From Monocercomonoides exilis PA203 (lineage: Eukaryota > Protista > Preaxostyla): a stretch of DNA of 64,000 nt. Location of the stretch: positions 930,001-994,000 of the forward strand of contig LSRY02000034.1 of the NCBI GenBank assembly GCA_001643675.2. The letters run 5' to 3'. The position numbers and the translations under genes are program-made. The notes beneath the pieces were generated by a model. It ran no database searches. It had not been told where the DNA came from and was given only the letters and a program-made list of their open reading frames with translations. Positions 1 through 64,000 of the stretch are shown piece after piece (positions within the stretch are counted from its first letter, which is position 1; every line of letters begins with the position of its first letter).

Positions 1-10
1 TCATCTCCTT

Positions 11-1060
11 TTGCCCAGAATTGTTTCGATAAAGAAGTTTGCCTCGATGATAGGGAAACTGAATGCAACCAGATTCGTGAATCAAGAAGCCTCTCTGAAT
101 TTGTCACAACTGTTCAAACTCCTAAATGAAGCTTTGAGTCTGAGCGGATGGAAAGGAAAAATGCGCGTGAATGCATCGATAACAAATTGCCTCAGGAAGT
201 GGAGCGAAAGGCTGAAAGAGAACCAACCAAGGAGATTGAATCCAGTGTTTCGACCAGAAGCAATTCTATCGACAGATGCATCAGTGTTTGCCATTGGAGC
301 AACACTAAAAGTCAACAATCAGATGATGGACTTTCACAAACGTCTTCCACCTCCAGTCATAAACCAAAGTTCAAATTACAGAGAGTTGTTTGCGATAAAT
401 CAAGCCATCGCGCATTTCACAAATTCCATTCGAAATCAAGAAATAAGAAATCTGCTTATTCAATCAGACAACACAACAGCAGTTTACAATCTGAATCGAT
501 GGGGAGCGGGTCCGAATCTCAGAAACCTTCTGAAGAAAATATGGAATCAAATCCAAGCGCTGAAAGTGGTTGTGAAAGCTCAACATATTCCCGGAGAGAG
601 AAATGTCAGAGCAGATGGCCTATCGAGATTGGCAAAAGGAGGAGATTACGAAGTCGAACAAGAAGCACTCGAAGAGATCACCAATCAGCTTCAGATGCGC
701 ATCACACTCGATGCCTTCGCAGCAAAAGAAAACATTAAATCAACGAGATGGTGCAGATCAGGAAGCAATTTAAGTCAAGACGGGTTACAAATTTCTTGGA
801 GAAACGAGACAGTTCTTGCACATCCACCAGTTCCCTTGATTCCAGCAGTGATCCAAAAAGCAGCGATGGAGAAAGCTCGAGTTCTTCTTCTTCTTCCAGA
901 TTGGAAGGGTCATATATGTGAACCTCTACTGAACAACACAAATTACATCTCTTGGACATGGAGGAGAACGGAGGAGACCATCAAGGAAAAAAGATGGATG
1001 AAGATAATGAACACAACGCTTCCTCCAGGAAGACTGAGGATCTGCCTAATCAATCCATAA
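11..1060 (+). CDS. DIRS pol C-terminal part: RT end, RNase H and DNA N6-adenine methyltransferase-like domain (5'-truncated)
   Basis: RNase H motifs STDAS, SSNYRELFAI, IQSDNTTAV and HIPGERNVRADGLSR. MT-like motifs LDAFA, DGLQISW, LAHPP and LLLPDW. Confidence 0.88.
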   Translation: MPRIVSIKKFASMIGKLNATRFVNQEASLNLSQLFKLLNEALSLSGWKGKMRVNASITNCLRKWSERLKENQPRRLNPVFRPEAILSTDASVFAIGATLKVNNQMMDFHKRLPPPVINQSSNYRELFAINQAIAHFTNSIRNQEIRNLLIQSDNTTAVYNLNRWGAGPNLRNLLKKIWNQIQALKVVVKAQHIPGERNVRADGLSRLAKGGDYEVEQEALEEITNQLQMRITLDAFAAKENIKSTRWCRSGSNLSQDGLQISWRNETVLAHPPVPLIPAVIQKAAMEKARVLLLLPDWKGHICEPLLNNTNYISWTWRRTEETIKEKRWMKIMNTTLPPGRLRICLINP

Positions 1061-2263
1061 CAGAAAAGGGAGAATTGTGGTGGAACGAGATTCTGGCATC
1101 AAGAAGTATGTCACGTGAACTGGCCGAAGAGTGCAAAAACAGTGTCGCTTGTGCAACATGGATGGGATACACTCATGGTTTCGCACATTTCAAAGACGGA
1201 TGGGATCAGTTGAAATTCAAAGACGTCCCTTCAAAATTTCAGATTTGGCAGAAAAGATGCTTGGATGTGTTTGTCGCCTTGAAAAACAGCGGAATGAAAG
1301 CTTCTTCATTGAGAATTGTCAGATCGGCAATTTCCTTCCTAACATCAGTATTATACGGAAAATCACTGAAAGAGAACACCTTGATTTCAATCCTGTTAAG
1401 ATCATTCAGGAGATCTGAATGCAGAAAGAAAAAGAGACAAAGACGATATGTGGAACCCTCAACAGCTATTCACGTATATAGAAACGATTGGAAAGAACGA
1501 AAATTTGTCATTCTCACAGCTAACGAGGAAAACAATTTGTTTGTGCATGATGTTCTCTGCGTGCCGCTTCACAGAACTGGAAAGAATTAATCTCAAGGAA
1601 TCAGAAATAGATAAACAATCAATTAACCTAAATACATCACTGAAAACTGGACTTGAAAGAAGCAACATTGTCATCCCATTCCTCGACAATAAAAGTTTGA
1701 TATGACCAGCAACAGCCGTTTATGATCTCTGGGATCGAGTGAAAATTCACAATCCAACTTCCAATAAACAGTTTCTGAGCTCTTCAACATTTGATCCGAT
1801 GAAGGCCCGGGCAATTCGAAAAGCAACCAGTGAAATGATGAAAGACGCAAGAATCCCTTCGAACTACAGCCCATACACATTGAAACATGCCTCCATATCA
1901 GCCTTAACAATGGCAGGAACTCCAGTCGAACAGGTGGCAAAATTTGCAAGATAATCCCCCAGAAGCAGCACAGTGATAAAACATTATTTCAAATCAAACA
2001 TATCAAACAAGATGGCCCAGATGATTTCATCGAATCAGGAGACAAAGAAAGCAATTCAACAGCCTTCCACGGTTCCGCCATCCACATCCACACCAGACGA
2101 AAAGGATTCCATTATTCCCATCAATCAACAATCACGTTTGCCAGAAGGCCATGAAACAAAGAAAGCAAGAGAAGAGATCTCACAACCAGACTTTATTGAA
2201 GAACCAGAGATAGTTGGTCTCAATCTATCCACGAAAAGCACTGAAATACCACGAACAATTTAA
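952..2263 (+). pseudogene. Tyrosine recombinase of the DIRS element, disrupted
   Basis: Split over ORFs 952-1590, 1448-1705, 1739-1954 and 1973-2263 by a frameshift near 1430 and in-frame stops at 1703 and 1952. Motifs CRFTEL, LKT, YTLKH and IKHY. Confidence 0.8.
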
Positions 2264-3439
2264 ACGAGAAAGACGAAAATGAAATTATAGAAGAAAAGTG
2301 CATCCAGTTTATTATTCGAACAAGATCACAGAGACAAAAAGAAAAGATGGAAAGAGAAAACTCGGATAGTAATCCATAACGCCCAATTACTACAAACTCT
2401 CAGATCGAAGAGAAGAAAGTGAATGAATGTTTTCTTGTAAATTAAAAATGCTTGCGTTTTGATTGAAAAAGAAAATATGAAATTCACTTTCTTCTCTTCA
2501 CCAACCGCGTTTTCACTCCCACCCTGTTAATTTGGCTAAAAACAAGTTCCAAATGCAATACCAACCCAAAACCCATTTTGAAACTTATTTCACCTTTTTC
2601 TCTTCAAGCGCAATTTGTATTTTCACGAACATTTTCCTCGCTTCACTTTTTTAAACTAGATTCGCTTGGGTGACTGAACATGAAGTGATACTCTCATATT
2701 GAAGAGAAGAAAGTGAATTTCATATTTTCTTTTTCAAAAAAATTCAAAATGATTTCTTTGAAAAATTTCGGACTTTATAAGTTTCACTATTCCCCTTTTT
2801 TCTCATTTCAAACATTTTTTTTGAAAAAACACAATTTTCAATTTGAATAAGAATTTGTTTTGAAAATTAATGAGAGAAAATAAAAAAATTTTTATTTCAA
2901 AATAAATTGATCTATGCAAATTAAATTGATAATTCATTGTGTTTGTTTGAAAATTTGAATTACAAAAAAATCAATCATGATAAATTTTCACTTTGGATTC
3001 TTGAAAAGATCTTTTTTTCACTTATGTTTTATGAAAAAAGACAATAACAAAGACTCCACATTAATATTTTATTTTGACAAAATTTGACACAAATTCACAT
3101 ATATTCTGAAAATCATGTTTAAAGCAAAAACAGTTAAATGAGAAAAACAAAGGAAAAAAATTAAAAAAGTCAAAAATCACACAAAATAACAATAAATGTT
3201 TTTCGTAAAATGACGTCACAATTCATAACGCTAGGCACAGAATATTCGCTGAACATCCAGCAAAGTCTTTGATTTGGGTTTTTAAAAAAAATTAAACTGA
3301 AGCTGATTAAATAGTTCATATTTTTTTAGAAAAAATCTGAATCAGAAAATTGTTAATAATCACATGGAAAATGATTCATTGTATATATTTCGATTATTGC
3401 TTTTTTTTATCCTCTCAGTTATTTTTTGTATTTTTCATT

Positions 3440-3508
3440 AAAAAAAAAAAAAAAAAAGAGAGAGAGAGAGAGAGAGATAGAGAGATAGAGATAGAGATAG
3501 AGATAGAG

Positions 3509-3540
<32 letters not shown>

Positions 3541-3541
3541 A
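3440..3541. repeat. poly-A + (GA)n/(GATA)n microsatellite
   Basis: Directly visible upstream of the RPA2-like gene. Confidence 0.95.
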
Positions 3542-3752
3542 TAAAGAAATCTGATAAAACAAAAACAATGAGTGTTTTTATATAAAAGAGAAGATATCAA
3601 ACATTCGTTATTAATAACTTTTAATATGTTAACAATTGATATTTTTTGCTTATAATATTATTTTATTTATAAAAGGATTTGTTATGAAAAAAAATACAAA
3701 CAATTAACACATAACCCATACAAACTTTTTTTTGTTCCTGAATTGTATTTTA

Positions 3753-4485
3753 ATGTTTGGTGGCTTTGATGAAGGTTCTCCGAGAAGAGAAGGAGATGAT
3801 GGAAAAAGCAGAGATGATGGAAGAAGAAGGCCCTTGGATAATATGTCTGTAATTCCTGTTTCAGCCAAAATGCTTATGAATGCGGAAAAAGAAGCTCCAA
3901 AGGGAATGTATTATTTAGACAAAGTTGAATTAAGTACAGTATGCAAACTAATTTTTAATTTCCACTTTTTCAGAAATTTCATTTTTTCGTTACATTTTAT
4001 TTTACAAAATTTTATGAAATTTGAATGTTTTGTTCACTGAAGGTTGAACTTGTTGGATTAATCCTCGAAGCAACACCTGACAGAAACGCAATGAATTATA
4101 AAATAGATGACGGTTCAAACTGTATTGATGTGAAGTATTGGATGGTGACTTCCTCGGCCGAAGATTCTCCTTATAGAGAAGGAATGTACGTACGTGTTTG
4201 CGGACAGTTAAAAGAATCTGAGGAGGGGAGAGAAGTTATTGCTTTTCAGATTCATCCAGTAAAGGATTTTAATGAACTTACATTTCATCATTTGGCTGTC
4301 ATCCAATCATTTCTGATAAGGACAGGGCAACTTGCAACTGTTTGTTCTTTATTCCAAAACGCAATTGATCCCAAACATTTTATTTATCTTCTTTTTTTCA
4401 CTAGACCACTCCTGCTTTTGTGTCAAATACACAAAATCAAACTTCTTCGTCAAACCTAACATCTCCTGCACACAGAATGTATTAA
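3753..4485 (+). CDS. RPA2: Replication protein A 32-kDa subunit-like OB-fold protein, 3 exons (3753-3938, 4043-4339, 4405-4485)
   Basis: VIPVSAKML...VELVGLI...YKIDDGS..IDVKYW...GMYVRVCGQLK...IHPVKDFNELTFHHLAVI. GT-AG introns at 3939-4042 and 4340-4404 keep the frame. Confidence 0.8.
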
Positions 4486-4647
4486 ATCAACATTTTCTTG
4501 TTGTTATTTTTCTTCATTTTATAAACTTTTTTGCTTACATTTCATTTTCAACTTCAGTATACTTTATTATAGTGAAAAATCTTTTATTTTTTTATCTTCA
4601 AATGGGCTTTTGATCCGAAAGTACACTTTTTTTTCGAAGATATTTCA

Positions 4648-5640
4648 ATGGCTGAATATGGAAAATTGGAATATTGGTGTGCAGTAACATTATTGAGCAC
4701 GCTTGCATTTTTAATCAGAAACCTTTTTAACATGAAGGGAACAACGATATTCTGAAGATCCAAATCCATTTGAATGGTATCAAAGATACATTGCGTTAAA
4801 ACCGATTATCAATGCAGAAATAAAAAAAGATGCTAATATCCTTCACATCGGATGCGGAACTTCGCGTTTGCATTTTTCATTTGAACTTCAAAAGTTTTTA
4901 TTAAATTTTTATTTTCATTTTCTTTCAAAGGTGTTGGAGAGGAAATGTATGCAGATGGATATCAACACATTGTGAACACTGATTTTTCCCCAAAAGCTAT
5001 CGAGATTATGAAAGCTAAAGTTTCGGATAAGCCTGGGCTTCAATGTATTTTTTTTAATTTTTAACAAAAATTTCTGAATATACTTTTAAACAATTTTGAA
5101 AAGACGCGGTTGAGGATGTACTAGATCTGCTAGAGCAGCCAGAATCCCAATATGATGCTGTTATTGGAAAAGGATGCTTTGATAGCATTTTATGCACCGA
5201 AACTTCTTTCAAAAATGCACAAAATATGTTGGCAGGAGTTGCAAAGTTTGAAATTTTGAAGCAGTTTAATTATATTTTATGACTCTCGTTATAGAGTGTT
5301 AAAACCAGGAGGTGTATATGTTGAAATTTCTTACAAAGGCAGAGAAGATGGTTATCCTTATTTTCAAACACCAGAACTGTATGCCTTTTTTAATCATTAC
5401 AAGCGTTGCTATGACTTCGTTATTATTTCATTTTCCTCGAATTCATGAACTAGACCTTGGAAAGCGAAAATGCAGACCATAATAAGGCCAAAAAGAGGAA
5501 TGACTTTTTCAACTTCTTCTTCAGCATCTTCATCTTCTTCGCAGCAGCGTGCTCCTTCTGTGGATGACGGAGAGGTTCATTACATATACATATGTAAGAA
5601 ACATTCCGCAAAAGAAGAAGATGATCAATCAGAACAGTGA
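4648..5640 (+). CDS. Class I SAM-dependent methyltransferase, METTL13 N-domain/EEF1AKMT4-like; multi-exon and missed by the ORF track
   Basis: Manual splicing gives MAEYGKLEYWEQRY..PFEWYQ..ILHIGCGTSR..EMYADGY..IVNTDFSP..YDAVIGKGCFDSILC..VLKPGGVYVEISY..HYIYICKK. Five short GT-AG introns; TGA at 5638-5640. Confidence 0.85.
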
Positions 5641-6007
5641 TTGTATTTTGGCTGAAATATCTTTTTTTGAAACCAAAGTCATTATTTATTCTATTTTTAA
5701 TAATCGTACATTTGTCTAACTTTTATCTTGATTTTCATTGACAACCACAAATATTTTTTGTTGTTTTATGAAGAGAAGATGTTTATTTTTTTTGTTCCGA
5801 AAAACTTATTCCAGCTTGAAAATTCCATAAAAAAAAAAAGCAATTCAAAAATAATTCTAAAATCAACTGGAGGTGAAAATTTATCCTGTAAATCAAATCA
5901 ATAAATATGATGCATCCATTCTCGTTCTCATTCCTTCATGTTTGCATTGCCTCTGGATGATGATGATTATTATTATATATAACCATTGATCAAGAGTTCT
6001 TTTCAAC

Positions 6008-9000
6008 ATGGGCAAAGTGGACACTAACATAAATTTTTCTGACATACAGTTTTCCACTTTTGATAAAGCTTTATTTGGAACTCTTTTCGCGATGTCAAAA
6101 GTATGCATACATTTTTGACGCATGATGTGAACATTTTTTGATGATTTTATATTTTAGGGAGAAAAAGACTATGCAGGGGAAACTTGGTTCACTTATGCTC
6201 CATTAATTTTTGAGATACTTCAATGTGTCGGCTTGCCAGTTCAAGAAATTAGTTGTTGGCCAATGGGCCCAACGAAAGATGTTATAATGACTGCATTTGA
6301 TTTTATGGATTTCCAGTTTTTTGTTGAATCACCAGTAATGTCGTACATTCTATTTTCCGTTCTTTTTATTATTATCATGGGCTCAATCATAGTATTCTTT
6401 GCATTGATGATTGTGTTCAAGAATGGTGATTCTCGTGTTCCACTTCCACTCGTTCGTCTACTCCGTGTTATCACAAATGCTTCTGTTACATGGGGCTACC
6501 AACCAATGATCACCATTATATTTATGATTGTTGATTGCCATTGGGATTCTGGAGTTGGCATGTGTGATGCATTTCCTGAGATTGAATGTTGGAAAGGGGC
6601 TCAAGCTGTCTTCAATGTACTTTCTCTGTTCACATTAGCGTCATTTTTGCCTTTCACTCAATTCATCATTTTATTTTTATATGAATTTGATTGTAAGCAT
6701 GATGTCCTTCTCGCTGCACATTCCGGTCGCTATGAGTTTGTTGAAATGCTCACTAAATGTATACTAACTGCTCAGTCACAATGGCTTTCACGTTATTACG
6801 AAGTTCGCATCCTCTTTTGTATTGTGGGGTTCACATTCTTGATGTTCTACATCATGTGGATGCAACCATACCATTCTCTCCACACGAATGTATTTGCCTC
6901 TGGGCAGTATGGATGGTCTGTCACAACCTCCTTTTATGCGTGGATCTCCATCTTCGTGGAAGGCTCAGGGCTGCTGGTGATTACGCTTTTCTGGGTGACG
7001 TATGTGATATCGACAGTCTTCCTCACATTCATCATCTGCCTGTATGCGCGGCAGATCTATCTCTCTCGCTGTGCTCTCACTTACGATTTCCGCATCCCTG
7101 TCAAAACGAACATCAAGTTTGTGGACGAGGAGCGCCCCACGTTTGCGCGGATCCGGCGGGCGAAGCGGACGCAGCTGCGCGGGTTTGTGTTTGAGTGCGA
7201 CGAAGGCGAGGAAGAGAAGAAGCAGGAGCTGTGGCTGAGGGAGCGGAGGATGCGGTACGAGGCGCGGGACGCCGAGCGAAAGGAGAAGAAGAAGAAAGAC
7301 GAGGAGAAAGAGAAGGAGCGGCTGCGGCTGGAGCAAGAGCGCATGACCACTCGCCGCTCGTCGATGCTGACTGCATCTGCTTCTTTCTCATCGCGCTGGT
7401 CGGCTTCTTCTTCGGCAGGCGCATTCACCGATGACAGGCTTTTGCAACAGCAGCAACAACGGCAGCAGCAACAACAGAGAACCCCTCTGTCAGCTGTAGC
7501 GCCGTTCCTGAGCGAGCCCAGTGCATCCCTTCAGAGTGTGCACAACCCGCAGCTTGCGGACACTGCTCCTCTGATGATGCGCCAGTCGTCGTCTCAGACG
7601 CGTCTTCCTCCGCATCTGGCTTCTCAAGGCTTTCAGCAGGCTTCACAGCAGGTTTCACAGCAAGTTCCATTGCAGCAACAGCCTCCGCTTTCGTTGTTGT
7701 CTTCGAATTCTCAAACTGACCATTCGTATTCAGCCACTCCGCTGCACAATCCTGTGTCTCCGATTGCTCTTTCTCTTCAGCCACATCCGGCGCAGTCACA
7801 AGCGCTTATCCCGTCGCGTCTTACAACATCAATCACAGCAGCCGACTCCATCTCGTCGATCAGCACAGACGCGTCCACATGCACCTCTTCCTCGGCTTCC
7901 CCAACACCATCGCCGTTTCCGTATGATCTTTTGCATCAGAACCAAAGTCTGAATCAGAATCAGCAGCAGGAGAATCAACAAAGCCAACAGAACACACAAT
8001 CACAAACATCGCTGATATCACAGCAGGTCAGGTCAGCTGCGCAGCACATGCGGATGCAGCTGAGTGGAGAGGATGCGAGTGAAAGCGATGAAACTTTTGG
8101 AATGGGAAGTGGAATGGCAACAGGAACAGGAACAGGATCGAATGAAGGAAATCGCACTGTGTCGTTTGCGAATGCGGCGCATGCAGTGGCTGAAGGGCTG
8201 AGTGCGATGTCAGGTGCGAATGGAAATGGAGGTATAAACAGCAGCACAAACGCAAATAATATCAGAACGCAGATGGGGAGGCGAGCAAGACACACGCAGA
8301 TTGTGCAGCTGACGCCGCCGTATTTCATTCCAAAGCTGAAATCGGCCTCGCAGGTCGACCAGGCAGTGAGGTTTCTGTGGGATCCTGAGGTGAGGAGGAG
8401 GAAGGAGTACGTGGCGTATGCGGACTACATCTTTTGCCAGAACATTCAGAAGTTTCCGCGGCATCCTGCGCTGCGTGTGCACTATGGCTTGTTTCTGTGT
8501 CTGTATCGGAAGGACTGGGAAGGCGGAATGCAGCAGATGGGGATCGCGCACAAGATCGGGGCGACGATAGACACGCGATGGCCGATGTACTACATGGTGA
8601 AGGTGTATGAGCAGAACAACGCCGGGGCAGATCTGAAGTCGGCGAACGTGCTGTCGCTTTTCCGGTACAAGAACCATCTCTCGCAGGCGGAGCAGAACCA
8701 CCGCGAGGCGAAGGAGAAGCTGATGAGCGTACTGAACATCCTCGCCCAGAGTGACGATGACGATGTGACGTCTTTGTCACTTCTGCTGGACGAGCTGATT
8801 GACAATGAGAAGGCAGCAGACATGCACTACAGGGCTTTGTTGGAGAGCCATCCATTCTCCATTCCAGTGCTGAGGGGCTATGCGAACCTGATGACGGACA
8901 TATTCAGAAGAGATGCAGAGGCGGAGCTGCTGTATCAGAAGGCGAATGACATTGAGCAGGAGATGCTGAAGCAGACGGCGAAACAAGGGAGGATGAGGAG

Positions 9001-11775
9001 TTCAGATGCAAAAAGGGAGAGTAACAAGGAGAAAGAAAAGGAGAAAGGGAAAGAGAATGAAGAAGCGAGAAAAGGTAGTTCTGATGCGAAGGATCGAGTA
9101 GGATCGCCTTCCACTGCATCTGCACAGACATCCACAGCATCCACATCTTCTTCATCTACAGCAACTGGAGGAAGCAATTCCGCTTCTTCATCAGCCGGTC
9201 CGCAGGCCAACACAAGCGAGTCTGTCCGGATGAAGCTGCTGAGAAACAAGATCGGAGCACGAAAGGGAAACACGCTGCAGTCTGCTTCTTCGTCTGGCGG
9301 AAGCGAAGACTCAGGGGAGCATCACCAGGACCCGTGGTTCTTTGTGCTGAAGTACACACTCCCGTTCACTGTGCTTGTGTTTCTGATGCTGCTGGCGATC
9401 ACATTTGTGTTTGGGAACAAGCACTCACAGGACACGCAGAACCAGCTGCTGGAGCTTGGAGAGCTTGCCCGGGCAGCCACGTACACGACAGAGCTGGCGT
9501 CGTATTCGAAGCTGTTTGAGGCGCATTACTTTGGCAGAGCTTCGTTGGACCCGCTGTATTACCCGAACATCCGCCAGGTGAAAGCGAAGATTGCGTCGCT
9601 TGCGTCGCAGCTGCACACGATGGTGGTTGGCTGGCTTGCTCCGAAGGCTCCTGCGATTGCGGGAGATGAAGGGAATACAGCAATATCATCAATGTCATTA
9701 TCAGCATCATTGTCATCAGCAGCAGGAGAATTGGCATTGAAAGGGAAAAGGAGTGAGAAAGAGATAGGGAGAACAAGAATTCCAATGAAATCTCTATCAT
9801 CAATCAATTCCAATTCCAATTTCAAATACAATAACAAAGACTATACCAGATTCAATGCCAATTCCAATGCGAATCCACAGAATGATCTTCGAGCCGAGAC
9901 GAGTGAGTGGAGTGGGGCAGCACCAGGGAGCCAGACATACACAGCTCTGAAGGAGAAAGTGTCGTGGGACATCCACACAGTTGACCACATTTCTGTGGAT
10001 TGTGTGCACAACAGCGATTCTTCGCTGACGCTGGCGCAGCAGTGGATGGTGAGGGAGTCGTTTATCAATGCGATCATCAGATACATCACAGACCTGACGA
10101 CGCTGTGTGAGCTGAGCAAAGACAGGGCGACGAGTGTTAGTGGGAGTGGGAGTGAAAGTGAGGTGATGATGATGAAAGGGGTGAATGAAGAAGTAAATAA
10201 AGAAGTGAATAATGAAACGAATGAGGAGGTGAATGAAGGATTGGATGAGAAGAACAAAGAGAACGATGCAGAAATCACTGAAATCACTGAAATGGCAGAG
10301 AAAATGGATAAAATCAGGGAAATTGTGGACAATTCATTCAACGACACTTCGTTTGATCTGTTCGAATTTCCTTCCTTTGAAGAAATTCAATCAGATGACA
10401 ACTTTAAAAAGTACTTGACGAAAATAACACGTTCGAAAAGGAGTCCAAAAATGAGGTTTGCTGATAATCCTTCACATGCACATCATCCACGAGCGAAGAA
10501 GACAAGCAAACATTATCATAAATTGGATTCTTCTCCTTCTTCTTCCATTTCATCTCCTTCTTCATCATCTTCCTCCTCCTCCTCCTCCTCTTCAACTTCA
10601 TTTTCACCTTCAAACACAGCCACTTCATCCACTTCATATTCAGATCGATTTACAATTCCACTTCAAATGAATGATCAACCGCTCAATTCACTTCAATCTC
10701 AATCATCGTTATCAACATTATCATCTTCTCCTTCTCCTTCCTCCTCCTCTTCTTCCTCTCCACTCCACACAAATTCCTATCTCTCCAACATATATCTCTC
10801 TTCTTCTTCCTCTCCATCCCCCCACCACCCCAACCTCGACTCCTCTCTGAGCGACAGCGTTGTTGCCGACATTGTCACAGACACCGCCACAAACGGTCCC
10901 ACATCGCTTCTGCAGCGCTTCAAAGAGGAGATTGTGGATGTGATGAACAAGCACATGAACTCGAACCGGGCGACGCTTGTGTGTGCGATTGTGTGCGGGT
11001 TCTTCGGGTTTATGTTTATGGTGGTGTTTATTGTGGTTGTTTATGTGCTGCTGATGCGGCTGAACAGGCAGCGGAATTCGGCTCTATTTTTCTTCCTGGC
11101 GATGCGAAGGGATGTGCTGAAGGGGATTCAGAGGAGGCTGAACATCACAGAGGATGTGGAGAAGGGGATGGAAGAGGTGGAGAAGGAGGAAGGAGAAGAT
11201 GAAGGAGAAGATGAAAGGGAAGAAGGAGAAAGTGAAGAAGAATTTGAGTGGAGAGGGAAAAAGGAGAAGAAGTCGGGGAGAAACGGAGGGAAGAGGAATA
11301 AGCAGCATCAAAAGCACAAGAGGAAGGGGAAGAAAGGAGGAAGAGAAGGAGAAGGAGAAGAAGAGGAGGAGGAAGGAGAAGAGGGAGAAGGAAGAAGAAG
11401 AGAAGGAAGAGGAAAGAAGGAGTCGAATGCGATGAGCAAGCTGAAGAAGACGGTGCGAATTAGTGCGCTTGCAAAGACAGCACTGGGAAGGCAGCTGCTG
11501 TCAGTGATGTCAAACAAAGAGGAGGAGGAGAAGGATGAAGAAGAAGAAGAAGATAATGAAGAGGAAGAGGAAGAGGAAGAAGGAGAGAAAGAGAAAGCTT
11601 CAAAGAATGACAATAGAAAAGACAGTTCTGATGCAAATAATTCGAAGGAAAAACAACAACATTCAAAACCGAATGTGACATGTTCACCTTCTCCTGCTCC
11701 TTCTCCTTCGCTCGCAAGCACCTCTTCTTCTTCGTCTTCCTCATCGTCTTCCTCTTCTTCCACTTCTTCTACACT

Positions 11776-11806
<31 letters not shown>

Positions 11807-14116
11807 TCATCCTCTTCTTCTTCAAATGCAAATGATAAAATGCTTGAAGAGACGTCAAAATCTCACAAACAGACAAAACCCCCCAAACCACCTCAAACAC
11901 CCAAGTCATCCAATCCCTCCAAGCAGAATAAGCAAATAAAGTCCATAAAGCCAATGAAACCAATCAAACAAATAAAGCCAATGAAACCAATGAAACCATC
12001 CAATGAGCCAAATGATTCAGATCTCCTTGATGCCCGTCCTCTGCTCACCACGCGCACAACACTCACGCTGGCGACACAAGCACTCGAAGTGCTGCCGGAC
12101 AGCTCGGCTGCTGTGGCTGAGACACACATCTTCACTCCCCTGGCAGTGCCCTTGCCCACACGCCGGCGGAAGAAGAGGCATTTCCAGAATGCGGTGCCGA
12201 ACTCGACGATCGGGATGATCATTGTGCTGTTTGTGATACTCACCATTGCGCTGCTGGTGGTGTCGGCGTCTGTGTCTGTGTTCACAATTGTGGTGCAGCC
12301 GTGGCCAGCGCGCGTGGGGCTGTCTGGGATGAGGGCGATTGCTGCACAGGAGATCCACTTTCTGACAACACAGGCGATGGTCCCGAACAAACAGAGGCTG
12401 CCGCTGAATGCGACGAGCGTGAGGGCGATGGCGGAGGAGATGGAGAGGGCGATGGAGGCGATGGAGGCGAGGGAAGGGGAGGTGAGGGGGAGCATGAAGA
12501 GGGCGTATCGGTCGTTGAGGCAGACGGAAAGGTTGATGGAAGAGGAAGAGGAAAAAGAAAAAGAAGAGGAGAAAAGAAGAGGAAGAGAAGGAAGTTATTT
12601 TGTTGATAACAATTCTGTTGAAAAAGAGAATGGATTGTTGGAAAACACACAAAATGAGAATATTTCCACAGACGCTTCACAAGCTATGGATATCAATTCA
12701 ATCAATTCAATCACTTCATTACCATCTGAATCATCATCATCATCATCATCTTCTTCTTCTTCTTCTTCTTCTTCATTGTCGTCTTCTTCGTCTTGTTTTA
12801 TTTCCACAGGCACCTCATCGGACACTTATCTTTCGTCTTTTCGTTCTTTGCCTTCAGACAATTCTGAAGACGATTCACATCCCATTTCACATTCCACTCC
12901 ACACACTTCACTTACAAGTGAACAACAACAATCGCATTCTCTTTCTTCTCTTTCTTCTTCTCTTTCTTCCTCAACTTCTTCCTTTTCCTCTTCTTCCTCT
13001 TCCTCCTTCACCTCTTCCACCTCTGTCCCTTCCAACATTGTTGTTGAGCTGCGCACGACCGACGGCTGGAAAGGGCTGGAGCACATGTCGCCCGACCTGA
13101 GTGTGGTGATGGCGTCTTACAAGGCGATGGGGATGTATTTGAGGAACATCCACGAGCTCTGCCGCTTCGGCAAGGACAAAGGCCGAAAGAGCGCAGACTC
13201 TGTGCTGGACTCGGTGAACATTGTGGACAAAGACACGACGAGTGTGGAGGGGCTGTTTGCCGAGCTGTACAGGGCGTCCACGTGCTATCTGCTGGACAGC
13301 GCTGAGTGCAAAGAGAAGCCGAACAGGCTGCCCACGACGGCGGTGGACGAGGGTGTTCCTCTGTTTGGGATTGAGCTGCTGCTGCAGAGGGTGCTGAAGG
13401 CGGTGGAGGAGATCAGCAGCATCGGGGTGCAGGGCGGGGCGCCGTATGCGGTGGATGGAGGGCACCCGTCAGTGGTGATGGTCAACACGCTGCTGAGGGA
13501 GGATCTGAGGGACGGGCTGGAGAAGCTGACGCGGCAGCTGACGGAGCAGTCGGTGGGGACGATCAAGAGCCTGGAGGTGTGGATATTTGTGGTGTCGGCG
13601 GTGGATCTGGTGCTGATAGTGGCGGTGTTTTTCTACATCACGTTCCATGTGCAGTCGCAGCTGGACCATGTTGCGTTCAAGACGCAGCGGATTGAGGAGC
13701 TTGTGCCGATTGAGGAGACGATGGCGATCCGGTGGGCGAAGGCGTTCAATTTGGGGGAGCAGAAGCTGGATGTGAATCATCGGCTGCTTCTGGACAGTGC
13801 AGCGCAGCTGGTGGACGAGCTAATCAAAGGCGAGGACAAGGCAGTGAGGCAGGCGGTACCGAACATGCGGCAGCTGCTGCACGGGCATCTGAAGGCAGAG
13901 GAGAAGATCATTGTGGCTGTGCAGCACCCGCGGGGCCCGCTGCTGGTGAAGCGGATGAAGGAGTTTAATGCGAAGTTTGATGAGCTGATACGGTGCTACG
14001 ACGACTCGCTGGATGTTACGGAGTCGATGTCTGCGCTGTTCAACTATTTCATCGATGTCCACATCATGGAAGACAACAAGATTCTCCACGAATTCCTGAA
14101 AGAAAAAAGAATGTGA
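6008..14116 (+). CDS. Large polytopic membrane protein, TmcB/TmcC-like (N-terminal multi-TM block, TPR-like region) with a C-terminal hemerythrin-like domain; exons 6008-6100 and 6158-14116
   Basis: The 2627-aa ORF is extended by an in-frame exon across a GT-AG intron (6101-6157). N-terminal TM helices include VDC..C..FPEIECW. TPR-like YRALLESHPFSIPVLRGYANLM. The C-terminus reads W..FNLG..LDVNH..HLKAEE..HIMED. Confidence 0.75.
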
Positions 14117-14744
14117 TTATTCAATGGTAAAATTTTTAGCATGTTTATAATTTATGATGAAACAAGATTTTGGATGTGTTTTATAAACATGATTGAGATA
14201 ATTGATTAATTTTTTCACAATTATAATGTCCATTCCGAAGTTTTATGTGATTCTTTATTGTTGTTCTTATTCTTTTTTAAAATTTTTAGGGTGGACTTTT
14301 TGTTGGCACTTTTTTATTTATTGTTACAATTCTTTTGAAAAACAAATTATGACGAATCTATGATATTTTTTAATTCAATTTTGGCATGTGAAAAATAGTA
14401 CAAAATGAAAAATTTTGCACTCATAATTATATATTTTTCGTGCTTCAACTGACATCATTTCACTTTCTAGCACACACAAAAAAAATTGAAGAAAACCTAA
14501 TTTACCGTATTCATTGATAATATCGTTTCTAAATCGATAATTTAAAGTTTGAGGGAACAATTTTTGATAACATCAAATAATCAAATTCATTTATATCATA
14601 CACTTATTCACAATACTCATTTGGATCAAATTGTCAAAATCGATAATTGTCTGTTCCTTGATCATTGTCATCATTTTCTTCTTTTTTTTCTTCACTCATC
14701 TTTTATTCTTGTCCTGAAAAAACCCTGTTCCATCTGTTCCCATC

Positions 14745-15551
14745 GATCGAGAACGGCGAGCTTTCGCGGCTGGTTGAACTTTCTGATCCGAATGTGGATG
14801 TTGTGTTTGTGTCATAAGAGGAGCTGTTGTACGACACGAAAGCCTATTTCAAAAAGCTTCTTGTTTCCAGGGCAGCGCAGCAGTCGTCTCTTCGCTCAGC
14901 GCCTTCGTCTTCTTCAACTGGAGCAGCACGCCGATCAACTTCGCCATTCCGGAGGCGGAGAAGCGACGAGAAGAAGGCAGCAGGAGATGATCAGCCATCA
15001 TCTTCATCAGCGCCTGCGATTGACCCTTCGGATGCATCTGCTGTGGCAACATCATACACGTCGGTAGGAGCGATGGACGATATCGAGAGGCGGCTGGGGT
15101 GTATGAAAATCAAAAGAAGTCGTAACTGAGGGAGCAACAGACGCTTCGAATGATTTGTTGTGGCGCGGAGGGCGGTGCTGTATGGGGGTGTTGTGTGTGC
15201 GTACGATGTGGTGCTTTCGGTGATGCTTTTGGTTCCGCTGGTGGCGCTGCTTTCGTTCACTTGCAGCATCAGTGTGCACGAAGTCATTAAGCAAGCGATT
15301 TTTGCAGCGGAAGATGTTAGAAGCATTCCCAACAATCTTCGATTAATTTATCGGTGATAGCGCGGCTGGAGTCTCGATCGCCACAGTTGAGGCGTGTGGC
15401 GGTGAAGCTGGATGATGAAGTGATGAGACGAGGGGTCGCAGTGCGTGAAGTGGGGGAGATTGTGGAGAAAGGGCTGGAGGCGGTGGGGCTGAGGATGGAG
15501 GATGAAGATCCTTCGCTGGGAGCGATTGCGCTGACGGAGGTGGAGGAGTGA
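14745..15551 (+). pseudogene. IQCH-like (ATP-grasp-like region) gene fragment, copy 1
   Basis: DPNVDVV..YFKKLL..RRAVLYGGVVCAYDV..IFAAEDV..VKLDDEVMRRG, with stops, frameshifts and deletions. Homologous to 37460-38330. Confidence 0.7.
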
Positions 15552-15679
15552 GAAGAAGAAGGAAAATGGATTAAGGAATTACATTGAAATAAAAAAGTGT
15601 GAAGAGACGAAAGGCGTAAGCTATTGTTCTTTGCGTTTACCGCAGTTTCACAATTCTTTATCCTTTCGGTTAGGGTTGT

Positions 15680-16560
15680 TTAGTCACATTGTTGAAATGG
15701 AAATTGAGATATGCTGCTGCCAATGAAGAACTCATCGTTTCCTCTTCCATTAGTTGCAGTGTTGCTATCAAAGAAACAGAAAGTGATGAATTTTATCCCG
15801 CTCATTTCGGGAAATGTCACTTCAGCAAAAATTCCAGCTCCGCCGCGTGTTGACGAATTTGTCAATTTGTTGTTTACAAACTGGCAATCATTAACCAAAA
15901 ATTGATTTGGTTTGTTGCTTGGAGGTAAATTGAATGTGAGAGAACCAGCAGAATCACCACCGGAATTTGAAATACACTTGCATTTGAAAAAAAGGAATTG
16001 ACTTGCTGAGGTTATATTATACACATTAAAATACCAACCAGTTCCAATAGTACCATATATTTTACAACCTTCAACTCTATTATCTGAAAATGAATAAACA
16101 GAAGATGATTTTTGACCATCAATACAAATTGCACCTCCGCGAGTAGCAGAACAGCTTGTGAAATTGGTTTTTGTAATATTATCATTTTGCAAACAGTAAC
16201 TGTATAACGCTCCTCCACCATTTCCATTTGTTGAACAATTGTTAAATGAACACAACGTGATTGTGAGATTTGCGTTTGTACAAGAAACACAAAGCGCTCC
16301 ACCATGACTTGAGCCACCATTTGAATCATTCCACTCACACCATTCGAATCAATGACTGTTCACACCAAAAAAATCCAATCTACCAGGTGATTTTCTTTGA
16401 GATTCAGATCCAATTTCCTTTACAGGGTCATATGGTGAAGAGTGTGTTTGGCTGAGGAAAGAGGTGTTGAAGACCGAGAGAGAAGAAGATGGGCTGTTGA
16501 GGTTGGTGAGGATGAAACAATTTATGTGATTATGAGAGCATTGGAAGAGAAAGAGAACGT
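15680..16560 (-). pseudogene. Fragment of a right-handed beta-helix (pectin-lyase/PMP-like GGA-repeat) surface protein
   Basis: CSFNNCS..GGGALY, FTSCSATRGGAICI, CQFVNN..RGGAGI, CFFDSNTATNGRGND. The frame is broken upstream. Confidence 0.6.
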
Positions 16561-17211
16561 TGTGAAAAGGATGGAAAAAAGGATAAAGAAGAAGAAGAAA
16601 AGGAATGCAAGTTAATAATCTGCTGCGCTTCATAAAGTGCACTTTTGAATTTATTTATATTTTAAATAATGAAATTGTTCAGGGTTTTTCAATTTCCCTT
16701 TATGAAGTTATTTAACCAAATTTAAGTCGCATCATCTGTGTTTTCTTCGATATAAACATGAAAATATTTGCGAAATTAATTTTCAACTCATAAACTTAGT
16801 TTTTCATATGTGTTTCATAACCTCAATTTGAAATATAATTGAAACATTTCCATTTCAAAATACAAAGATCAAATAATTTGAAAAATTGTATTAATTATTA
16901 TTTAACAAGCAATACAAAAAGCATCAATAATAATTATTGAAAAAAAACCTTTTTTAGCTTAATCGCAATGGATTTCAACATTAATTTGTATATAAATAGA
17001 CTTTATTTCAAATATATCCATTTTGCTTGTATTTAATTGGTTTATATAATATGTTGGATTTTTTAAAATTTCATCTTATGAAATAATTTGTTTGCTAATT
17101 TCATAAGATTTCAAAAAAGAAACATTGAAATAATTACAACTGATGTTTTCAAGCTGTTGCTTACCGATTCGATCAATGAACATATATTCTTGTTGCACAC
17201 ACTGAAAAATA

Positions 17212-18215
17212 TAGGGTGATTTTTTTATCAGGACATTTTTTTTAATCCGGACATTTTTTTTTATTGGCGTTTCTCAATAAATAAAAACTGGAAATAGAAA
17301 AAGCATATTGAACCAGGCTTGAATACGCATTAAATGTTCATACAAAAAATTTTTCTTTTCAATTTATGTTTTTGATGAAGATCTTGGGAATTTTAAATTT
17401 ATTTTTGATCATTTGTTTTGCCCATTTTGGACTATCTTTCTTTTTTTGTTTATTTTTAACAATAAGACCATGAAACATACATAAAGAAGTTTAATTATTC
17501 CAAATGTTTTATATTTTTCTGTATTTTTTCGTGAGTTTTTCTCATTTCATCGTTTTTGACAAAAATTATGAAAAATTGAAAATTTCTTATCTGTTACTAT
17601 ATATTTCGATTATATTTACAACATGCCATGTTAAAAAGATTAAAATACATGACATATTTAATTTGTTAGTTACACTAAATTAAATTAAAAATGAAACGAA
17701 CAAATATGTATTAATCAAAAACTGATTGATACAATTGTTGCAACAATACTTCACAAGGTTATAACCAAATAAAGACTTCATAAAAAAACTTTTCTTTTCA
17801 TAGACATCATTATAAATAACCTATAAACATCATATCTTGCAAAATTTTCAATTTTTCATAATTTTTGTCAAAAACGATGAAATGAGAAAAACTCACGAAA
17901 AAATACAGAAAAATATAAAACATTTGGAATAATTAAACTTCTTTATGTATGTTTCATGGTCTTATTGTTAAAAATAAACAAAAAAAGAAAGATAGTCCAA
18001 AATGGGCAAAACAAATGATCAAAAATAAATTTAAAATTCCCAAGATCTTCATCAAAAACATAAATTGAAAAGAAAAATTTTTTGTATGAACATTTAATGC
18101 GTATTCAAGCCTGGTTCAATATGCTTTTTCTATTTCCAGTTTTTATTTATTGAGAAACGCCAATAAAAAAAAATGTCCGGATTAAAAAAAATGTCCTGAT
18201 AAAAAAATCACCCTA
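17212..18215. mobile_element. Non-autonomous Tc1/mariner-type foldback element with ~374-bp TIRs
   Basis: TA|TAGGGTG...CACCCTA|TA. The arms 17212-17585 and 17842-18215 are near-perfect reverse complements around a ~256-bp spacer. No ORF. Confidence 0.85.
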
Positions 18216-18531
18216 TATTTTGTAAAAACTAATTGATCAAATGTTAAAATTTTAATTGCAATATTTCTTAATCACAAAAACTTAAATTTTTTTCGCTTCA
18301 AAATTAACAACTATCTTAATCAGGAAAATGAATTGCATTAATTTACAATGTGCACATTCGTTATAAACAATATTTCTATATTTACTGAAGATGACTATAT
18401 CATCGTATCTAACATTTCTCTTATCAGAAATTCTGTCCCACAATTGCATTTGATTTAAAATGATCTGATATTTCATTTAGAAAAAGGGTTCTTGATCAAT
18501 AAAAAACATCTCTCGATCATCACAAATCCAC

Positions 18532-21500
18532 ATGAGAAACGATGTTGATCCGATGAGTAATTGCGCTTCTGACAGATTGGAAATGAGCAAGTGGACAGAA
18601 TATAGCGGAACTTTTGGTGATAAAGATGGAAGAACAAAGGCAATGCATTATATCATTAACACCAAAACTGAACCTCCAGAAAGGATGAGGCACGATGTTA
18701 CTCTTGCTGATGATAACGGATGGACAATGGCAATGATATGGATAATATATATAAAAACAGAGCCACCGCAGTGGATGAGACACAAAGTTACATTGTGTGA
18801 TGTTCTAGGACAGACAATGGCCATGATATGGATTGCAAATGTCAAAACAGAGCCGCCAGAATGGATGAGGCACTATACTTCATTTACAGATGAGAATGGT
18901 GAAACAATGGCCATGCTCTGGATTGAAAATGTGAAGACAGAGCCACCAGAATGGATGAGACACGATATTACTCTTGTTGATGGCGAAGGACGCACAATGG
19001 TCATGTTATGGGTACAGAATGTTAATACAAAACCACCGAAGTGGATGAATTATGACAATACGCTTCGTGATGATGATGGAAGAACGGATGCAATGAATTG
19101 GGTTAAGGAGAAAAAAATTGAACCACCACAATGGATGAGACATGAAGTTACTCTTGCTGATAAATATGGACAGACAATGGCCATGTACTGGATTCGATAT
19201 GTGAAGACAGAACCACCAGTATGGATGAGACACGATATTACTCATGTTGATAGCGAAGGACGCACAATGACCATGCACTGGATTGCAAATATGAAGACTG
19301 AACCACCGAAGTGGATGAATTATGACAATACGATTAGAGATAAATATGGCAGAACAGATGCAATGAATTGGATCATGAAGAACAAAAATGAGCCACCAGA
19401 ATTCATGAGACACGATATTACTCTTGGTGATAAATATGGTAAAACAATGGCCATGATATGGATAGAAAATGTCAAAACAGAACCACCAGATTGGATGAGA
19501 CATGACAAAAAACTTACTGATAAGGAAGGACAGACAATGGCCATGTTCTGGATTGAAAATGTCAAAACAGAACCACCAGAATGGATGAGACATGATATTA
19601 CACTTGTTGATAACAACGGATGGACGATGGCCATGATGTGGATTTATCATGTCAAAGCAGAACCACCAGATTGGATGAGACATGATATAACGATTTCTCA
19701 AAAGGGTGAATGGACTATGGCAATGATATGGATTCATTTTATTCAAACAGATCCACCAGAATGGATGAGACATGACAAAACAATTGCTGATAGCAGTGGA
19801 CAGACAATGGCCATGTACTGGATTCAATATGTGAAGACAGAACCTCCGGAATGGATGAGACACGATATAACTCTTGTTGATGGAGAAGGAAGCACAATGG
19901 CCATGTACTGGATTCAATATGTGAAGACAGAACCTCCGGAATGGATGAGACACGATATAACTCTTGTTGATGGGGAAGGACGCACAATGGCCATGTACTG
20001 GATTGAAAATGTGAAGACAGAACCTCCAGAATGGACGAGATATCACATAACACTTTGTGATAAATATGGACAGACAATGGCCATGTACTGGATTCGATAT
20101 GTGAAGACAGAACCACCAGTATGGATGAGACACGATATTACTCATGTTGATAGCGAAGGACGCACAATGACCATGCACTGGATTGCAAATATGAAGACTG
20201 AACCACCGAAGTGGATGAATTATGACAATACGATTAGAGATAAATATGGCAGAACAGATGCAATGAATTGGATCATGAAGAACAAAAATGAGCCACCAGA
20301 ATTCATGAGACACGATATTACTCTTGGTGATAAATATGGTAAAACAATGGCCATGATATGGATAGAAAATGTCAAAACAGAACCGCCAGAATGGATGAGA
20401 CATGATATTTCAATAAAAGGAGACATTTGGCATCGAACAATGGCCATGTTCTGGATACAATATGTCAAAACAGAACCACCTGAATGGATGAAGCATGAAA
20501 TTACACTTGCTGATGAGTTCAGTTACACAATGGCCATGATATGGATTCAGTATGTTGAAACAGAACCACCAGATTGGATGAGGCATGATATTACACTTGG
20601 AAAAGGAAGATCCGGTACAATGGCCATGATATGGATTGAAAATATCAAAACAGGTCCACCAGAATGGATGAGACATGATATTACACTTGTTGGTAGCAGA
20701 GGAAAAACAATGGCCATGCACTGGATTGAATATGTGAAGACAGAGCCACCCAAGTGGATGAGGCATGACAAAACTCTTGCAGATAAGAATGGTGAAACAA
20801 TGGCCATGTACTGGATTGAAAATGTGAAGACAGAACCACCAGTATGGATGAGACATGGAATTACACTCGGAAAAGGAGAAAGTGAAACAATGGCTATGAA
20901 ATGGATTGAAAATGTCAAAACAGAACCACCAGAATGGATGAGACACGGAATTACTCTTGTAGATAACAGAGGACAGACAATGGCCATGCACTGGATTGAA
21001 TATGTGAAGACAGAGCCACCAGAATGGATGAGACATGATATTACAATAAATGGAGGTATTTTGGAACGAACAATGGCCATGTACTGGATTCGATATGTGA
21101 AGACAGAACCACCCGAATGGATGAGACACGATATTACTCTTGGTGATGAATATGGTAAAACAATGGCCACGACATGGATAGAAAATGTCGAAACTGAACC
21201 ACCAGAATGGATGAGACATGACAATACGATTAGAGATAAATATGGCAGAACAGATGCAATGAATTGGATCATGAAGAACAAAAATGAGCCACCAGAATTC
21301 ATGAGACACGATATTACTCTTGGTGATAAATATGGTAAAACAATGGCCATGATATGGATAGAAAATGTCAAAACAGAACCACCAGATTGGATGAGACATG
21401 ATATTACACTCGGAAAAGGAGAAAGTGGAACAATGGCCATGTTCTGGATTGAAAATGTCAAAACAGGTCCACCAGAATGGATGAGACATGACAAAACGCT

Positions 21501-22425
21501 TGCTGATAGCAGTGGACGGACAATGGCCATGTACTGGATTCAATATGTGAAGACAGACCCACCAGAGTGGATGAAACACGATATTACAATTAAAAATGGT
21601 TGGAGAAAACAGACAATGGCCATGTATTGGATTGAATATGTGAAGACAGAGCCACCAGAATGGATGAGACACGGAATTACTCTTGAAGATAACAGAGGAC
21701 AGACACAGGCCATGTATTGGATTGAAAATTTGAAGACAGAACCTCCGGAATGGATGAGACACGGAATCACTCTTGTAGATAACAGAGGACAGACAATGGC
21801 CATGTTCTGGATTGAAAATGTGAAAACAGAGCCACCAGAATGGATGAGACACGGAATAACGCTTGCTGATAAGGATGGATGGACAATGGCCATGTTATGG
21901 ATTCGATATGCGAAGAAAGAACCACCAGAATGGATGAGACACGATATTACTCTTTCCGATGAGAATGGTGAAACAATGGCCATGATATGGATTGAAAATG
22001 TCGAAACAGAACCACCAGAATGGATGAGACATGACAAAAAACTTACTGATAAGGAAGGACAGACAATGGCAATGCACTGGTTCGCAATATTCAAAACAGA
22101 ACCACCCAAGTGGATGAGGCATAGTAAAACAGTTGCTTATAAAGAAGGAAAAACAATGGCCATGCTCTGGATTGAATATGTGAAGACAGAGCCACCCAAG
22201 TGGATGAGGCATGACAAAACTCTTGCAGATAAGAATGGTGAAACAATGGCCATGTACTGGATTGAAAATGTGAAGACAGAACCACCAGTATGGATGAGAC
22301 ATGACAAAGAAATTGAAGGTGGGATTTGGGGACGAACAATGGCCATATATTGGATTGAATATGTCAAAACAGATCCACCCAGGTGGATGAGGACAAAACG
22401 ACCCAAGTGGATGAAGAAAGATTAA
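18532..22425 (+). CDS. Intronless 1297-aa tandem-repeat protein: 42 copies of a 30(31)-aa ankyrin-like unit DxxGxTMAMxWIxxVKTEPPxWMRHDxTLx
   Basis: Uninterrupted ORF with 90-nt periodicity; repeats counted by hand. Confidence 0.9.
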   Translation: MRNDVDPMSNCASDRLEMSKWTEYSGTFGDKDGRTKAMHYIINTKTEPPERMRHDVTLADDNGWTMAMIWIIYIKTEPPQWMRHKVTLCDVLGQTMAMIWIANVKTEPPEWMRHYTSFTDENGETMAMLWIENVKTEPPEWMRHDITLVDGEGRTMVMLWVQNVNTKPPKWMNYDNTLRDDDGRTDAMNWVKEKKIEPPQWMRHEVTLADKYGQTMAMYWIRYVKTEPPVWMRHDITHVDSEGRTMTMHWIANMKTEPPKWMNYDNTIRDKYGRTDAMNWIMKNKNEPPEFMRHDITLGDKYGKTMAMIWIENVKTEPPDWMRHDKKLTDKEGQTMAMFWIENVKTEPPEWMRHDITLVDNNGWTMAMMWIYHVKAEPPDWMRHDITISQKGEWTMAMIWIHFIQTDPPEWMRHDKTIADSSGQTMAMYWIQYVKTEPPEWMRHDITLVDGEGSTMAMYWIQYVKTEPPEWMRHDITLVDGEGRTMAMYWIENVKTEPPEWTRYHITLCDKYGQTMAMYWIRYVKTEPPVWMRHDITHVDSEGRTMTMHWIANMKTEPPKWMNYDNTIRDKYGRTDAMNWIMKNKNEPPEFMRHDITLGDKYGKTMAMIWIENVKTEPPEWMRHDISIKGDIWHRTMAMFWIQYVKTEPPEWMKHEITLADEFSYTMAMIWIQYVETEPPDWMRHDITLGKGRSGTMAMIWIENIKTGPPEWMRHDITLVGSRGKTMAMHWIEYVKTEPPKWMRHDKTLADKNGETMAMYWIENVKTEPPVWMRHGITLGKGESETMAMKWIENVKTEPPEWMRHGITLVDNRGQTMAMHWIEYVKTEPPEWMRHDITINGGILERTMAMYWIRYVKTEPPEWMRHDITLGDEYGKTMATTWIENVETEPPEWMRHDNTIRDKYGRTDAMNWIMKNKNEPPEFMRHDITLGDKYGKTMAMIWIENVKTEPPDWMRHDITLGKGESGTMAMFWIENVKTGPPEWMRHDKTLADSSGRTMAMYWIQYVKTDPPEWMKHDITIKNGWRKQTMAMYWIEYVKTEPPEWMRHGITLEDNRGQTQAMYWIENLKTEPPEWMRHGITLVDNRGQTMAMFWIENVKTEPPEWMRHGITLADKDGWTMAMLWIRYAKKEPPEWMRHDITLSDENGETMAMIWIENVETEPPEWMRHDKKLTDKEGQTMAMHWFAIFKTEPPKWMRHSKTVAYKEGKTMAMLWIEYVKTEPPKWMRHDKTLADKNGETMAMYWIENVKTEPPVWMRHDKEIEGGIWGRTMAIYWIEYVKTDPPRWMRTKRPKWMKKD

Positions 22426-22830
22426 TCAATATAAATGTGAAAGATCATTTCATTTGAAATGAAATTCGTTTTCTGAACTTCATCAAACCAACATTTCGCT
22501 GCATGTCTGAACAAAAGCCTTTGTCATTCATGAGATGAAATGTTTGATATTGGAGTGTTCTTTATTTCTTTTTTGAATTGATTTTCTCTCTTTCGATGGA
22601 CATTCGGACATGCTTCAAAAAAAACATTCTTTTTTGAATATCTTCTGTTGCCTTCTCATTGCTTTGATATCTTCTGTCAAGATGTGTGAATCATTTCACT
22701 TTTCGAATTTTTTATTTCTCAGATTCATCAAATGTGTTGATTTTCTTTTTCATTGGAATATCCAAATGCATGAGTTGATTGATTCAGATGAAATAATATT
22801 TTTTTCCATTCATTTCCATTTCACAATATT

Positions 22831-23597
22831 ACACCAAAAATTATTCAACATCGAAAAAGTTTAATTCAAGATCGAAAAAGTTTAAAACAACATCGAAAAT
22901 CTTTAATTCAACATGGAAAACTTTAATTCGAAATCGAAAAAGTTTAATTCGAAATCGAAAATATTTAATTCAACATCGAAAATTCTTAATTAGCAAAAAT
23001 TTTGAAAAAAATTTAAAAATTCATGCTCATGTCAGTTTCTTTTATTTCGAAGCAAGATCTGAAAATTTGTCAATTTCAATTTGAAAAATATTTTTTGATG
23101 TTTTTTTTGGTGTTTGATTGTGTGAAATAGTGGAAATAGGATAAAACTGAATTATGATTAAACTCTTCACATGTATTCAGGAGATAATGAGAAATTTTTG
23201 TGAAATATAAAAGTGATAGGATAGTTCATGATCTTATTTGGTGCGCAAAAAGACAGAATTATATCTCATTTATCGAATACGAAATGTTTTGAATTTCATT
23301 TATTGCATTGGAAGCTGATAAAATATAACATTTTCAATATTCAAAATGAGAAAAGAATAGATTGATATCAGTCTTCATCATGGAAAACAGGAGTAAAAAA
23401 CGAAAGAAAAACATTTCCAATTATTTAACATTTGCAATTATCAACATTTGTGTCAATGAAATTTGCTTGGTTTTGACTTGAATTGAAATTCTGAACAAAT
23501 TTTCTTTTTTTCGATTTTGAATTAAACATTTTCGATGTTGAATTAAATATTTTCGATTTTGAATTAAAGTTTTTCGATGTTGAATAATTTTTGGTGT
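22831..23597. mobile_element. Degenerate MITE/foldback with ACACCAAAAA...TTTTTGGTGT ends and subterminal ~21-bp tandem repeats
   Basis: The array (tttaattcaacatcgaaaaa-like) at 22831-22990 is inverted at ~23500-23597. The right portion recurs at 31188-31373. Confidence 0.6.
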
Positions 23598-25660
23598 GTA
23601 GATAGAAATTTAAATAATAAAAATTAATTGATATGTATTTATTCTTTATGAAATATAACAAATGCGGTGAATATATATATATTTTTATTTTTTTAATGTT
23701 CATTTTCAATTTTCAAATGAACAATGGGTTGTGCCGTGATCATTTTTTTATGGTATAAATTCCACGGCATTCACGTCACTGCCTGTCACTGACTTAATTC
23801 AATTCAATAAGTCATTTTTGAAAATGTTTATGTTTTTTTCAGGTTGAAACTATTCTTTTATAAAATTTTTAACTTTTTGAAGTCAGACAATTATTGTAAG
23901 AAAATAATTTTTTATTTTTTTCTGAATTTTTCTTTTATTTTTTTTTATTCATTCAAATTATAAGAGCTTGTTTTTCACAAACAGCTGTAACAAACTAATG
24001 AGATGCTTCTCAAAACATAAACAGTTGTTTGAGTTTGGACCCTGAGTTTCAGGAGCGAATGGCTGTTCGGTGGAAGGTGGTGTTTTCATCTTCTATGGCG
24101 GGGATCAGGACAGAGCGGTTAGCTTACAAAGCGCTGGCATTTGCGGAGGAGCATCTGGACAACGAGGCGAAGAAGAAGTATCATGCGGTGGTGTGCCCTC
24201 TGATATTCACGAGTGGGAGCTGGATGCAGGGAAAGCAAAAGAAGCTGTTGTTGGTGGCTGAGGAGTGCGTTATGATGGGGACAGAGCAAAGCAAGAGTTA
24301 GTCGGATGCGATTAGGGGGTGAGAGGGAGTGTGGAGAGGAAGAGCGTGGGGGCAACAAGTTAGTCCTTTCTTCCGGCGCAGAGCTGTGAGATTGATCATC
24401 AATGGGAATATACAGCTAGAGTTCGAATGGAAGGAGCTGCGATTAGCTGTTTTCACTTCCTAAAACCTGTGTGTGGAGAAAATTGAGGAGAGCGGATTGT
24501 GACACACCGTTTTGATCATGCAAGGAAGATCACCGAAAGTCAGGGAAACAGGAGGATCGGACAGGAGGTGTTTGAAAAGAGCGAAGCAGAAGAGGAGGTG
24601 ATGGAGCGGGTTGGAGGAAAAGGTGAAAAAGGGAAGGAATGGGAGGAGAAAGAGGAAGGATGAAAGTATTATGAGACATCAGCGATTGTGCCGAAGGGAA
24701 AAGGGGAAGGGGCAGGCAGGAGGCAGAGTCTGCATGAAAGGTGTTGGTGGCCGAACATCCTGTTTATTGGGATGAGAGCGGTGGAGAAGGTGGTGCTGTT
24801 AGTGACTGTGGAGTGCTGTGTGTGGCAGCAGTGACAGAGTGGAAGATCAAAGCGGAGGAAGTGGAAATGGAAGTGGAAGATGAAGAGGAATGAGAGGACG
24901 AAGCAGAGTGAGGGCTGTGGAGAAATCTGCTGCTGCAGTGATTTTTTTTCAAACAAATTCATAATAAAGTGTTTTTAATTTATATTCATTGATAAGAATT
25001 CTCTCATGTCAATAACACACAGAATAACATATCAAATGTTTTTTTTTGTTTTAATAAACAATTGTTAAATTAAAATGTTAAATCGTCTTAAGAGAATTGC
25101 AAAAAAACAATATGAAAAATATGATAATTATGTCGATTTTTGTAAAAAAAAAACTTTTTTAACATGAATAATCACTCAGATTTAAAGATTAAAAAAAATG
25201 AATAAAAATAAAAACGAGACACTGAAAATAAAGCTTCTAGAACATTTTAAAATGAATAGGTAAATCTTGATGGAAATTTCCATAGAATGATATGACTTCT
25301 GTCGAAGTGAATAATAGTACTTAAATATAACAAGATTTTTTAAAGGTTTGTTGTGGAAAAGCTATTTTTTCTTAACAATAAGAAATGTTCAAAATTGATT
25401 TATGTTATTGATTATAATCAATTATTTATTAATATAAATAAGTTTGCTTTTATCAAAAAAAAAAGTGCCGGGCACTGACTGACGGGAGCCCGACTTTTTG
25501 AAGGTGATGCAGATGTTCACTTTGTTCTTTTGTTTTTGTGATTATTATGAGCAATGTTTGTGTTGTTGTTTTCTACAAATTATGAAGATTTCGAAACAAA
25601 ATTAACACAAAAAATAAAATCTAGACGAAACATTAAACACTTGTTTCCTTTCATAAAAAA

Positions 25661-27005
25661 AGAGATATGGTATATCAGCTATGGATCCATCTCGATGAGG
25701 TCTATCAGTATTATCGATTTATGAATATCTTGTGGTTGTTATCATCTTGTATAATAAGTTGAATAGGCAATGATAATAAGATAGAGATCGATAATTATTG
25801 CTGATACTCTTAGGGGTTTCTCATGATTAGATATTCAGTGATGTTCTATATAGATGGAGTTATTGATAAGTGTAATCGAGATATATCCATAGCTGATATA
25901 CCATATCTCCTAGGAGGAGAATTAGCTAAAAGATTAACCAAAGTGTCGAACGGAGACGTAAGTCTCCTGAGGAACGTTGTTCCGAAATTGGTAAATTAAT
26001 GGTGAATTTGTGTGAAAATTGATGTTTTCGTTGATGAAATACATGATTTGAACACGTTTGTTTGTAATAACAGGTGTGTGTGTGTTAAATCTGTTGGTGT
26101 GATCGTTGGTGTGATCGTAAATAAAAATAATTGATTTTGTTTTTTTGTTTTATCGTAAATGGGTCGGAAGAAGATATACGCAACTGTGGAAGAAGCGAAA
26201 AAGGCTCAACAGAAACAAATTAAACAGTTTCAGGAAAAACGTAAAGAAGAAACTAAAGATTACAACGAACATGTAACTGAGAAACAGAAGAAGTTGATTA
26301 AGATATTGAGGAGAAAGGTTATCGAAAGTGATGAGCTGTTAGATGAGTTGATGGAAAAAGTTAGTGGTTATTGTTTGAACAAGCTTGATTGTGATAAATG
26401 TGTTAATTAATGAAATATAACTGACTACACACGTTTGTTGTATGGTTTGTTGAATCAAACAGTGGTCACGATGACGTTATAGTTGATTGCCAACATCAAT
26501 ATTTTTACTTGAAAAAGTGGTAAAACGGTAGTCAGGATACCGAATTGTGGCAATATCGAGATGCTTGGGGAAGGGAAATATTGAGTTAAATCTCCGTGCT
26601 GGAAGCGTAGTCAGGTAGTCAGGTAGTCAGGATCTTTTAAGTTCATCTGAAAAGAGCTGCCAACATGCCATTTCTGCCAACATGAGCAATTTACCCCTAA
26701 TTTACCATGATTTTGAGGTGTTTTATTTATTTTCGACTGTGTTGTCATTTTGCCACATTGCCACATGGAATCATTGATGGTATATAACAAGTGGCATACA
26801 CTTTTTGTAACGTTAGTTGTTCCAAACAGAGGTTTTGCCTGGACAGGATAAGCTGGTCAGGTAATGTGGGTGATGCTGTGGCTGGGAAATATTGAGTTAA
26901 ATCTCCGAGCTTTTCACCTGCACAGGGTGCACAGGGTGCACAGGATGCACAGGATAAATTAAATTCTCTAAAATATGTGGGCAAACGGGCAAACTGAGCA
27001 AAGTG
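25661..27005 (+). repeat. Left terminal inverted repeat (1,345 bp)
   Basis: No mismatch noticed against the right arm by eye; imperfect similarity continues ~20-30 bp further inward. Confidence 0.95.
26159..26410 (+). CDS. 83-aa basic/coiled-coil protein encoded in the left TIR
   Basis: ATG-initiated MGRKKIYATVEEAKKAQQKQIKQFQEKRKEE..., with an identical copy in the right TIR. Confidence 0.7.
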   Translation: MGRKKIYATVEEAKKAQQKQIKQFQEKRKEETKDYNEHVTEKQKKLIKILRRKVIESDELLDELMEKVSGYCLNKLDCDKCVN

Positions 27006-27151
27006 GGCTAAATAAATTTAATGTGAAAATTAACTGTTTCCGTTCTTTTTCGACATTAACTTCAACATCATCTTCCCCGTAAATTTCGTTTCAAAAATAA
27101 ATCTGTTTAAATAAAAATTTGTTTTTTTCATTTGTATTAAAATTGGCAACC

Positions 27152-29413
27152 ATGAGCAAAAGCATAATCGAATTAATCGGTGAAAACAGTCAAACGGTTC
27201 AACTCCTTATTAGCATGGAAGAAAAAACATTGAATGAAAGAATTGATTCAAACGTTGTTGATTTATTCAATTATCAAAAGCATGATGGAGGCAGTGGCTC
27301 TGTTGTTACTGGAAGAGCAGTGTTGGTGAACGAAGTGTCAAATTCAACTGTTATCGACATTGATATTAACAAATCGTTTGACGATGAGTCCAAACAATCT
27401 GTTAGATCAAAGATATTAAACAAACTTGACGAAGACGATATCGTTGTTCAAACAGCTTCTGGGGGATTACACATTTATGCAAATACCGATGACTTTTACG
27501 CCAACTCCAACAGAATGATTAAATGTTACACTTGCGATGAATTTGATGTAGATATCATGACATCGTTGGACGAAAGCAAACGATCATTAATTGTATTACC
27601 AAACAGCAAAGTGCGTAAGGATCATCGATCAAAGACAAATGTTTATCAGCTTGTTAGAGGTTCGTTTGACTCAGCAATTACACGAAATGTTAATGAAATA
27701 TTGAATGATCTCTCATTGAAACTGTTCATAAAAACATCTGACGAAATAGAGTATATCGTTAAATTAGATGACGACAATGACAATATCAGTGACGAATTAG
27801 CTAATGTTTTAGTCAACGGGTTGGAGTGTTCTGTCATACATAACGATGGGGGTAATATGCCAATCAACAGAGAAGTCACGTTTTTCACACTGTTTCAAGC
27901 AATTAATTCATTACCGAACGAGTATGTCGAATTAGCTTACGACAGAGTACTAAACAGTGACAATTTGACAGCGAACGCTCGTGATAACTATTTCATTGCA
28001 AAACAACGATACAGATGTTTGAGATCATCGCCATTTGTGTTAGTTAAGATGTACAAAATATGGAATAATGACTATTACACAAACGAGATATTACCGTTAC
28101 TGAGAAACGACACAAATATTGTTAAACCATTAGATATGTCTGAATCGTTTTCCATGACAGACATTCGACGAAAAGCTGAGACAAAACAATATAAAAACGC
28201 TGATGATGTTATTAGTGATTTGTCGAGAGTTATTCGATTTATAGAAACAGGAGCGATGTATATACAAAAAGATTTCAATATATTCGATAAACGTTGGGGG
28301 ATAACATTTATAACAGACACTAATATGACACGTAACTTAAAGATGATTAAACTGTGGAAAACTGAACATCAAACAACAACAGCATATGACATTCTACTGT
28401 CTTGTTTGTCGAAACTAACATTGCAAGGTGTTATGTTTAACGCAAAAGATACAGCTAATGCATTCTCGATATTTCAAGGTTTCAAGTACAATTTACGTGA
28501 AAGTTTCGATATGGAAACAATCTCAATGTTTCTGGACTTTGTTCGTGAGGTAATTGCTGATTCCAACAACGATGTATATGAATATGTTATTAACTGGATT
28601 GCCAACATTGTTCAACATCCTGGAATAAAAAATGAAACAGCATTGATATTGAAAGGTATTCAAGGTATTGGGAAAAACAGATTCACAGATGTTATATCTG
28701 AACTATTCGCTGGTTATTCCAGTCGAAATGTTACAGAAATTGGAGAATTGACTGGAAACTTCAACTCTGTTGTTGAAAGCAAAATGTTGATTGTTTTGAA
28801 TGAACTGAAAAATTGTGGAGACGATAGACTTGCAAATTTCAATGCGTTGAAGTCGGTAATAACAGAAAACATTATTAGAATGAACGAGAAGAATCAACCT
28901 CGTAGAACCGCTGAGAATGTAGTTAATTTTATATTTGTGACAAACCACGCATTTCCAGTCAAGATTGAAACAGGTGATAGGAGATATGTTGTTCTTGCAT
29001 GTAATGGTAAATACAAGAACAATTTCGATTATTTCAAACAATTATGTTCTTCATTTACGACAGAGTTTTATGACAATTTGCTCACATATTTGATGAACAA
29101 AGACCTTTCATCATTTAAAGTTAGATCAATACCAATGACAGAGGCTAAAATGGATATTATAGAAGCGAGCAAAAGTCCGTTGGAAATGTGGATATGCAAT
29201 CATTACGACGAGCTATGTGTTGGAATGAATTGTACAGATGCTCTCCTCTGTAAGCCTGTTGAAATCAAAGATAGAAACTTCCAACTGCAACTGATAGATA
29301 AATGTGAGCATAAACAGAAATCTATAAATGGAAAACGTTCATGGCATTATATATTGAAAGATGAATGCAAACTGTTGTACAAACAAACTGTATCTGACGA
29401 TGAGGATAATTAA
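27152..29413 (+). CDS. AEP primase-polymerase (Prim-Pol) fused to a D5/NrS-1-like superfamily 3 helicase, 753 aa, intronless
   Basis: N-terminus: VIDID, VQTASGGLHIY, DVDI, IVLPNS. C-terminus: YVINWIANIVQHPG, Walker A GIQGIGKN, Walker B LIVLNE, motif C FVTNH, Arg finger GDRRY. First ATG at 27152. Confidence 0.88.
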   Translation: MSKSIIELIGENSQTVQLLISMEEKTLNERIDSNVVDLFNYQKHDGGSGSVVTGRAVLVNEVSNSTVIDIDINKSFDDESKQSVRSKILNKLDEDDIVVQTASGGLHIYANTDDFYANSNRMIKCYTCDEFDVDIMTSLDESKRSLIVLPNSKVRKDHRSKTNVYQLVRGSFDSAITRNVNEILNDLSLKLFIKTSDEIEYIVKLDDDNDNISDELANVLVNGLECSVIHNDGGNMPINREVTFFTLFQAINSLPNEYVELAYDRVLNSDNLTANARDNYFIAKQRYRCLRSSPFVLVKMYKIWNNDYYTNEILPLLRNDTNIVKPLDMSESFSMTDIRRKAETKQYKNADDVISDLSRVIRFIETGAMYIQKDFNIFDKRWGITFITDTNMTRNLKMIKLWKTEHQTTTAYDILLSCLSKLTLQGVMFNAKDTANAFSIFQGFKYNLRESFDMETISMFLDFVREVIADSNNDVYEYVINWIANIVQHPGIKNETALILKGIQGIGKNRFTDVISELFAGYSSRNVTEIGELTGNFNSVVESKMLIVLNELKNCGDDRLANFNALKSVITENIIRMNEKNQPRRTAENVVNFIFVTNHAFPVKIETGDRRYVVLACNGKYKNNFDYFKQLCSSFTTEFYDNLLTYLMNKDLSSFKVRSIPMTEAKMDIIEASKSPLEMWICNHYDELCVGMNCTDALLCKPVEIKDRNFQLQLIDKCEHKQKSINGKRSWHYILKDECKLLYKQTVSDDEDN

Positions 29414-29464
29414 TAATAACAGAAATGTCACCGTTATATTTTATCACATTAAATGTATTTTGCT

Positions 29465-30809
29465 CACTTTGCTCAGTTTGCCCGTTTGCCCACATATTTT
29501 AGAGAATTTAATTTATCCTGTGCATCCTGTGCACCCTGTGCACCCTGTGCAGGTGAAAAGCTCGGAGATTTAACTCAATATTTCCCAGCCACAGCATCAC
29601 CCACATTACCTGACCAGCTTATCCTGTCCAGGCAAAACCTCTGTTTGGAACAACTAACGTTACAAAAAGTGTATGCCACTTGTTATATACCATCAATGAT
29701 TCCATGTGGCAATGTGGCAAAATGACAACACAGTCGAAAATAAATAAAACACCTCAAAATCATGGTAAATTAGGGGTAAATTGCTCATGTTGGCAGAAAT
29801 GGCATGTTGGCAGCTCTTTTCAGATGAACTTAAAAGATCCTGACTACCTGACTACCTGACTACGCTTCCAGCACGGAGATTTAACTCAATATTTCCCTTC
29901 CCCAAGCATCTCGATATTGCCACAATTCGGTATCCTGACTACCGTTTTACCACTTTTTCAAGTAAAAATATTGATGTTGGCAATCAACTATAACGTCATC
30001 GTGACCACTGTTTGATTCAACAAACCATACAACAAACGTGTGTAGTCAGTTATATTTCATTAATTAACACATTTATCACAATCAAGCTTGTTCAAACAAT
30101 AACCACTAACTTTTTCCATCAACTCATCTAACAGCTCATCACTTTCGATAACCTTTCTCCTCAATATCTTAATCAACTTCTTCTGTTTCTCAGTTACATG
30201 TTCGTTGTAATCTTTAGTTTCTTCTTTACGTTTTTCCTGAAACTGTTTAATTTGTTTCTGTTGAGCCTTTTTCGCTTCTTCCACAGTTGCGTATATCTTC
30301 TTCCGACCCATTTACGATAAAACAAAAAAACAAAATCAATTATTTTTATTTACGATCACACCAACGATCACACCAACAGATTTAACACACACACACCTGT
30401 TATTACAAACAAACGTGTTCAAATCATGTATTTCATCAACGAAAACATCAATTTTCACACAAATTCACCATTAATTTACCAATTTCGGAACAACGTTCCT
30501 CAGGAGACTTACGTCTCCGTTCGACACTTTGGTTAATCTTTTAGCTAATTCTCCTCCTAGGAGATATGGTATATCAGCTATGGATATATCTCGATTACAC
30601 TTATCAATAACTCCATCTATATAGAACATCACTGAATATCTAATCATGAGAAACCCCTAAGAGTATCAGCAATAATTATCGATCTCTATCTTATTATCAT
30701 TGCCTATTCAACTTATTATACAAGATGATAACAACCACAAGATATTCATAAATCGATAATACTGATAGACCTCATCGAGATGGATCCATAGCTGATATAC
30801 CATATCTCT
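29465..30809 (-). repeat. Right terminal inverted repeat (1,345 bp)
   Basis: Reverse complement of 25661-27005. Confidence 0.95.
30060..30311 (-). CDS. Second identical copy of the 83-aa TIR-encoded protein
   Basis: Identical translation to 26159-26410. Confidence 0.7.
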   Translation of the reverse strand: MGRKKIYATVEEAKKAQQKQIKQFQEKRKEETKDYNEHVTEKQKKLIKILRRKVIESDELLDELMEKVSGYCLNKLDCDKCVN

Positions 30810-31149
30810 AAGAAATGAGTTTGTTGACATGAAAAACGAGAAATAAAAGAGCCAATATTGCATATAACATTCTTCATTAATTGTGAAAAAATATAAATGA
30901 AAAGTTTTAGCAAATCTTTTGAAAAGCAGTATTCTTTCAATTGGAATAAGAAAAAAATATGTTAGAATTTTTCTCACATTTTTTATTTTTATTATTGGAC
31001 AAAAGAAGGCAAAGAAAAACATCGGAAACAAGATGAAAAATCATTTAAATAACAAATATTATTGATATATACACAATAAGATTGTTTATTGACTTTTATT
31101 GAATTTTGTCAACTCTTTGAAATTTTGAAAAATACCAAACTTTCGACTT

Positions 31150-31373
31150 TGTTTGAAAGTTTTTCGATATTGAAAAATTTTTGGTGTAGTAAAAAACGAA
31201 AGAAAAACATTTCCGATAAATAAACATTTGTTACTATTAACATTTGTTTCAATAAAACTTTTTTGGTTTTGACTTTAATTGAAATTCTGAACTAATTAAC
31301 TTCTTTTTCGATTTTGAATTAAAGTTTTTCGATCTTGAATTAAATTTTTTATATGTTGAATAATTTTTGGTGT
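31150..31373. repeat. Partial copies of the 22831-23597 MITE right end
   Basis: gtaaaaaacgaaagaaaaacatttcc...gttgaataatttttggtgt matches ~23393-23597. Confidence 0.65.
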
Positions 31374-31439
31374 TACTGATATCGAAAAATCGATTTTTTC
31401 TTTAAAAAAAAAAAAAAAAAAAAGTCAAGAAATCAGAAG

Positions 31440-32170
31440 AAAGGCAAGAAGCGAGATGAGCGATCGAGAATCAATCATAAGTTGCAATCGTCTTCAAACT
31501 ATTATTTTGACTGTTGGAGAAGGTTGATGAGAAAGAAGAGACAAGGAAGAGATTACCATCCATCTTATAAATTTAAACAGCAAAAACAGATTCAACATTT
31601 GTTCGGGGGGAGGATTTGTGTCCAACCACCTCATCAATGTCGAATCTGGTAAATGCAATGGCCTGTTCATCACCTCATGAGAAGCTGATTGTGGATTTGA
31701 GAGATTCTTTGTTCATGCTTTTGCATGGAAGGAATGAGAAGAAGGAAATAGCGATAGGCTGTAAAAAATAAAGGAAGATTACTGATGTTCAGTCATGTTC
31801 TGGGTGGCTAATCTTGCGCTCCTTTCATTTGATGAAATGGACAGCCCACTTCCGTCATTGGTCAATCTGAGTCCACATATTGTATTGTTCTCAGAACATA
31901 TGGAAATCTGCATTGTGATGCATTCTGATTTGCTTTTATCTGATGACTCAGATTCATCGTCGATTTCTTCATCAATAGTTGCCACTTCTGTAAGTGATGA
32001 TAACGACAATGATAGTGATTCCCTTCCCTCATCGGAGTCTTAGGATGATGAGAACAACAGAAAAGAGTGTTTGAGATGGAAGGCACCCGAGCTTCTGATG
32101 AACAAAAAGATGGGAGCAACAAAAGAGTCAGTTGCCTTTTCGGTTGAAATTATGCGCTGTGTCTGAGGTT
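31440..32170 (+). pseudogene. Degenerate kinase-like C-terminal fragment of a lineage-expanded protein family
   Basis: WVANLALL..LSPHIVLFSEHM.. then RWKAPELLMNKKMGATKESVAFS (kinase subdomain VIII-IX-like), with stops. Confidence 0.55.
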
Positions 32171-34029
32171 GTAGATCCCATCAAAAGAGCAGGAAAATAA
32201 GTGAGAAGATAGAAGATTGCTGGAATAGATATAACAAAAAGCGGTTAAATAACTTCACTTTGAAGCCTCGTTGATAGCTAACTTGATGGTTCTTCTCAAA
32301 TCGTGTGTCGAATGTTAACATTCAAAAAGAATTCCTTTTGCTTCTCGCTCCATGTATTTTCATGATTTTATTCTCATCTGTTACAGTTCGTAAAACATTT
32401 GTTGATCGCTCAGCCATAAAACCGATTCAGCAAGCTTATTTTCAGTGAAAGAGAAATTGTGTTCGTGAAGAAAGAGGAGAAGTTGCAAAAACATGCTATG
32501 AAGAGATTGACGAACAGAATGAAGAAATTGACTTCAAAATTGATATTTCTGTTAAATTGTTTTTCGCACTTTGAGCATTTTTTAATTAAATTCATCAATC
32601 CATGTTTTGTGAGTAGCCTATTTCGCATCTTAACGTTCAAAATTCGAAATCTTCATCAATTTATTGTCAGTTTCCACAATTATCTTTCACTTCATTCCTC
32701 ATTTGTCAGACGAAGTCAGTTACAGAGGATAATAAAACAGCAGAAAAACGAATATCCAACATGTTAGACCACAATCTGTTATATATTCATTCAACATGGG
32801 AAGATCATTCCATAAACAAAATAGTGTCAATTGCCGAAAGGCAGTCACGGCATTTCCGATCAAGCAGTTTTCTACTCTATGAACTTTTTTCGATCCTCAA
32901 AATGTATTTGAAGAGCTAACAAATTCATTTAAGCGTTTTCTTCCTCCTCTTCACTTGAGTCATTTATCTTTTCTGAGTGCTTTTCCTCTTCAATATCATT
33001 CTTTGCAACAAATCTCATGTAGATTCGTTGGATCATTATGTGATAGCTGCTGAATCTAACAAATCTAACCACATAATCCATCACAAGCTCTGCCATCTCT
33101 TGCACCTTCTCTATACTTTCTCCAACATTCCATAAAAGCTAGTTTTTGCCAAGTTACTTCGTTTTCCAGCTTCTTCGCCACATGCCTTGACAGCGGAGAA
33201 CGCGATACCAGACACATCATCGCTAACAATTTCAGTGATATCAAACAGATTGTTGATCAATGGACACACGTTCACAACTGCAAACAGAATAATTCGTTTG
33301 CTTTCAGAAAATCTTATTCAATATCGCGGCAAGAGACGGAAGCCAAGTCATTCAAGAAGGAGCTTTTTGTTTAATATTGACTGAAGAGTCAAAGCTGAAA
33401 GGTGACTGAAGTTCAGAAACGAGAGACGTTTGATTTGAAGATGATGACAGTGGTTTGGCTGTTGAAGAGTTTCTAAAAAATTGATGCTCGAAGCTCTTTG
33501 ATTTCGCCAAACTAGTTGAGAATGAAGGTTGGAGAATGAATGAAGAAGTCACCGAAGAAAGAGAAGGACTTGTATTTTATTTTGTTCGAGACAAAGACTC
33601 CGAAGGAATCGAGTGGAAAGGCATCAAAAATCTGATAAATCTGCTCATTTGGCTAAAAAAATTGAAAAAGAGATTGTTTCTATCAGCATAAAATTGAGAA
33701 TTCTGTTGTTTCTCTTTCGTATTTAGTATTCTCATTGGCTTCTCTGTTTCCACTTGATATGAAAAACACTTCTTGCAACATTGTACATTTATTTCGGAAT
33801 AATCTGCTTCTTTTTCCTCTCCTTCGCTTCTTTCATCTCATTAAACAAAAAAGGAAACAGAAACCTCCTTTATCTTCAATGCATTCACTAGCCAAGCCTG
33901 CTGTAAACACTCAACCACATCGCAACATAATTTTAGCAAGGTAACATTTCTGGATCAGATCGTATTTTTGTACAGCGCATAACAATTCACAGATAAATTA
34001 AATAGTTTGCTCAGATTACGATTGAAGCA

Positions 34030-36700
34030 CATCTCTCCGCGAGAGTTGTAGATGTGCATCTCCACAACACGGAAAAGGCGATTCTGTGGAAAGAGCTGTC
34101 GTTGAACCAGTTGAACCACGCGTTTGCCCACGAGCTCACATCTGCAGATGAGACATTCAACCGCTACAATGGCATGCACTACAAAGAAACTGGTATGCGC
34201 TTGCTGCAGAATCTGCTGTACCTCCCGTTCTATTTCGGTGCTGCTCCGCTGGGAAGCAAGGATACAGAGGTATTTGTGTGTGTGCAGAACAATGGAAAAC
34301 TTCCACTTGATTGGCAAATACGCGATCCATCAGACTTTGATGTGAGGGCTGAGCATTGGGTGGAGGAAAGAGATCTGAGGAAGGGGATGATGCATCAGAT
34401 GGGAGGGATGGGTTTGGGCGGAAATGGAGGTGGAGGAGCAAGTGGAGGAGAAGGAGGAGGAAATGATGATGATAATGGAGGAGACGGAAGTGGTGGAAAA
34501 CAAGGAGGAGCCAACGGAGTTGGAATGAGTGCAATTTCGATTGATCCGCGTGAGGGCCATCTTGAAACAGGAGAAGAATGTGTAGTGAGATTTTCGTGCA
34601 ACCACCACAGCGAGGGAATGCACCAGGCATCGTTCATCTGGCAGCTTCTGGGTGGCGGGAAGCAAGTTGTTTTGGAGATCGCGTGCCAGACGCTGAGTCC
34701 AACTGATGCACATGTTGTGTTTGAGAGTGGACGAGGCGCAGAGACGACGGCGATGCACTTTCTGGAGCAGATGCCCATCGGCGAGGTGGATGCACCAATG
34801 CAGTCGATCGTGCTGCGGAACGAAGGTGGGACGAGCATCGACTACAGACTCGACCTGACTGATGTGGAGCGGCTGAATGCATCTGCGTCTGATTTCCCTC
34901 TGTTTGAGTGTCCTGTCACGAGGGGGATTGAACCAGCGTATGGAAAGCGGATGATATACTAGCGCTTCTGCCCACTGATGCAGAGAGGGTACTTGTCGAT
35001 GATTCAGATCAAGCTGGGAAGCAGATACAGCTCGATGAGTGTGATGAATGCAAATGTTGGAGGAGCAGGAGGAAGTGATGGAACAGAAGGAATCACGCTC
35101 ATGAAGACAGCGCTCCAAGCGCTGCTGGCAGGAGACGGTTTCATCGCGAAGGAAGGAGCAGAGCCACTTGTGGATGAAAAAACGACAACAATTCCAGCTC
35201 CTCTTTCTCCGCTTCCTGGCCAGCTGTACTTATTGTCACATGAGCGAGTTGGCTTTGGGAGCGTGGCGGGTGGAAGCATCGAGCGGAGGCTGGTGTGTCT
35301 GGTGTGTCCGCGTGTGAGGAGACACCCTGCGCTGCAGAAGAGGGCGTGTGAGAAAGGAGAGAAGAGAGAAATTATATTAGAAACAGAAGAGAGTCGTCCG
35401 CTGATCAAGTCGGATGCTGCAATAATTTGACCGATCAGAGGAGAGATTGCAGAAGGAGAGAGATGTGTGTGTGTTGTGGAGCTGCATGCACCGATAGCTG
35501 CTCAGGTTGTGGATACTTCACTTCAGTGCAACATTAGAAAAGCGATGTTCACTTCCTTCATCTCGAATTCTTCAATTGCGAATCAGAATTCTTCATCGTC
35601 TTCTTCCATCAATGGTGTTGGTGCAAGTTCAGAAGTTAATCAAATCTTTTCCTATCATCGTTTCCCTTCAGCCCGTCGTTCATCTTCTGTGAATGGTACT
35701 TCTTCTTCATCTTCTGTTGTTGCATCCAACTTTAACTCAGGCAGCATTGATGATCATTCCATTACCGCCTCACTATCCACGCAGCACTCTCAACTGGGAA
35801 AAATCAAAGGACTTCCTTCTTCTTCGTATCCTGTGCCTTCTCAGTCTTCCTCTTCCTCCTCGCTGGCAATTGCCCCGCATCAACCAAGCATCCGCAAGCA
35901 GCCACCGAGAGTGAGCGTCATTGAGCGCATGAAGAAATCTCGGGGCATTCAAATAGCCACACAACTTGAGCAGTTCCGCACTGTCCTGGAAAAAGCGAGA
36001 AACGAAGAGAACCAGTTTCTGTTGGCGCTGGCGAGGCAGCCTGTTGATCCGCTTTCAGCAGCTGCTGCGTCAACACTGTAATCGCGAACATTGACCAGTT
36101 GCATTCAGCTCAATGAATCCACGAAGTAGGCGCTGGAGGGAGCAGCGCAGGAAAAAGAGGAACAGAAGATCAGGATTTTGCAAAAGGAGAAGGAGAAAGA
36201 AGCGTTCAGGATGTACAACCTCACCCCAACGACGTCTGCCACGAAAGGAACAACAAGAAAGAACAAAGGGAACTTGGGGCCGCTGAGAGAGTCGCGAAGC
36301 AGCAGTGCTGGAGGAAGGAGGATGACCGATGCAGCAGAAGTGAGCGGAGCGAATGTTCCTCTTCCTCCCTTGTTGAATCCGTCTTCTGGCTCTTCTTCTG
36401 GTTCTGGTTCAGTTTCAGTTCCATTGTATTCTCAGCAGGGAATAGTACAACAGGGGTCTATACAATCACAGGGAATTCAGGGAATTCAGTGGCTAATTCA
36501 AACTGGAGCAATGAACAAGCAAGGCAGCGCAGTTCGTTTGCCACCTTTGGGGATGCAAGAGCCAAATGAAGGGGGAAGAGGACATGAAGGGTAAATGTCG
36601 TCGAAGAAGAAGAAGTTTAGTGAATTGGAAGAGCTGTAGGATTTGGATGGAGGGATGAGTGGAAAGCTGGGCGAGTGAGAGGAAGATTGAGAATGGGATT
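34030..36700 (+). pseudogene. CFAP65: CFAP65 (CCDC108)-like C-terminal fragment with in-frame stops
   Basis: FYFGAAP..NNGKLPLDW..PSDFDVRAEHW..SIDPREGHL..MPIG..LRNEGG..FPLFEC resembles the CFAP65 Ig/ASH-like repeats. Stops at 34960, 35428 and 36079. Confidence 0.75.
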
Positions 36701-36871
36701 ACAGTTTCAGAGAGCCAGACCAGAAGATATTTTTGAGAATATTATTCAACAGTAGATAGTCCATACGATTTTGGGAGCTGAACGGGGCTTCTTCTCTTTT
36801 GCGAGTATTTCTGTATCAACCGCCGCTCAATGCAAACAGAAATACAAAGATTTCTTCTGTTTCTTCTCTTT

Positions 36872-37373
36872 TTCTTCTTCTTCTTCTTCTTCTTCTTCTT
36901 CTTCTTCTTCTTCTTCTTCTTCTTCTTCTTCTTCTTCTTCTTCTTCTTCTTCTTCTTCTTCTTCTTCTTCTTCTCCTCCTTCTTCTTCTTCTTCTTCTTC
37001 TTCTCCTTCTCCTTCTTCTTCTTCTTCTTCTTCTTCTTCTTCTTCTTCTTCTTCTTCTTCTTCTTCTTCTTCTTCTTCTTCTTCTTCTTCTTCTTCTTCT
37101 TCTTCTTCTTCTTCTCCTTCTTCTTCTTCTTCTTCTTCTTCTTCTTCTTCTTCTTCTTCTTCTTCTTCTTCTTCTTCTTCTTCTTCTTCTTCTTCTTCTT
37201 CTTCTTCTTCTTCTTCTTCTTCTTCTTCTTCTTCTTCTTCTTCTTCTTCTTCTTCTTCTCCTTCTTCTTCCCCCTCTCCTTCTTCTTCTTCTTCTTCTTC
37301 TTCTTCTTCTTCTTCTTCTTCTTCTTCTTCTTCTTCTTCCCCCTCTCCTTCTTCTTCTTCTTCTTCTTCTTCA
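36872..37373. repeat. ~500-bp (TTC)n microsatellite
   Basis: Directly visible. Confidence 0.98.
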
Positions 37374-37459
37374 TCTCATCATTATCAACTTCTTCTTTTT
37401 TTTCTTCACTCATATTTATCTCCAAGAAAAAAAATTTTTTTTGTTCCATCTTTTAGACA

Positions 37460-38330
37460 TCTCTGGGGAATGGAGAGCTTTTGCAGCTGGTTAACATTTG
37501 TGATTGGAATGTGGATGCTGTGTTTGTGTAGACGGTGGAGCTGCCGGCAGACAAGGCGGGGTATCTGAAAAAGCTTCTTGTTTCCTTCGAAGTGCAGCAG
37601 TCCTTTCTTCTCTCAGCACTTTTTGTATTATTTGCCTTCTTGACCATTCCAAAAGCGGAAAAGCGAAGAGAAGAAAGCAGCAGGAGATGAAAAGCCATCT
37701 TCATCTTCATCTTCGTCATCAGCGCCTGCGATTGACCCTTCGGATACGTCGGCGCTGGCGGCGTCATACACATCGAAAGGAGCGATGGACCACATCGAGA
37801 GGCGGCTGCGGATTATGATGCCAGATGCGACTGGGGTGTATGGGCGGCACATGCCGCTGTCGCTGCAGCTGCTGCTGTCGCCGCGGGCGCTGCAGACGCT
37901 GCGGGGATATGTTGTGGCTCGGCGGGCGGTGCTGTATGGGGGTGTTGTGTGTGCATACGATGTGGCGCTTTCAGCGATGCTTTCGGTTCCGCTGGTCGCC
38001 CCGCTTCCTTCGCTTGCAGCGTCGGTGGGCACGAAGTCGGGGAGCAAGCGGATCTTTGCAGCGGCAGATGTTAATGCGTTCCCGTCGATCTACGATCTGT
38101 TTGACCCGTCGCTGCTGCCGTCGGCGATAGCGCGGCTGGTGTCGCGATCGCCGCAGTCGAGGTGTGTGGAGGTGAAACTGGACGACGAAGTGATGGGGCG
38201 AGGGGTTACAGTGTGTGAAGTGGGGGAGAGTGTGGAGAAGGCTCTGGAGGCGGAGGGGCTGAGGGTGGAGGTTGTCGTTCTGTGGCCTGCAGTGATTGTA
38301 CAGGTTGTTCTTGAGGAGCTAGAAGAATAA
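37460..38330 (+). pseudogene. IQCH: IQCH-like fragment, copy 2 (best preserved)
   Basis: HMPLSLQLLLSPRALQTLR..LYGGVVCAYDVALSAMLSVPL..TKSGSKRIFAAADV..PSIYDLFD..VKLDDEVMGRG matches the IQCH TKSGSKRIF..PGIYDI..FKxDxE pattern. Confidence 0.75.
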
Positions 38331-38334
38331 TAAT

Positions 38335-38689
38335 TCGAAGAAGCAGAAGAAGAAGGAAAAGACATGGGAGGAGGAGATGACATAGAAGAAGAAAGAAGTA
38401 GCAGCAGAAGAAGGAGAAGAAAAAGAAGAAGAAGGAGGAGGAGGAGAAGGAGAAGAAGGAGAAGGAGGAGGAAGAGGAAGAGGAGGAGGAGGAAGAAGAA
38501 GAGGAAGAGGAGGAGGAGGAGGAAGAAGAGGAGGAGGAGGAGGAAGAAGAAGAAGAAGAGGAGGAGGAGGAGGAGGAGGAGGAGGAGGAGGAGGAGGAAG
38601 AGGAGGAGGAGGAGGAGGAGAAGAAGAAGAAGAAGAAGAAGAAGAAGAAGAAGAAGATAAAGAAGAAGAAGAAGAAGAAGAAGAAGAAG
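38335..38689. repeat. (GAA/GAG)n purine tract
   Basis: Directly visible. Confidence 0.95.
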
Positions 38690-40239
38690 CAATAATCGTT
38701 CCAGATGCTATATTTTTAATTATCTTTATTTGAATCTTCAACCAAGTCGTGTTCTGATTCAGAAGCGAACGATTCACATCCTCTTCATTAGCCATGCGCT
38801 TGTGCAAGTTGAGTGTCAGGCAGATATCACTGAACGACTCCAGGCCGCTCAACAGAAGCTCGACTTCTTTTGCCAACGCACTTGTCGTATCAGAGGAGCT
38901 TGGCCCAGACAAAGCAGAGAGTAGAGAAGGATACACCGCATTAGACAGCATCTTGCGGATAGGCAGCGTCAGATGCGAATAGACAATCACCTTTGTGGTC
39001 TTTGCCTGAGTGACTGGACAGAAGATGTGTTCAATGTATTTCATGCTAAGGTCAAAGTGCTTGTTCACTTGCTGCTCGTCGTCTTCGCTTTTCGGCTTGT
39101 TCGGTAGCACTCACTTTGCCTTCTGAATCAGCTTCTGCTTCTCGTTGTTTATCTTAAATGGAAACAGAACACGCCCAGTCGTCTGTTCAAAATCCATTCA
39201 TCTCCTCTCCAAGATGTCTGCTTTTTGCGTCATCATTCAGCTAAGCTTTGCTTCCGTACACCGATAGTAGCGAGATGCTTGGAAAGTCGCTATGATCTCT
39301 GCTCCATTTGTGATGTGCACAACTGAGCTGGAATGGTCCAGAAAAGCAAATAAATAAACTTGAGTCTCACATTTCACTTGCATTAATCATGTGATTGAAA
39401 AAGAATAAATAGTGGAAGAAGAATAATTATGACCAATTTGAGCTTCATGAAATGAGATCAAGCTTCTTTTCGCTGGCAGCATCAACACGTTTCTGGCATA
39501 ACATCTCCAAGAATAATTCTTTTGAAGAAAGTGCGCAAAAGGGCCAATACCAAACAGCTTATGTATTCTCTCACTGATGTTATCGATAGCCCGCGATGGC
39601 CTCCCATCGAATTCAAAACCTCTTGAAGCTTTAGCAACGGGTCTATTAGCTCGATACGCAAATGATCTTTATGATAGAAATGCTCAATATAATATATTCT
39701 TCTTCTTTTCCTTTCATTTGACACGTTATTTCTCTTCCTCCTTCAGAATCTTCAGAAACTTATTTTTCTTTTTCATGTTTCCAGATTATGAATTCAAATC
39801 TGTGTTTTTCAAAAGCATTGCTTCTTCTTCCAATTTCTATTTGAATGAGTAATTATTCCTTCTGCATTAACGATTACAGGTCAAAATTTTCTCGAATAAT
39901 ATGCAACCTTCATCAGCAGCATAGACAATTTTATATAACTTTTATCCCTATCAGTTGTATTTCAAAATGAAAGCAATGATCTCATTCACACCTTTCACAC
40001 GTCTTCTCCTGTAATTTTCTTCAATATCGTGTTTGTTCATAAAATCAAAAATATATTATTATTATGGATTTTTATTCAAATATTTTTTTCTTATTTTTAT
40101 TTTTTGCAATGTGATATAAATAAAGAATAAGTTTGGTACAGAATATGGATTAAAAAAAAATTTTTTTTTCGAAATTTTATTGTCGTGAAATTTTTAAAAA
40201 TAGATAAATGGATGTTCTGAAAAGCTGCATATTTCGACG

Positions 40240-41270
40240 TTGTCAACTTAATCTGAATTGTTTCAATTGTTACAACAAAAATTATTCAAATTGAGAAATT
40301 TTGCATTCAAAAAAATAAAATTTGCATTCATAATAATAATTTTAGCAAACAAAATGAGAACTTTTGCGTTCAAAATTGAAATTTTGCAAACAAATTTATA
40401 ATTTTTTCTAACGAAATAATAATTTTTGAATTCGAATTAATAATTGTTGAAAACCTAACAAAATTTTGTTCACTCTCTCACGAAATTTTGTGAAAATCAT
40501 TTTTTTAACATTTGAATCGGAAATTATTTTATGTAGCTTTTGCAGTTTGTGCAAATAATCCCTGACAAGATCAATATCTCAATAACAGCATGAAGGAAAA
40601 TTCTGATAATTTTCCTCAAAATATATCTCATCAAAACAAACTCACGTGACATACAAGACTTTCAGGATAGCTTAGCTTGAGCTCTGAAAAAATAATATTG
40701 ACAATTTTGGCAAAACTGAATTTAGAATTTTACAGAAATTTTCTAAATTATATTTTCAGAGCTCAAGCTAAGCTATCCTGAAAGTCTTGTATGTCACGTG
40801 AGTTTGTTTTGATGAGATATATTTTGAGGAAAAGTATCAGAATTTTCCTTCATGCTGTTATTGAGATATTGATCTTGTCAGGTATTTTTTGTGATGTCCG
40901 GTATTTTTTGCACAAACTGTATTTTCATGTGCGTTAAAAAAATTTTTGAAATGTTTTATATTTCCTGAAATTTTTAATAATTTCATATAATTTTTATTCA
41001 TATGATAACATTAGATATTTTCATTTCGAATGCAAAAATTTTTATTTCGTTTGATATTTTTTCATTTCGAACGCAAAAATTATTAATTTGAATGAAAAAT
41101 TATTCTTTTGAATGAAAATATTATTAATTCGTTAGCAAAATTATAAATTCGATTGCAAAAATTCTCATTTGGGTCATTTTTTTTGAAAAGTCGCAAACGT
41201 TTAACTGATCTGAAAATCAGATCAAAAATGATCAAAAAATGTTGATCATTCCGTTTCCATTATATATTGC
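40240..41270. repeat. Older degenerate foldback with inverted ~21-bp tandem arrays hosting the MITE
   Basis: tttgcattcaaaa..-type units at 40280-40450 are mirrored at 41020-41170. A related end appears inverted at ~46590-46690. Confidence 0.5.
40543..40919. mobile_element. 377-bp Tc1/mariner-type MITE
   Basis: CAGTTTGTGCAAA...TTTGCACAAACTG followed by TA (the left flank is TG). Internal arms ~40562-40690 and ~40753-40882 are almost perfect inverted repeats. Confidence 0.8.
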
Positions 41271-41869
41271 AAAAAATTATTCAATTGAGTTTTATCACCT
41301 ATCCCCAAATATAGCGTTTCATTGAAACAAATTTCATATATTATTTTTACTGTTTAATCATATTTATGTTATTAAATATTATTGTCTTGTTTTTTTGAAG
41401 CAACTGAATAATTTGTTTATATTTCTATGTTTTCATTTCAACTGTTCGTATTGCACGTTTTGATTTTTTGAACAGAAACTCCTTTTCAATTATTTTCCTA
41501 TGTTTAATAACAGATAGATTTTCACTTGTTTTAATTTGAATATTTTGAAAAGAAATTATTAAATAGGAAATTTTCATCTTTTCTTTCCTCATTGAAATTA
41601 AAAGAAATTCAAAAAGTTGTTAATATTGAGCAGTTATTAAGGTTATAAGAAATAAATGAAGAATAACTTGTAATTTCTCAAAATTAAATGTTCTTTCATA
41701 TAAAATTCGAAAGAGAAATGGTCTCTCATGTTTTGAATTAAATCATGAGTCAGATCTTTAAAAGCTTACAAATACTCATTTGCTTTTTTGCTCATCTTTT
41801 TCTTCTCATTTCAATTCCCTTCCAAAAGAAATCTTGTTCCTTCTTTTCCATCAAATCAAGAAAGATGAG

Positions 41870-42730
41870 ATTTCGGTGATGATTGACGTTTCTAATTTGA
41901 ACATGGATCTTGTGTTTGTGCCACGAAAGACACTGCAATTTTGTGTGATGAGTTGCATCAAAAAGCTTCTTGTGGGAGTGGAAGCGATTCAGTTGTCTCT
42001 TCGCACAGCGCCTTTGTCTTCTTCGTCTTCTTCGAGTGGAGCAGCACGCAGATCTTCTTTATCATTCCTGGGTCCAATAAGAGAAGAGAAGAAGGTGACA
42101 GGGAATGAACAGTTATTAGCATCTTCGTCTGTACGTGCAATTTACCCTTCGGATGCCTCGAAGGTGGAGGCTTCATAAACGCTTGAAGTGGCATGGTTGA
42201 ATGAAATCGTTAGGCGGCTGAGGATAGTTGTGAAGAAAGCAGCTGAGCTGCAAAAGCTGCATGGTTATGAAGCTGTCACTGCTCCTGTCGGTGCGGATGT
42301 TGTATATGCTGCGAGGTTTCAGTGTTGGCTTTCAGTGCTCTGCTGAAGAGAACGTGCTGTGTCCGTTCAATGTGAAATATTTTTCATTAAACTTCTGGCT
42401 CTGCTCCCGTTTCTTGAGGACTTACCGAGAAAGATGTCGTCGAAGAAGCCGATATAAACAGCGGTAGATGTGGATGCGTTCCTGCAAAACTGCAATCCGC
42501 CTGATCCATCGCTGGCTCCATTGGCCATTGAATGGCTGTCGAACCGATAGAAGCAGTCGAGGCATGCGGAGTGATGAAGCTGGACAACAAAATGAGGATG
42601 TGAATGGTTGCAGTGAATGAAGCGGGAGAGATTGTGGAAAAGGCGCTGGAGGCGGTGGGACAGAGGGGCCGATGATGGAAGATGTGGTTCTGTCGCCTGC
42701 AGCGATTGTGCTGAATTTGCAGGAAGAAAG
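41870..42730 (+). pseudogene. IQCH-like fragment, copy 3 (highly degraded)
   Basis: NMDLVFV..KKLL..SSSGAARRS..PSDAS..MKLDNK..GEIVEKALEAVG is shared with the other copies. Confidence 0.6.
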
Positions 42731-45019
42731 AAAAGAAGAAGAAGAAGTTGGAAAAGGAAAAGGAGGCGAAGCTACTGGGCGGGCTGGCAGAGCAGCTGCA
42801 GGAGAAGAACAATATCTTCTTTTTCTTCAGGATTATTTCGAAGCTAAGCTAGATGTTCAATGCAGAGGTGAAGCAGGTGAAGGAAGTGAAGGAGCAGCTG
42901 GTGACGATGAAGGAGAAGGTGGAACTGATTTCGATGAGGATTGAGAAGTGAAGAATCGATGCGCGCAGCAGGGCGTGGTGGTGAGTTGGTACAGCAAGGG
43001 GTCGATGCAGGAAATTGAAGTTTCCCTTGCGACGTCTTCTTTGTTAATGTCTGTATGTGGACGAATAATTCTGTCTAATGCTTCGTTGATTCCGCTGTTG
43101 GGCTGTGTAAAAAGCACAAAGAGAAGTTTGAAGCGAGCATTGTGGTGGTAGCGCTGTGATGTTTGGCCCGAATTCAAGCTTGAAGGAGCTTTCTGTGAAA
43201 GTGGAGAGCCTGGCGAGTGCAGAGAGAGAGAGGCAAATAGTGGTGATGGAGGAGGAGACGGATGGGAAGGAACAAAGTCAGAGACAAGCAAGAGGTTGGA
43301 GAAGAACGGTGCTGAGGCCAGTGATGGCTGTGATTGTGGAGGAGGAGTGGATGAAACTGTGAGACAGAAGAGTAGCAAAATGGAGAATGAATAGAAGATG
43401 CTAATTGCGTTGTCGAAATTGCAGAAGCAGATGATAAGCATGCAGAAGGCGCTGTTCAATGAGGTGATTGTAAAGCAGCAGATGTCGTTTGCGCAAAAGA
43501 AGCAGGAATAGATGAATATTTAAGCTTCGTTTGAAGAGGTTGCTTAATGAACTCCCGGAAAGGTGAAGAAGCTGGAAGAACATGTGGTGCAAGTGGACTT
43601 TGGCGGGATCAGGGAAGGCGGGGCAGAGGAGAAAGGGGGTAGAGGGATGGATGGGGCGGGGAGGAGGAGGAGGAGGAACAGAAGCGGAGGGGGAGAATAC
43701 GAGGAGGCAGAGGAGGGGGGAAAGGCAGTAGAAAGTAATGCAAGAGCGCTATATGGGATTCCGTTGTTTCAGCACAACGATCCGAAGAGAGAGAGGGGGA
43801 TGATTGGATGTAAACTGTGGTTCAAACAGTGGCAAAGAAAAATGAAGGGAAGGCGAATGTTGTACAGTGACTGTTCATGCTTCTTGAGCATATGACAGAC
43901 AGCAGAGAACGTGAAGAGTAGGAGTGGCTTGTGACTTCGCCTGGTGGATCGGTAGCAGGGCTGTCTGGGGCAGATGAAGCGTTTGTTGAAGTTGCTGAAG
44001 ATAGGTCTGCAGTCGTAGCTAGTGTGGAAGCTGTCGTAGATTCTGTAGATATTCGGATACAAGATCGCAACAGACTAGGGCGTGTGCGGAGAGGCAGGGG
44101 TTTGGGGAGTTTGTGTTCATGTGGCTGGGGGAGAAGCAAGCGGTGCAGAAGAAGAGCGAAGCGGTGCTGTGGGCGAGGATGAATGGGGAAGAACTGTTCC
44201 GGATGGACTTTGCAGAGATGAAGCTGTTTGAGAAATTTGTGCGGAAAGAGTAAATTTGAGGTGAATTCTGGTTTTCCTGATAATTGAATGGTGTCAGAAG
44301 AGGTGTAGGAGAAGAGATTAAAATGTCTTTTGGTTGTTTGATGGGATACGGTCTGAGAAGACGTATGCAGATGCGTCTGTATTTATGGTGTTTCTACTGA
44401 ATAACTTCAGGGAAGAAGCAGCTTCCTGATATTTGCGTTTAAGTTAACCGGTGAGAGCCTCTATCGCGGTCTTTGAATTATGTGATTGTGAAGGCGGCAA
44501 GAGGTGTTGGTCAACTTGGAGTAGGATTTTCATGCAGTATCGAAGGTGACGTGGGAATGTTTTGGGCTGAAGCTGCATGTGCAGGTTGTACAGTCGGTGG
44601 AAGAGAAGAAAGAAGGGCGGTAGGCACTGTTTCATATTGCGCGGCTGCTAGAAGGGATGGTGAGGCTGCAGCTGTGGAGGATGCGCAGTCGATGGTGAAG
44701 AAAAAAGAAGTACAGTGTGTGCTTGTGCACTTCGTGAGAGATGAAGTTACACAAGAAAATGGCATTGTAGATGGAGTGAAAGAAAAATTTTTCAATAATT
44801 CATCAACATCTGTTTCTTCATTGCAAAAGAAAACAAATACTGAATGAAAGCGATGAAGATAAACAATGCGCTCAAATTATTTGGTGGATATTGGATGTAA
44901 TCAACCATCAAATCACCAAAAGAATATTTTCATCAGCGTTTTTATCTCGTCGTAACCTTCTTCTTTTCCCTCTTTTCATTCTTTCTTCAATGATATTCGA
45001 TCATTTTTGGAGAATTTGA

Positions 45020-45290
45020 GAGAAGAAGGAGAGTGAGAAGAAGGAGTTAGAAGAAGAAGAGGAAGAGGATGAGGAAGAGGAAGAGGAAGAAGAGGAAGAA
45101 GAGGAAGAAGAGGAAGAAGAGGAAGAAGAGGAAGAAGAGGAAGATGAGGAAGATGAGGAAGATGAGGAAGAAGAGGAAGATGAGGAAGATGAGGAAGAAG
45201 AGGAAGATGAGGAAGAAGAGGAAGAAGAAATAGAAGAGGAAGAAGAGGAAGAAGAGGAAGATGAGGAAGAAGAGGAAGAAGAGGAAGGGA
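45020..45290. repeat. (GAAGAGGAA/GAT)n purine tract
   Basis: Directly visible. Confidence 0.95.
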
Positions 45291-45299
45291 AGCCAAAAG

Positions 45300-46150
45300 A
45301 ATTGAAGCTACTTACGAATTCCTTGAGCAATTCTTGAATGATGAGCTTCCAAAAAAAACTGTTCCTGAAGTTGAGCTGTTAATCACAAGGACACAGCAAA
45401 AGGACATCTTCACTCTATCTGAAACAACTCAAATAAATACAATTTTTCCACAATTGCTAAGTTTGAATTAATAAGTGGTTGATGCAATTTATTTCAGTTT
45501 CATGCATGTAATTTCTATCTCATTTCCATTTAGCAGAAAAGATGGCTTCTTGAATGAATGGAACGTTATTGTGTAGTTGTCAACATGAAGAATTCCATTT
45601 TCTATCTTCAGCAACATTGAATTGAGAGCAATAGGCTGAATCATATCTGCTTCACAAACAGAAGAAACGTTTACAAATGAAAGAGAAAGCTGGCCATTTG
45701 CTTTTTGAATGATTAAACTTCCAGAATATGAAAAAAACCGAACAAAGTTGAATTTTTCACTTTCGATCCAAACATTCTCTGAGGTTGCAATGAGATTTCC
45801 CATATTGCCATCGATTGTTGAGTTCAGATGCACTGAAGCAGCTGACTGAGATTGCAACGAGTGGAAAATCACATCATTCGCTTAGCATTCCCCGTTCACG
45901 ATTGTTTCCTCCGAAACTAACAGCTGAGAATACGATGAAGGAATAATGTGTTGCACTCCCTGATTCAATGATCGACAAGGCATGTTGAACTCTCCACATT
46001 GCTCGCTGTTTGTGTCATTACCTGCAACTGAAGAAACAAATATTGCATCGCTCTGGTATTTTTAACAACCCTCAACAAAAGATCTTCTTTCCTCACAAAT
46101 GAGTCTAAAGTTCAGCTTCACATCGCCATTTATGTCATGTTAGGCTCTCC
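45300..46150 (-). pseudogene. Fragment of a beta-helix-type surface protein family
   Basis: Minus strand reads AGNDTNSEQCGEFNMPCRSL..GVQHIIP and ORF 45489-45872, interrupted by stops. Confidence 0.45.
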
Positions 46151-46744
46151 GTTATTAGCTTCGAATTTGTCAAGTATGAAAAAATGAATAATTTTATAAC
46201 AATTATTAAATATAACATTCATATAAAAGCTAAATGAAAACCTTTTGATAAGTATAATTTTCATCTTTATCAAACTTGTGGGAGTAATTTACGCAAATTT
46301 TAAAATTCCAGGCACATTCTGTGCAAAAAAATTTTTTAATCAAATAAGAATTTGATTTATCTACGAATCTCAGAATTTTGAAGATAGAAAATCGAAACAC
46401 ACCTTGATCATTTCATTGACAAACAATTGTAAAGTGTTTCAATCAAGTGAAACTCTTTTTCATCGAAAAAATGATATTTAAATTTTGATCAAAAAAATTG
46501 ATACATAATTATTTGAAAAAAAATATATCATCTCATTAAGAAGTTTGTTATGACCCAGCAAACATCGCCGTTAAAGTTTGATATTTTCATTTGTATAATG
46601 GTAACGGAGTGTTTTTTATTAACTTTCATGGGATGAATTTTTGATCTGTTGCGACTTTTCAAAAAGAATTACCCATTTTGAATAATTTTGGCATATTCAC
46701 AGAGAACGGGGCAGTTTTGATCTGACCCAGTATTTTTTTATTTT

Positions 46745-46918
46745 AAGGGTTAAAATTCCAAAATAATCACTGTATTAATTGCTTGGTTTAGGTTTTAGGG
46801 TTAGCGTAACAGATCTTGCGTTTAGGGTTATGTTCCCGCTCTTCTTTTTAGGGTTAGCACTCAAAAAAACTTGATCTTTTTTGGATTTTTAGGGTTAGGG
46901 TTTAGCCAGGTTTAAGTT
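46745..46918 (+). repeat. Cluster of telomere-type TTAGGG/TTTAGGG motifs (interstitial)
   Basis: tttaggttttagggttag, tttagggtta, ttttagggttag and ttttagggttagggtttag, all on one strand. Confidence 0.7.
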
Positions 46919-46938
46919 GAGTTATAAGAAAGAAAGCT

Positions 46939-47037
46939 GGGCTTTGGCTCGAGTAGCGTAAGCGGTAGCTACCTCGACCATTGATATTCCGTTGGTCAAA
47001 GGTCGGGGGTTCGACTCCTGCCAAAGCTCTTTTTTTC
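46939..47037 (+). ncRNA. Putative Pol III small RNA (tRNA-derived or vault-RNA-like)
   Basis: A-box TAGCGTAAGCGG and B-box GGTTCGACTCC. A 10-bp terminal stem GGGCTTTGGC/GCCAAAGCTC is followed immediately by an oligo-T run. It does not fold into a canonical cloverleaf. Confidence 0.6.
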
Positions 47038-48234
47038 TGTGTTTTTTATTATTATTTTCATTGAAATTTTTTTGCCCCGTTCTCTGTGAATATACCATAA
47101 TTTTTTTGGTGTAACTTATTATTTGTAAGAAAAATTTTAATTCAATTTCTTTGGGAAAAATAATGAACCAATTTTTAGCATTTTTCAAATATTTCTTGAA
47201 AATTATTATGAAACAGCTATTTAATTGAATTACAATCATCAACACAAATAACTATTCACTGTAAAATTCTGCGTACTCACCATGTTTATTCATATTTTTT
47301 TTTTTTTTGAGACATCAATTGAGAATCTGCACCTGTTCATTTTGAGTGCATATCTATTAAGGAATATGTGAGATTTCATAAAGCTAAACAGTTGAACCGA
47401 GACAAAAACAGACATCAAAATAATAAATTCAAATTTAAAAATATCAAATTTCACTCTTTTATTTTCAAAAGTGAAATAATCATTCAGTTGTGTGCAATTT
47501 GAACAGCTGAAGATTTAAATCCCAAAAGCAAAATAGAATCAAACACATTTCAAAATTTTAAATTTGCGCAATAAAAACATAAAAATTATTGATTATGAAA
47601 TTCATAATAACAAATGCACCTCAAACAACAAATGGGACAGAATTTTTTCTTTTATGAAAAAAACCATGTATTGTTCCAAACTTATTCTGCATTCTAGTCA
47701 TAATGTTTATAGTCCAATGAAACAAAAAAAGGAATTGAAAACCATTCCAAAATAAATGTTTATTTTGAGTTTAAGAAACAATTCAATATAAAAAGAAATA
47801 TTTGGAAAAGGAATCGAAAATGAGCGACAAAGATTAATTTTTGTATTTGCAAATATGAATAATATGAAAACAAACATAATTGAATTGTCTGAGTGACATT
47901 TGAAGGTTTGTATTGATGAGCGATATTTTGTTAGAATAAGTTATAGCTAAATAAAAAAAATTAATCATTCAAACGGAAATTGAAAGTGAAAGCGACAATT
48001 TAGGAGGCACAGAATTCAATATTTAATTCAGGAAATGAAAAGAAGAAAAAGAAGAAGCTGAAAGCGGCGAATAAAAAAAAGGTTTAAACATTGCAAAATA
48101 ATGGAGAAGGAGAATCACAACTTATTTGGCTTTTTGTCTTTCTTTATCTCCTTCTTTTCTCTATCTTCTTCTTTCATAAGATGCCTCACGAATATTATCA
48201 GAAATTGCATTGAGATAATACCATTGGTGCTTAA

Positions 48235-50401
48235 CCCGCACACTGGCGCCAAACCAGCACCCAGCAAATTATCGGTTTTTTCTAAAAAAAAATGAAAACA
48301 CACATTTGATTGAGTGTGAAGAGCTCACATTCGGACAATTACCATATTTATTATTAATAATTGATATTTTCCCCAAAAAATACAAAAATATTCATTTTCA
48401 TAAAAATTGTTTTAATTTTTATATTTTTGAAAATTTGCCATTTCCTAGCCACGGCAGAAAAAGAAAAACATCCTATTGTGCTTATTTTAATATTTGCGAA
48501 CAAAAAATTAAACGTATGGGAAATTTTTTTTCGATGTTTGCCTGATGGAACTTATTTCAATGATTAGATCAAAAACCATAAAAATGTGAAAACAATTGGC
48601 ATGCTTAGCTGTAGCTTAGAGAAGAAGTTTGCTTTGAATATTTCAAGAAGATTTTAATAATATTGTGTCTTTTATGTAATTTACAACAATTCTTTTAGTG
48701 AATGCACTTGCCAGAACCATGGTTTGATTGGGGTGTGTTTTTTTGGGGAGCAGGCTTTCAAAAAGTTAGATTACAGTTTGCCGTTTTTAAGTACTTGCAT
48801 ATTTTATAAAAATTTGCCTTGTGTAATAATTAAATTCTTCAAAAACATGTTTTTGAATGTTTTGTTTGACGCATATATTTGCTTGATTTTATTATTGAAA
48901 AGAATGAAGCTGCATTTATAACTGCAGCAATTTGTGCTGTAAACATTAACTGCTATTTAATGTTAATTTTTCGAAAATGAGAAATATATGTGTATTGATG
49001 TTTTTGATTTTTATCATTTTTAACAATTCAATGACTTTTTGTTAAATGTTCGTTTCACGTGTTAATTTTGATGGAATCCGTTGTGCATCAATTTATTGCG
49101 TTGTATTTATTTTTTTCCAAAATGAAATAATTTATGTGTGATGAATGAGACATTGGTAATATTTGTTTGATTAATTTATAAGAATAATAATTTTTTGATG
49201 GACGGTGGAAAAATGAATTTTTATTATATTATTGTGTTTTGCATTTATCTAAGAATTGAAACAATACATAAAGAATAACGCTTATTTTACGTCATATTCT
49301 GTTATAGAAAAAAATAAATGCGATAAACCCAATTCACACAAAATTTGTTTTGTTTCAAGTTCAAAACAATTGTTCATAATAACCTAGAGTTAATTTGGTT
49401 TGGATAAATGTTGAACGAATAAATTTGTGTTTTGGTTAGAAATTTTCATTTGCAACAGAAAATTTACAAACAATAATTACAAATGTCTCATTCATCACAC
49501 ATAAATTATTTCATTTTGGAAAAAAATAAATACAACGCAATAAATTGATGCACAACGGATTCCATCAAAATTAACACGTGAAACGAACATTTAACAAAAA
49601 GTCATTGAATTGTTAAAAATGATAAAAATCAAAAACATCAATACACATATATTTCTCATTTTCGAAAAATTAACATTAAATAGCAGTTAATGTTTACAGC
49701 ACAAATTGCTGCAGTTATAAATGCAGCTTCATTCTTTTCAATAATAAAATCAAGCAAATATATGCGTCAAACAAAACATTCAAAAACATGTTTTTGAAGA
49801 ATTTAATTATTACACAAGGCAAATTTTTATAAAATATGCAAGTACTTAAAAACGGCAAACTGTAATCTAACTTTTTGAAAGCCTGCTCCCCAAAAAAACA
49901 CACCCCAATCAAACCATGGTTCTGGCAAGTGCATTCACTAAAAGAATTGTTGTAAATTACATAAAAGACACAATATTATTAAAATCTTCTTGAAATATTC
50001 AAAGCAAACTTCTTCTCTAAGCTACAGCTAAGCATGCCAATTGTTTTCACATTTTTATGGTTTTTGATCTAATCATTGAAATAAGTTCCATCAGGCAAAC
50101 ATCGAAAAAAAATTTCCCATACGTTTAATTTTTTGTTCGCAAATATTAAAATAAGCACAATAGGATGTTTTTCTTTTTCTGCCGTGGCTAGGAAATGGCA
50201 AATTTTCAAAAATATAAAAATTAAAACAATTTTTATGAAAATGAATATTTTTGTATTTTTTGGGGAAAATATCAATTATTAATAATAAATATGGTAATTG
50301 TCCGAATGTGAGCTCTTCACACTCAATCAAATGTGTGTTTTCATTTTTTTTTAGAAAAAACCGATAATTTGCTGGGTGCTGGTTTGGCACCAGGGTGCGG
50401 G
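48235..50401. mobile_element. 2,167-bp non-autonomous piggyBac-type foldback element with 920-bp TIRs
   Basis: TTAA|CCCG...CGGG|TTAA. Arms 48235-49154 and 49482-50401 surround a 327-bp spacer. No transposase. Confidence 0.88.
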
Positions 50402-53400
50402 TTAAGTATGAATGGTGCGAAGCCAGAAGAGATTATATCTTTATTCAGATAATGAAAGAAAAGATGATATTAGCGAAGACTGTAGATGAATTAACGAAAA
50501 GTATATTGAAAGAATGAAATGTGGTAAGTGTTTTGGAATTTGCATTGGATAAGAATGGGCAAGCAACACCACGGAAAATGGATGGGTTGAAGGAAAGAGA
50601 GATGAAAGGATCATCTTCACTGGATTCGACGGTTTTTGAGATGAAAAACAGTAGCTTTTCTGGTTAGGGTTATTGTTCTTCTTCGTCTTTTTCGTCATTC
50701 TCATCTACTCGCTCGTTTTCTATTTCGTCTTCTTCGGCATTTGGAACAAGCTCGCTGCAAAAGTTTCTGGACTTGGAGGTGATGATGCAGATTCCGAAGT
50801 CAGTGACAACATCTTCCTCTTCTTCTCTTGCATCATCATCTTCGTCATCATCATCATCATCGTCGTCCCCAACAGTGTCATCGTCTTCATCTTCTTCTGT
50901 AGCCTCCTCCTCTTCTGACCCATCGCCCTTCTCCAATGTGCCTCTTTTTCTTCCACTTCCAGTTCTCCCGCTTCCGTAGAAAAGGCCATCACCCGTCCAA
51001 ATTGAGAGGCACCAGCTGGAGACGATCTTTTCGCAGGAGTTCCAGGTGACTCCAGAGAGCACATCTGTTGTACACACCACGCATCTGTCGGCTTCATCAT
51101 CGGCTTCTTCGTTGCAATCATTTGTCAAGCATAATGCGAGGCTCCAACCAAAGTCTCCTTCCTCTTCCTCTTCCTCTTCATCCTATACCACTTCTTCTCT
51201 CGCCTTCCTGCGATAGGCCATCTTCTTCGACATCCACTCAGCAACGGTGCCGCTGAAACTCTTGAATCTCTCTTTTATGCTCTGTTCTGCTTTTCAGATC
51301 CTATTTCAGTTGTCGCCTCGCTAAGCACTCGTCTCAATACGCATCTCATCCTTCTTGCAAACGAAGTTGCCTCCTTATTTTGTGCTGTTGAGATAATCCG
51401 CTCAGTACACTCGCTCTATTCTCAGATCTCTGCTTTTGGCACTGAGAATGGCAATAACAATTTTGATGGCAATAGAAATCCTCATGCTAGTGATGATATA
51501 AGTTAATAAAGTGATTCTGTAAATAGCAGGAAAGGCAACAACAACAACAATGCAAGTAGAGGAGGGGAACATGAGGAGGAATGTGGGATGAACAATACAG
51601 CTTCTATTCGCAATCATCTGTTTCTTCTTGGCAAATTAGCACCATTTTGTACGAGAGAACAGCAAGATTTTTGTGAGAATTGGGCAATCACACAGAATAA
51701 CCAGACATGAGCAACAATGAATTCTCATCGGCAAGTGTGTTGTATTAGGTGGTGTGTATTTTTTATTTATTTATTTTGAATTGAAAGTGATTAGAATTTT
51801 GATGTTTGTCTGCTCATATTCTTTATGATCCTTTGAAATATATAAATTCGATATACCTTTCTAATTTAAAGCAATTAACATTCTTTTTTTAAACTTCTCT
51901 TTCTCCAGGAATCAATCCACCCCGGCCCTTCCCTCCATAGAACGCACATCTCTTTCTTTTGCTCTCATACGCCACCTCGTCCTCTTCTTCATCGTTCACT
52001 CAATCTGATCTGCAAAAGGCAAAGTTTCTGTGTTTATCTCTTTGCTCTTGTCATTCTTCGTCCTCCTCTTCAGCCTCGTCTCTATCGTAATCACTGTTCT
52101 GGACACTCTTCTCTGTGCTTGCACTCCAACTTTCCCAACTTGCAATCTTTATTAAAATGATTTTTGCATGATTTATTAAATTTAGTATGAAATATCATTA
52201 TGATTATCTTTATTGTCTTTGAATTTTTTCAACAATGTGAAAACATTTTGTTAAATTTTTATTAATAATTGTTATTCTTTTTAATTTTCTCATCATTTTT
52301 TTCAGAAATCAACCTCTTCTCCCTTATGACACTGCCTTCTTTTTCTTCTCGTCTTCTGCTCTATCTCACTTTCATTTTTCTTCATCATTATTTTCTTTTT
52401 CTTCTTCTTTATCATCTCGCTGACATTCATCTCGCAACTCACCTCACTTCTCTACTCCAGCATGACAATCATTATCTTCCTCATCTTTCTCAATTGGAAA
52501 CAGCTTGTGCCCTCGTCTTGATGATTGTGCAACAGAAGAAAATTTTTTAATGCATATCCATATTAAAGCAATCACCACATTGTTCAATGCTGAAGAGGAA
52601 TAGTTCCTGATTATACCTCATATAACTCCATTGTGAAGTTCCCACCAATTGAAATACTCGAAATGATTTGGTTAATCAAACATGCAACGGGAGAAAATGA
52701 GAGCAGCCAATACAACTTTTGCCAGAGACGATGATATGAAAAGAACTTCAAAAACAAAATTAAAATGTGCTGCTATTCATGCAAGGAGTTCACAACAATC
52801 TATGCCTTCTTCATCTTCAACAGGCTTTCTCGTTAAGCTCTCCTTCCCGCTCACAAGAGAGGCGTGTTGTGAATAAAATTGATGAGGAAGGTGTGTCTTT
52901 TAGATAAAGCTGAATTTGGAGGGAGGATTCTGCTATGGAACCAAAGCATGCTCAACTCTCTTGAAGAATTGTAAAGGTCAGCCAGATTGGATGGGGATTA
53001 TCCGATTTCTTTCTTTTTCGAAATAACAGCAAGAATGTTGGCATCCTGTAGCAGATATGTGTATAGATGGTGTCTTCATTCGAAGAAGCGTCACAGTTGT
53101 TCATCACTCCAATAACGATGCTTTAACACTTTGATGAAGCAAAAAAAATAAAAAAGAAAGAAGAACTGGAGCAGGAAAGCAACAACAGAAACGACTCTGC
53201 TTGTTTTGCAACCGCATTGAATCCAGGGAAAGGTGGAAGACGGAAACAAGATGAATGTTAGAAGAGAAGGAAAAGAGAAAAAGAAATAGAAATAGAAAGG
53301 AGTCATGAAGTCAAAGCACCTGGTTTCGATAAAGAAGATGCTTGAAATGAAAAAGAATGTTATCATGATGCGAAGCAAGCTGCTGTTCGTGTGGAGCACC

Positions 53401-56400
53401 ATCATCTTCTCCTTCTGTTGTGACATATTCGACTGAACATGCATCGACTTCATCATCAAAAGCACAATCATCTGCAAACTCATCACAATTGATACCAGCT
53501 GTGTGGAGAATGTGTGGAAGGTGGCGGTAGTGTGGACGGCTTTCAACTTCACTTTTTCGCTCTTCAACTCTCACTCTGTCCTTATCTGGAATAGAGTGAG
53601 AGACAGCTTGTCTGTTGCAACTGCAGAAGGAGAAAGTTATATCAAGCAACAACGATGGGATCAACTTTGTAAATACATAAGCCCTATCTAACCCACTGAC
53701 AGGCGATTGTGATATGGTGAATGCAATCATCCCTTCAAACTTGCGGCTTGTTTTCGCAGTCGGTTGGAGGAGCAGCGAACACTGTGTTGAAAAGCCTCAG
53801 CTGCTTCTCGAGTCGAATATCCACATTTCGTTTAACTCAGCGAAAAAGTCTGTGTAGCCCAAGGTCCTCATTTTTGTTTCAACGTTTGCACTGCAAAGCT
53901 CGAAGGAGGAAGTGAAAAGGGAGCAGAGACAGTTTACACTGCGCCTGACGGAAACAAAGAATAAGAAAGAGCAGAATGGCTCCTTCTCCTTCGAGGTTGT
54001 GCAGAATACAGTTGGTTATTCACAGCTTGTAATTTTTTCTGTTTCTTCCAAACCGTCTCAGTTATCGTTAAATGTGTGCTCGTCCACCAAAGTCCCATAG
54101 CGCATATTCTTTAGTCCAATCACAAATGGAAGGTGAAAAGGAGATGTTGCAATTGAATCGAAAAGCTTGCACATCTTTTTGTAACAGCATCTGCTGAAGG
54201 ATTGGTTGTGTTGTGGCACTTAGACAACAGCTTTGTTATAAACAGCTTTCGATCTTTTGTCAACATCTGAGGAAGCATATGAATAAGAAGATGGAAGTGA
54301 GGAGAAAATGAGAAAGAATGAGATTTAGCAGAAGGCAAGGAAGATGCTTGCATATTTGGAGGAAGCTGAACAGGAAATTGAGGAACAACAATAGATGAGG
54401 ATAGCAGAAGACAGCAACAATGAAGACGACACAGCCTATGCATTTTTCTTTAGGAAAGGGCAATAACTTCTTTTTTCTGAAGAGAACGAGACGGACAAAA
54501 AAGGAGAGAAGGACAATGATGAACCAAATAGATTTGATTTGCTTGATTTACAGAATTAAACGAAATTCCTCTTTTCGACTCATGCATCATTTTACACAGT
54601 TGCTGGCTAACTTCATCAAACGGACAAAACTGCTCTTTCACACACAGTTCGGAGTGAATAAGGATTCATCTTCTTTATTTTCTGAGCTTTCGTCAACAAT
54701 ACAGCCACACGACTCATTTTTTTCATCTTCCCAGCCTTCAAAACAAGCACAGAACACACAAAACACATTGGCACATCCTATTTTGCAGCTGAAGAAGAGA
54801 GCACGATGCATCACGAACTTTATCATCCGATCTTTGCGTATCTATCGAGACGTGCACTTCACATTCGTTGCAGATGGCAATATCCGCTTTTGGAATGCTC
54901 TTCAGTCTCGGCTGCTGATTGACATTAGTTCTCTACCGAAGAGAGCAGAAGGGATTATTTTTTTGTTCGAGATTCCTGTTTAGGAATTAGACAGAAAAGC
55001 AATTTGACTGAAGAGGAAAATTATTCTAATGGCATTGTTATTGTGTTCAAGTTGATAACTACTGCTTCTCATCAAAAAAGCCGTTTGCTTTTATCAAAAT
55101 TTTGTGCATTGGATTATCCCAGAACTCTTCATTTTTCTTGTTCGTTCAAATTTGCCTTTCGTGTTCGCAAATGATTCATTGTATCGAAAAGCCCTTCCTG
55201 CACCTCTTCTGCTCATTCTGCCACAGCTTCTTCTGGTTGCCTGTTCTTTAAAAGGCGATATGATGTTGTTTGAAGAATTTGAGCTTCATAACAGCAACTC
55301 TTCTTTGTACCAGGCACTTCAGCAATCCTGCTCTATTTCTATTTCTTTTCTTTCCCTTTTTCTGACTCTTCTCTTTTATCTGCCTTTCTTGCTCTCAGTT
55401 TGGGGGAATTGTTGCAACTATCATATCTGTCAATTGCTGCAACATCTTCTCTTTTAACGAATGCTTATCCAGCGTTATGTCTTCTTCTTCTCCGTCATTG
55501 TTATCCTTCTCTATTTCTTCTGAAGTGATTAATATGAAGCAGAAGAAGATATATGAGAAGGGAATGGTGCAGCAAACGATTAATTTCAACTGGAGTTTAA
55601 GCTGGAACTGGAGGATCAACGTGGCTAAAGTGAATCGTAAGAAAAGTTCGAAAAGACTGGATTGTTACGGATGGAGAAGAAAAGGAAAAATAAAGAGTGA
55701 AATTTTTCACTCAAAAAAGATATTCATTTTTTCTCTAACAACAGCATCATTGACAGATACGAGCTGTCTTTATTGTTTTATCACATTTTTTGAAACCATA
55801 AGCAAAAATATGGAAAACGAAATCTATTGCCATCCATATTACACTTGTCCACGTGCTACAAAAAGCTGTCATGCAAAAGAAATTTTTGAAAAAATTCGAA
55901 ATTTATCCAGTGATGATCATGAAGGGTGCTTAATGCACTTCCTTTACCATTCCAAATTGGGAAAGCCCTTCCGCGAAGCTGTTGAAGCTGTTTCGTTAAG
56001 TTTTGTTTTTTTTATTGTTTTTGTCATTTCTATGATTAAATATTTGATGAAACAATTTAATTTATATTTTTTTCCATATGGGGGAAAATATGGACTTTCA
56101 AGCTTTTTAAGCACAAAGCAAAAAAAAATTGTCTTTCTCATAACTTTATTTCACTTTCTCAGATTTCAAAATGAATTTGACTTTCATATCTGAAAGCAAA
56201 CATCATTAATATAATAACAATATGTTGTGTGACATCACATGTATTTCAAAAAATAAATCCATTTTTATTGTGTTTTTTGGACTCAAAAAGTCAATAAAAA
56301 GTGCATAATTTTTCAATGAAAATTCCTGAAGCAAAATATTTTTCCCCATATTAAAAGAGAAAACTGCAAAGATTTTAAACAATCTTGCGGATCTTTATAA

Positions 56401-57199
56401 AACGCCCGGGAATTCGGATCGCGTTTCAATTCTTTCTTGTGCTTCTTCCGTTTGTCCAATTGCAGAGTTGAATGAAAACGGTTTTTCTCTTTCTCGAGGG
56501 GAATATTATAATTCCCGTGAAAAGAGAAAAGAAGCCAAGGTTCTCGGAAAAAACTTAAAAGACGAAAACAGCTCCAACAACGCAGGTTATAATTATTATT
56601 TAATTTATTGTTATATATATTATTTTAATAAATCTCCTGTTTTCTATAAAATTTCATTCATTAACAACAACAGATCGAAAAATCGAAGTGGAAAATTGGC
56701 TGATGAGCCATAGCTCAAACAGCTGCCTCAACGAACGAAGACGAAAGAAAAGTGTGTCTTGTTTTAGATATTTAATTTTTAATGTTCAAATTTTTTTTTT
56801 TTGAATATTCAAAAAACAGACAATAGGACAAATAAAGATAATCTGAAAAAAAGAAAATTTCTCAACTCTCCTCTCGACTTTTTAAATTCTTCGTCCAAGT
56901 CTTCACATTTAAAGAAAGCTGATTCATCGATCGGCTCTCAAATTTCTTCAGAAGATATAAAAAATGAAGATAACAAAATTGAAAAAACAGAAAAAAGATT
57001 AAAAAAGAAAAAATGAAGAAAAGATGAAAATCGATAATAGAAAAAACAAAAAAAAAAAAAACATAAGATTTGTGAAAATAACAAATCGAAAAAATTCCTT
57101 CTTCGCAAACTTCTTCGCAAACTTCTTCGCTATCTTCTTCGTCATCGTTTGAAATAATTGATAATGAAGAAAACACGAAAGAAAAGGTGCTTGAAAATG

Positions 57200-58040
57200 A
57201 AAAAGTCAATGAAAAGAAATTGAAATATTCATCATGTTTTTTAAGAAATGATAAAAAGGATTATTGAAAATACAAAAAAGAATTTATTTTTTGAAATGAA
57301 GAATGAAATAGATATTAAAATAGCATATTCGGCTTTTTGCAAAAAAACAAAAAATTTAAAAAAAGCAAAAAGGAGGACTGATTTGTGTGATGTGTGCGAG
57401 AGAGGAAATTTTTTGGAGAAAAAAGAAATAGAATTGAAAAATAAAAACTTGTCTTTGAGTTTCGAAGAAAAAGAAGAAAAGGAATTAATTGAAAAACATA
57501 AAGAAATGGCTCAATGCCAGAGAAATTTTTTTTATTTTAAAGAAATAGCAAGAAAAAAAATGAAGTTTCAATTATAATGGACTTCAAAGAAAACTGGGCA
57601 TTGCCCATAATGATGAATGAAACTGGTCGTAGCTTTTACGACAAAAAGAAAATTACTCAATTGTGTTTTATTGTTCTTAAAGTTAATAAATATAACATTT
57701 TTGAAAAACATAGTATTAATTTTTTTTCAGAAAATTTATCTCTCGATTTATGTTTTGTTTGTGAATGCATAACTTAATTATTAAAATTTGATTTATTCGA
57801 AAATAATAATTTTTTCACTTTTTTTGTGTTAATGGCCCTCATTTTAGAAACTCTAATATCCTTCATTTTTTGTTTTCAAATTCTTCTCCTTTATTTTTTA
57901 ATAAAAAATGTTCTTTGTCTTTTTTTGCTGAACATCATGGAAAAAATGATTGCGACAGCGAATTTGGTCATTTAACTAATTTATTAAATAAAAATTTAAA
58001 TAATACTGTTTTGAATACTTTAGAAGTTTTAATTTCTTTT
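57200..58040 (+). pseudogene. Degraded DDD transposase, Sola2-like
   Basis: TDLCDVCE..H, MDFKENW, (V)NGPHFRN and FFAEHHGKNDCDSEFG spread over three frames; the second catalytic Asp appears lost. Confidence 0.6.
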
Positions 58041-59565
58041 TTTAATTCTAATTATAATTACTATGAATTTTTAAATAATAATTCCAATTTTTTTTCTCTC
58101 CAATTATTCTTCTTTTAATAATGATTTTTTTTTCAAAATTTAGAAATTAATAACGATACGTCTGGAATGGAATTGGCAACTTTGCAAATGAACAAAGAGA
58201 GCGAAAGTATTTTTAATACAAAACATTTCTTTTTAAAGTGAGATTTTTTTTTACAATTTTTTATTAATAATTTTTATCATCATAATTTTTTTTTCAGACA
58301 CGAAACTTTATCAGAAACAAATTGGGGCCAGCTGGCAACATTTGGTATGTAAAAATATTTGTATTTTGAAAAAAAAGAAAAAGAATTATTTCTTCTCCGA
58401 AAAGCTCAGAAAAATTTGAATATTTGAAAAAAATAAAATACTCTGAAAAATTAATTCAAAATGAAAAAATTAGAAAAACATTCGAAAGAAAAAATGAAAA
58501 AGACAAAGAAACAGAAGGAAATAATAAAGTTGGAAAAACAGTGAAAAAAAATATATAAGAAAGATTATTTACGATCGATTCTGAATTTTTTAACAGATCT
58601 GAGTATTTTTCTTCTTTATCAAATGATGATTTTTTTATATAGCGGAACAGCAGATATAGAGCGACCAAAAGAATGTATGAAAGGTATGTTTAAAAAAGTT
58701 AATTTTCCAATTTTTGATTATTCAAATAATTCTCAAAATAACAATTCATTTATATTTCCCTTTTTTAATTCTAATTCTGATTTTTCTAATTCTTTAAAAA
58801 ATGAAGAAAGTGGCGCAGGTGTGTCATTTAATTCTTATTATTCATTAAATATTGATATGAATAACAACAGCATCGAAATTGATTTTTAAACATCTTAAAA
58901 TAAAAAATACAAAGAAATTATTTTTTATTCTTACTTATCTAATGATAACTTATTATATTTGTTTGAGGACGTGACTGAATCCTTCCTGTTTTTGTTTTAT
59001 TTATTAGTAAAACAAAGACTTGCAGGCTTTGGATCCAGATTCAGTCTCCCAGGAGAATAAAAAATAATTTCTCAATAATTCACGAAAAAATAATATATAA
59101 TAATGATTATTTTTTTTTGTTTTTATTCATTAATTTTTATTTTATCTATTTTCTATTTTTTCACCAACGATCCTCTCATTCTTGTTTTGTTTTATTTTAA
59201 TATTTTTTCTTTGATATGATGTTTTCCTTTATATTTACAGGTATCGGATTATGGGTGGAACAAATGTCCAAAGGTGAAATATTTCGTCCCAAATTTGAAT
59301 TACAAAAGAAATACTCGAGATTCATTATTTACCAGTTTGCTTTCTGAATTATTGAAAACTTAGTCTCAAATAAAAAAACACTCAGATTTTATTGATAAAT
59401 AATAAATGAAATGCTCTTGAAAAATCAAAAAATGAATGACCAACTGAAAAATGAACATTGAGGAAGTTCAAAAAAGGAAGCGAATGCTTTCCCAAACAAA
59501 TTAGATACCAAAAAAATAATCTTCCAAATCTCCTATCAAAAAACAATCATTAAACCCTCCTTTAA

Positions 59566-60956
59566 TTATAACTTGCGAAATCTGACGAGGCAGTCTTCAG
59601 TTCCTTCTTCTTCCATCTTTTCAAACAGCTTTCTTTGCATCCGTTTTCTTTCTTTCTCATCTTTTCCAATTTCCTTCTTGACTTTTAGCATTTTGCAAAG
59701 ATGCTCCAAAAACGATAAATAGTATTCAATTTTCGATCTATCAACGTTTGACTGGGAAATAACCCCCAAAACTTGATCCACAATTCCTTCGTTGAATATC
59801 ATATCAACATATTCCATATTTCTATTCGCTGCTCTTTTGAAAAAACAAAAACATAATAATCGAATTTCATCGTAATTATCCTTTGCAACTTTAAATACCC
59901 TCGCAACACTGTTCATAAGACCAATGCTATCCTCTTTCCGCAATTGGCAATTGAAAAATAACACTTCAACTGTTCCGATCCATCTTCTTAGCATATTTCC
60001 TTCAAACACTTTTTTCGTGTTCCTTTCGTTTTCTTCCCCATCAAGGCTTCTTGCAAGATCTTCCAGTTCTTTTCTTGCTTCTTTTGCAAAATGAAGCTCG
60101 TTCACAATTGCGCTATTCAACTCTCCATCATACGTTAATCGGTCAATCAAAAACTCCCAAGCTGATTGATATGCGAGCCGTGTCAAATTTCGATGTTCCT
60201 GATGATATCTGATGATTTCTGTCATCTCATTTAAATACTGCTCTTTTTTCATAGAGCTCTAAAAATAGAGATTCAAAATAAAATAAAATAAAATAAAATA
60301 AAAAAACGGACAATGAAATCAAAAATAAAGCAGAAATGTTCAAACTCCAAATGGATTAACATTGTTCAAAGCCATCAAAACTATTTCCACTTCTTTTTGT
60401 GCTTCCTTGCTGTCCTCTTTGCACAATGCGACTTTCAGAAGGCTACGCACGCAGGCAGTTAGCAATTCATTGCTGATACCGAAATCATACAACATCAGAA
60501 AGCATTCATAAAGATTCACAAGAAGTCTTTCGTTCTTTCTTTCTTTTTTCTTTTCTTCATAAATCATCTTTTCAAATCTTGTTTTCAACAAAGAAAAATC
60601 AAATCCGTGGTTTACCGAGTTCAGCAACGTTTTGCAGTGCCCAATGCGTTTCAGCAGCAAAATTGCATTTCCCCATGACAATTTCTCTTCAATCATTTTG
60701 TTGATTCTGTTGAACATATCTTTTGTGAATACAGACTCAAATTCTTTTCGATTCATCATTTCCATAGCTCTGTTCATATCTTCTATAATCTGCTTTTGCA
60801 CATCCTCATCGCAATCTTCCAGATTATTTAAAAAATCTTCAAAAAAAGAAAAGAAGAAGAAAAAAAAAGAAAAAAAGAAACCGCATCACAAAAAATTTTT
60901 AAACGATGTACCGTTCGCAAACCATCAAATTTATTTGAAGCAAGAGTCTCTTTCAT
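59566..60956 (-). CDS. Lineage-specific alpha-helical (ARM-like) family protein, 3 exons
   Basis: ATG at 60956 (MKETLASNKFD) and two GT-AG introns join ORFs 60340-60801 and 59566-60252 in frame. Contains HQEHRNLTRLAYQSAWEFLI. Confidence 0.6.
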
Positions 60957-63016
60957 CTTTGAAAATACGTTGTTGGAAAACAATGCAATTTTTCAATTTA
61001 AAAAATAAAACAAAAAACATCGAAATTGGCAAAAAAATTGATGAAACGAAAAACTCAAAATTCTTGTATTAAAATATAGATTTTTCATACGTCCAAATTT
61101 AACATCGAGTTTTTGAAAGAAATATTGCGAAAAGAAATGATTTATTATCCAGTTAATATTGTAATGGAATGCTTGATCATTGGGTTTTCAAAAAATTTGA
61201 TATTTTCAAACGAATAAAACATATGGCATGTGCTTATTTGATGATAGAATTCGACAATATCGAAAAAGAGAAACAGTTCGAATTTTCTTTGAAAAAACCC
61301 ATTAAAAATGGATTATTTTTTCTTTTGATGATTTGGAATTTCACTACAAAGACTTTGTTCGGGGAAATTAAAGAGCAAATAATTATTTTGACCATTTGGT
61401 GCACTTTTGTGGAAGCAAACTTGACTTTGAAATGCTCACATTCAGGAAATAAATGAACGATTGTAAATAATAAATGTTTGTTGAATTTATATGTGAATAG
61501 TTCTTTCTTTGAATAGTCATTAATTTTGTTGTCTGTCTTCTGAATTATTTTTGAAAACTTATTATAGCGTGAAAAAACAGAAATTGGAAAAAGAATAAAA
61601 AAGAATGCTGAAAATGTTATCAGAATTGTCCAGCGAAAACGAAAAAGAACTGAACATGTTTGAAAGAAGGAATACATATGTAAGCGTAAACATATGGGAC
61701 AATATTTGAAGAAGAACGAAGAGAATGCGACATTTTTGCAAACAGTATTCTCAAATCACAAGTATAGAACCAATTTTTGAAAAGAAAAGTCGGTGCATTT
61801 GCGGTGAACTTCGAAAGCCAATATTGAGCGCCATTGATGAACGAGAAGGGTGAAATGATTTGATGATTGTTGATTCTTTGCAGATTTTTGATTTGGTATT
61901 TCTTGCTGATGGATAAAACTGTATAAAATTGAAGATACAGCAGACAAATTACTTCAAATTATTAATTTTTATTTTTTTATTATATATTAAGTAAAGGTCT
62001 CAAATCGAAGCGCTTGGAGAAGGAAAAGATTTTTGGAAGGAGATATTTCAGATATCTGTTAGCAAAATTTTGAAAACAGAAGGAATGAAAATTTTTCATT
62101 GAAAACGTGCAATGCAAATGAAATAAGGTATTGAAAACTCCTTGATTGTTATTGCTGAAGGTTGCTGTAACATTTTTGAAGCGATTATTTATTTATTTAT
62201 TTTTGTTTGTTTTCAATGCGAGAGATTCAATTGTTTTTAGAGGAGGGGAAAGTTGTTTTTCCACAGCAAAGGCAGCAAGCTCCCATTTATTGGAACAACA
62301 GTTTGAATGGTGAATGATGAACTTCTTTGAGAAGGCTTTTCATTTTTTGTTTGTGAACTCAGATCAAACCAGCTAAGAAGATAAAGGGATGAAAAAAGCA
62401 AATAAAAATAACATATTCAGATGAACCGACAGGAAAACGTTGTGGAAATTCATCAGCCGAAGATTTATCTGCATCAACATCATTCCATCTGATAATGCGC
62501 CAGTTGCAGCAGAAACATTTCAATGGCCAATGACTGTTTCATTCAACACACAAAATGTTTTTGCTGTTTGTGCTGTTAATTTTGGTGATTCTCGTTTTGC
62601 CGAATATTCATCAAGAAATACAGCTGACTTCTTCTCATATGACTCAACTTCCCTACGAGCCACTCCAACAAAGAGAGAAATTTTATTCACAAGATCTGTT
62701 CATCTTCTTCTTCATGTTTTATTGCTGACAGCCGTATTTGACTATCTTCTTCTGCTTCGTCTTCCTAATTTTTTTGGATACGAAATGAGCGAAAACTGAG
62801 CTAATCTGATAAAAATCCATCCTTTTTGAGCATTGATCAAAAAGACATCGCTTTTGGAGATTCTTTTTTTGGAAAACGTTTCTGACCTTCACATCAGCAC
62901 ATAAGAATGAAACAAGGAGAAGATGAGAAAAGATTAAAAAAGCTTCATGGAGAAGACAAGAAAATCAGCCCAACCGAAAAGATAGACAAGTCACTTTCAC
63001 AGAAACGCATCTGAAC

Positions 63017-63218
63017 CTTCTTCTTCTTCTTCTTCTTCTTCTTCTTCTTCCTCTTCCTCTTCCTCTTCCTCTTCCTCTTCCTCTTCCTCTTCCTCTTCCT
63101 CTTCCTCTTCCTCTTCCTCTTCCTCTTCCTCTTCCTCTTCCTCTTCCTCTTCCTCTTCCTCTTCCTCTTCCTCTTCCTCTTCCTCTTCCTCTTCCTCTTC
63201 CTCTTCCTCTTCCTCTTC
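63017..63218. repeat. (TTC)n/(TCTTCC)n microsatellite
   Basis: Directly visible. Confidence 0.95.
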
Positions 63219-63670
63219 AGCGCTTGCAACCGATCTTTCAGATGCCTCGGTGGCAGCGGTGCCATACACTTCTGCATCAGCATTGCATAACATCGAGAGG
63301 CGACTGCGGATTGTTGAATCTGAAGAATGTGAGGAATTTGCAAATCACAAAAAGTCATTGCTGATAGCTCTGCTGATGCTGCTGGGATTTGTTGTGGTGC
63401 AGCGGGTGGTGCTGTGTTGGGTGGTGCGCATGTATACAACATGGCACTTTTGGTAATGCTTTCTGTTCCGCTTGTGGCTCAGCTTCAGTCGCTTGCCACA
63501 TCGAAGGTGATCACGAAGTCGGGGAGCAAGCTGACGTTCGCGGAGGAGGATATGAATGAATTTCCTTCAATCGACGATCGGTTTGACCCTTCGCTGCTGC
63601 CGTCGGTGAAAGCGCTGCTGGTGTCGCTATCTCCGCAGCCGAAGAGTGTTGTGGTGAAAGCAGTGCGAAG
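63215..63670 (+). pseudogene. IQCH-like fragment, copy 4
   Basis: [52 protein letters not shown]. Confidence 0.65.
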
Positions 63671-63844
63671 AAGCCGAGGAAGGAAAAGGAGGAGGGGAAG
63701 AAATACATAAAGAGAAAAATTGCATAGTAGATGGGAAAGACGAGTGTGATGCTTTGATGATACTGGCCAATAATAGACACTGTTTGAAGAAAAAGCAGGA
63801 GAAGATGAAAAATGGAGGGAAAAATATGGCGAAGAATAAGAATA

Positions 63845-63899
63845 AGAAGAAGAAGAAGAAGAAGCAAAGAAGGAGAAAGATGATAATGATGATGATGAT

Positions 63900-63930
<31 letters not shown>

Positions 63931-64000
63931 AAGAAGGAGAAGGAGAAGGAGAAGGAGAAGGTGAAGGTGAAGGTGAAGGTGAAGGTGAAGGTGAAGGTGA
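63845..64000. repeat. GAA/GAT/GAG/GAAGGT purine-rich tract
   Basis: Directly visible; runs off the window end. Confidence 0.95.

What the first reader, a model, noticed from the sequence alone, without database searches (positions are those of the whole stretch)
25661..30809. Minimal primase-helicase replicon with 1.3-kb inverted termini integrated in a protist genome
Seen: a discrete 5,149-bp unit whose two 1,345-bp arms show no mismatch by eye. The 2.46-kb core is almost entirely one intact, intronless AEP Prim-Pol + SF3 helicase ORF, and each arm carries a small inward-pointing ORF. Known: Prim-Pol/D5-type fusions replicate plasmids, phage satellites, NCLDVs and some Polinton-like viruses. 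TIR DNA transposons encode a transposase, Polintons encode pPolB + integrase + capsid, transpovirons encode an SF1 helicase, and parvoviruses encode an HUH-SF3 Rep. None of these hallmark genes is present. Inference: this is a self-priming linear plasmid or viral-satellite-like element, recently inserted or homogenised by replication, that fits no class I can name.
Basis: partly seen in the sequence, partly recalled or inferred. Interest (0 to 1): 0.93.

Follow-up and report, generated by a model that had tools for sequence, protein, structure and literature searches.

The report
Polinton-derived primase-helicase mini-element
A 5-kb mobile DNA in a gut protist's genome carries one primase-helicase gene between two identical 1.3-kb inverted arms; it is likely a stripped-down offshoot of Polinton virus-like transposons that would copy itself but would borrow a helper element's integrase to insert.

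Summary
The unit is 5,149 bp, with perfect 1,345-bp inverted arms, an intact 753-aa AEP primase-polymerase + SF3 helicase gene and an 83-aa ORF in each arm. It is a real mobile family: contigs from four DNA runs of one sample break at the exact left terminus into unrelated flanks, and diverged copies join arm to gene. The host is Monocercomonoides exilis or nearly so. 'Fits no class' is overstated. A 52%-identical full-length relative sits beside a protein-primed PolB, an A32-like ATPase and a Trichomonas Maverick gene. The ends look Polinton-like: AG...CT, with 6 extra bases against an empty paralogous site. The host has six published capsid-gene loci that could act as helpers. A 2026 preprint already proposes mobile AEP-SF3 modules. 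New here: a discrete, chromosomal, multi-site family with no integrase, PolB or capsid, and a 248-nt fold-back at each end. Best reading: a Polinton-derived mini-replicon inserted in trans (0.5). Main rival: a plain deletion derivative whose gene is a passenger (0.27). A free linear form and enzyme activity were not tested.

The parts
25655..25660 (.). left copy of a probable 6-bp target-site duplication (AAAAAA)
   Evidence: Right copy is AAGAAA (5 of 6 match). The filled site has 6 more bases here than an empty paralogous site. A 5/6 match arises by chance in 2-4% of flank 6-mers.
25661..27005 (+). left terminal inverted repeat, 1,345 bp, begins 5'-AG
   Evidence: loose ends at exactly 25661 in 8 contigs (X1) and 7 contigs (X2), flank agreement about 0.5
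25662..25909 (.). terminal fold-back: 25-bp perfect stem (35 bp at 94%) closing a 248-nt imperfect hairpin
   Evidence: (z -7.1); the 8 paired inner sites that vary in other copies show no compensating change
26159..26410 (+). 83-aa basic ORF in the left arm, function unknown (DNA-binding is a guess from composition)
   Evidence: only homologue found is M. exilis MONOS_17995, 88%; no Pfam family above cut-off
26520..27005 (.). short-repeat array in the inner arm (GTAGTCAGG x3, GCACAGG x4, a 41-bp direct repeat at 88%); candidate replication origin
   Evidence: origin role is inference
27152..29413 (+). 753-aa AEP primase-polymerase + helical PriCT-like domain + SF3 helicase
   Evidence: D69, D71, D134 invariant in 71 rows, H107 in at least 90% of 67 rows; Walker A G502-K508
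29465..30809 (-). right terminal inverted repeat, identical to the left, ends CT-3'
30060..30311 (-). second copy of the 83-aa ORF
30561..30808 (.). terminal fold-back of the right arm
30810..30815 (.). right copy of the probable target-site duplication (AAGAAA)

Best explanation
This is a multi-copy mobile element of an oxymonad, likely reduced from a Polinton/Maverick to its two ends plus the primase-helicase gene; it would copy itself with that enzyme and would be inserted by the integrase of a helper Polinton. Shown: the layout, the domain identities, intact catalytic motifs, many insertion sites sharing one terminus, and a close relative of the gene inside a pPolB/ATPase-bearing contig. 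Inferred: (1) the SF3 helicase loads at the short-repeat array in the inner arms and unwinds. (2) The AEP domain primes and extends without a terminal protein; the 3' terminal fold-back could also self-prime, replacing the protein priming lost with pPolB. (3) Displaced single strands close into a 1.3-kb panhandle, which keeps the two arms of one copy identical while copies drift 10-15% apart. (4) A resident Polinton's retroviral-type integrase acts in trans on the AG...CT ends and leaves a 6-bp duplication.
For: Mobility: heterogeneous loose ends at exactly 25661 in 8 and 7 contigs; an empty paralogous site, joint 25613-30809, in 2 of 4 runs. Same layout in other copies: diverged contigs (28-38 differences) bridge the arm/5'-core boundary in all four runs, and a joint 27008-29426 puts an arm next to the gene's 3' end in all four. 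Polinton ancestry: L015 carries a 52%-identical AEP-SF3 gene (contig ends at query residue 658) next to a pPolB-like ORF (Atlas 0.96, 10 of 10 best family hits agree; motifs seen, labels recalled), an A32-like ATPase and DUF4108, both just under their Pfam cut-offs. DUF4108 is a class-3 Trichomonas Maverick gene, and 'Poxvirus D5 protein' is listed in 8.6% of 1,705 TvMav3 copies (PMC12289875 Suppl. Tables 4-5). L002 has an A32 ATPase above cut-off and L003 a pPolB fragment beside helicase relatives. The helicase tree puts the window's protein in a 51-row clade with L015 (SH-aLRT 91, unstarred; quick tree). Ends: TIR length and TSD fall in the Polinton ranges of 100-1500 bp and 5-8 bp, and 9 of 13 canonical T. 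vaginalis Mavericks begin with AG. Helper: 6 capsid-gene loci are reported in M. exilis (PMC10120064 Tables S1/S4).
Against: No helper with these termini was seen, because no host genome was held. The TSD has one mismatch in A-rich DNA and rests on a diverged paralogue. Selection on the gene within this family is not shown: 7 of 20 listed differences are synonymous against 0.20 expected (p 0.09, no correction for transition bias). The other annotated host copies at 85-97% are fragments or split. None of the 7 related loci examined (L001-L005, L015, L016) shows long inverted arms, so the layout is known from this one host only. In polisuviruses AEP replicases go with tyrosine recombinases, not DDE integrases (preprint passage). 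All read evidence comes from one sample. No RNA or activity data.
Confidence: 0.5

Rival explanations
1. A plain internal-deletion derivative of a host Maverick. The helper's pPolB and integrase copy and insert it through the TIRs, and the primase-helicase is a surviving passenger.
For: Short canonical T. vaginalis Mavericks of 5.9 and 8.3 kb exist. The gene is found inside Maverick-like DNA (L015). Selection within the family is not shown. Summed contig depth is about ten times higher on the outer arm than on the core, so a larger family shares the ends (depth is not copy number).
Against: Several diverged copies keep the same arm-to-gene junctions on both sides, which fits a propagating unit better than scattered deletions. 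TvMav3, the class carrying primase and DUF4108, has 100-130-bp TIRs rather than 1.3 kb. None of 9 L015 ORFs, including pPolB and ATPase, matches the window at E <= 1. All catalytic motifs are intact.
Confidence: 0.27
2. A self-sufficient new class: AEP-SF3 plus terminal fold-backs carry out both replication and insertion, for example by templated synthesis into host breaks, with no integrase.
For: Only one enzyme is encoded, yet there are many insertions. The fold-back is stable. Barth et al. propose independently mobile AEP-SF3 genes, including 11 extra copies in Bodo saltans virus (section 13), and the top three viral fold hits of the N-terminal model are Bodo saltans virus primases. T. vaginalis has two clusters of 198 and 350 related sequences under non-Maverick names.
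Against: Base-exact termini at many sites, AG...CT ends and 6 extra target bases fit an integrase better than break-filling (inference). No nuclease domain was found. No inverted (flip/flop) hairpin joint appeared among the 15 joints shown (35 not shown). Inner hairpin pairs are not conserved.
Confidence: 0.13
3. A foldback or composite transposon: two inverted MITE-like 250-bp end units, moved by an unrelated DDE transposase, captured a Polinton gene as cargo.
For: Each end unit is bounded by its own 25-35-bp inverted repeat. The window holds several other foldback units.
Against: No loose ends at 25910 among the rows shown. Other copies continue past the fold-back into diverged arm sequence (loose ends at 25938, agreement 0.66-0.95). 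The other foldbacks share no sequence with this element.
Confidence: 0.07
4. Assembly artefact: a chimeric or folded-back long read, or polishing that made two arms identical.
For: No exact contig bridging this copy's host junctions is among the rows shown.
Against: Both flanks are halves of one host repeat whose empty form exists. An exact arm contig has double the depth of the exact junction contig. Other copies have the same junctions.
Confidence: 0.03

Closest known systems
Maverick/Polinton elements of metamonads (T. vaginalis TvMav3; the Maverick-like contig L015)
   Same: AEP-SF3 (D5-like) gene at 52-59% identity; long TIRs; 5'-AG start; probable 6-bp TSD; chromosomal, multi-copy
   Different: No pPolB, integrase, ATPase, protease or capsid; 5.1 kb against 13-25 kb; arms make up 52% of the unit and end in a 248-nt fold-back. 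Whether the T. vaginalis 59% relatives lie inside Mavericks could not be checked.
Mobile AEP-SF3 replicase modules proposed by Barth, Ha and Aylward (bioRxiv 10.64898/2026.10.13.758929, section 13)
   Same: An AEP-SF3 gene with no integration gene; one reported element consists solely of an AEP gene; repeats bracket some replicase modules
   Different: Their cases lie within polisuvirus or giant-virus genomes, and the Bodo saltans virus copies lack flanking repeats. This one is a TIR-bounded family at many host chromosomal sites with defined ends. Their figures and supplements were not visible to me.
Transpovirons
   Same: Capsid-less, linear-looking, helicase-bearing reduced relatives of Polinton-like viruses (functional analogue)
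   Different: SF1 helicase, 6-8 genes and dependence on mimiviruses (PMC3671162 passages); here AEP-SF3, 2 genes, no giant-virus link known
Plasmid pRN1 ORF904 and phage NrS-1 primase-polymerase-helicases
   Same: Domain architecture and folds
   Different: Prokaryotic replicons; 13-20% identity in the structural alignments; no TIR-bounded chromosomal form
Parvoviruses/densoviruses with ITRs (recalled, not read here)
   Same: About 5 kb, inverted terminal repeats ending in fold-backs, SF3 helicase
   Different: No HUH nuclease and no capsid gene; the N-terminal domain is AEP

Membership tests
Polinton/Maverick | protein-primed PolB | tested here: not met
   no such ORF; L015 pPolB finds nothing in the window
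Polinton/Maverick | retroviral-type integrase | tested here: not met
   apart from the 753-aa gene, no ORF within the unit exceeds 112 aa; no integrase family in the 3 element proteins scanned
Polinton/Maverick | packaging ATPase, protease, capsid proteins | tested here: not met
Polinton/Maverick | 13-25 kb length | tested here: not met
   5,149 bp; range
Polinton/Maverick | TIRs of 100-1500 bp | tested here: met
   1,345 bp; range
Polinton/Maverick | 5-8-bp target-site duplication | tested here: inconclusive
   6 extra bases against a diverged empty paralogue, 5 of 6 match, 2-4% by chance
Polinton/Maverick | 5'-AG ... CT-3' termini | tested here: met
   9 of 13 canonical TvMavs start with AG; the general rule is recalled, its source paper was not held
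Polinton/Maverick (non-autonomous derivative) | an autonomous partner with the same TIRs in the same genome | not testable with these tools
   no host genome held; six MCP loci reported, their ends not seen
Polinton-like virus with AEP-SF3 replicase | AEP-SF3 replicase | tested here: met
Polinton-like virus with AEP-SF3 replicase | major capsid protein and a recombinase or integrase | tested here: not met
Transpoviron | SF1 helicase, 6-8 genes | tested here: not met
   SF3 helicase, 2 genes; definition
Transpoviron | free linear form associated with a giant virus | not testable with these tools
   only assembled contigs were available; they cannot show molecule ends
Mobile AEP-SF3 module (Barth et al. 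preprint) | AEP-SF3 gene without an integration gene, with signs of mobility | tested here: met
   concept
Mobile AEP-SF3 module (Barth et al. preprint) | AEP domain clusters with polisuvirus replicases | not tested
   their sequence set was not available; only the helicase tree was built
Parvovirus-like rolling-hairpin replicon | HUH Rep and capsid | tested here: not met
   best folds are AEP; geminivirus Rep domains appear only at E 0.13
Parvovirus-like rolling-hairpin replicon | flip/flop terminal hairpins | tested here: inconclusive
   both ends have the same orientation; no inversion joint among 15 shown of 50
Cut-and-paste TIR transposon | DDE transposase | tested here: not met

The most novel reading that the evidence does not exclude
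A new class of eukaryotic DNA transposon that encodes only a primase-polymerase-helicase. It primes on its own terminal fold-backs, writes itself into chromosomes without any integrase, and accounts for hundreds of unexplained D5-like genes in Trichomonas, Histomonas, oxymonads and gut metagenomes.
Probability: 0.13. Interest if true: 0.88.

Novelty: new variant of a known kind. Interest (0 to 1): 0.56.

Why it matters
It is a clean example with defined ends of something so far only proposed: a Polinton-type replication gene living as its own mobile element, without capsid, PolB or integrase. A 5-kb unit with one soluble enzyme, in a cultured protist, makes two open questions testable: whether AEP-SF3 proteins can replicate a eukaryotic mobile element alone, and how Polinton replicases are exchanged. 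If it proves a plain deletion derivative, it is a routine non-autonomous Maverick.

Tried and rejected
No host genome was held, so copies and helpers could not be listed. IMG/VR scans with the protein, the N-terminal alignment, a degenerate motif and the L015 ATPase found no relative; one search gave 9 distant helicases at 25-31%. No RNA holder was listed, which says nothing about expression. Rfam gave 0 matches at E <= 1 over 25400-31100. The sigma-70 scan gave 3 sites against 6.2 expected, which is irrelevant for a eukaryote. The arm ORF has no similarity to the small L015 ORF. Of the 58 best full-length homologues, 38 lie on contigs of 3 kb or less and 3 on contigs over 5.2 kb. That would fit breaks at TIRs, but short contigs are the norm, so I give it no weight. 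No fused integrase or nuclease family was seen in 11 longer homologues scanned. pPolB in L015 is not found by Pfam, PHROGs or PDB sequence search; that call rests on the Atlas and on motifs. The synonymous/non-synonymous tally was inconclusive. The VIA-align search was never obtained. The careful tree did not finish, so the quick tree is cited; 9 of 107 input rows were dropped (helicase match under 170 aa) and 3 IMG/VR rows were added as outgroup. Earlier scan notes returned nothing. Literature searches listed no paper describing a TIR-bounded AEP-SF3-only family in metamonads. Most subscription journals and Repbase are outside the library, so this is not proof of absence.
Full report
1. Observation. 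The unit spans 25661-30809. Its arms are exact reverse complements for 1,345 bp and continue for 24 bp with 4 mismatches. The 2,459-bp core holds one ORF of 753 aa from ATG 27152, and each arm holds an inward-pointing 83-aa ORF. GC is 36% in the arms and 33% in the core, against 22-24% in the flanks. Two features were not in the finding. Each arm opens with a 248-nt fold-back closed by a perfect 25-bp stem (-42 kcal/mol, z -7.1, 0 of 200 shuffles as stable). The inner arm carries an array of short repeats.

2. The protein. The C-terminal part matches DUF5906 at E 1e-19 and the NrS-1 helicase by sequence (E 1.7e-20) and by fold. No N-terminal Pfam or PHROG family matched. A model of residues 1-327 (pLDDT 89.4, pTM 0.85) finds the pRN1 primase-polymerase at ranks 1-4, then CAPP and NrS-1 Prim-Pol; TM-scores are modest because helical domains are placed differently. 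The Atlas gives Prim-Pol and PriCT_2 clusters. D69, D71 and D134 are invariant in 71 rows and H107 is kept in at least 90% of 67 rows; naming these AEP motifs I-III is from recall. The helicase has Walker A at 502-508 and a family-wide NE in Walker B. The enzyme looks intact. Its activity is untested.

3. Host and family. The arm ORF is 88% identical to M. exilis MONOS_17995. A 732-aa protein listed without name, which the tool does for a protein the window encodes, clusters at 90% with M. exilis proteins. Five other annotated M. exilis proteins match at 85-97%, all partial or split, and nine more match at 43-68%. Four DNA runs, all one sample and one study, hold the element. Contigs break at exactly 25661 into unrelated AT-rich flanks in 8 (X1) and 7 (X2) cases, so this is a true mobile end used at many sites. 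Contigs with 28-38 differences bridge the arm and the 5' core in all four runs. A joint 27008-29426 on opposite strands, one contig in each run, places an arm just after the stop codon in another copy. A joint 25613-30809 in X1 and X2 is an empty paralogue of the host repeat the element sits in. Against it the filled site has 6 extra bases, AAAAAA beside AAGAAA. Summed depth is roughly 20-30 times single-copy over the ORF in X1 and about ten times higher again on the outer arm. The tool warns this is not copy number, so I use it only as a hint that more elements share the ends than share this core.

4. Relatives elsewhere. A search near full length gave 94 hits; the best 58 are 48-59% identical, mostly from unnamed metagenome contigs, plus T. 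vaginalis (59%) and Histomonas (56%). Streblomastix and Tritrichomonas appear among shorter hits. The N-terminal region alone finds 226 clusters at 50% identity. Context was available for 7 loci. L015, a 9.4-kb contig in a sheep-colon MAG, has a 52%-identical gene next to DUF4108 (26.7 bits, cut-off 27), an 837-aa pPolB-like ORF and an A32-like ATPase. L002 has a helicase-only relative beside an A32 ATPase, L003 has a frameshifted relative beside a pPolB fragment, and L001 has an HNH gene. L004, L005 and L016 showed no hallmark gene; not all their ORFs were scanned. So 3 of 7 have Polinton hallmark neighbours and 0 of 7 show long arms. In T. vaginalis, DUF4108 and a primase-domain gene are typical of class-3 Mavericks, and 'Poxvirus D5 protein' occurs in 8.6% of them. 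I could not test whether those genes are the ones found here. The helicase tree groups the window's protein with L015 in a 51-row clade with moderate support.

5. Mechanism. Shown: layout, domains, mobility, and the Polinton context of a relative. Inferred: descent from a Maverick-type element by loss of everything between the ends except the primase-helicase. Replication by that enzyme follows from what pRN1- and NrS-1-type proteins do (established knowledge, recalled). On the + strand the 3'-terminal T would face a G at the base of the right fold-back, so the end could prime itself; the AEP could also prime de novo. A panhandle intermediate would explain identical arms within a copy while copies differ. 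Insertion needs a nuclease the element lacks. Exact ends, AG...CT and 6 extra target bases fit a Polinton integrase acting in trans, and six capsid-gene loci are reported in this host. Against this reading: no helper with these ends was seen; the TSD is imperfect; selection on the gene in this family is not shown (7 of 20 synonymous, p 0.09); inner hairpin pairs are broken rather than compensated in other copies; and AEP replicases usually pair with tyrosine recombinases.

6. Comparison and novelty. It is not a Polinton, PLV, transpoviron, parvovirus or cut-and-paste transposon by their defining genes. It works most like a transpoviron: a reduced, capsid-less Polinton relative. Barth, Ha and Aylward already propose mobile AEP-SF3 modules and mention one element made solely of an AEP gene, so the concept is in print. 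A TIR-bounded chromosomal family with terminal fold-backs was not found in my nine literature searches. I rate it a new variant of a known kind, interest 0.56.

7. What I saw of each paper. PMC12289875: passages; supplement 1 part 1 of 2; supplement 3; supplement 5, all parts, with sequences cut to 400 letters; one keyword search of all supplements (file 8 was cut when stored and may hold TE coordinates bearing on point 4). PMC10120064: passages and the M. exilis rows of Tables S1 and S4 (file cut when stored). PMC11296320: passages and section 9 part 1. bioRxiv 10.64898/2026.10.13.758929: abstract, passages and section 13; no figures, supplements closed. PMC7845603, PMC8767320, PMC3671162, PMC6431247 and bioRxiv 10.1101/2023.08.22.554363: passages. 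Kapitonov and Jurka 2006 and Koonin and Krupovic 2017 were not held, so anything from them is recalled.

Noticed in passing
window 17206-18221: Non-coding unit with perfect 380-bp inverted arms around 256 bp; ends read TA|TAGGGTG...CACCCTA|TA if cut at 17212/18215, suggesting a Tc1/mariner-type MITE (type recalled). No similarity to the element.
   Followed up: partly
window 48220-50416: Foldback unit with 950-bp arms at 99% around 297 bp, with no ORF of 200 aa or more and no similarity to the element.
   Followed up: partly
window 40561-40882 and 2463-2737: Two further short foldbacks with perfect stems of 25 bp or more.
   Followed up: no
window 18532-22425: 1,297-aa intronless ORF of about 40 repeats of 30 aa (W..MRHD motif, 90-bp period), with no convincing Pfam domain.
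   Followed up: partly
window 6158-14116: An open frame of 2,652 codons with S- and E-rich low-complexity tracts; not examined.
   Followed up: no
window 26107-26371: The arm ORF region has the highest summed contig depth in the element, about 20-30 times the core in X1, hinting that it also occurs in a larger family.
   Followed up: partly
L015:1-9384: A contig binned into a bacterial MAG from sheep colon is a eukaryotic Maverick-like fragment. It carries a divergent pPolB (YCQIDS in place of the usual motif C) that Pfam misses, together with an AEP-SF3 gene; PMC3671162 calls this pairing uncommon.
   Followed up: partly
proteins P0003 and P0139 clusters: T. vaginalis has two clusters of 198 and 350 related sequences; the named members seen are Prim-pol, P4-primase, VapE or hypothetical rather than Maverick genes (15 of each listed). 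Their genomic layout is unknown.
   Followed up: partly

Follow-up and report, generated by a model that had tools for sequence, protein, structure and literature searches.

A putative capsid-less mini-replicon with fold-back ends and one Prim-Pol/helicase gene in a chromosome of Monocercomonoides exilis

Introduction

How are the ends of Polinton-like elements completed when a protein-primed polymerase is lacking? Hairpin priming has so far been proposed as an answer from sequence only. A locus of the oxymonad Monocercomonoides exilis PA203 raises this question in a very small format. It lies in a 64-kb stretch of contig LSRY02000034.1 (positions 930,001 to 994,000), which is called the window here and to which all coordinates refer. 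The initial annotation of this DNA had claimed that both termini of an element with inverted repeats form branched hairpins of about 248 nt, i.e., Y- or T-shaped single-strand telomeres or origins, which could solve end replication without a terminal-protein polymerase. In the following it is discussed which parts of this proposal hold, what kind of element is bounded by these termini, and how it might be replicated.

Results

Layout of the element and its target site

The element has a length of 5,149 bp (25661-30809), and its ends read AGAGAT..ATCTCT. Half of it consists of two terminal inverted repeats (TIRs) of 1,345 bp each (left, 25661-27005, plus strand; right, 29465-30809, minus strand), which are perfect up to the first mismatch at 27006 and enclose a spacer of 2,459 bp. 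The left and right flanks are different, unique sequences with no long match elsewhere in the window, and the neighboring genes are eukaryotic (CFAP65-like and IQCH-like). The TIR length is inside the range of 100-1,500 bp given for Polintons, which are described to generate duplications of 5-8 bp, usually 6 bp (PMC10748475). For vertebrate Mavericks, (AG)3//(CT)3 or (AGT)2//(ACT)2 ends are reported, together with 6-bp duplications (PMC8097293). The ends of the element match (AG)3 at five of six positions, and they are adjacent to a possible 6-bp target duplication, AAAAAA on the left (25655-25660, plus strand) and AAGAAA on the right (30810-30815, plus strand). The two copies agree at five of six positions, although the TIRs do not contain a single mismatch in 1,345 bp, and equally good duplications occurred at a level of 0.08-0.12 in draws from AT-rich parts of the window. 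The ends, with this motif and 6-base duplication, are near-Maverick in character but could be due to chance at a level of about 0.1. Duplications of 8-11 bp were not found around the element, the best match being six of eight.

Searches for other signals were negative. No structured RNA was found between 25400 and 31000 (zero Rfam matches at E values up to 1), no tRNA genes were found, and a scan for bacterial promoters and terminators yielded nothing above shuffled sequences, with models that are bacterial and ill-suited to a eukaryotic host. The comparison of the TIR with phages gave only five chance matches (E 0.4), and the 18-nt end pattern had no match in viral contigs.

The window contains several further inverted repeats. 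A gene-less long inverted repeat with a foldback-like structure (48220-50416; 950-bp arms, 99% identity, 297 nt apart) is unrelated to the element, a MITE-like unit has perfect arms of 380 bp that are 256 nt apart (17206-18221), and a near-perfect palindrome has 164-bp arms (94%) with a 12-nt spacer (40552-40891). Two units are MITE-sized, one with 43-bp arms (95%) at a distance of 199 nt (2458-2742) and one with 33-bp arms (91%; 46681-47105). Because such units of similar size are present, MITE-like ends are common in this region. Two long reading frames of the window were also noted, a 1,297-aa ORF (18532-22425, plus strand) with about 40 tandem 30-aa repeats (TEPPEWMRHDITL..TMAM.WI) and no whole-domain Pfam match, and an open frame of 2,652 aa (6158-14116, plus strand) containing TPR repeats of the TmcB type and, at the C terminus, a weak match to hemerythrin.

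A single large gene encodes a predicted Prim-Pol/SF3 helicase

The spacer carries exactly one intact large gene (27152-29413, plus strand), which encodes a protein of 753 aa with an AEP Prim-Pol domain, a helical domain, and an SF3 helicase domain (DUF5906, D5/NrS-1-like; Pfam E value 1e-19). In a model of the full protein (pLDDT 86) the C-terminal part matches the NrS-1 helicase with an E value of 2e-19. The model of residues 1-320 (pLDDT 91) matches pRN1 ORF904 (Z 9.8, rmsd 3.5, 146 aligned residues) and the NrS-1 Prim-Pol (Z 7.9, rmsd 4.2, 136 aligned residues), with Foldseek E values of 3e-5 to 1e-3 to these two proteins. The sequence identity in the structural matches to NrS-1 and pRN1 ORF904 (PDB 6K9C, 6A9W, 3M1M) is 12-20%. 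Four residues of a catalytic type, D69, D71, H107, and D134, do not vary among 49 aligned sequences. The protein is thus predicted from the models to be a primase-polymerase-helicase with a pRN1/NrS-1-like fold. The domain ahead of the SF3 helicase is an AEP Prim-Pol and not an HUH nickase; among the matches listed for the N-terminal model no nickase fold was prominent, and geminivirus Rep appeared only at an E value of 0.1.

In the ORF inventory of the element and with Pfam, genes for a polymerase B, an integrase, a packaging ATPase, a nickase, a resolvase, or a capsid protein were not recognized, and the same is true for a parvovirus-type nickase and a Streptomyces-type terminal protein (Tpg/Tap). 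There is no further unassigned ORF of more than 112 aa and no space for a capsid ORF. A K/E-rich ORF of 83 aa lies in the left TIR (26159-26410, plus strand) and is mirrored in the right TIR (30060-30311, minus strand), and no credible Pfam match was obtained for the 13 additional short ORFs that were scanned. The 83-aa ORF shares 88% identity with M. exilis MONOS_17995 across 88% of its length and has 12 weaker matches (E values 4e-6 to 5e-4), but no assignment in Pfam, PHROG, or the ESM Atlas (no Atlas match at 0.9 or above). An integrase or transposase was also not found in 30 scanned frames of the 77 stop-to-stop frames of at least 130 aa in the window.

Relatives of the gene and links to Mavericks

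The 753-aa protein has 94 homologs, and the named ones are from T. vaginalis, Histomonas, and M. exilis. The homolog of T. vaginalis is 59% identical and belongs to a cluster of 198 members. A primase gene has been reported for 91.8% of 1,705 copies of the class-3 Mavericks of T. vaginalis (PMC12289875), and the T. vaginalis homolog P0003 presumably lies within such a TvMav3. In a tree of 90 sequences (FastTree; matches under 590 aa were left out) the protein pairs with P0075 of M. exilis with a support of 0.998. The deeper links to Maverick-borne copies have supports of only 0.16-0.27, and therefore the tree gives no direction of descent.

The search of genome contigs confirmed one of 29 stretches, a Maverick-like contig without termini. 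From metagenomes, none of 130 stretches was confirmed in a first scan and two of 307 in a second scan, both on short contigs without element ends, and a gapped Prim-Pol motif had no match in viral contigs. The available DNA of two JGI relatives (L013 and L014) contains neither a long inverted repeat nor an exact array, and the flanks of L013 are unrelated. The neighbors of a relative with 52% identity (L010) are DUF4108, which is known from TvMav3, as well as an A32-like ATPase and an ORF of 837 aa. Read by eye, this ORF resembles a family-B polymerase; it has no Pfam match and no relatives in viral contigs. This Maverick-like contig (L010/L012, G001:C84, 9,384 bp) is part of a bacterial gut bin, of which it is likely a protist-virus contaminant.

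Among 84 closer matches there are 19 Logan-only contigs, 16 of which exceed the gene by 92-259 nt, compared with 197 nt for the spacer of the element itself. Contigs ending less than 260 nt beyond the gene in total are expected if repeats bracket the gene. This argument is weak, because transcripts with short UTRs and a search favoring near-full-length proteins would give the same pattern.

The termini are predicted to fold back as one simple stem

The terminal unit of 248 nt (left, 25662-25909, plus strand; right, 30561-30808, minus strand) consists of a 35-bp stem and a weakly structured, GATA-rich loop of 178 nt. The arms 25662-25696 and 25875-25909 form 33 Watson-Crick pairs in 35, with mismatches at 25687-25688. 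Reverse-complementing the right unit gives exactly the left one, so that both are the same isomer, and the strand starting at the terminus is the one that allows the G-T pairs. In all three respects the initial annotation was correct, and its suggestion to compare the folding with shuffled controls also gave a clear result: for the whole 248 nt, z scores of -6.94 and -6.25 were obtained for DNA and of -7.64 for RNA, and none of 200 shuffles was as good in any of the three tests. All of this folding signal comes from the outer stem. At either end of the element the stem reaches right up to the terminus, and after a gap of 6 nt its diagonal regains pairing for eight bases (25703-25710 with 25861-25868, seven Watson-Crick pairs and one G-T pair). 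At the base of the stem lies a perfect 10-bp palindrome, CTCCTAGGAG (25907-25916), a candidate nicking or binding site. GATA/TATC words occur 16 times in the unit, in both orientations, which corresponds to 6.5 per 100 nt versus 1.2 in the rest of the element.

The first 18 bases occur four times in the window (0.03 expected), always in the two terminal units. There are no solo copies of the 248-bp unit in the 64 kb, and a target duplication of its own was not found (0-4 matches at lengths of 2-10 bp). Because the TIR identity extends 1,096 bp further, the unit is part of one replicated end and not a separate insertion.

The interior of the terminal unit behaves differently. The four short helices described for a first inner arm (25703-25806, plus strand) are indeed present, i.e., 25703-10/25799-806 and 25738-45/25770-77 with seven Watson-Crick pairs and one G-T pair each, 25711-18/25787-94 with eight, and 25726-31/25778-83 with six Watson-Crick pairs. 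However, the branched fold that they had been proposed to build is no better than shuffled sequence. When the outer stem was kept and the inner 178 nt were shuffled (preserving 2-letter or 3-letter composition, as DNA and RNA, on both strands), the z scores ranged from -0.93 to +0.87 in all eight tests, and 22 to 123 of 150 shuffles were as good. The inner 178 nt alone gave z scores of -1.25 (plus strand) and +0.13 (minus strand) as DNA and of -1.10 and -0.64 as RNA, and a fold-back score based on Watson-Crick pairs only was equaled by 50, 54, and 84 of 150 shuffles. The segment of the alleged weaker second arm around 25828-25848 (25808-25874) folds with z scores of +0.85 to +1.75. When arm 1 was excised post hoc (25700-25810), z scores of -2.99 (DNA) and -3.16 (RNA) were found for the plus strand, with two and one of 300 shuffles as good, and of -0.31 and -1.97, respectively, for the minus strand. 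The pair probabilities of its helices are 0.74-0.96 on the plus strand and 0.44-0.90 on the minus strand. The bases 25703-25710 pair equally well with 25861-25868 as with their proposed partner in arm 1, and the richness in GATA/TATC leads to alternative pairing registers. Furthermore, the stronger inner fold is that of the 5'-terminal strand and not of the 3' strand that would prime, where pair probabilities of at least 0.9 are limited to the outer stem and a single 8-bp helix. Tightly packed multiple palindromes of the Streptomyces type are absent, as only one stem is significant. Because the inner loop folds like shuffled sequence and the second arm is without support, the supported object is a simple fold-back and not a Y or T, and the branched telomere was rejected as a candidate on the basis of the in-context shuffles.

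Iteron-like arrays inside the inverted repeats

Two iteron-like modules are located deeper in the left TIR. Module 1 (26560-26631, plus strand) consists of a 41-bp repeat followed by 3.1 copies of GTAGTCAG; in module 2 (26872-26944, plus strand), 2.9 copies of TGCACAGGG come after a second occurrence of this repeat (88%). Their mirror copies are found at 29526-29910 (minus strand), and the nearer array begins 113 nt past the helicase stop codon. In an exact-array scan of nine distant IMG/VR relatives, seven had tandem arrays of 8-10-mers no farther than about 1 kb past the matched helicase stretch; considering that L002-L004 are near-copies, this corresponds to five of seven distinct ones. One sequence is cut short (L005), one has no arrays (L009), and the same scan found no arrays elsewhere in these loci. 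By analogy to SaPI and P4, from which the iteron role is derived, such arrays may act as iterons for this replicase family, and the origin is likely located at the arrays deeper in the inverted repeat. Inverted repeats of PLVs have been proposed as origins for primase-helicases in a study that also notes many homologs in T. vaginalis (PMC11296320).

Some observations on related loci and sites can be added. In L001-L004 and L006-L008, arrays of 9-10-mers, often in inverted sets, lie downstream of distant NrS-1-type helicase genes. The arrays of L010 are upstream, within a small ORF, and L013 has short imperfect GGGACAC / TGTCCCA repeats (2960-3077) after the primase-helicase gene, at the contig end. 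An NrS-1 primase site, TTTGGTTA, was noticed post hoc 25 nt inside each stem (30528-30535, mirrored at 25935-25942). Its strand and direction would prime inward, but it occurs five more times in the window, NrSPol is reported to use GTG sites too (PMC8718748), and the placement near the stems is probably due to chance.

Discussion

A mini-replicon with simple fold-back ends

The reading that we favor, with a probability of about one half, is that the element is an integrated, capsid-less mini-replicon that originated from a metamonad Maverick primase module and has simple fold-back ends. Its replication could begin at the tandem 8-9-mers, which lie about 0.9-1.3 kb inward from each end: bound there, the helicase would open the DNA, and the Prim-Pol would then prime and copy it. 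For the related NrSPol, de novo priming with dNTPs and processive synthesis together with helicase and SSB have been described (PMC8718748). At an end that has become single-stranded, the 3'-terminal 35 nt could fold back onto 25875-25909 and serve as a primer or as a protected end. A terminal-protein polymerase would not be needed, because the folded 3' end would supply primer or protection. The integrated sequence of arm, loop, arm, and body would represent the opened form of such a hairpin end. For the opening of the hairpin and for integration, host nucleases and repair might be recruited, or a Maverick integrase might use the AG..CT ends in trans. These two steps, which depend on outside enzymes, are the weakest of the proposal, and the cycle would be incomplete on its own because the element encodes no nickase, resolvase, or integrase. 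Helper elements are plausible, because capsid genes of the Maverick type have been reported from the oxymonad Streblomastix (PMC10120064).

Of the initial idea of hairpin-based end replication, the fold-back end, the Prim-Pol/SF3 protein as the only large gene, and the missing terminal-protein polymerase were retained, while the Y/T shape was lost, and the origin is more likely situated at the internal arrays than at the terminus. Several points count against the favored reading. As a duplex in a long panhandle the unit has -288 kcal/mol versus -36 to -41 kcal/mol as a hairpin, so a single strand would prefer the panhandle, and the mini-replicon is known from one copy. The target duplication and the end motif are imperfect, other small inverted-repeat units of similar size are present in the window, the two JGI relatives show neither long inverted repeats nor exact arrays, and the deeper nodes of the tree that lead to Maverick-borne copies have low supports.

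Alternative explanations

An unlikely alternative is that the 248-bp unit represents the end of a transposon or a captured MITE, and that the entire element is a non-autonomous DNA transposon of the foldback or Pack-MULE-like kind, which is moved by a transposase encoded in the host genome and carries a Maverick primase as cargo. The 35-bp repeats of the unit, its size, and its layout are MITE-like, similar small units and gene-less elements with long TIRs (48220-50416, 17206-18221) are present in the window, and the GATA/TATC words, 16 in number and oriented both ways, are reminiscent of subterminal binding sites. The start GAGATA, which is similar to that of the maize Mutator TIR, can also be counted here. 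Yet neither the unit nor, at 8-11 bp, the element is surrounded by a duplication, the 1,096 bp past the unit are mirrored just as perfectly, a solo copy is missing in the 64 kb, the gene is intact, and the arrays in the TIRs are like those beside the phage relatives.

Rather improbable is the possibility that the ends are plain ends of a Maverick-type integrase, and that the stem is the footprint of a one-off template switch, which was copied to both TIRs and has no role today. The ends near (AG)3//(CT)3, the near 6-bp duplication, and a loop structure no better than chance would fit, and accidental annealing is indeed given as an alternative by the authors of the Halocafeteria study discussed below. 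This explanation would not predict that the stem is flush at both ends and that pairing resumes on the same diagonal for eight bases, and terminal palindromes are described to recur with non-pPolB replicases in unrelated elements.

The branched single-strand telomere, with functional inner arms and flip/flop isomers as in densoviruses, has become very unlikely. The outline of the element is like that of JcDNV (6,032 nt, 547-nt ITRs, 130-nt Y hairpins, SF3 helicase; PMC3738899), and arm 1 alone reaches a z score of about -3 on the plus strand, but all eight in-context controls are non-significant, arm 2 is absent, the G-T pairs favor the non-priming strand, an HUH nickase or capsid ORF is lacking, and both ends of the one copy are the same isomer. 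Even less probable is a fold-back chimera of assembly or amplification, because, in spite of the 100% identity of the TIRs, the two flanks are different and unique, both junctions are sharply defined and have a near target duplication, the spacer has exactly one intact gene, and the stem contains two mismatches and a 178-nt loop.

Significance

A prior description of this element was not found in a full-text literature search, which left most subscription journals and Repbase outside its coverage. A hairpin in a TIR has precedent, but an element so reduced, standing alone in the chromosome of a metamonad and with so large a loop, appears to be undescribed. Because the 5 kb of the element combine putative iterons and putative fold-back ends with one large gene, hairpin priming and AEP-SF3 mobility become testable, and both ideas could be addressed with one purified protein and short templates. 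It is tempting, though doubtful at present, to extend the mini-replicon to a free-standing eukaryotic class with one Prim-Pol/SF3 gene, long TIRs, iterons, and fold-back ends, but without capsid, integrase, nickase, or terminal protein, which would be widespread in gut metamonads. If true, this class would be the stand-alone "moonlighting replicase" predicted by a 2026 preprint and would offer a one-gene system for testing hairpin priming by AEPs. The element may also put a name to some of the many unclassified repeats of oxymonad genomes. For M. exilis these are given as 28.9 Mb in an article whose main text makes no mention of Mavericks or inverted repeats (PMC8767320). The claim of a branched telomere adds nothing to the significance of the element.

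Comparison with known systems

In the NrS-1 polymerase and pRN1 ORF904, too, a single chain unites Prim-Pol, helical domain, and SF3 helicase, but the former belongs to a phage and the latter to a circular archaeal plasmid. Parvoviruses make use of an HUH nickase and the host polymerase. They have capsids, tight Y hairpins, and flip/flop isomers, whereas the element has a Prim-Pol and no supported branch. The densovirus JcDNV is similar in its size of 5-6 kb, the long ITR ending in a fold-back, and the SF3 helicase (PMC3738899). Linear replicons of Streptomyces share internal initiation and a folded 3' end, a geometry that is proposed here for the element, but their telomeres are described as tightly packed palindromes that are patched with the aid of terminal proteins, in contrast to one stem and no recognized Tpg/Tap (PMC4513846). 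Therefore, the likeness to parvoviral hairpins and Streptomyces telomeres that had been drawn fails on the enzymes and on the hairpin shape. Transpovirons are likewise small, capsid-less linear elements of the virophage-Polinton network, but they are reported to have six to eight genes and an SF1 helicase and to be tied to mimiviruses, unlike the one AEP-SF3 gene in a protist chromosome (PMC3671162).

TvMav3 elements are related by the primase gene, and near-(AG)3 ends and a near 6-bp duplication are seen here; they differ by lengths of 15-26 kb, TIRs of 100-130 bp, and 10-14 genes, including polymerase B, integrase, ATPase, and capsid-like genes (PMC12289875). Terminal palindromes have been described for virophages (subtypes 1, 2, 5, and 6) and a PLV (subtype 4) of Halocafeteria seosinensis, for which hairpin priming was proposed from sequence, with accidental annealing as the alternative (bioRxiv 10.64898/2026.07.28.741278). 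As in M. exilis, where the target duplication is a possible one, the palindrome is at the extremity of the TIR next to the target duplication and is combined with a non-pPolB replicase. However, the Halocafeteria elements are complete viruses that encode capsid proteins and RVE integrases, and their palindromes are compact (subtype 5, 52 nt; the gap limit of the search was 10 nt) compared with the loop of 178 nt. Repeat-bracketed AEP-SF3 replicases without integrase are also reported from Polisuviricotina, including one element that is solely an AEP gene, and autonomous movement has been proposed for them (bioRxiv 10.64898/2026.10.13.758929). Those modules are located inside or in tandem with viral genomes, or are devoid of flanking repeats (Bodo saltans virus), whereas the element of M. 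exilis stands alone in a host chromosome, with perfect 1.3-kb TIRs and fold-back ends.
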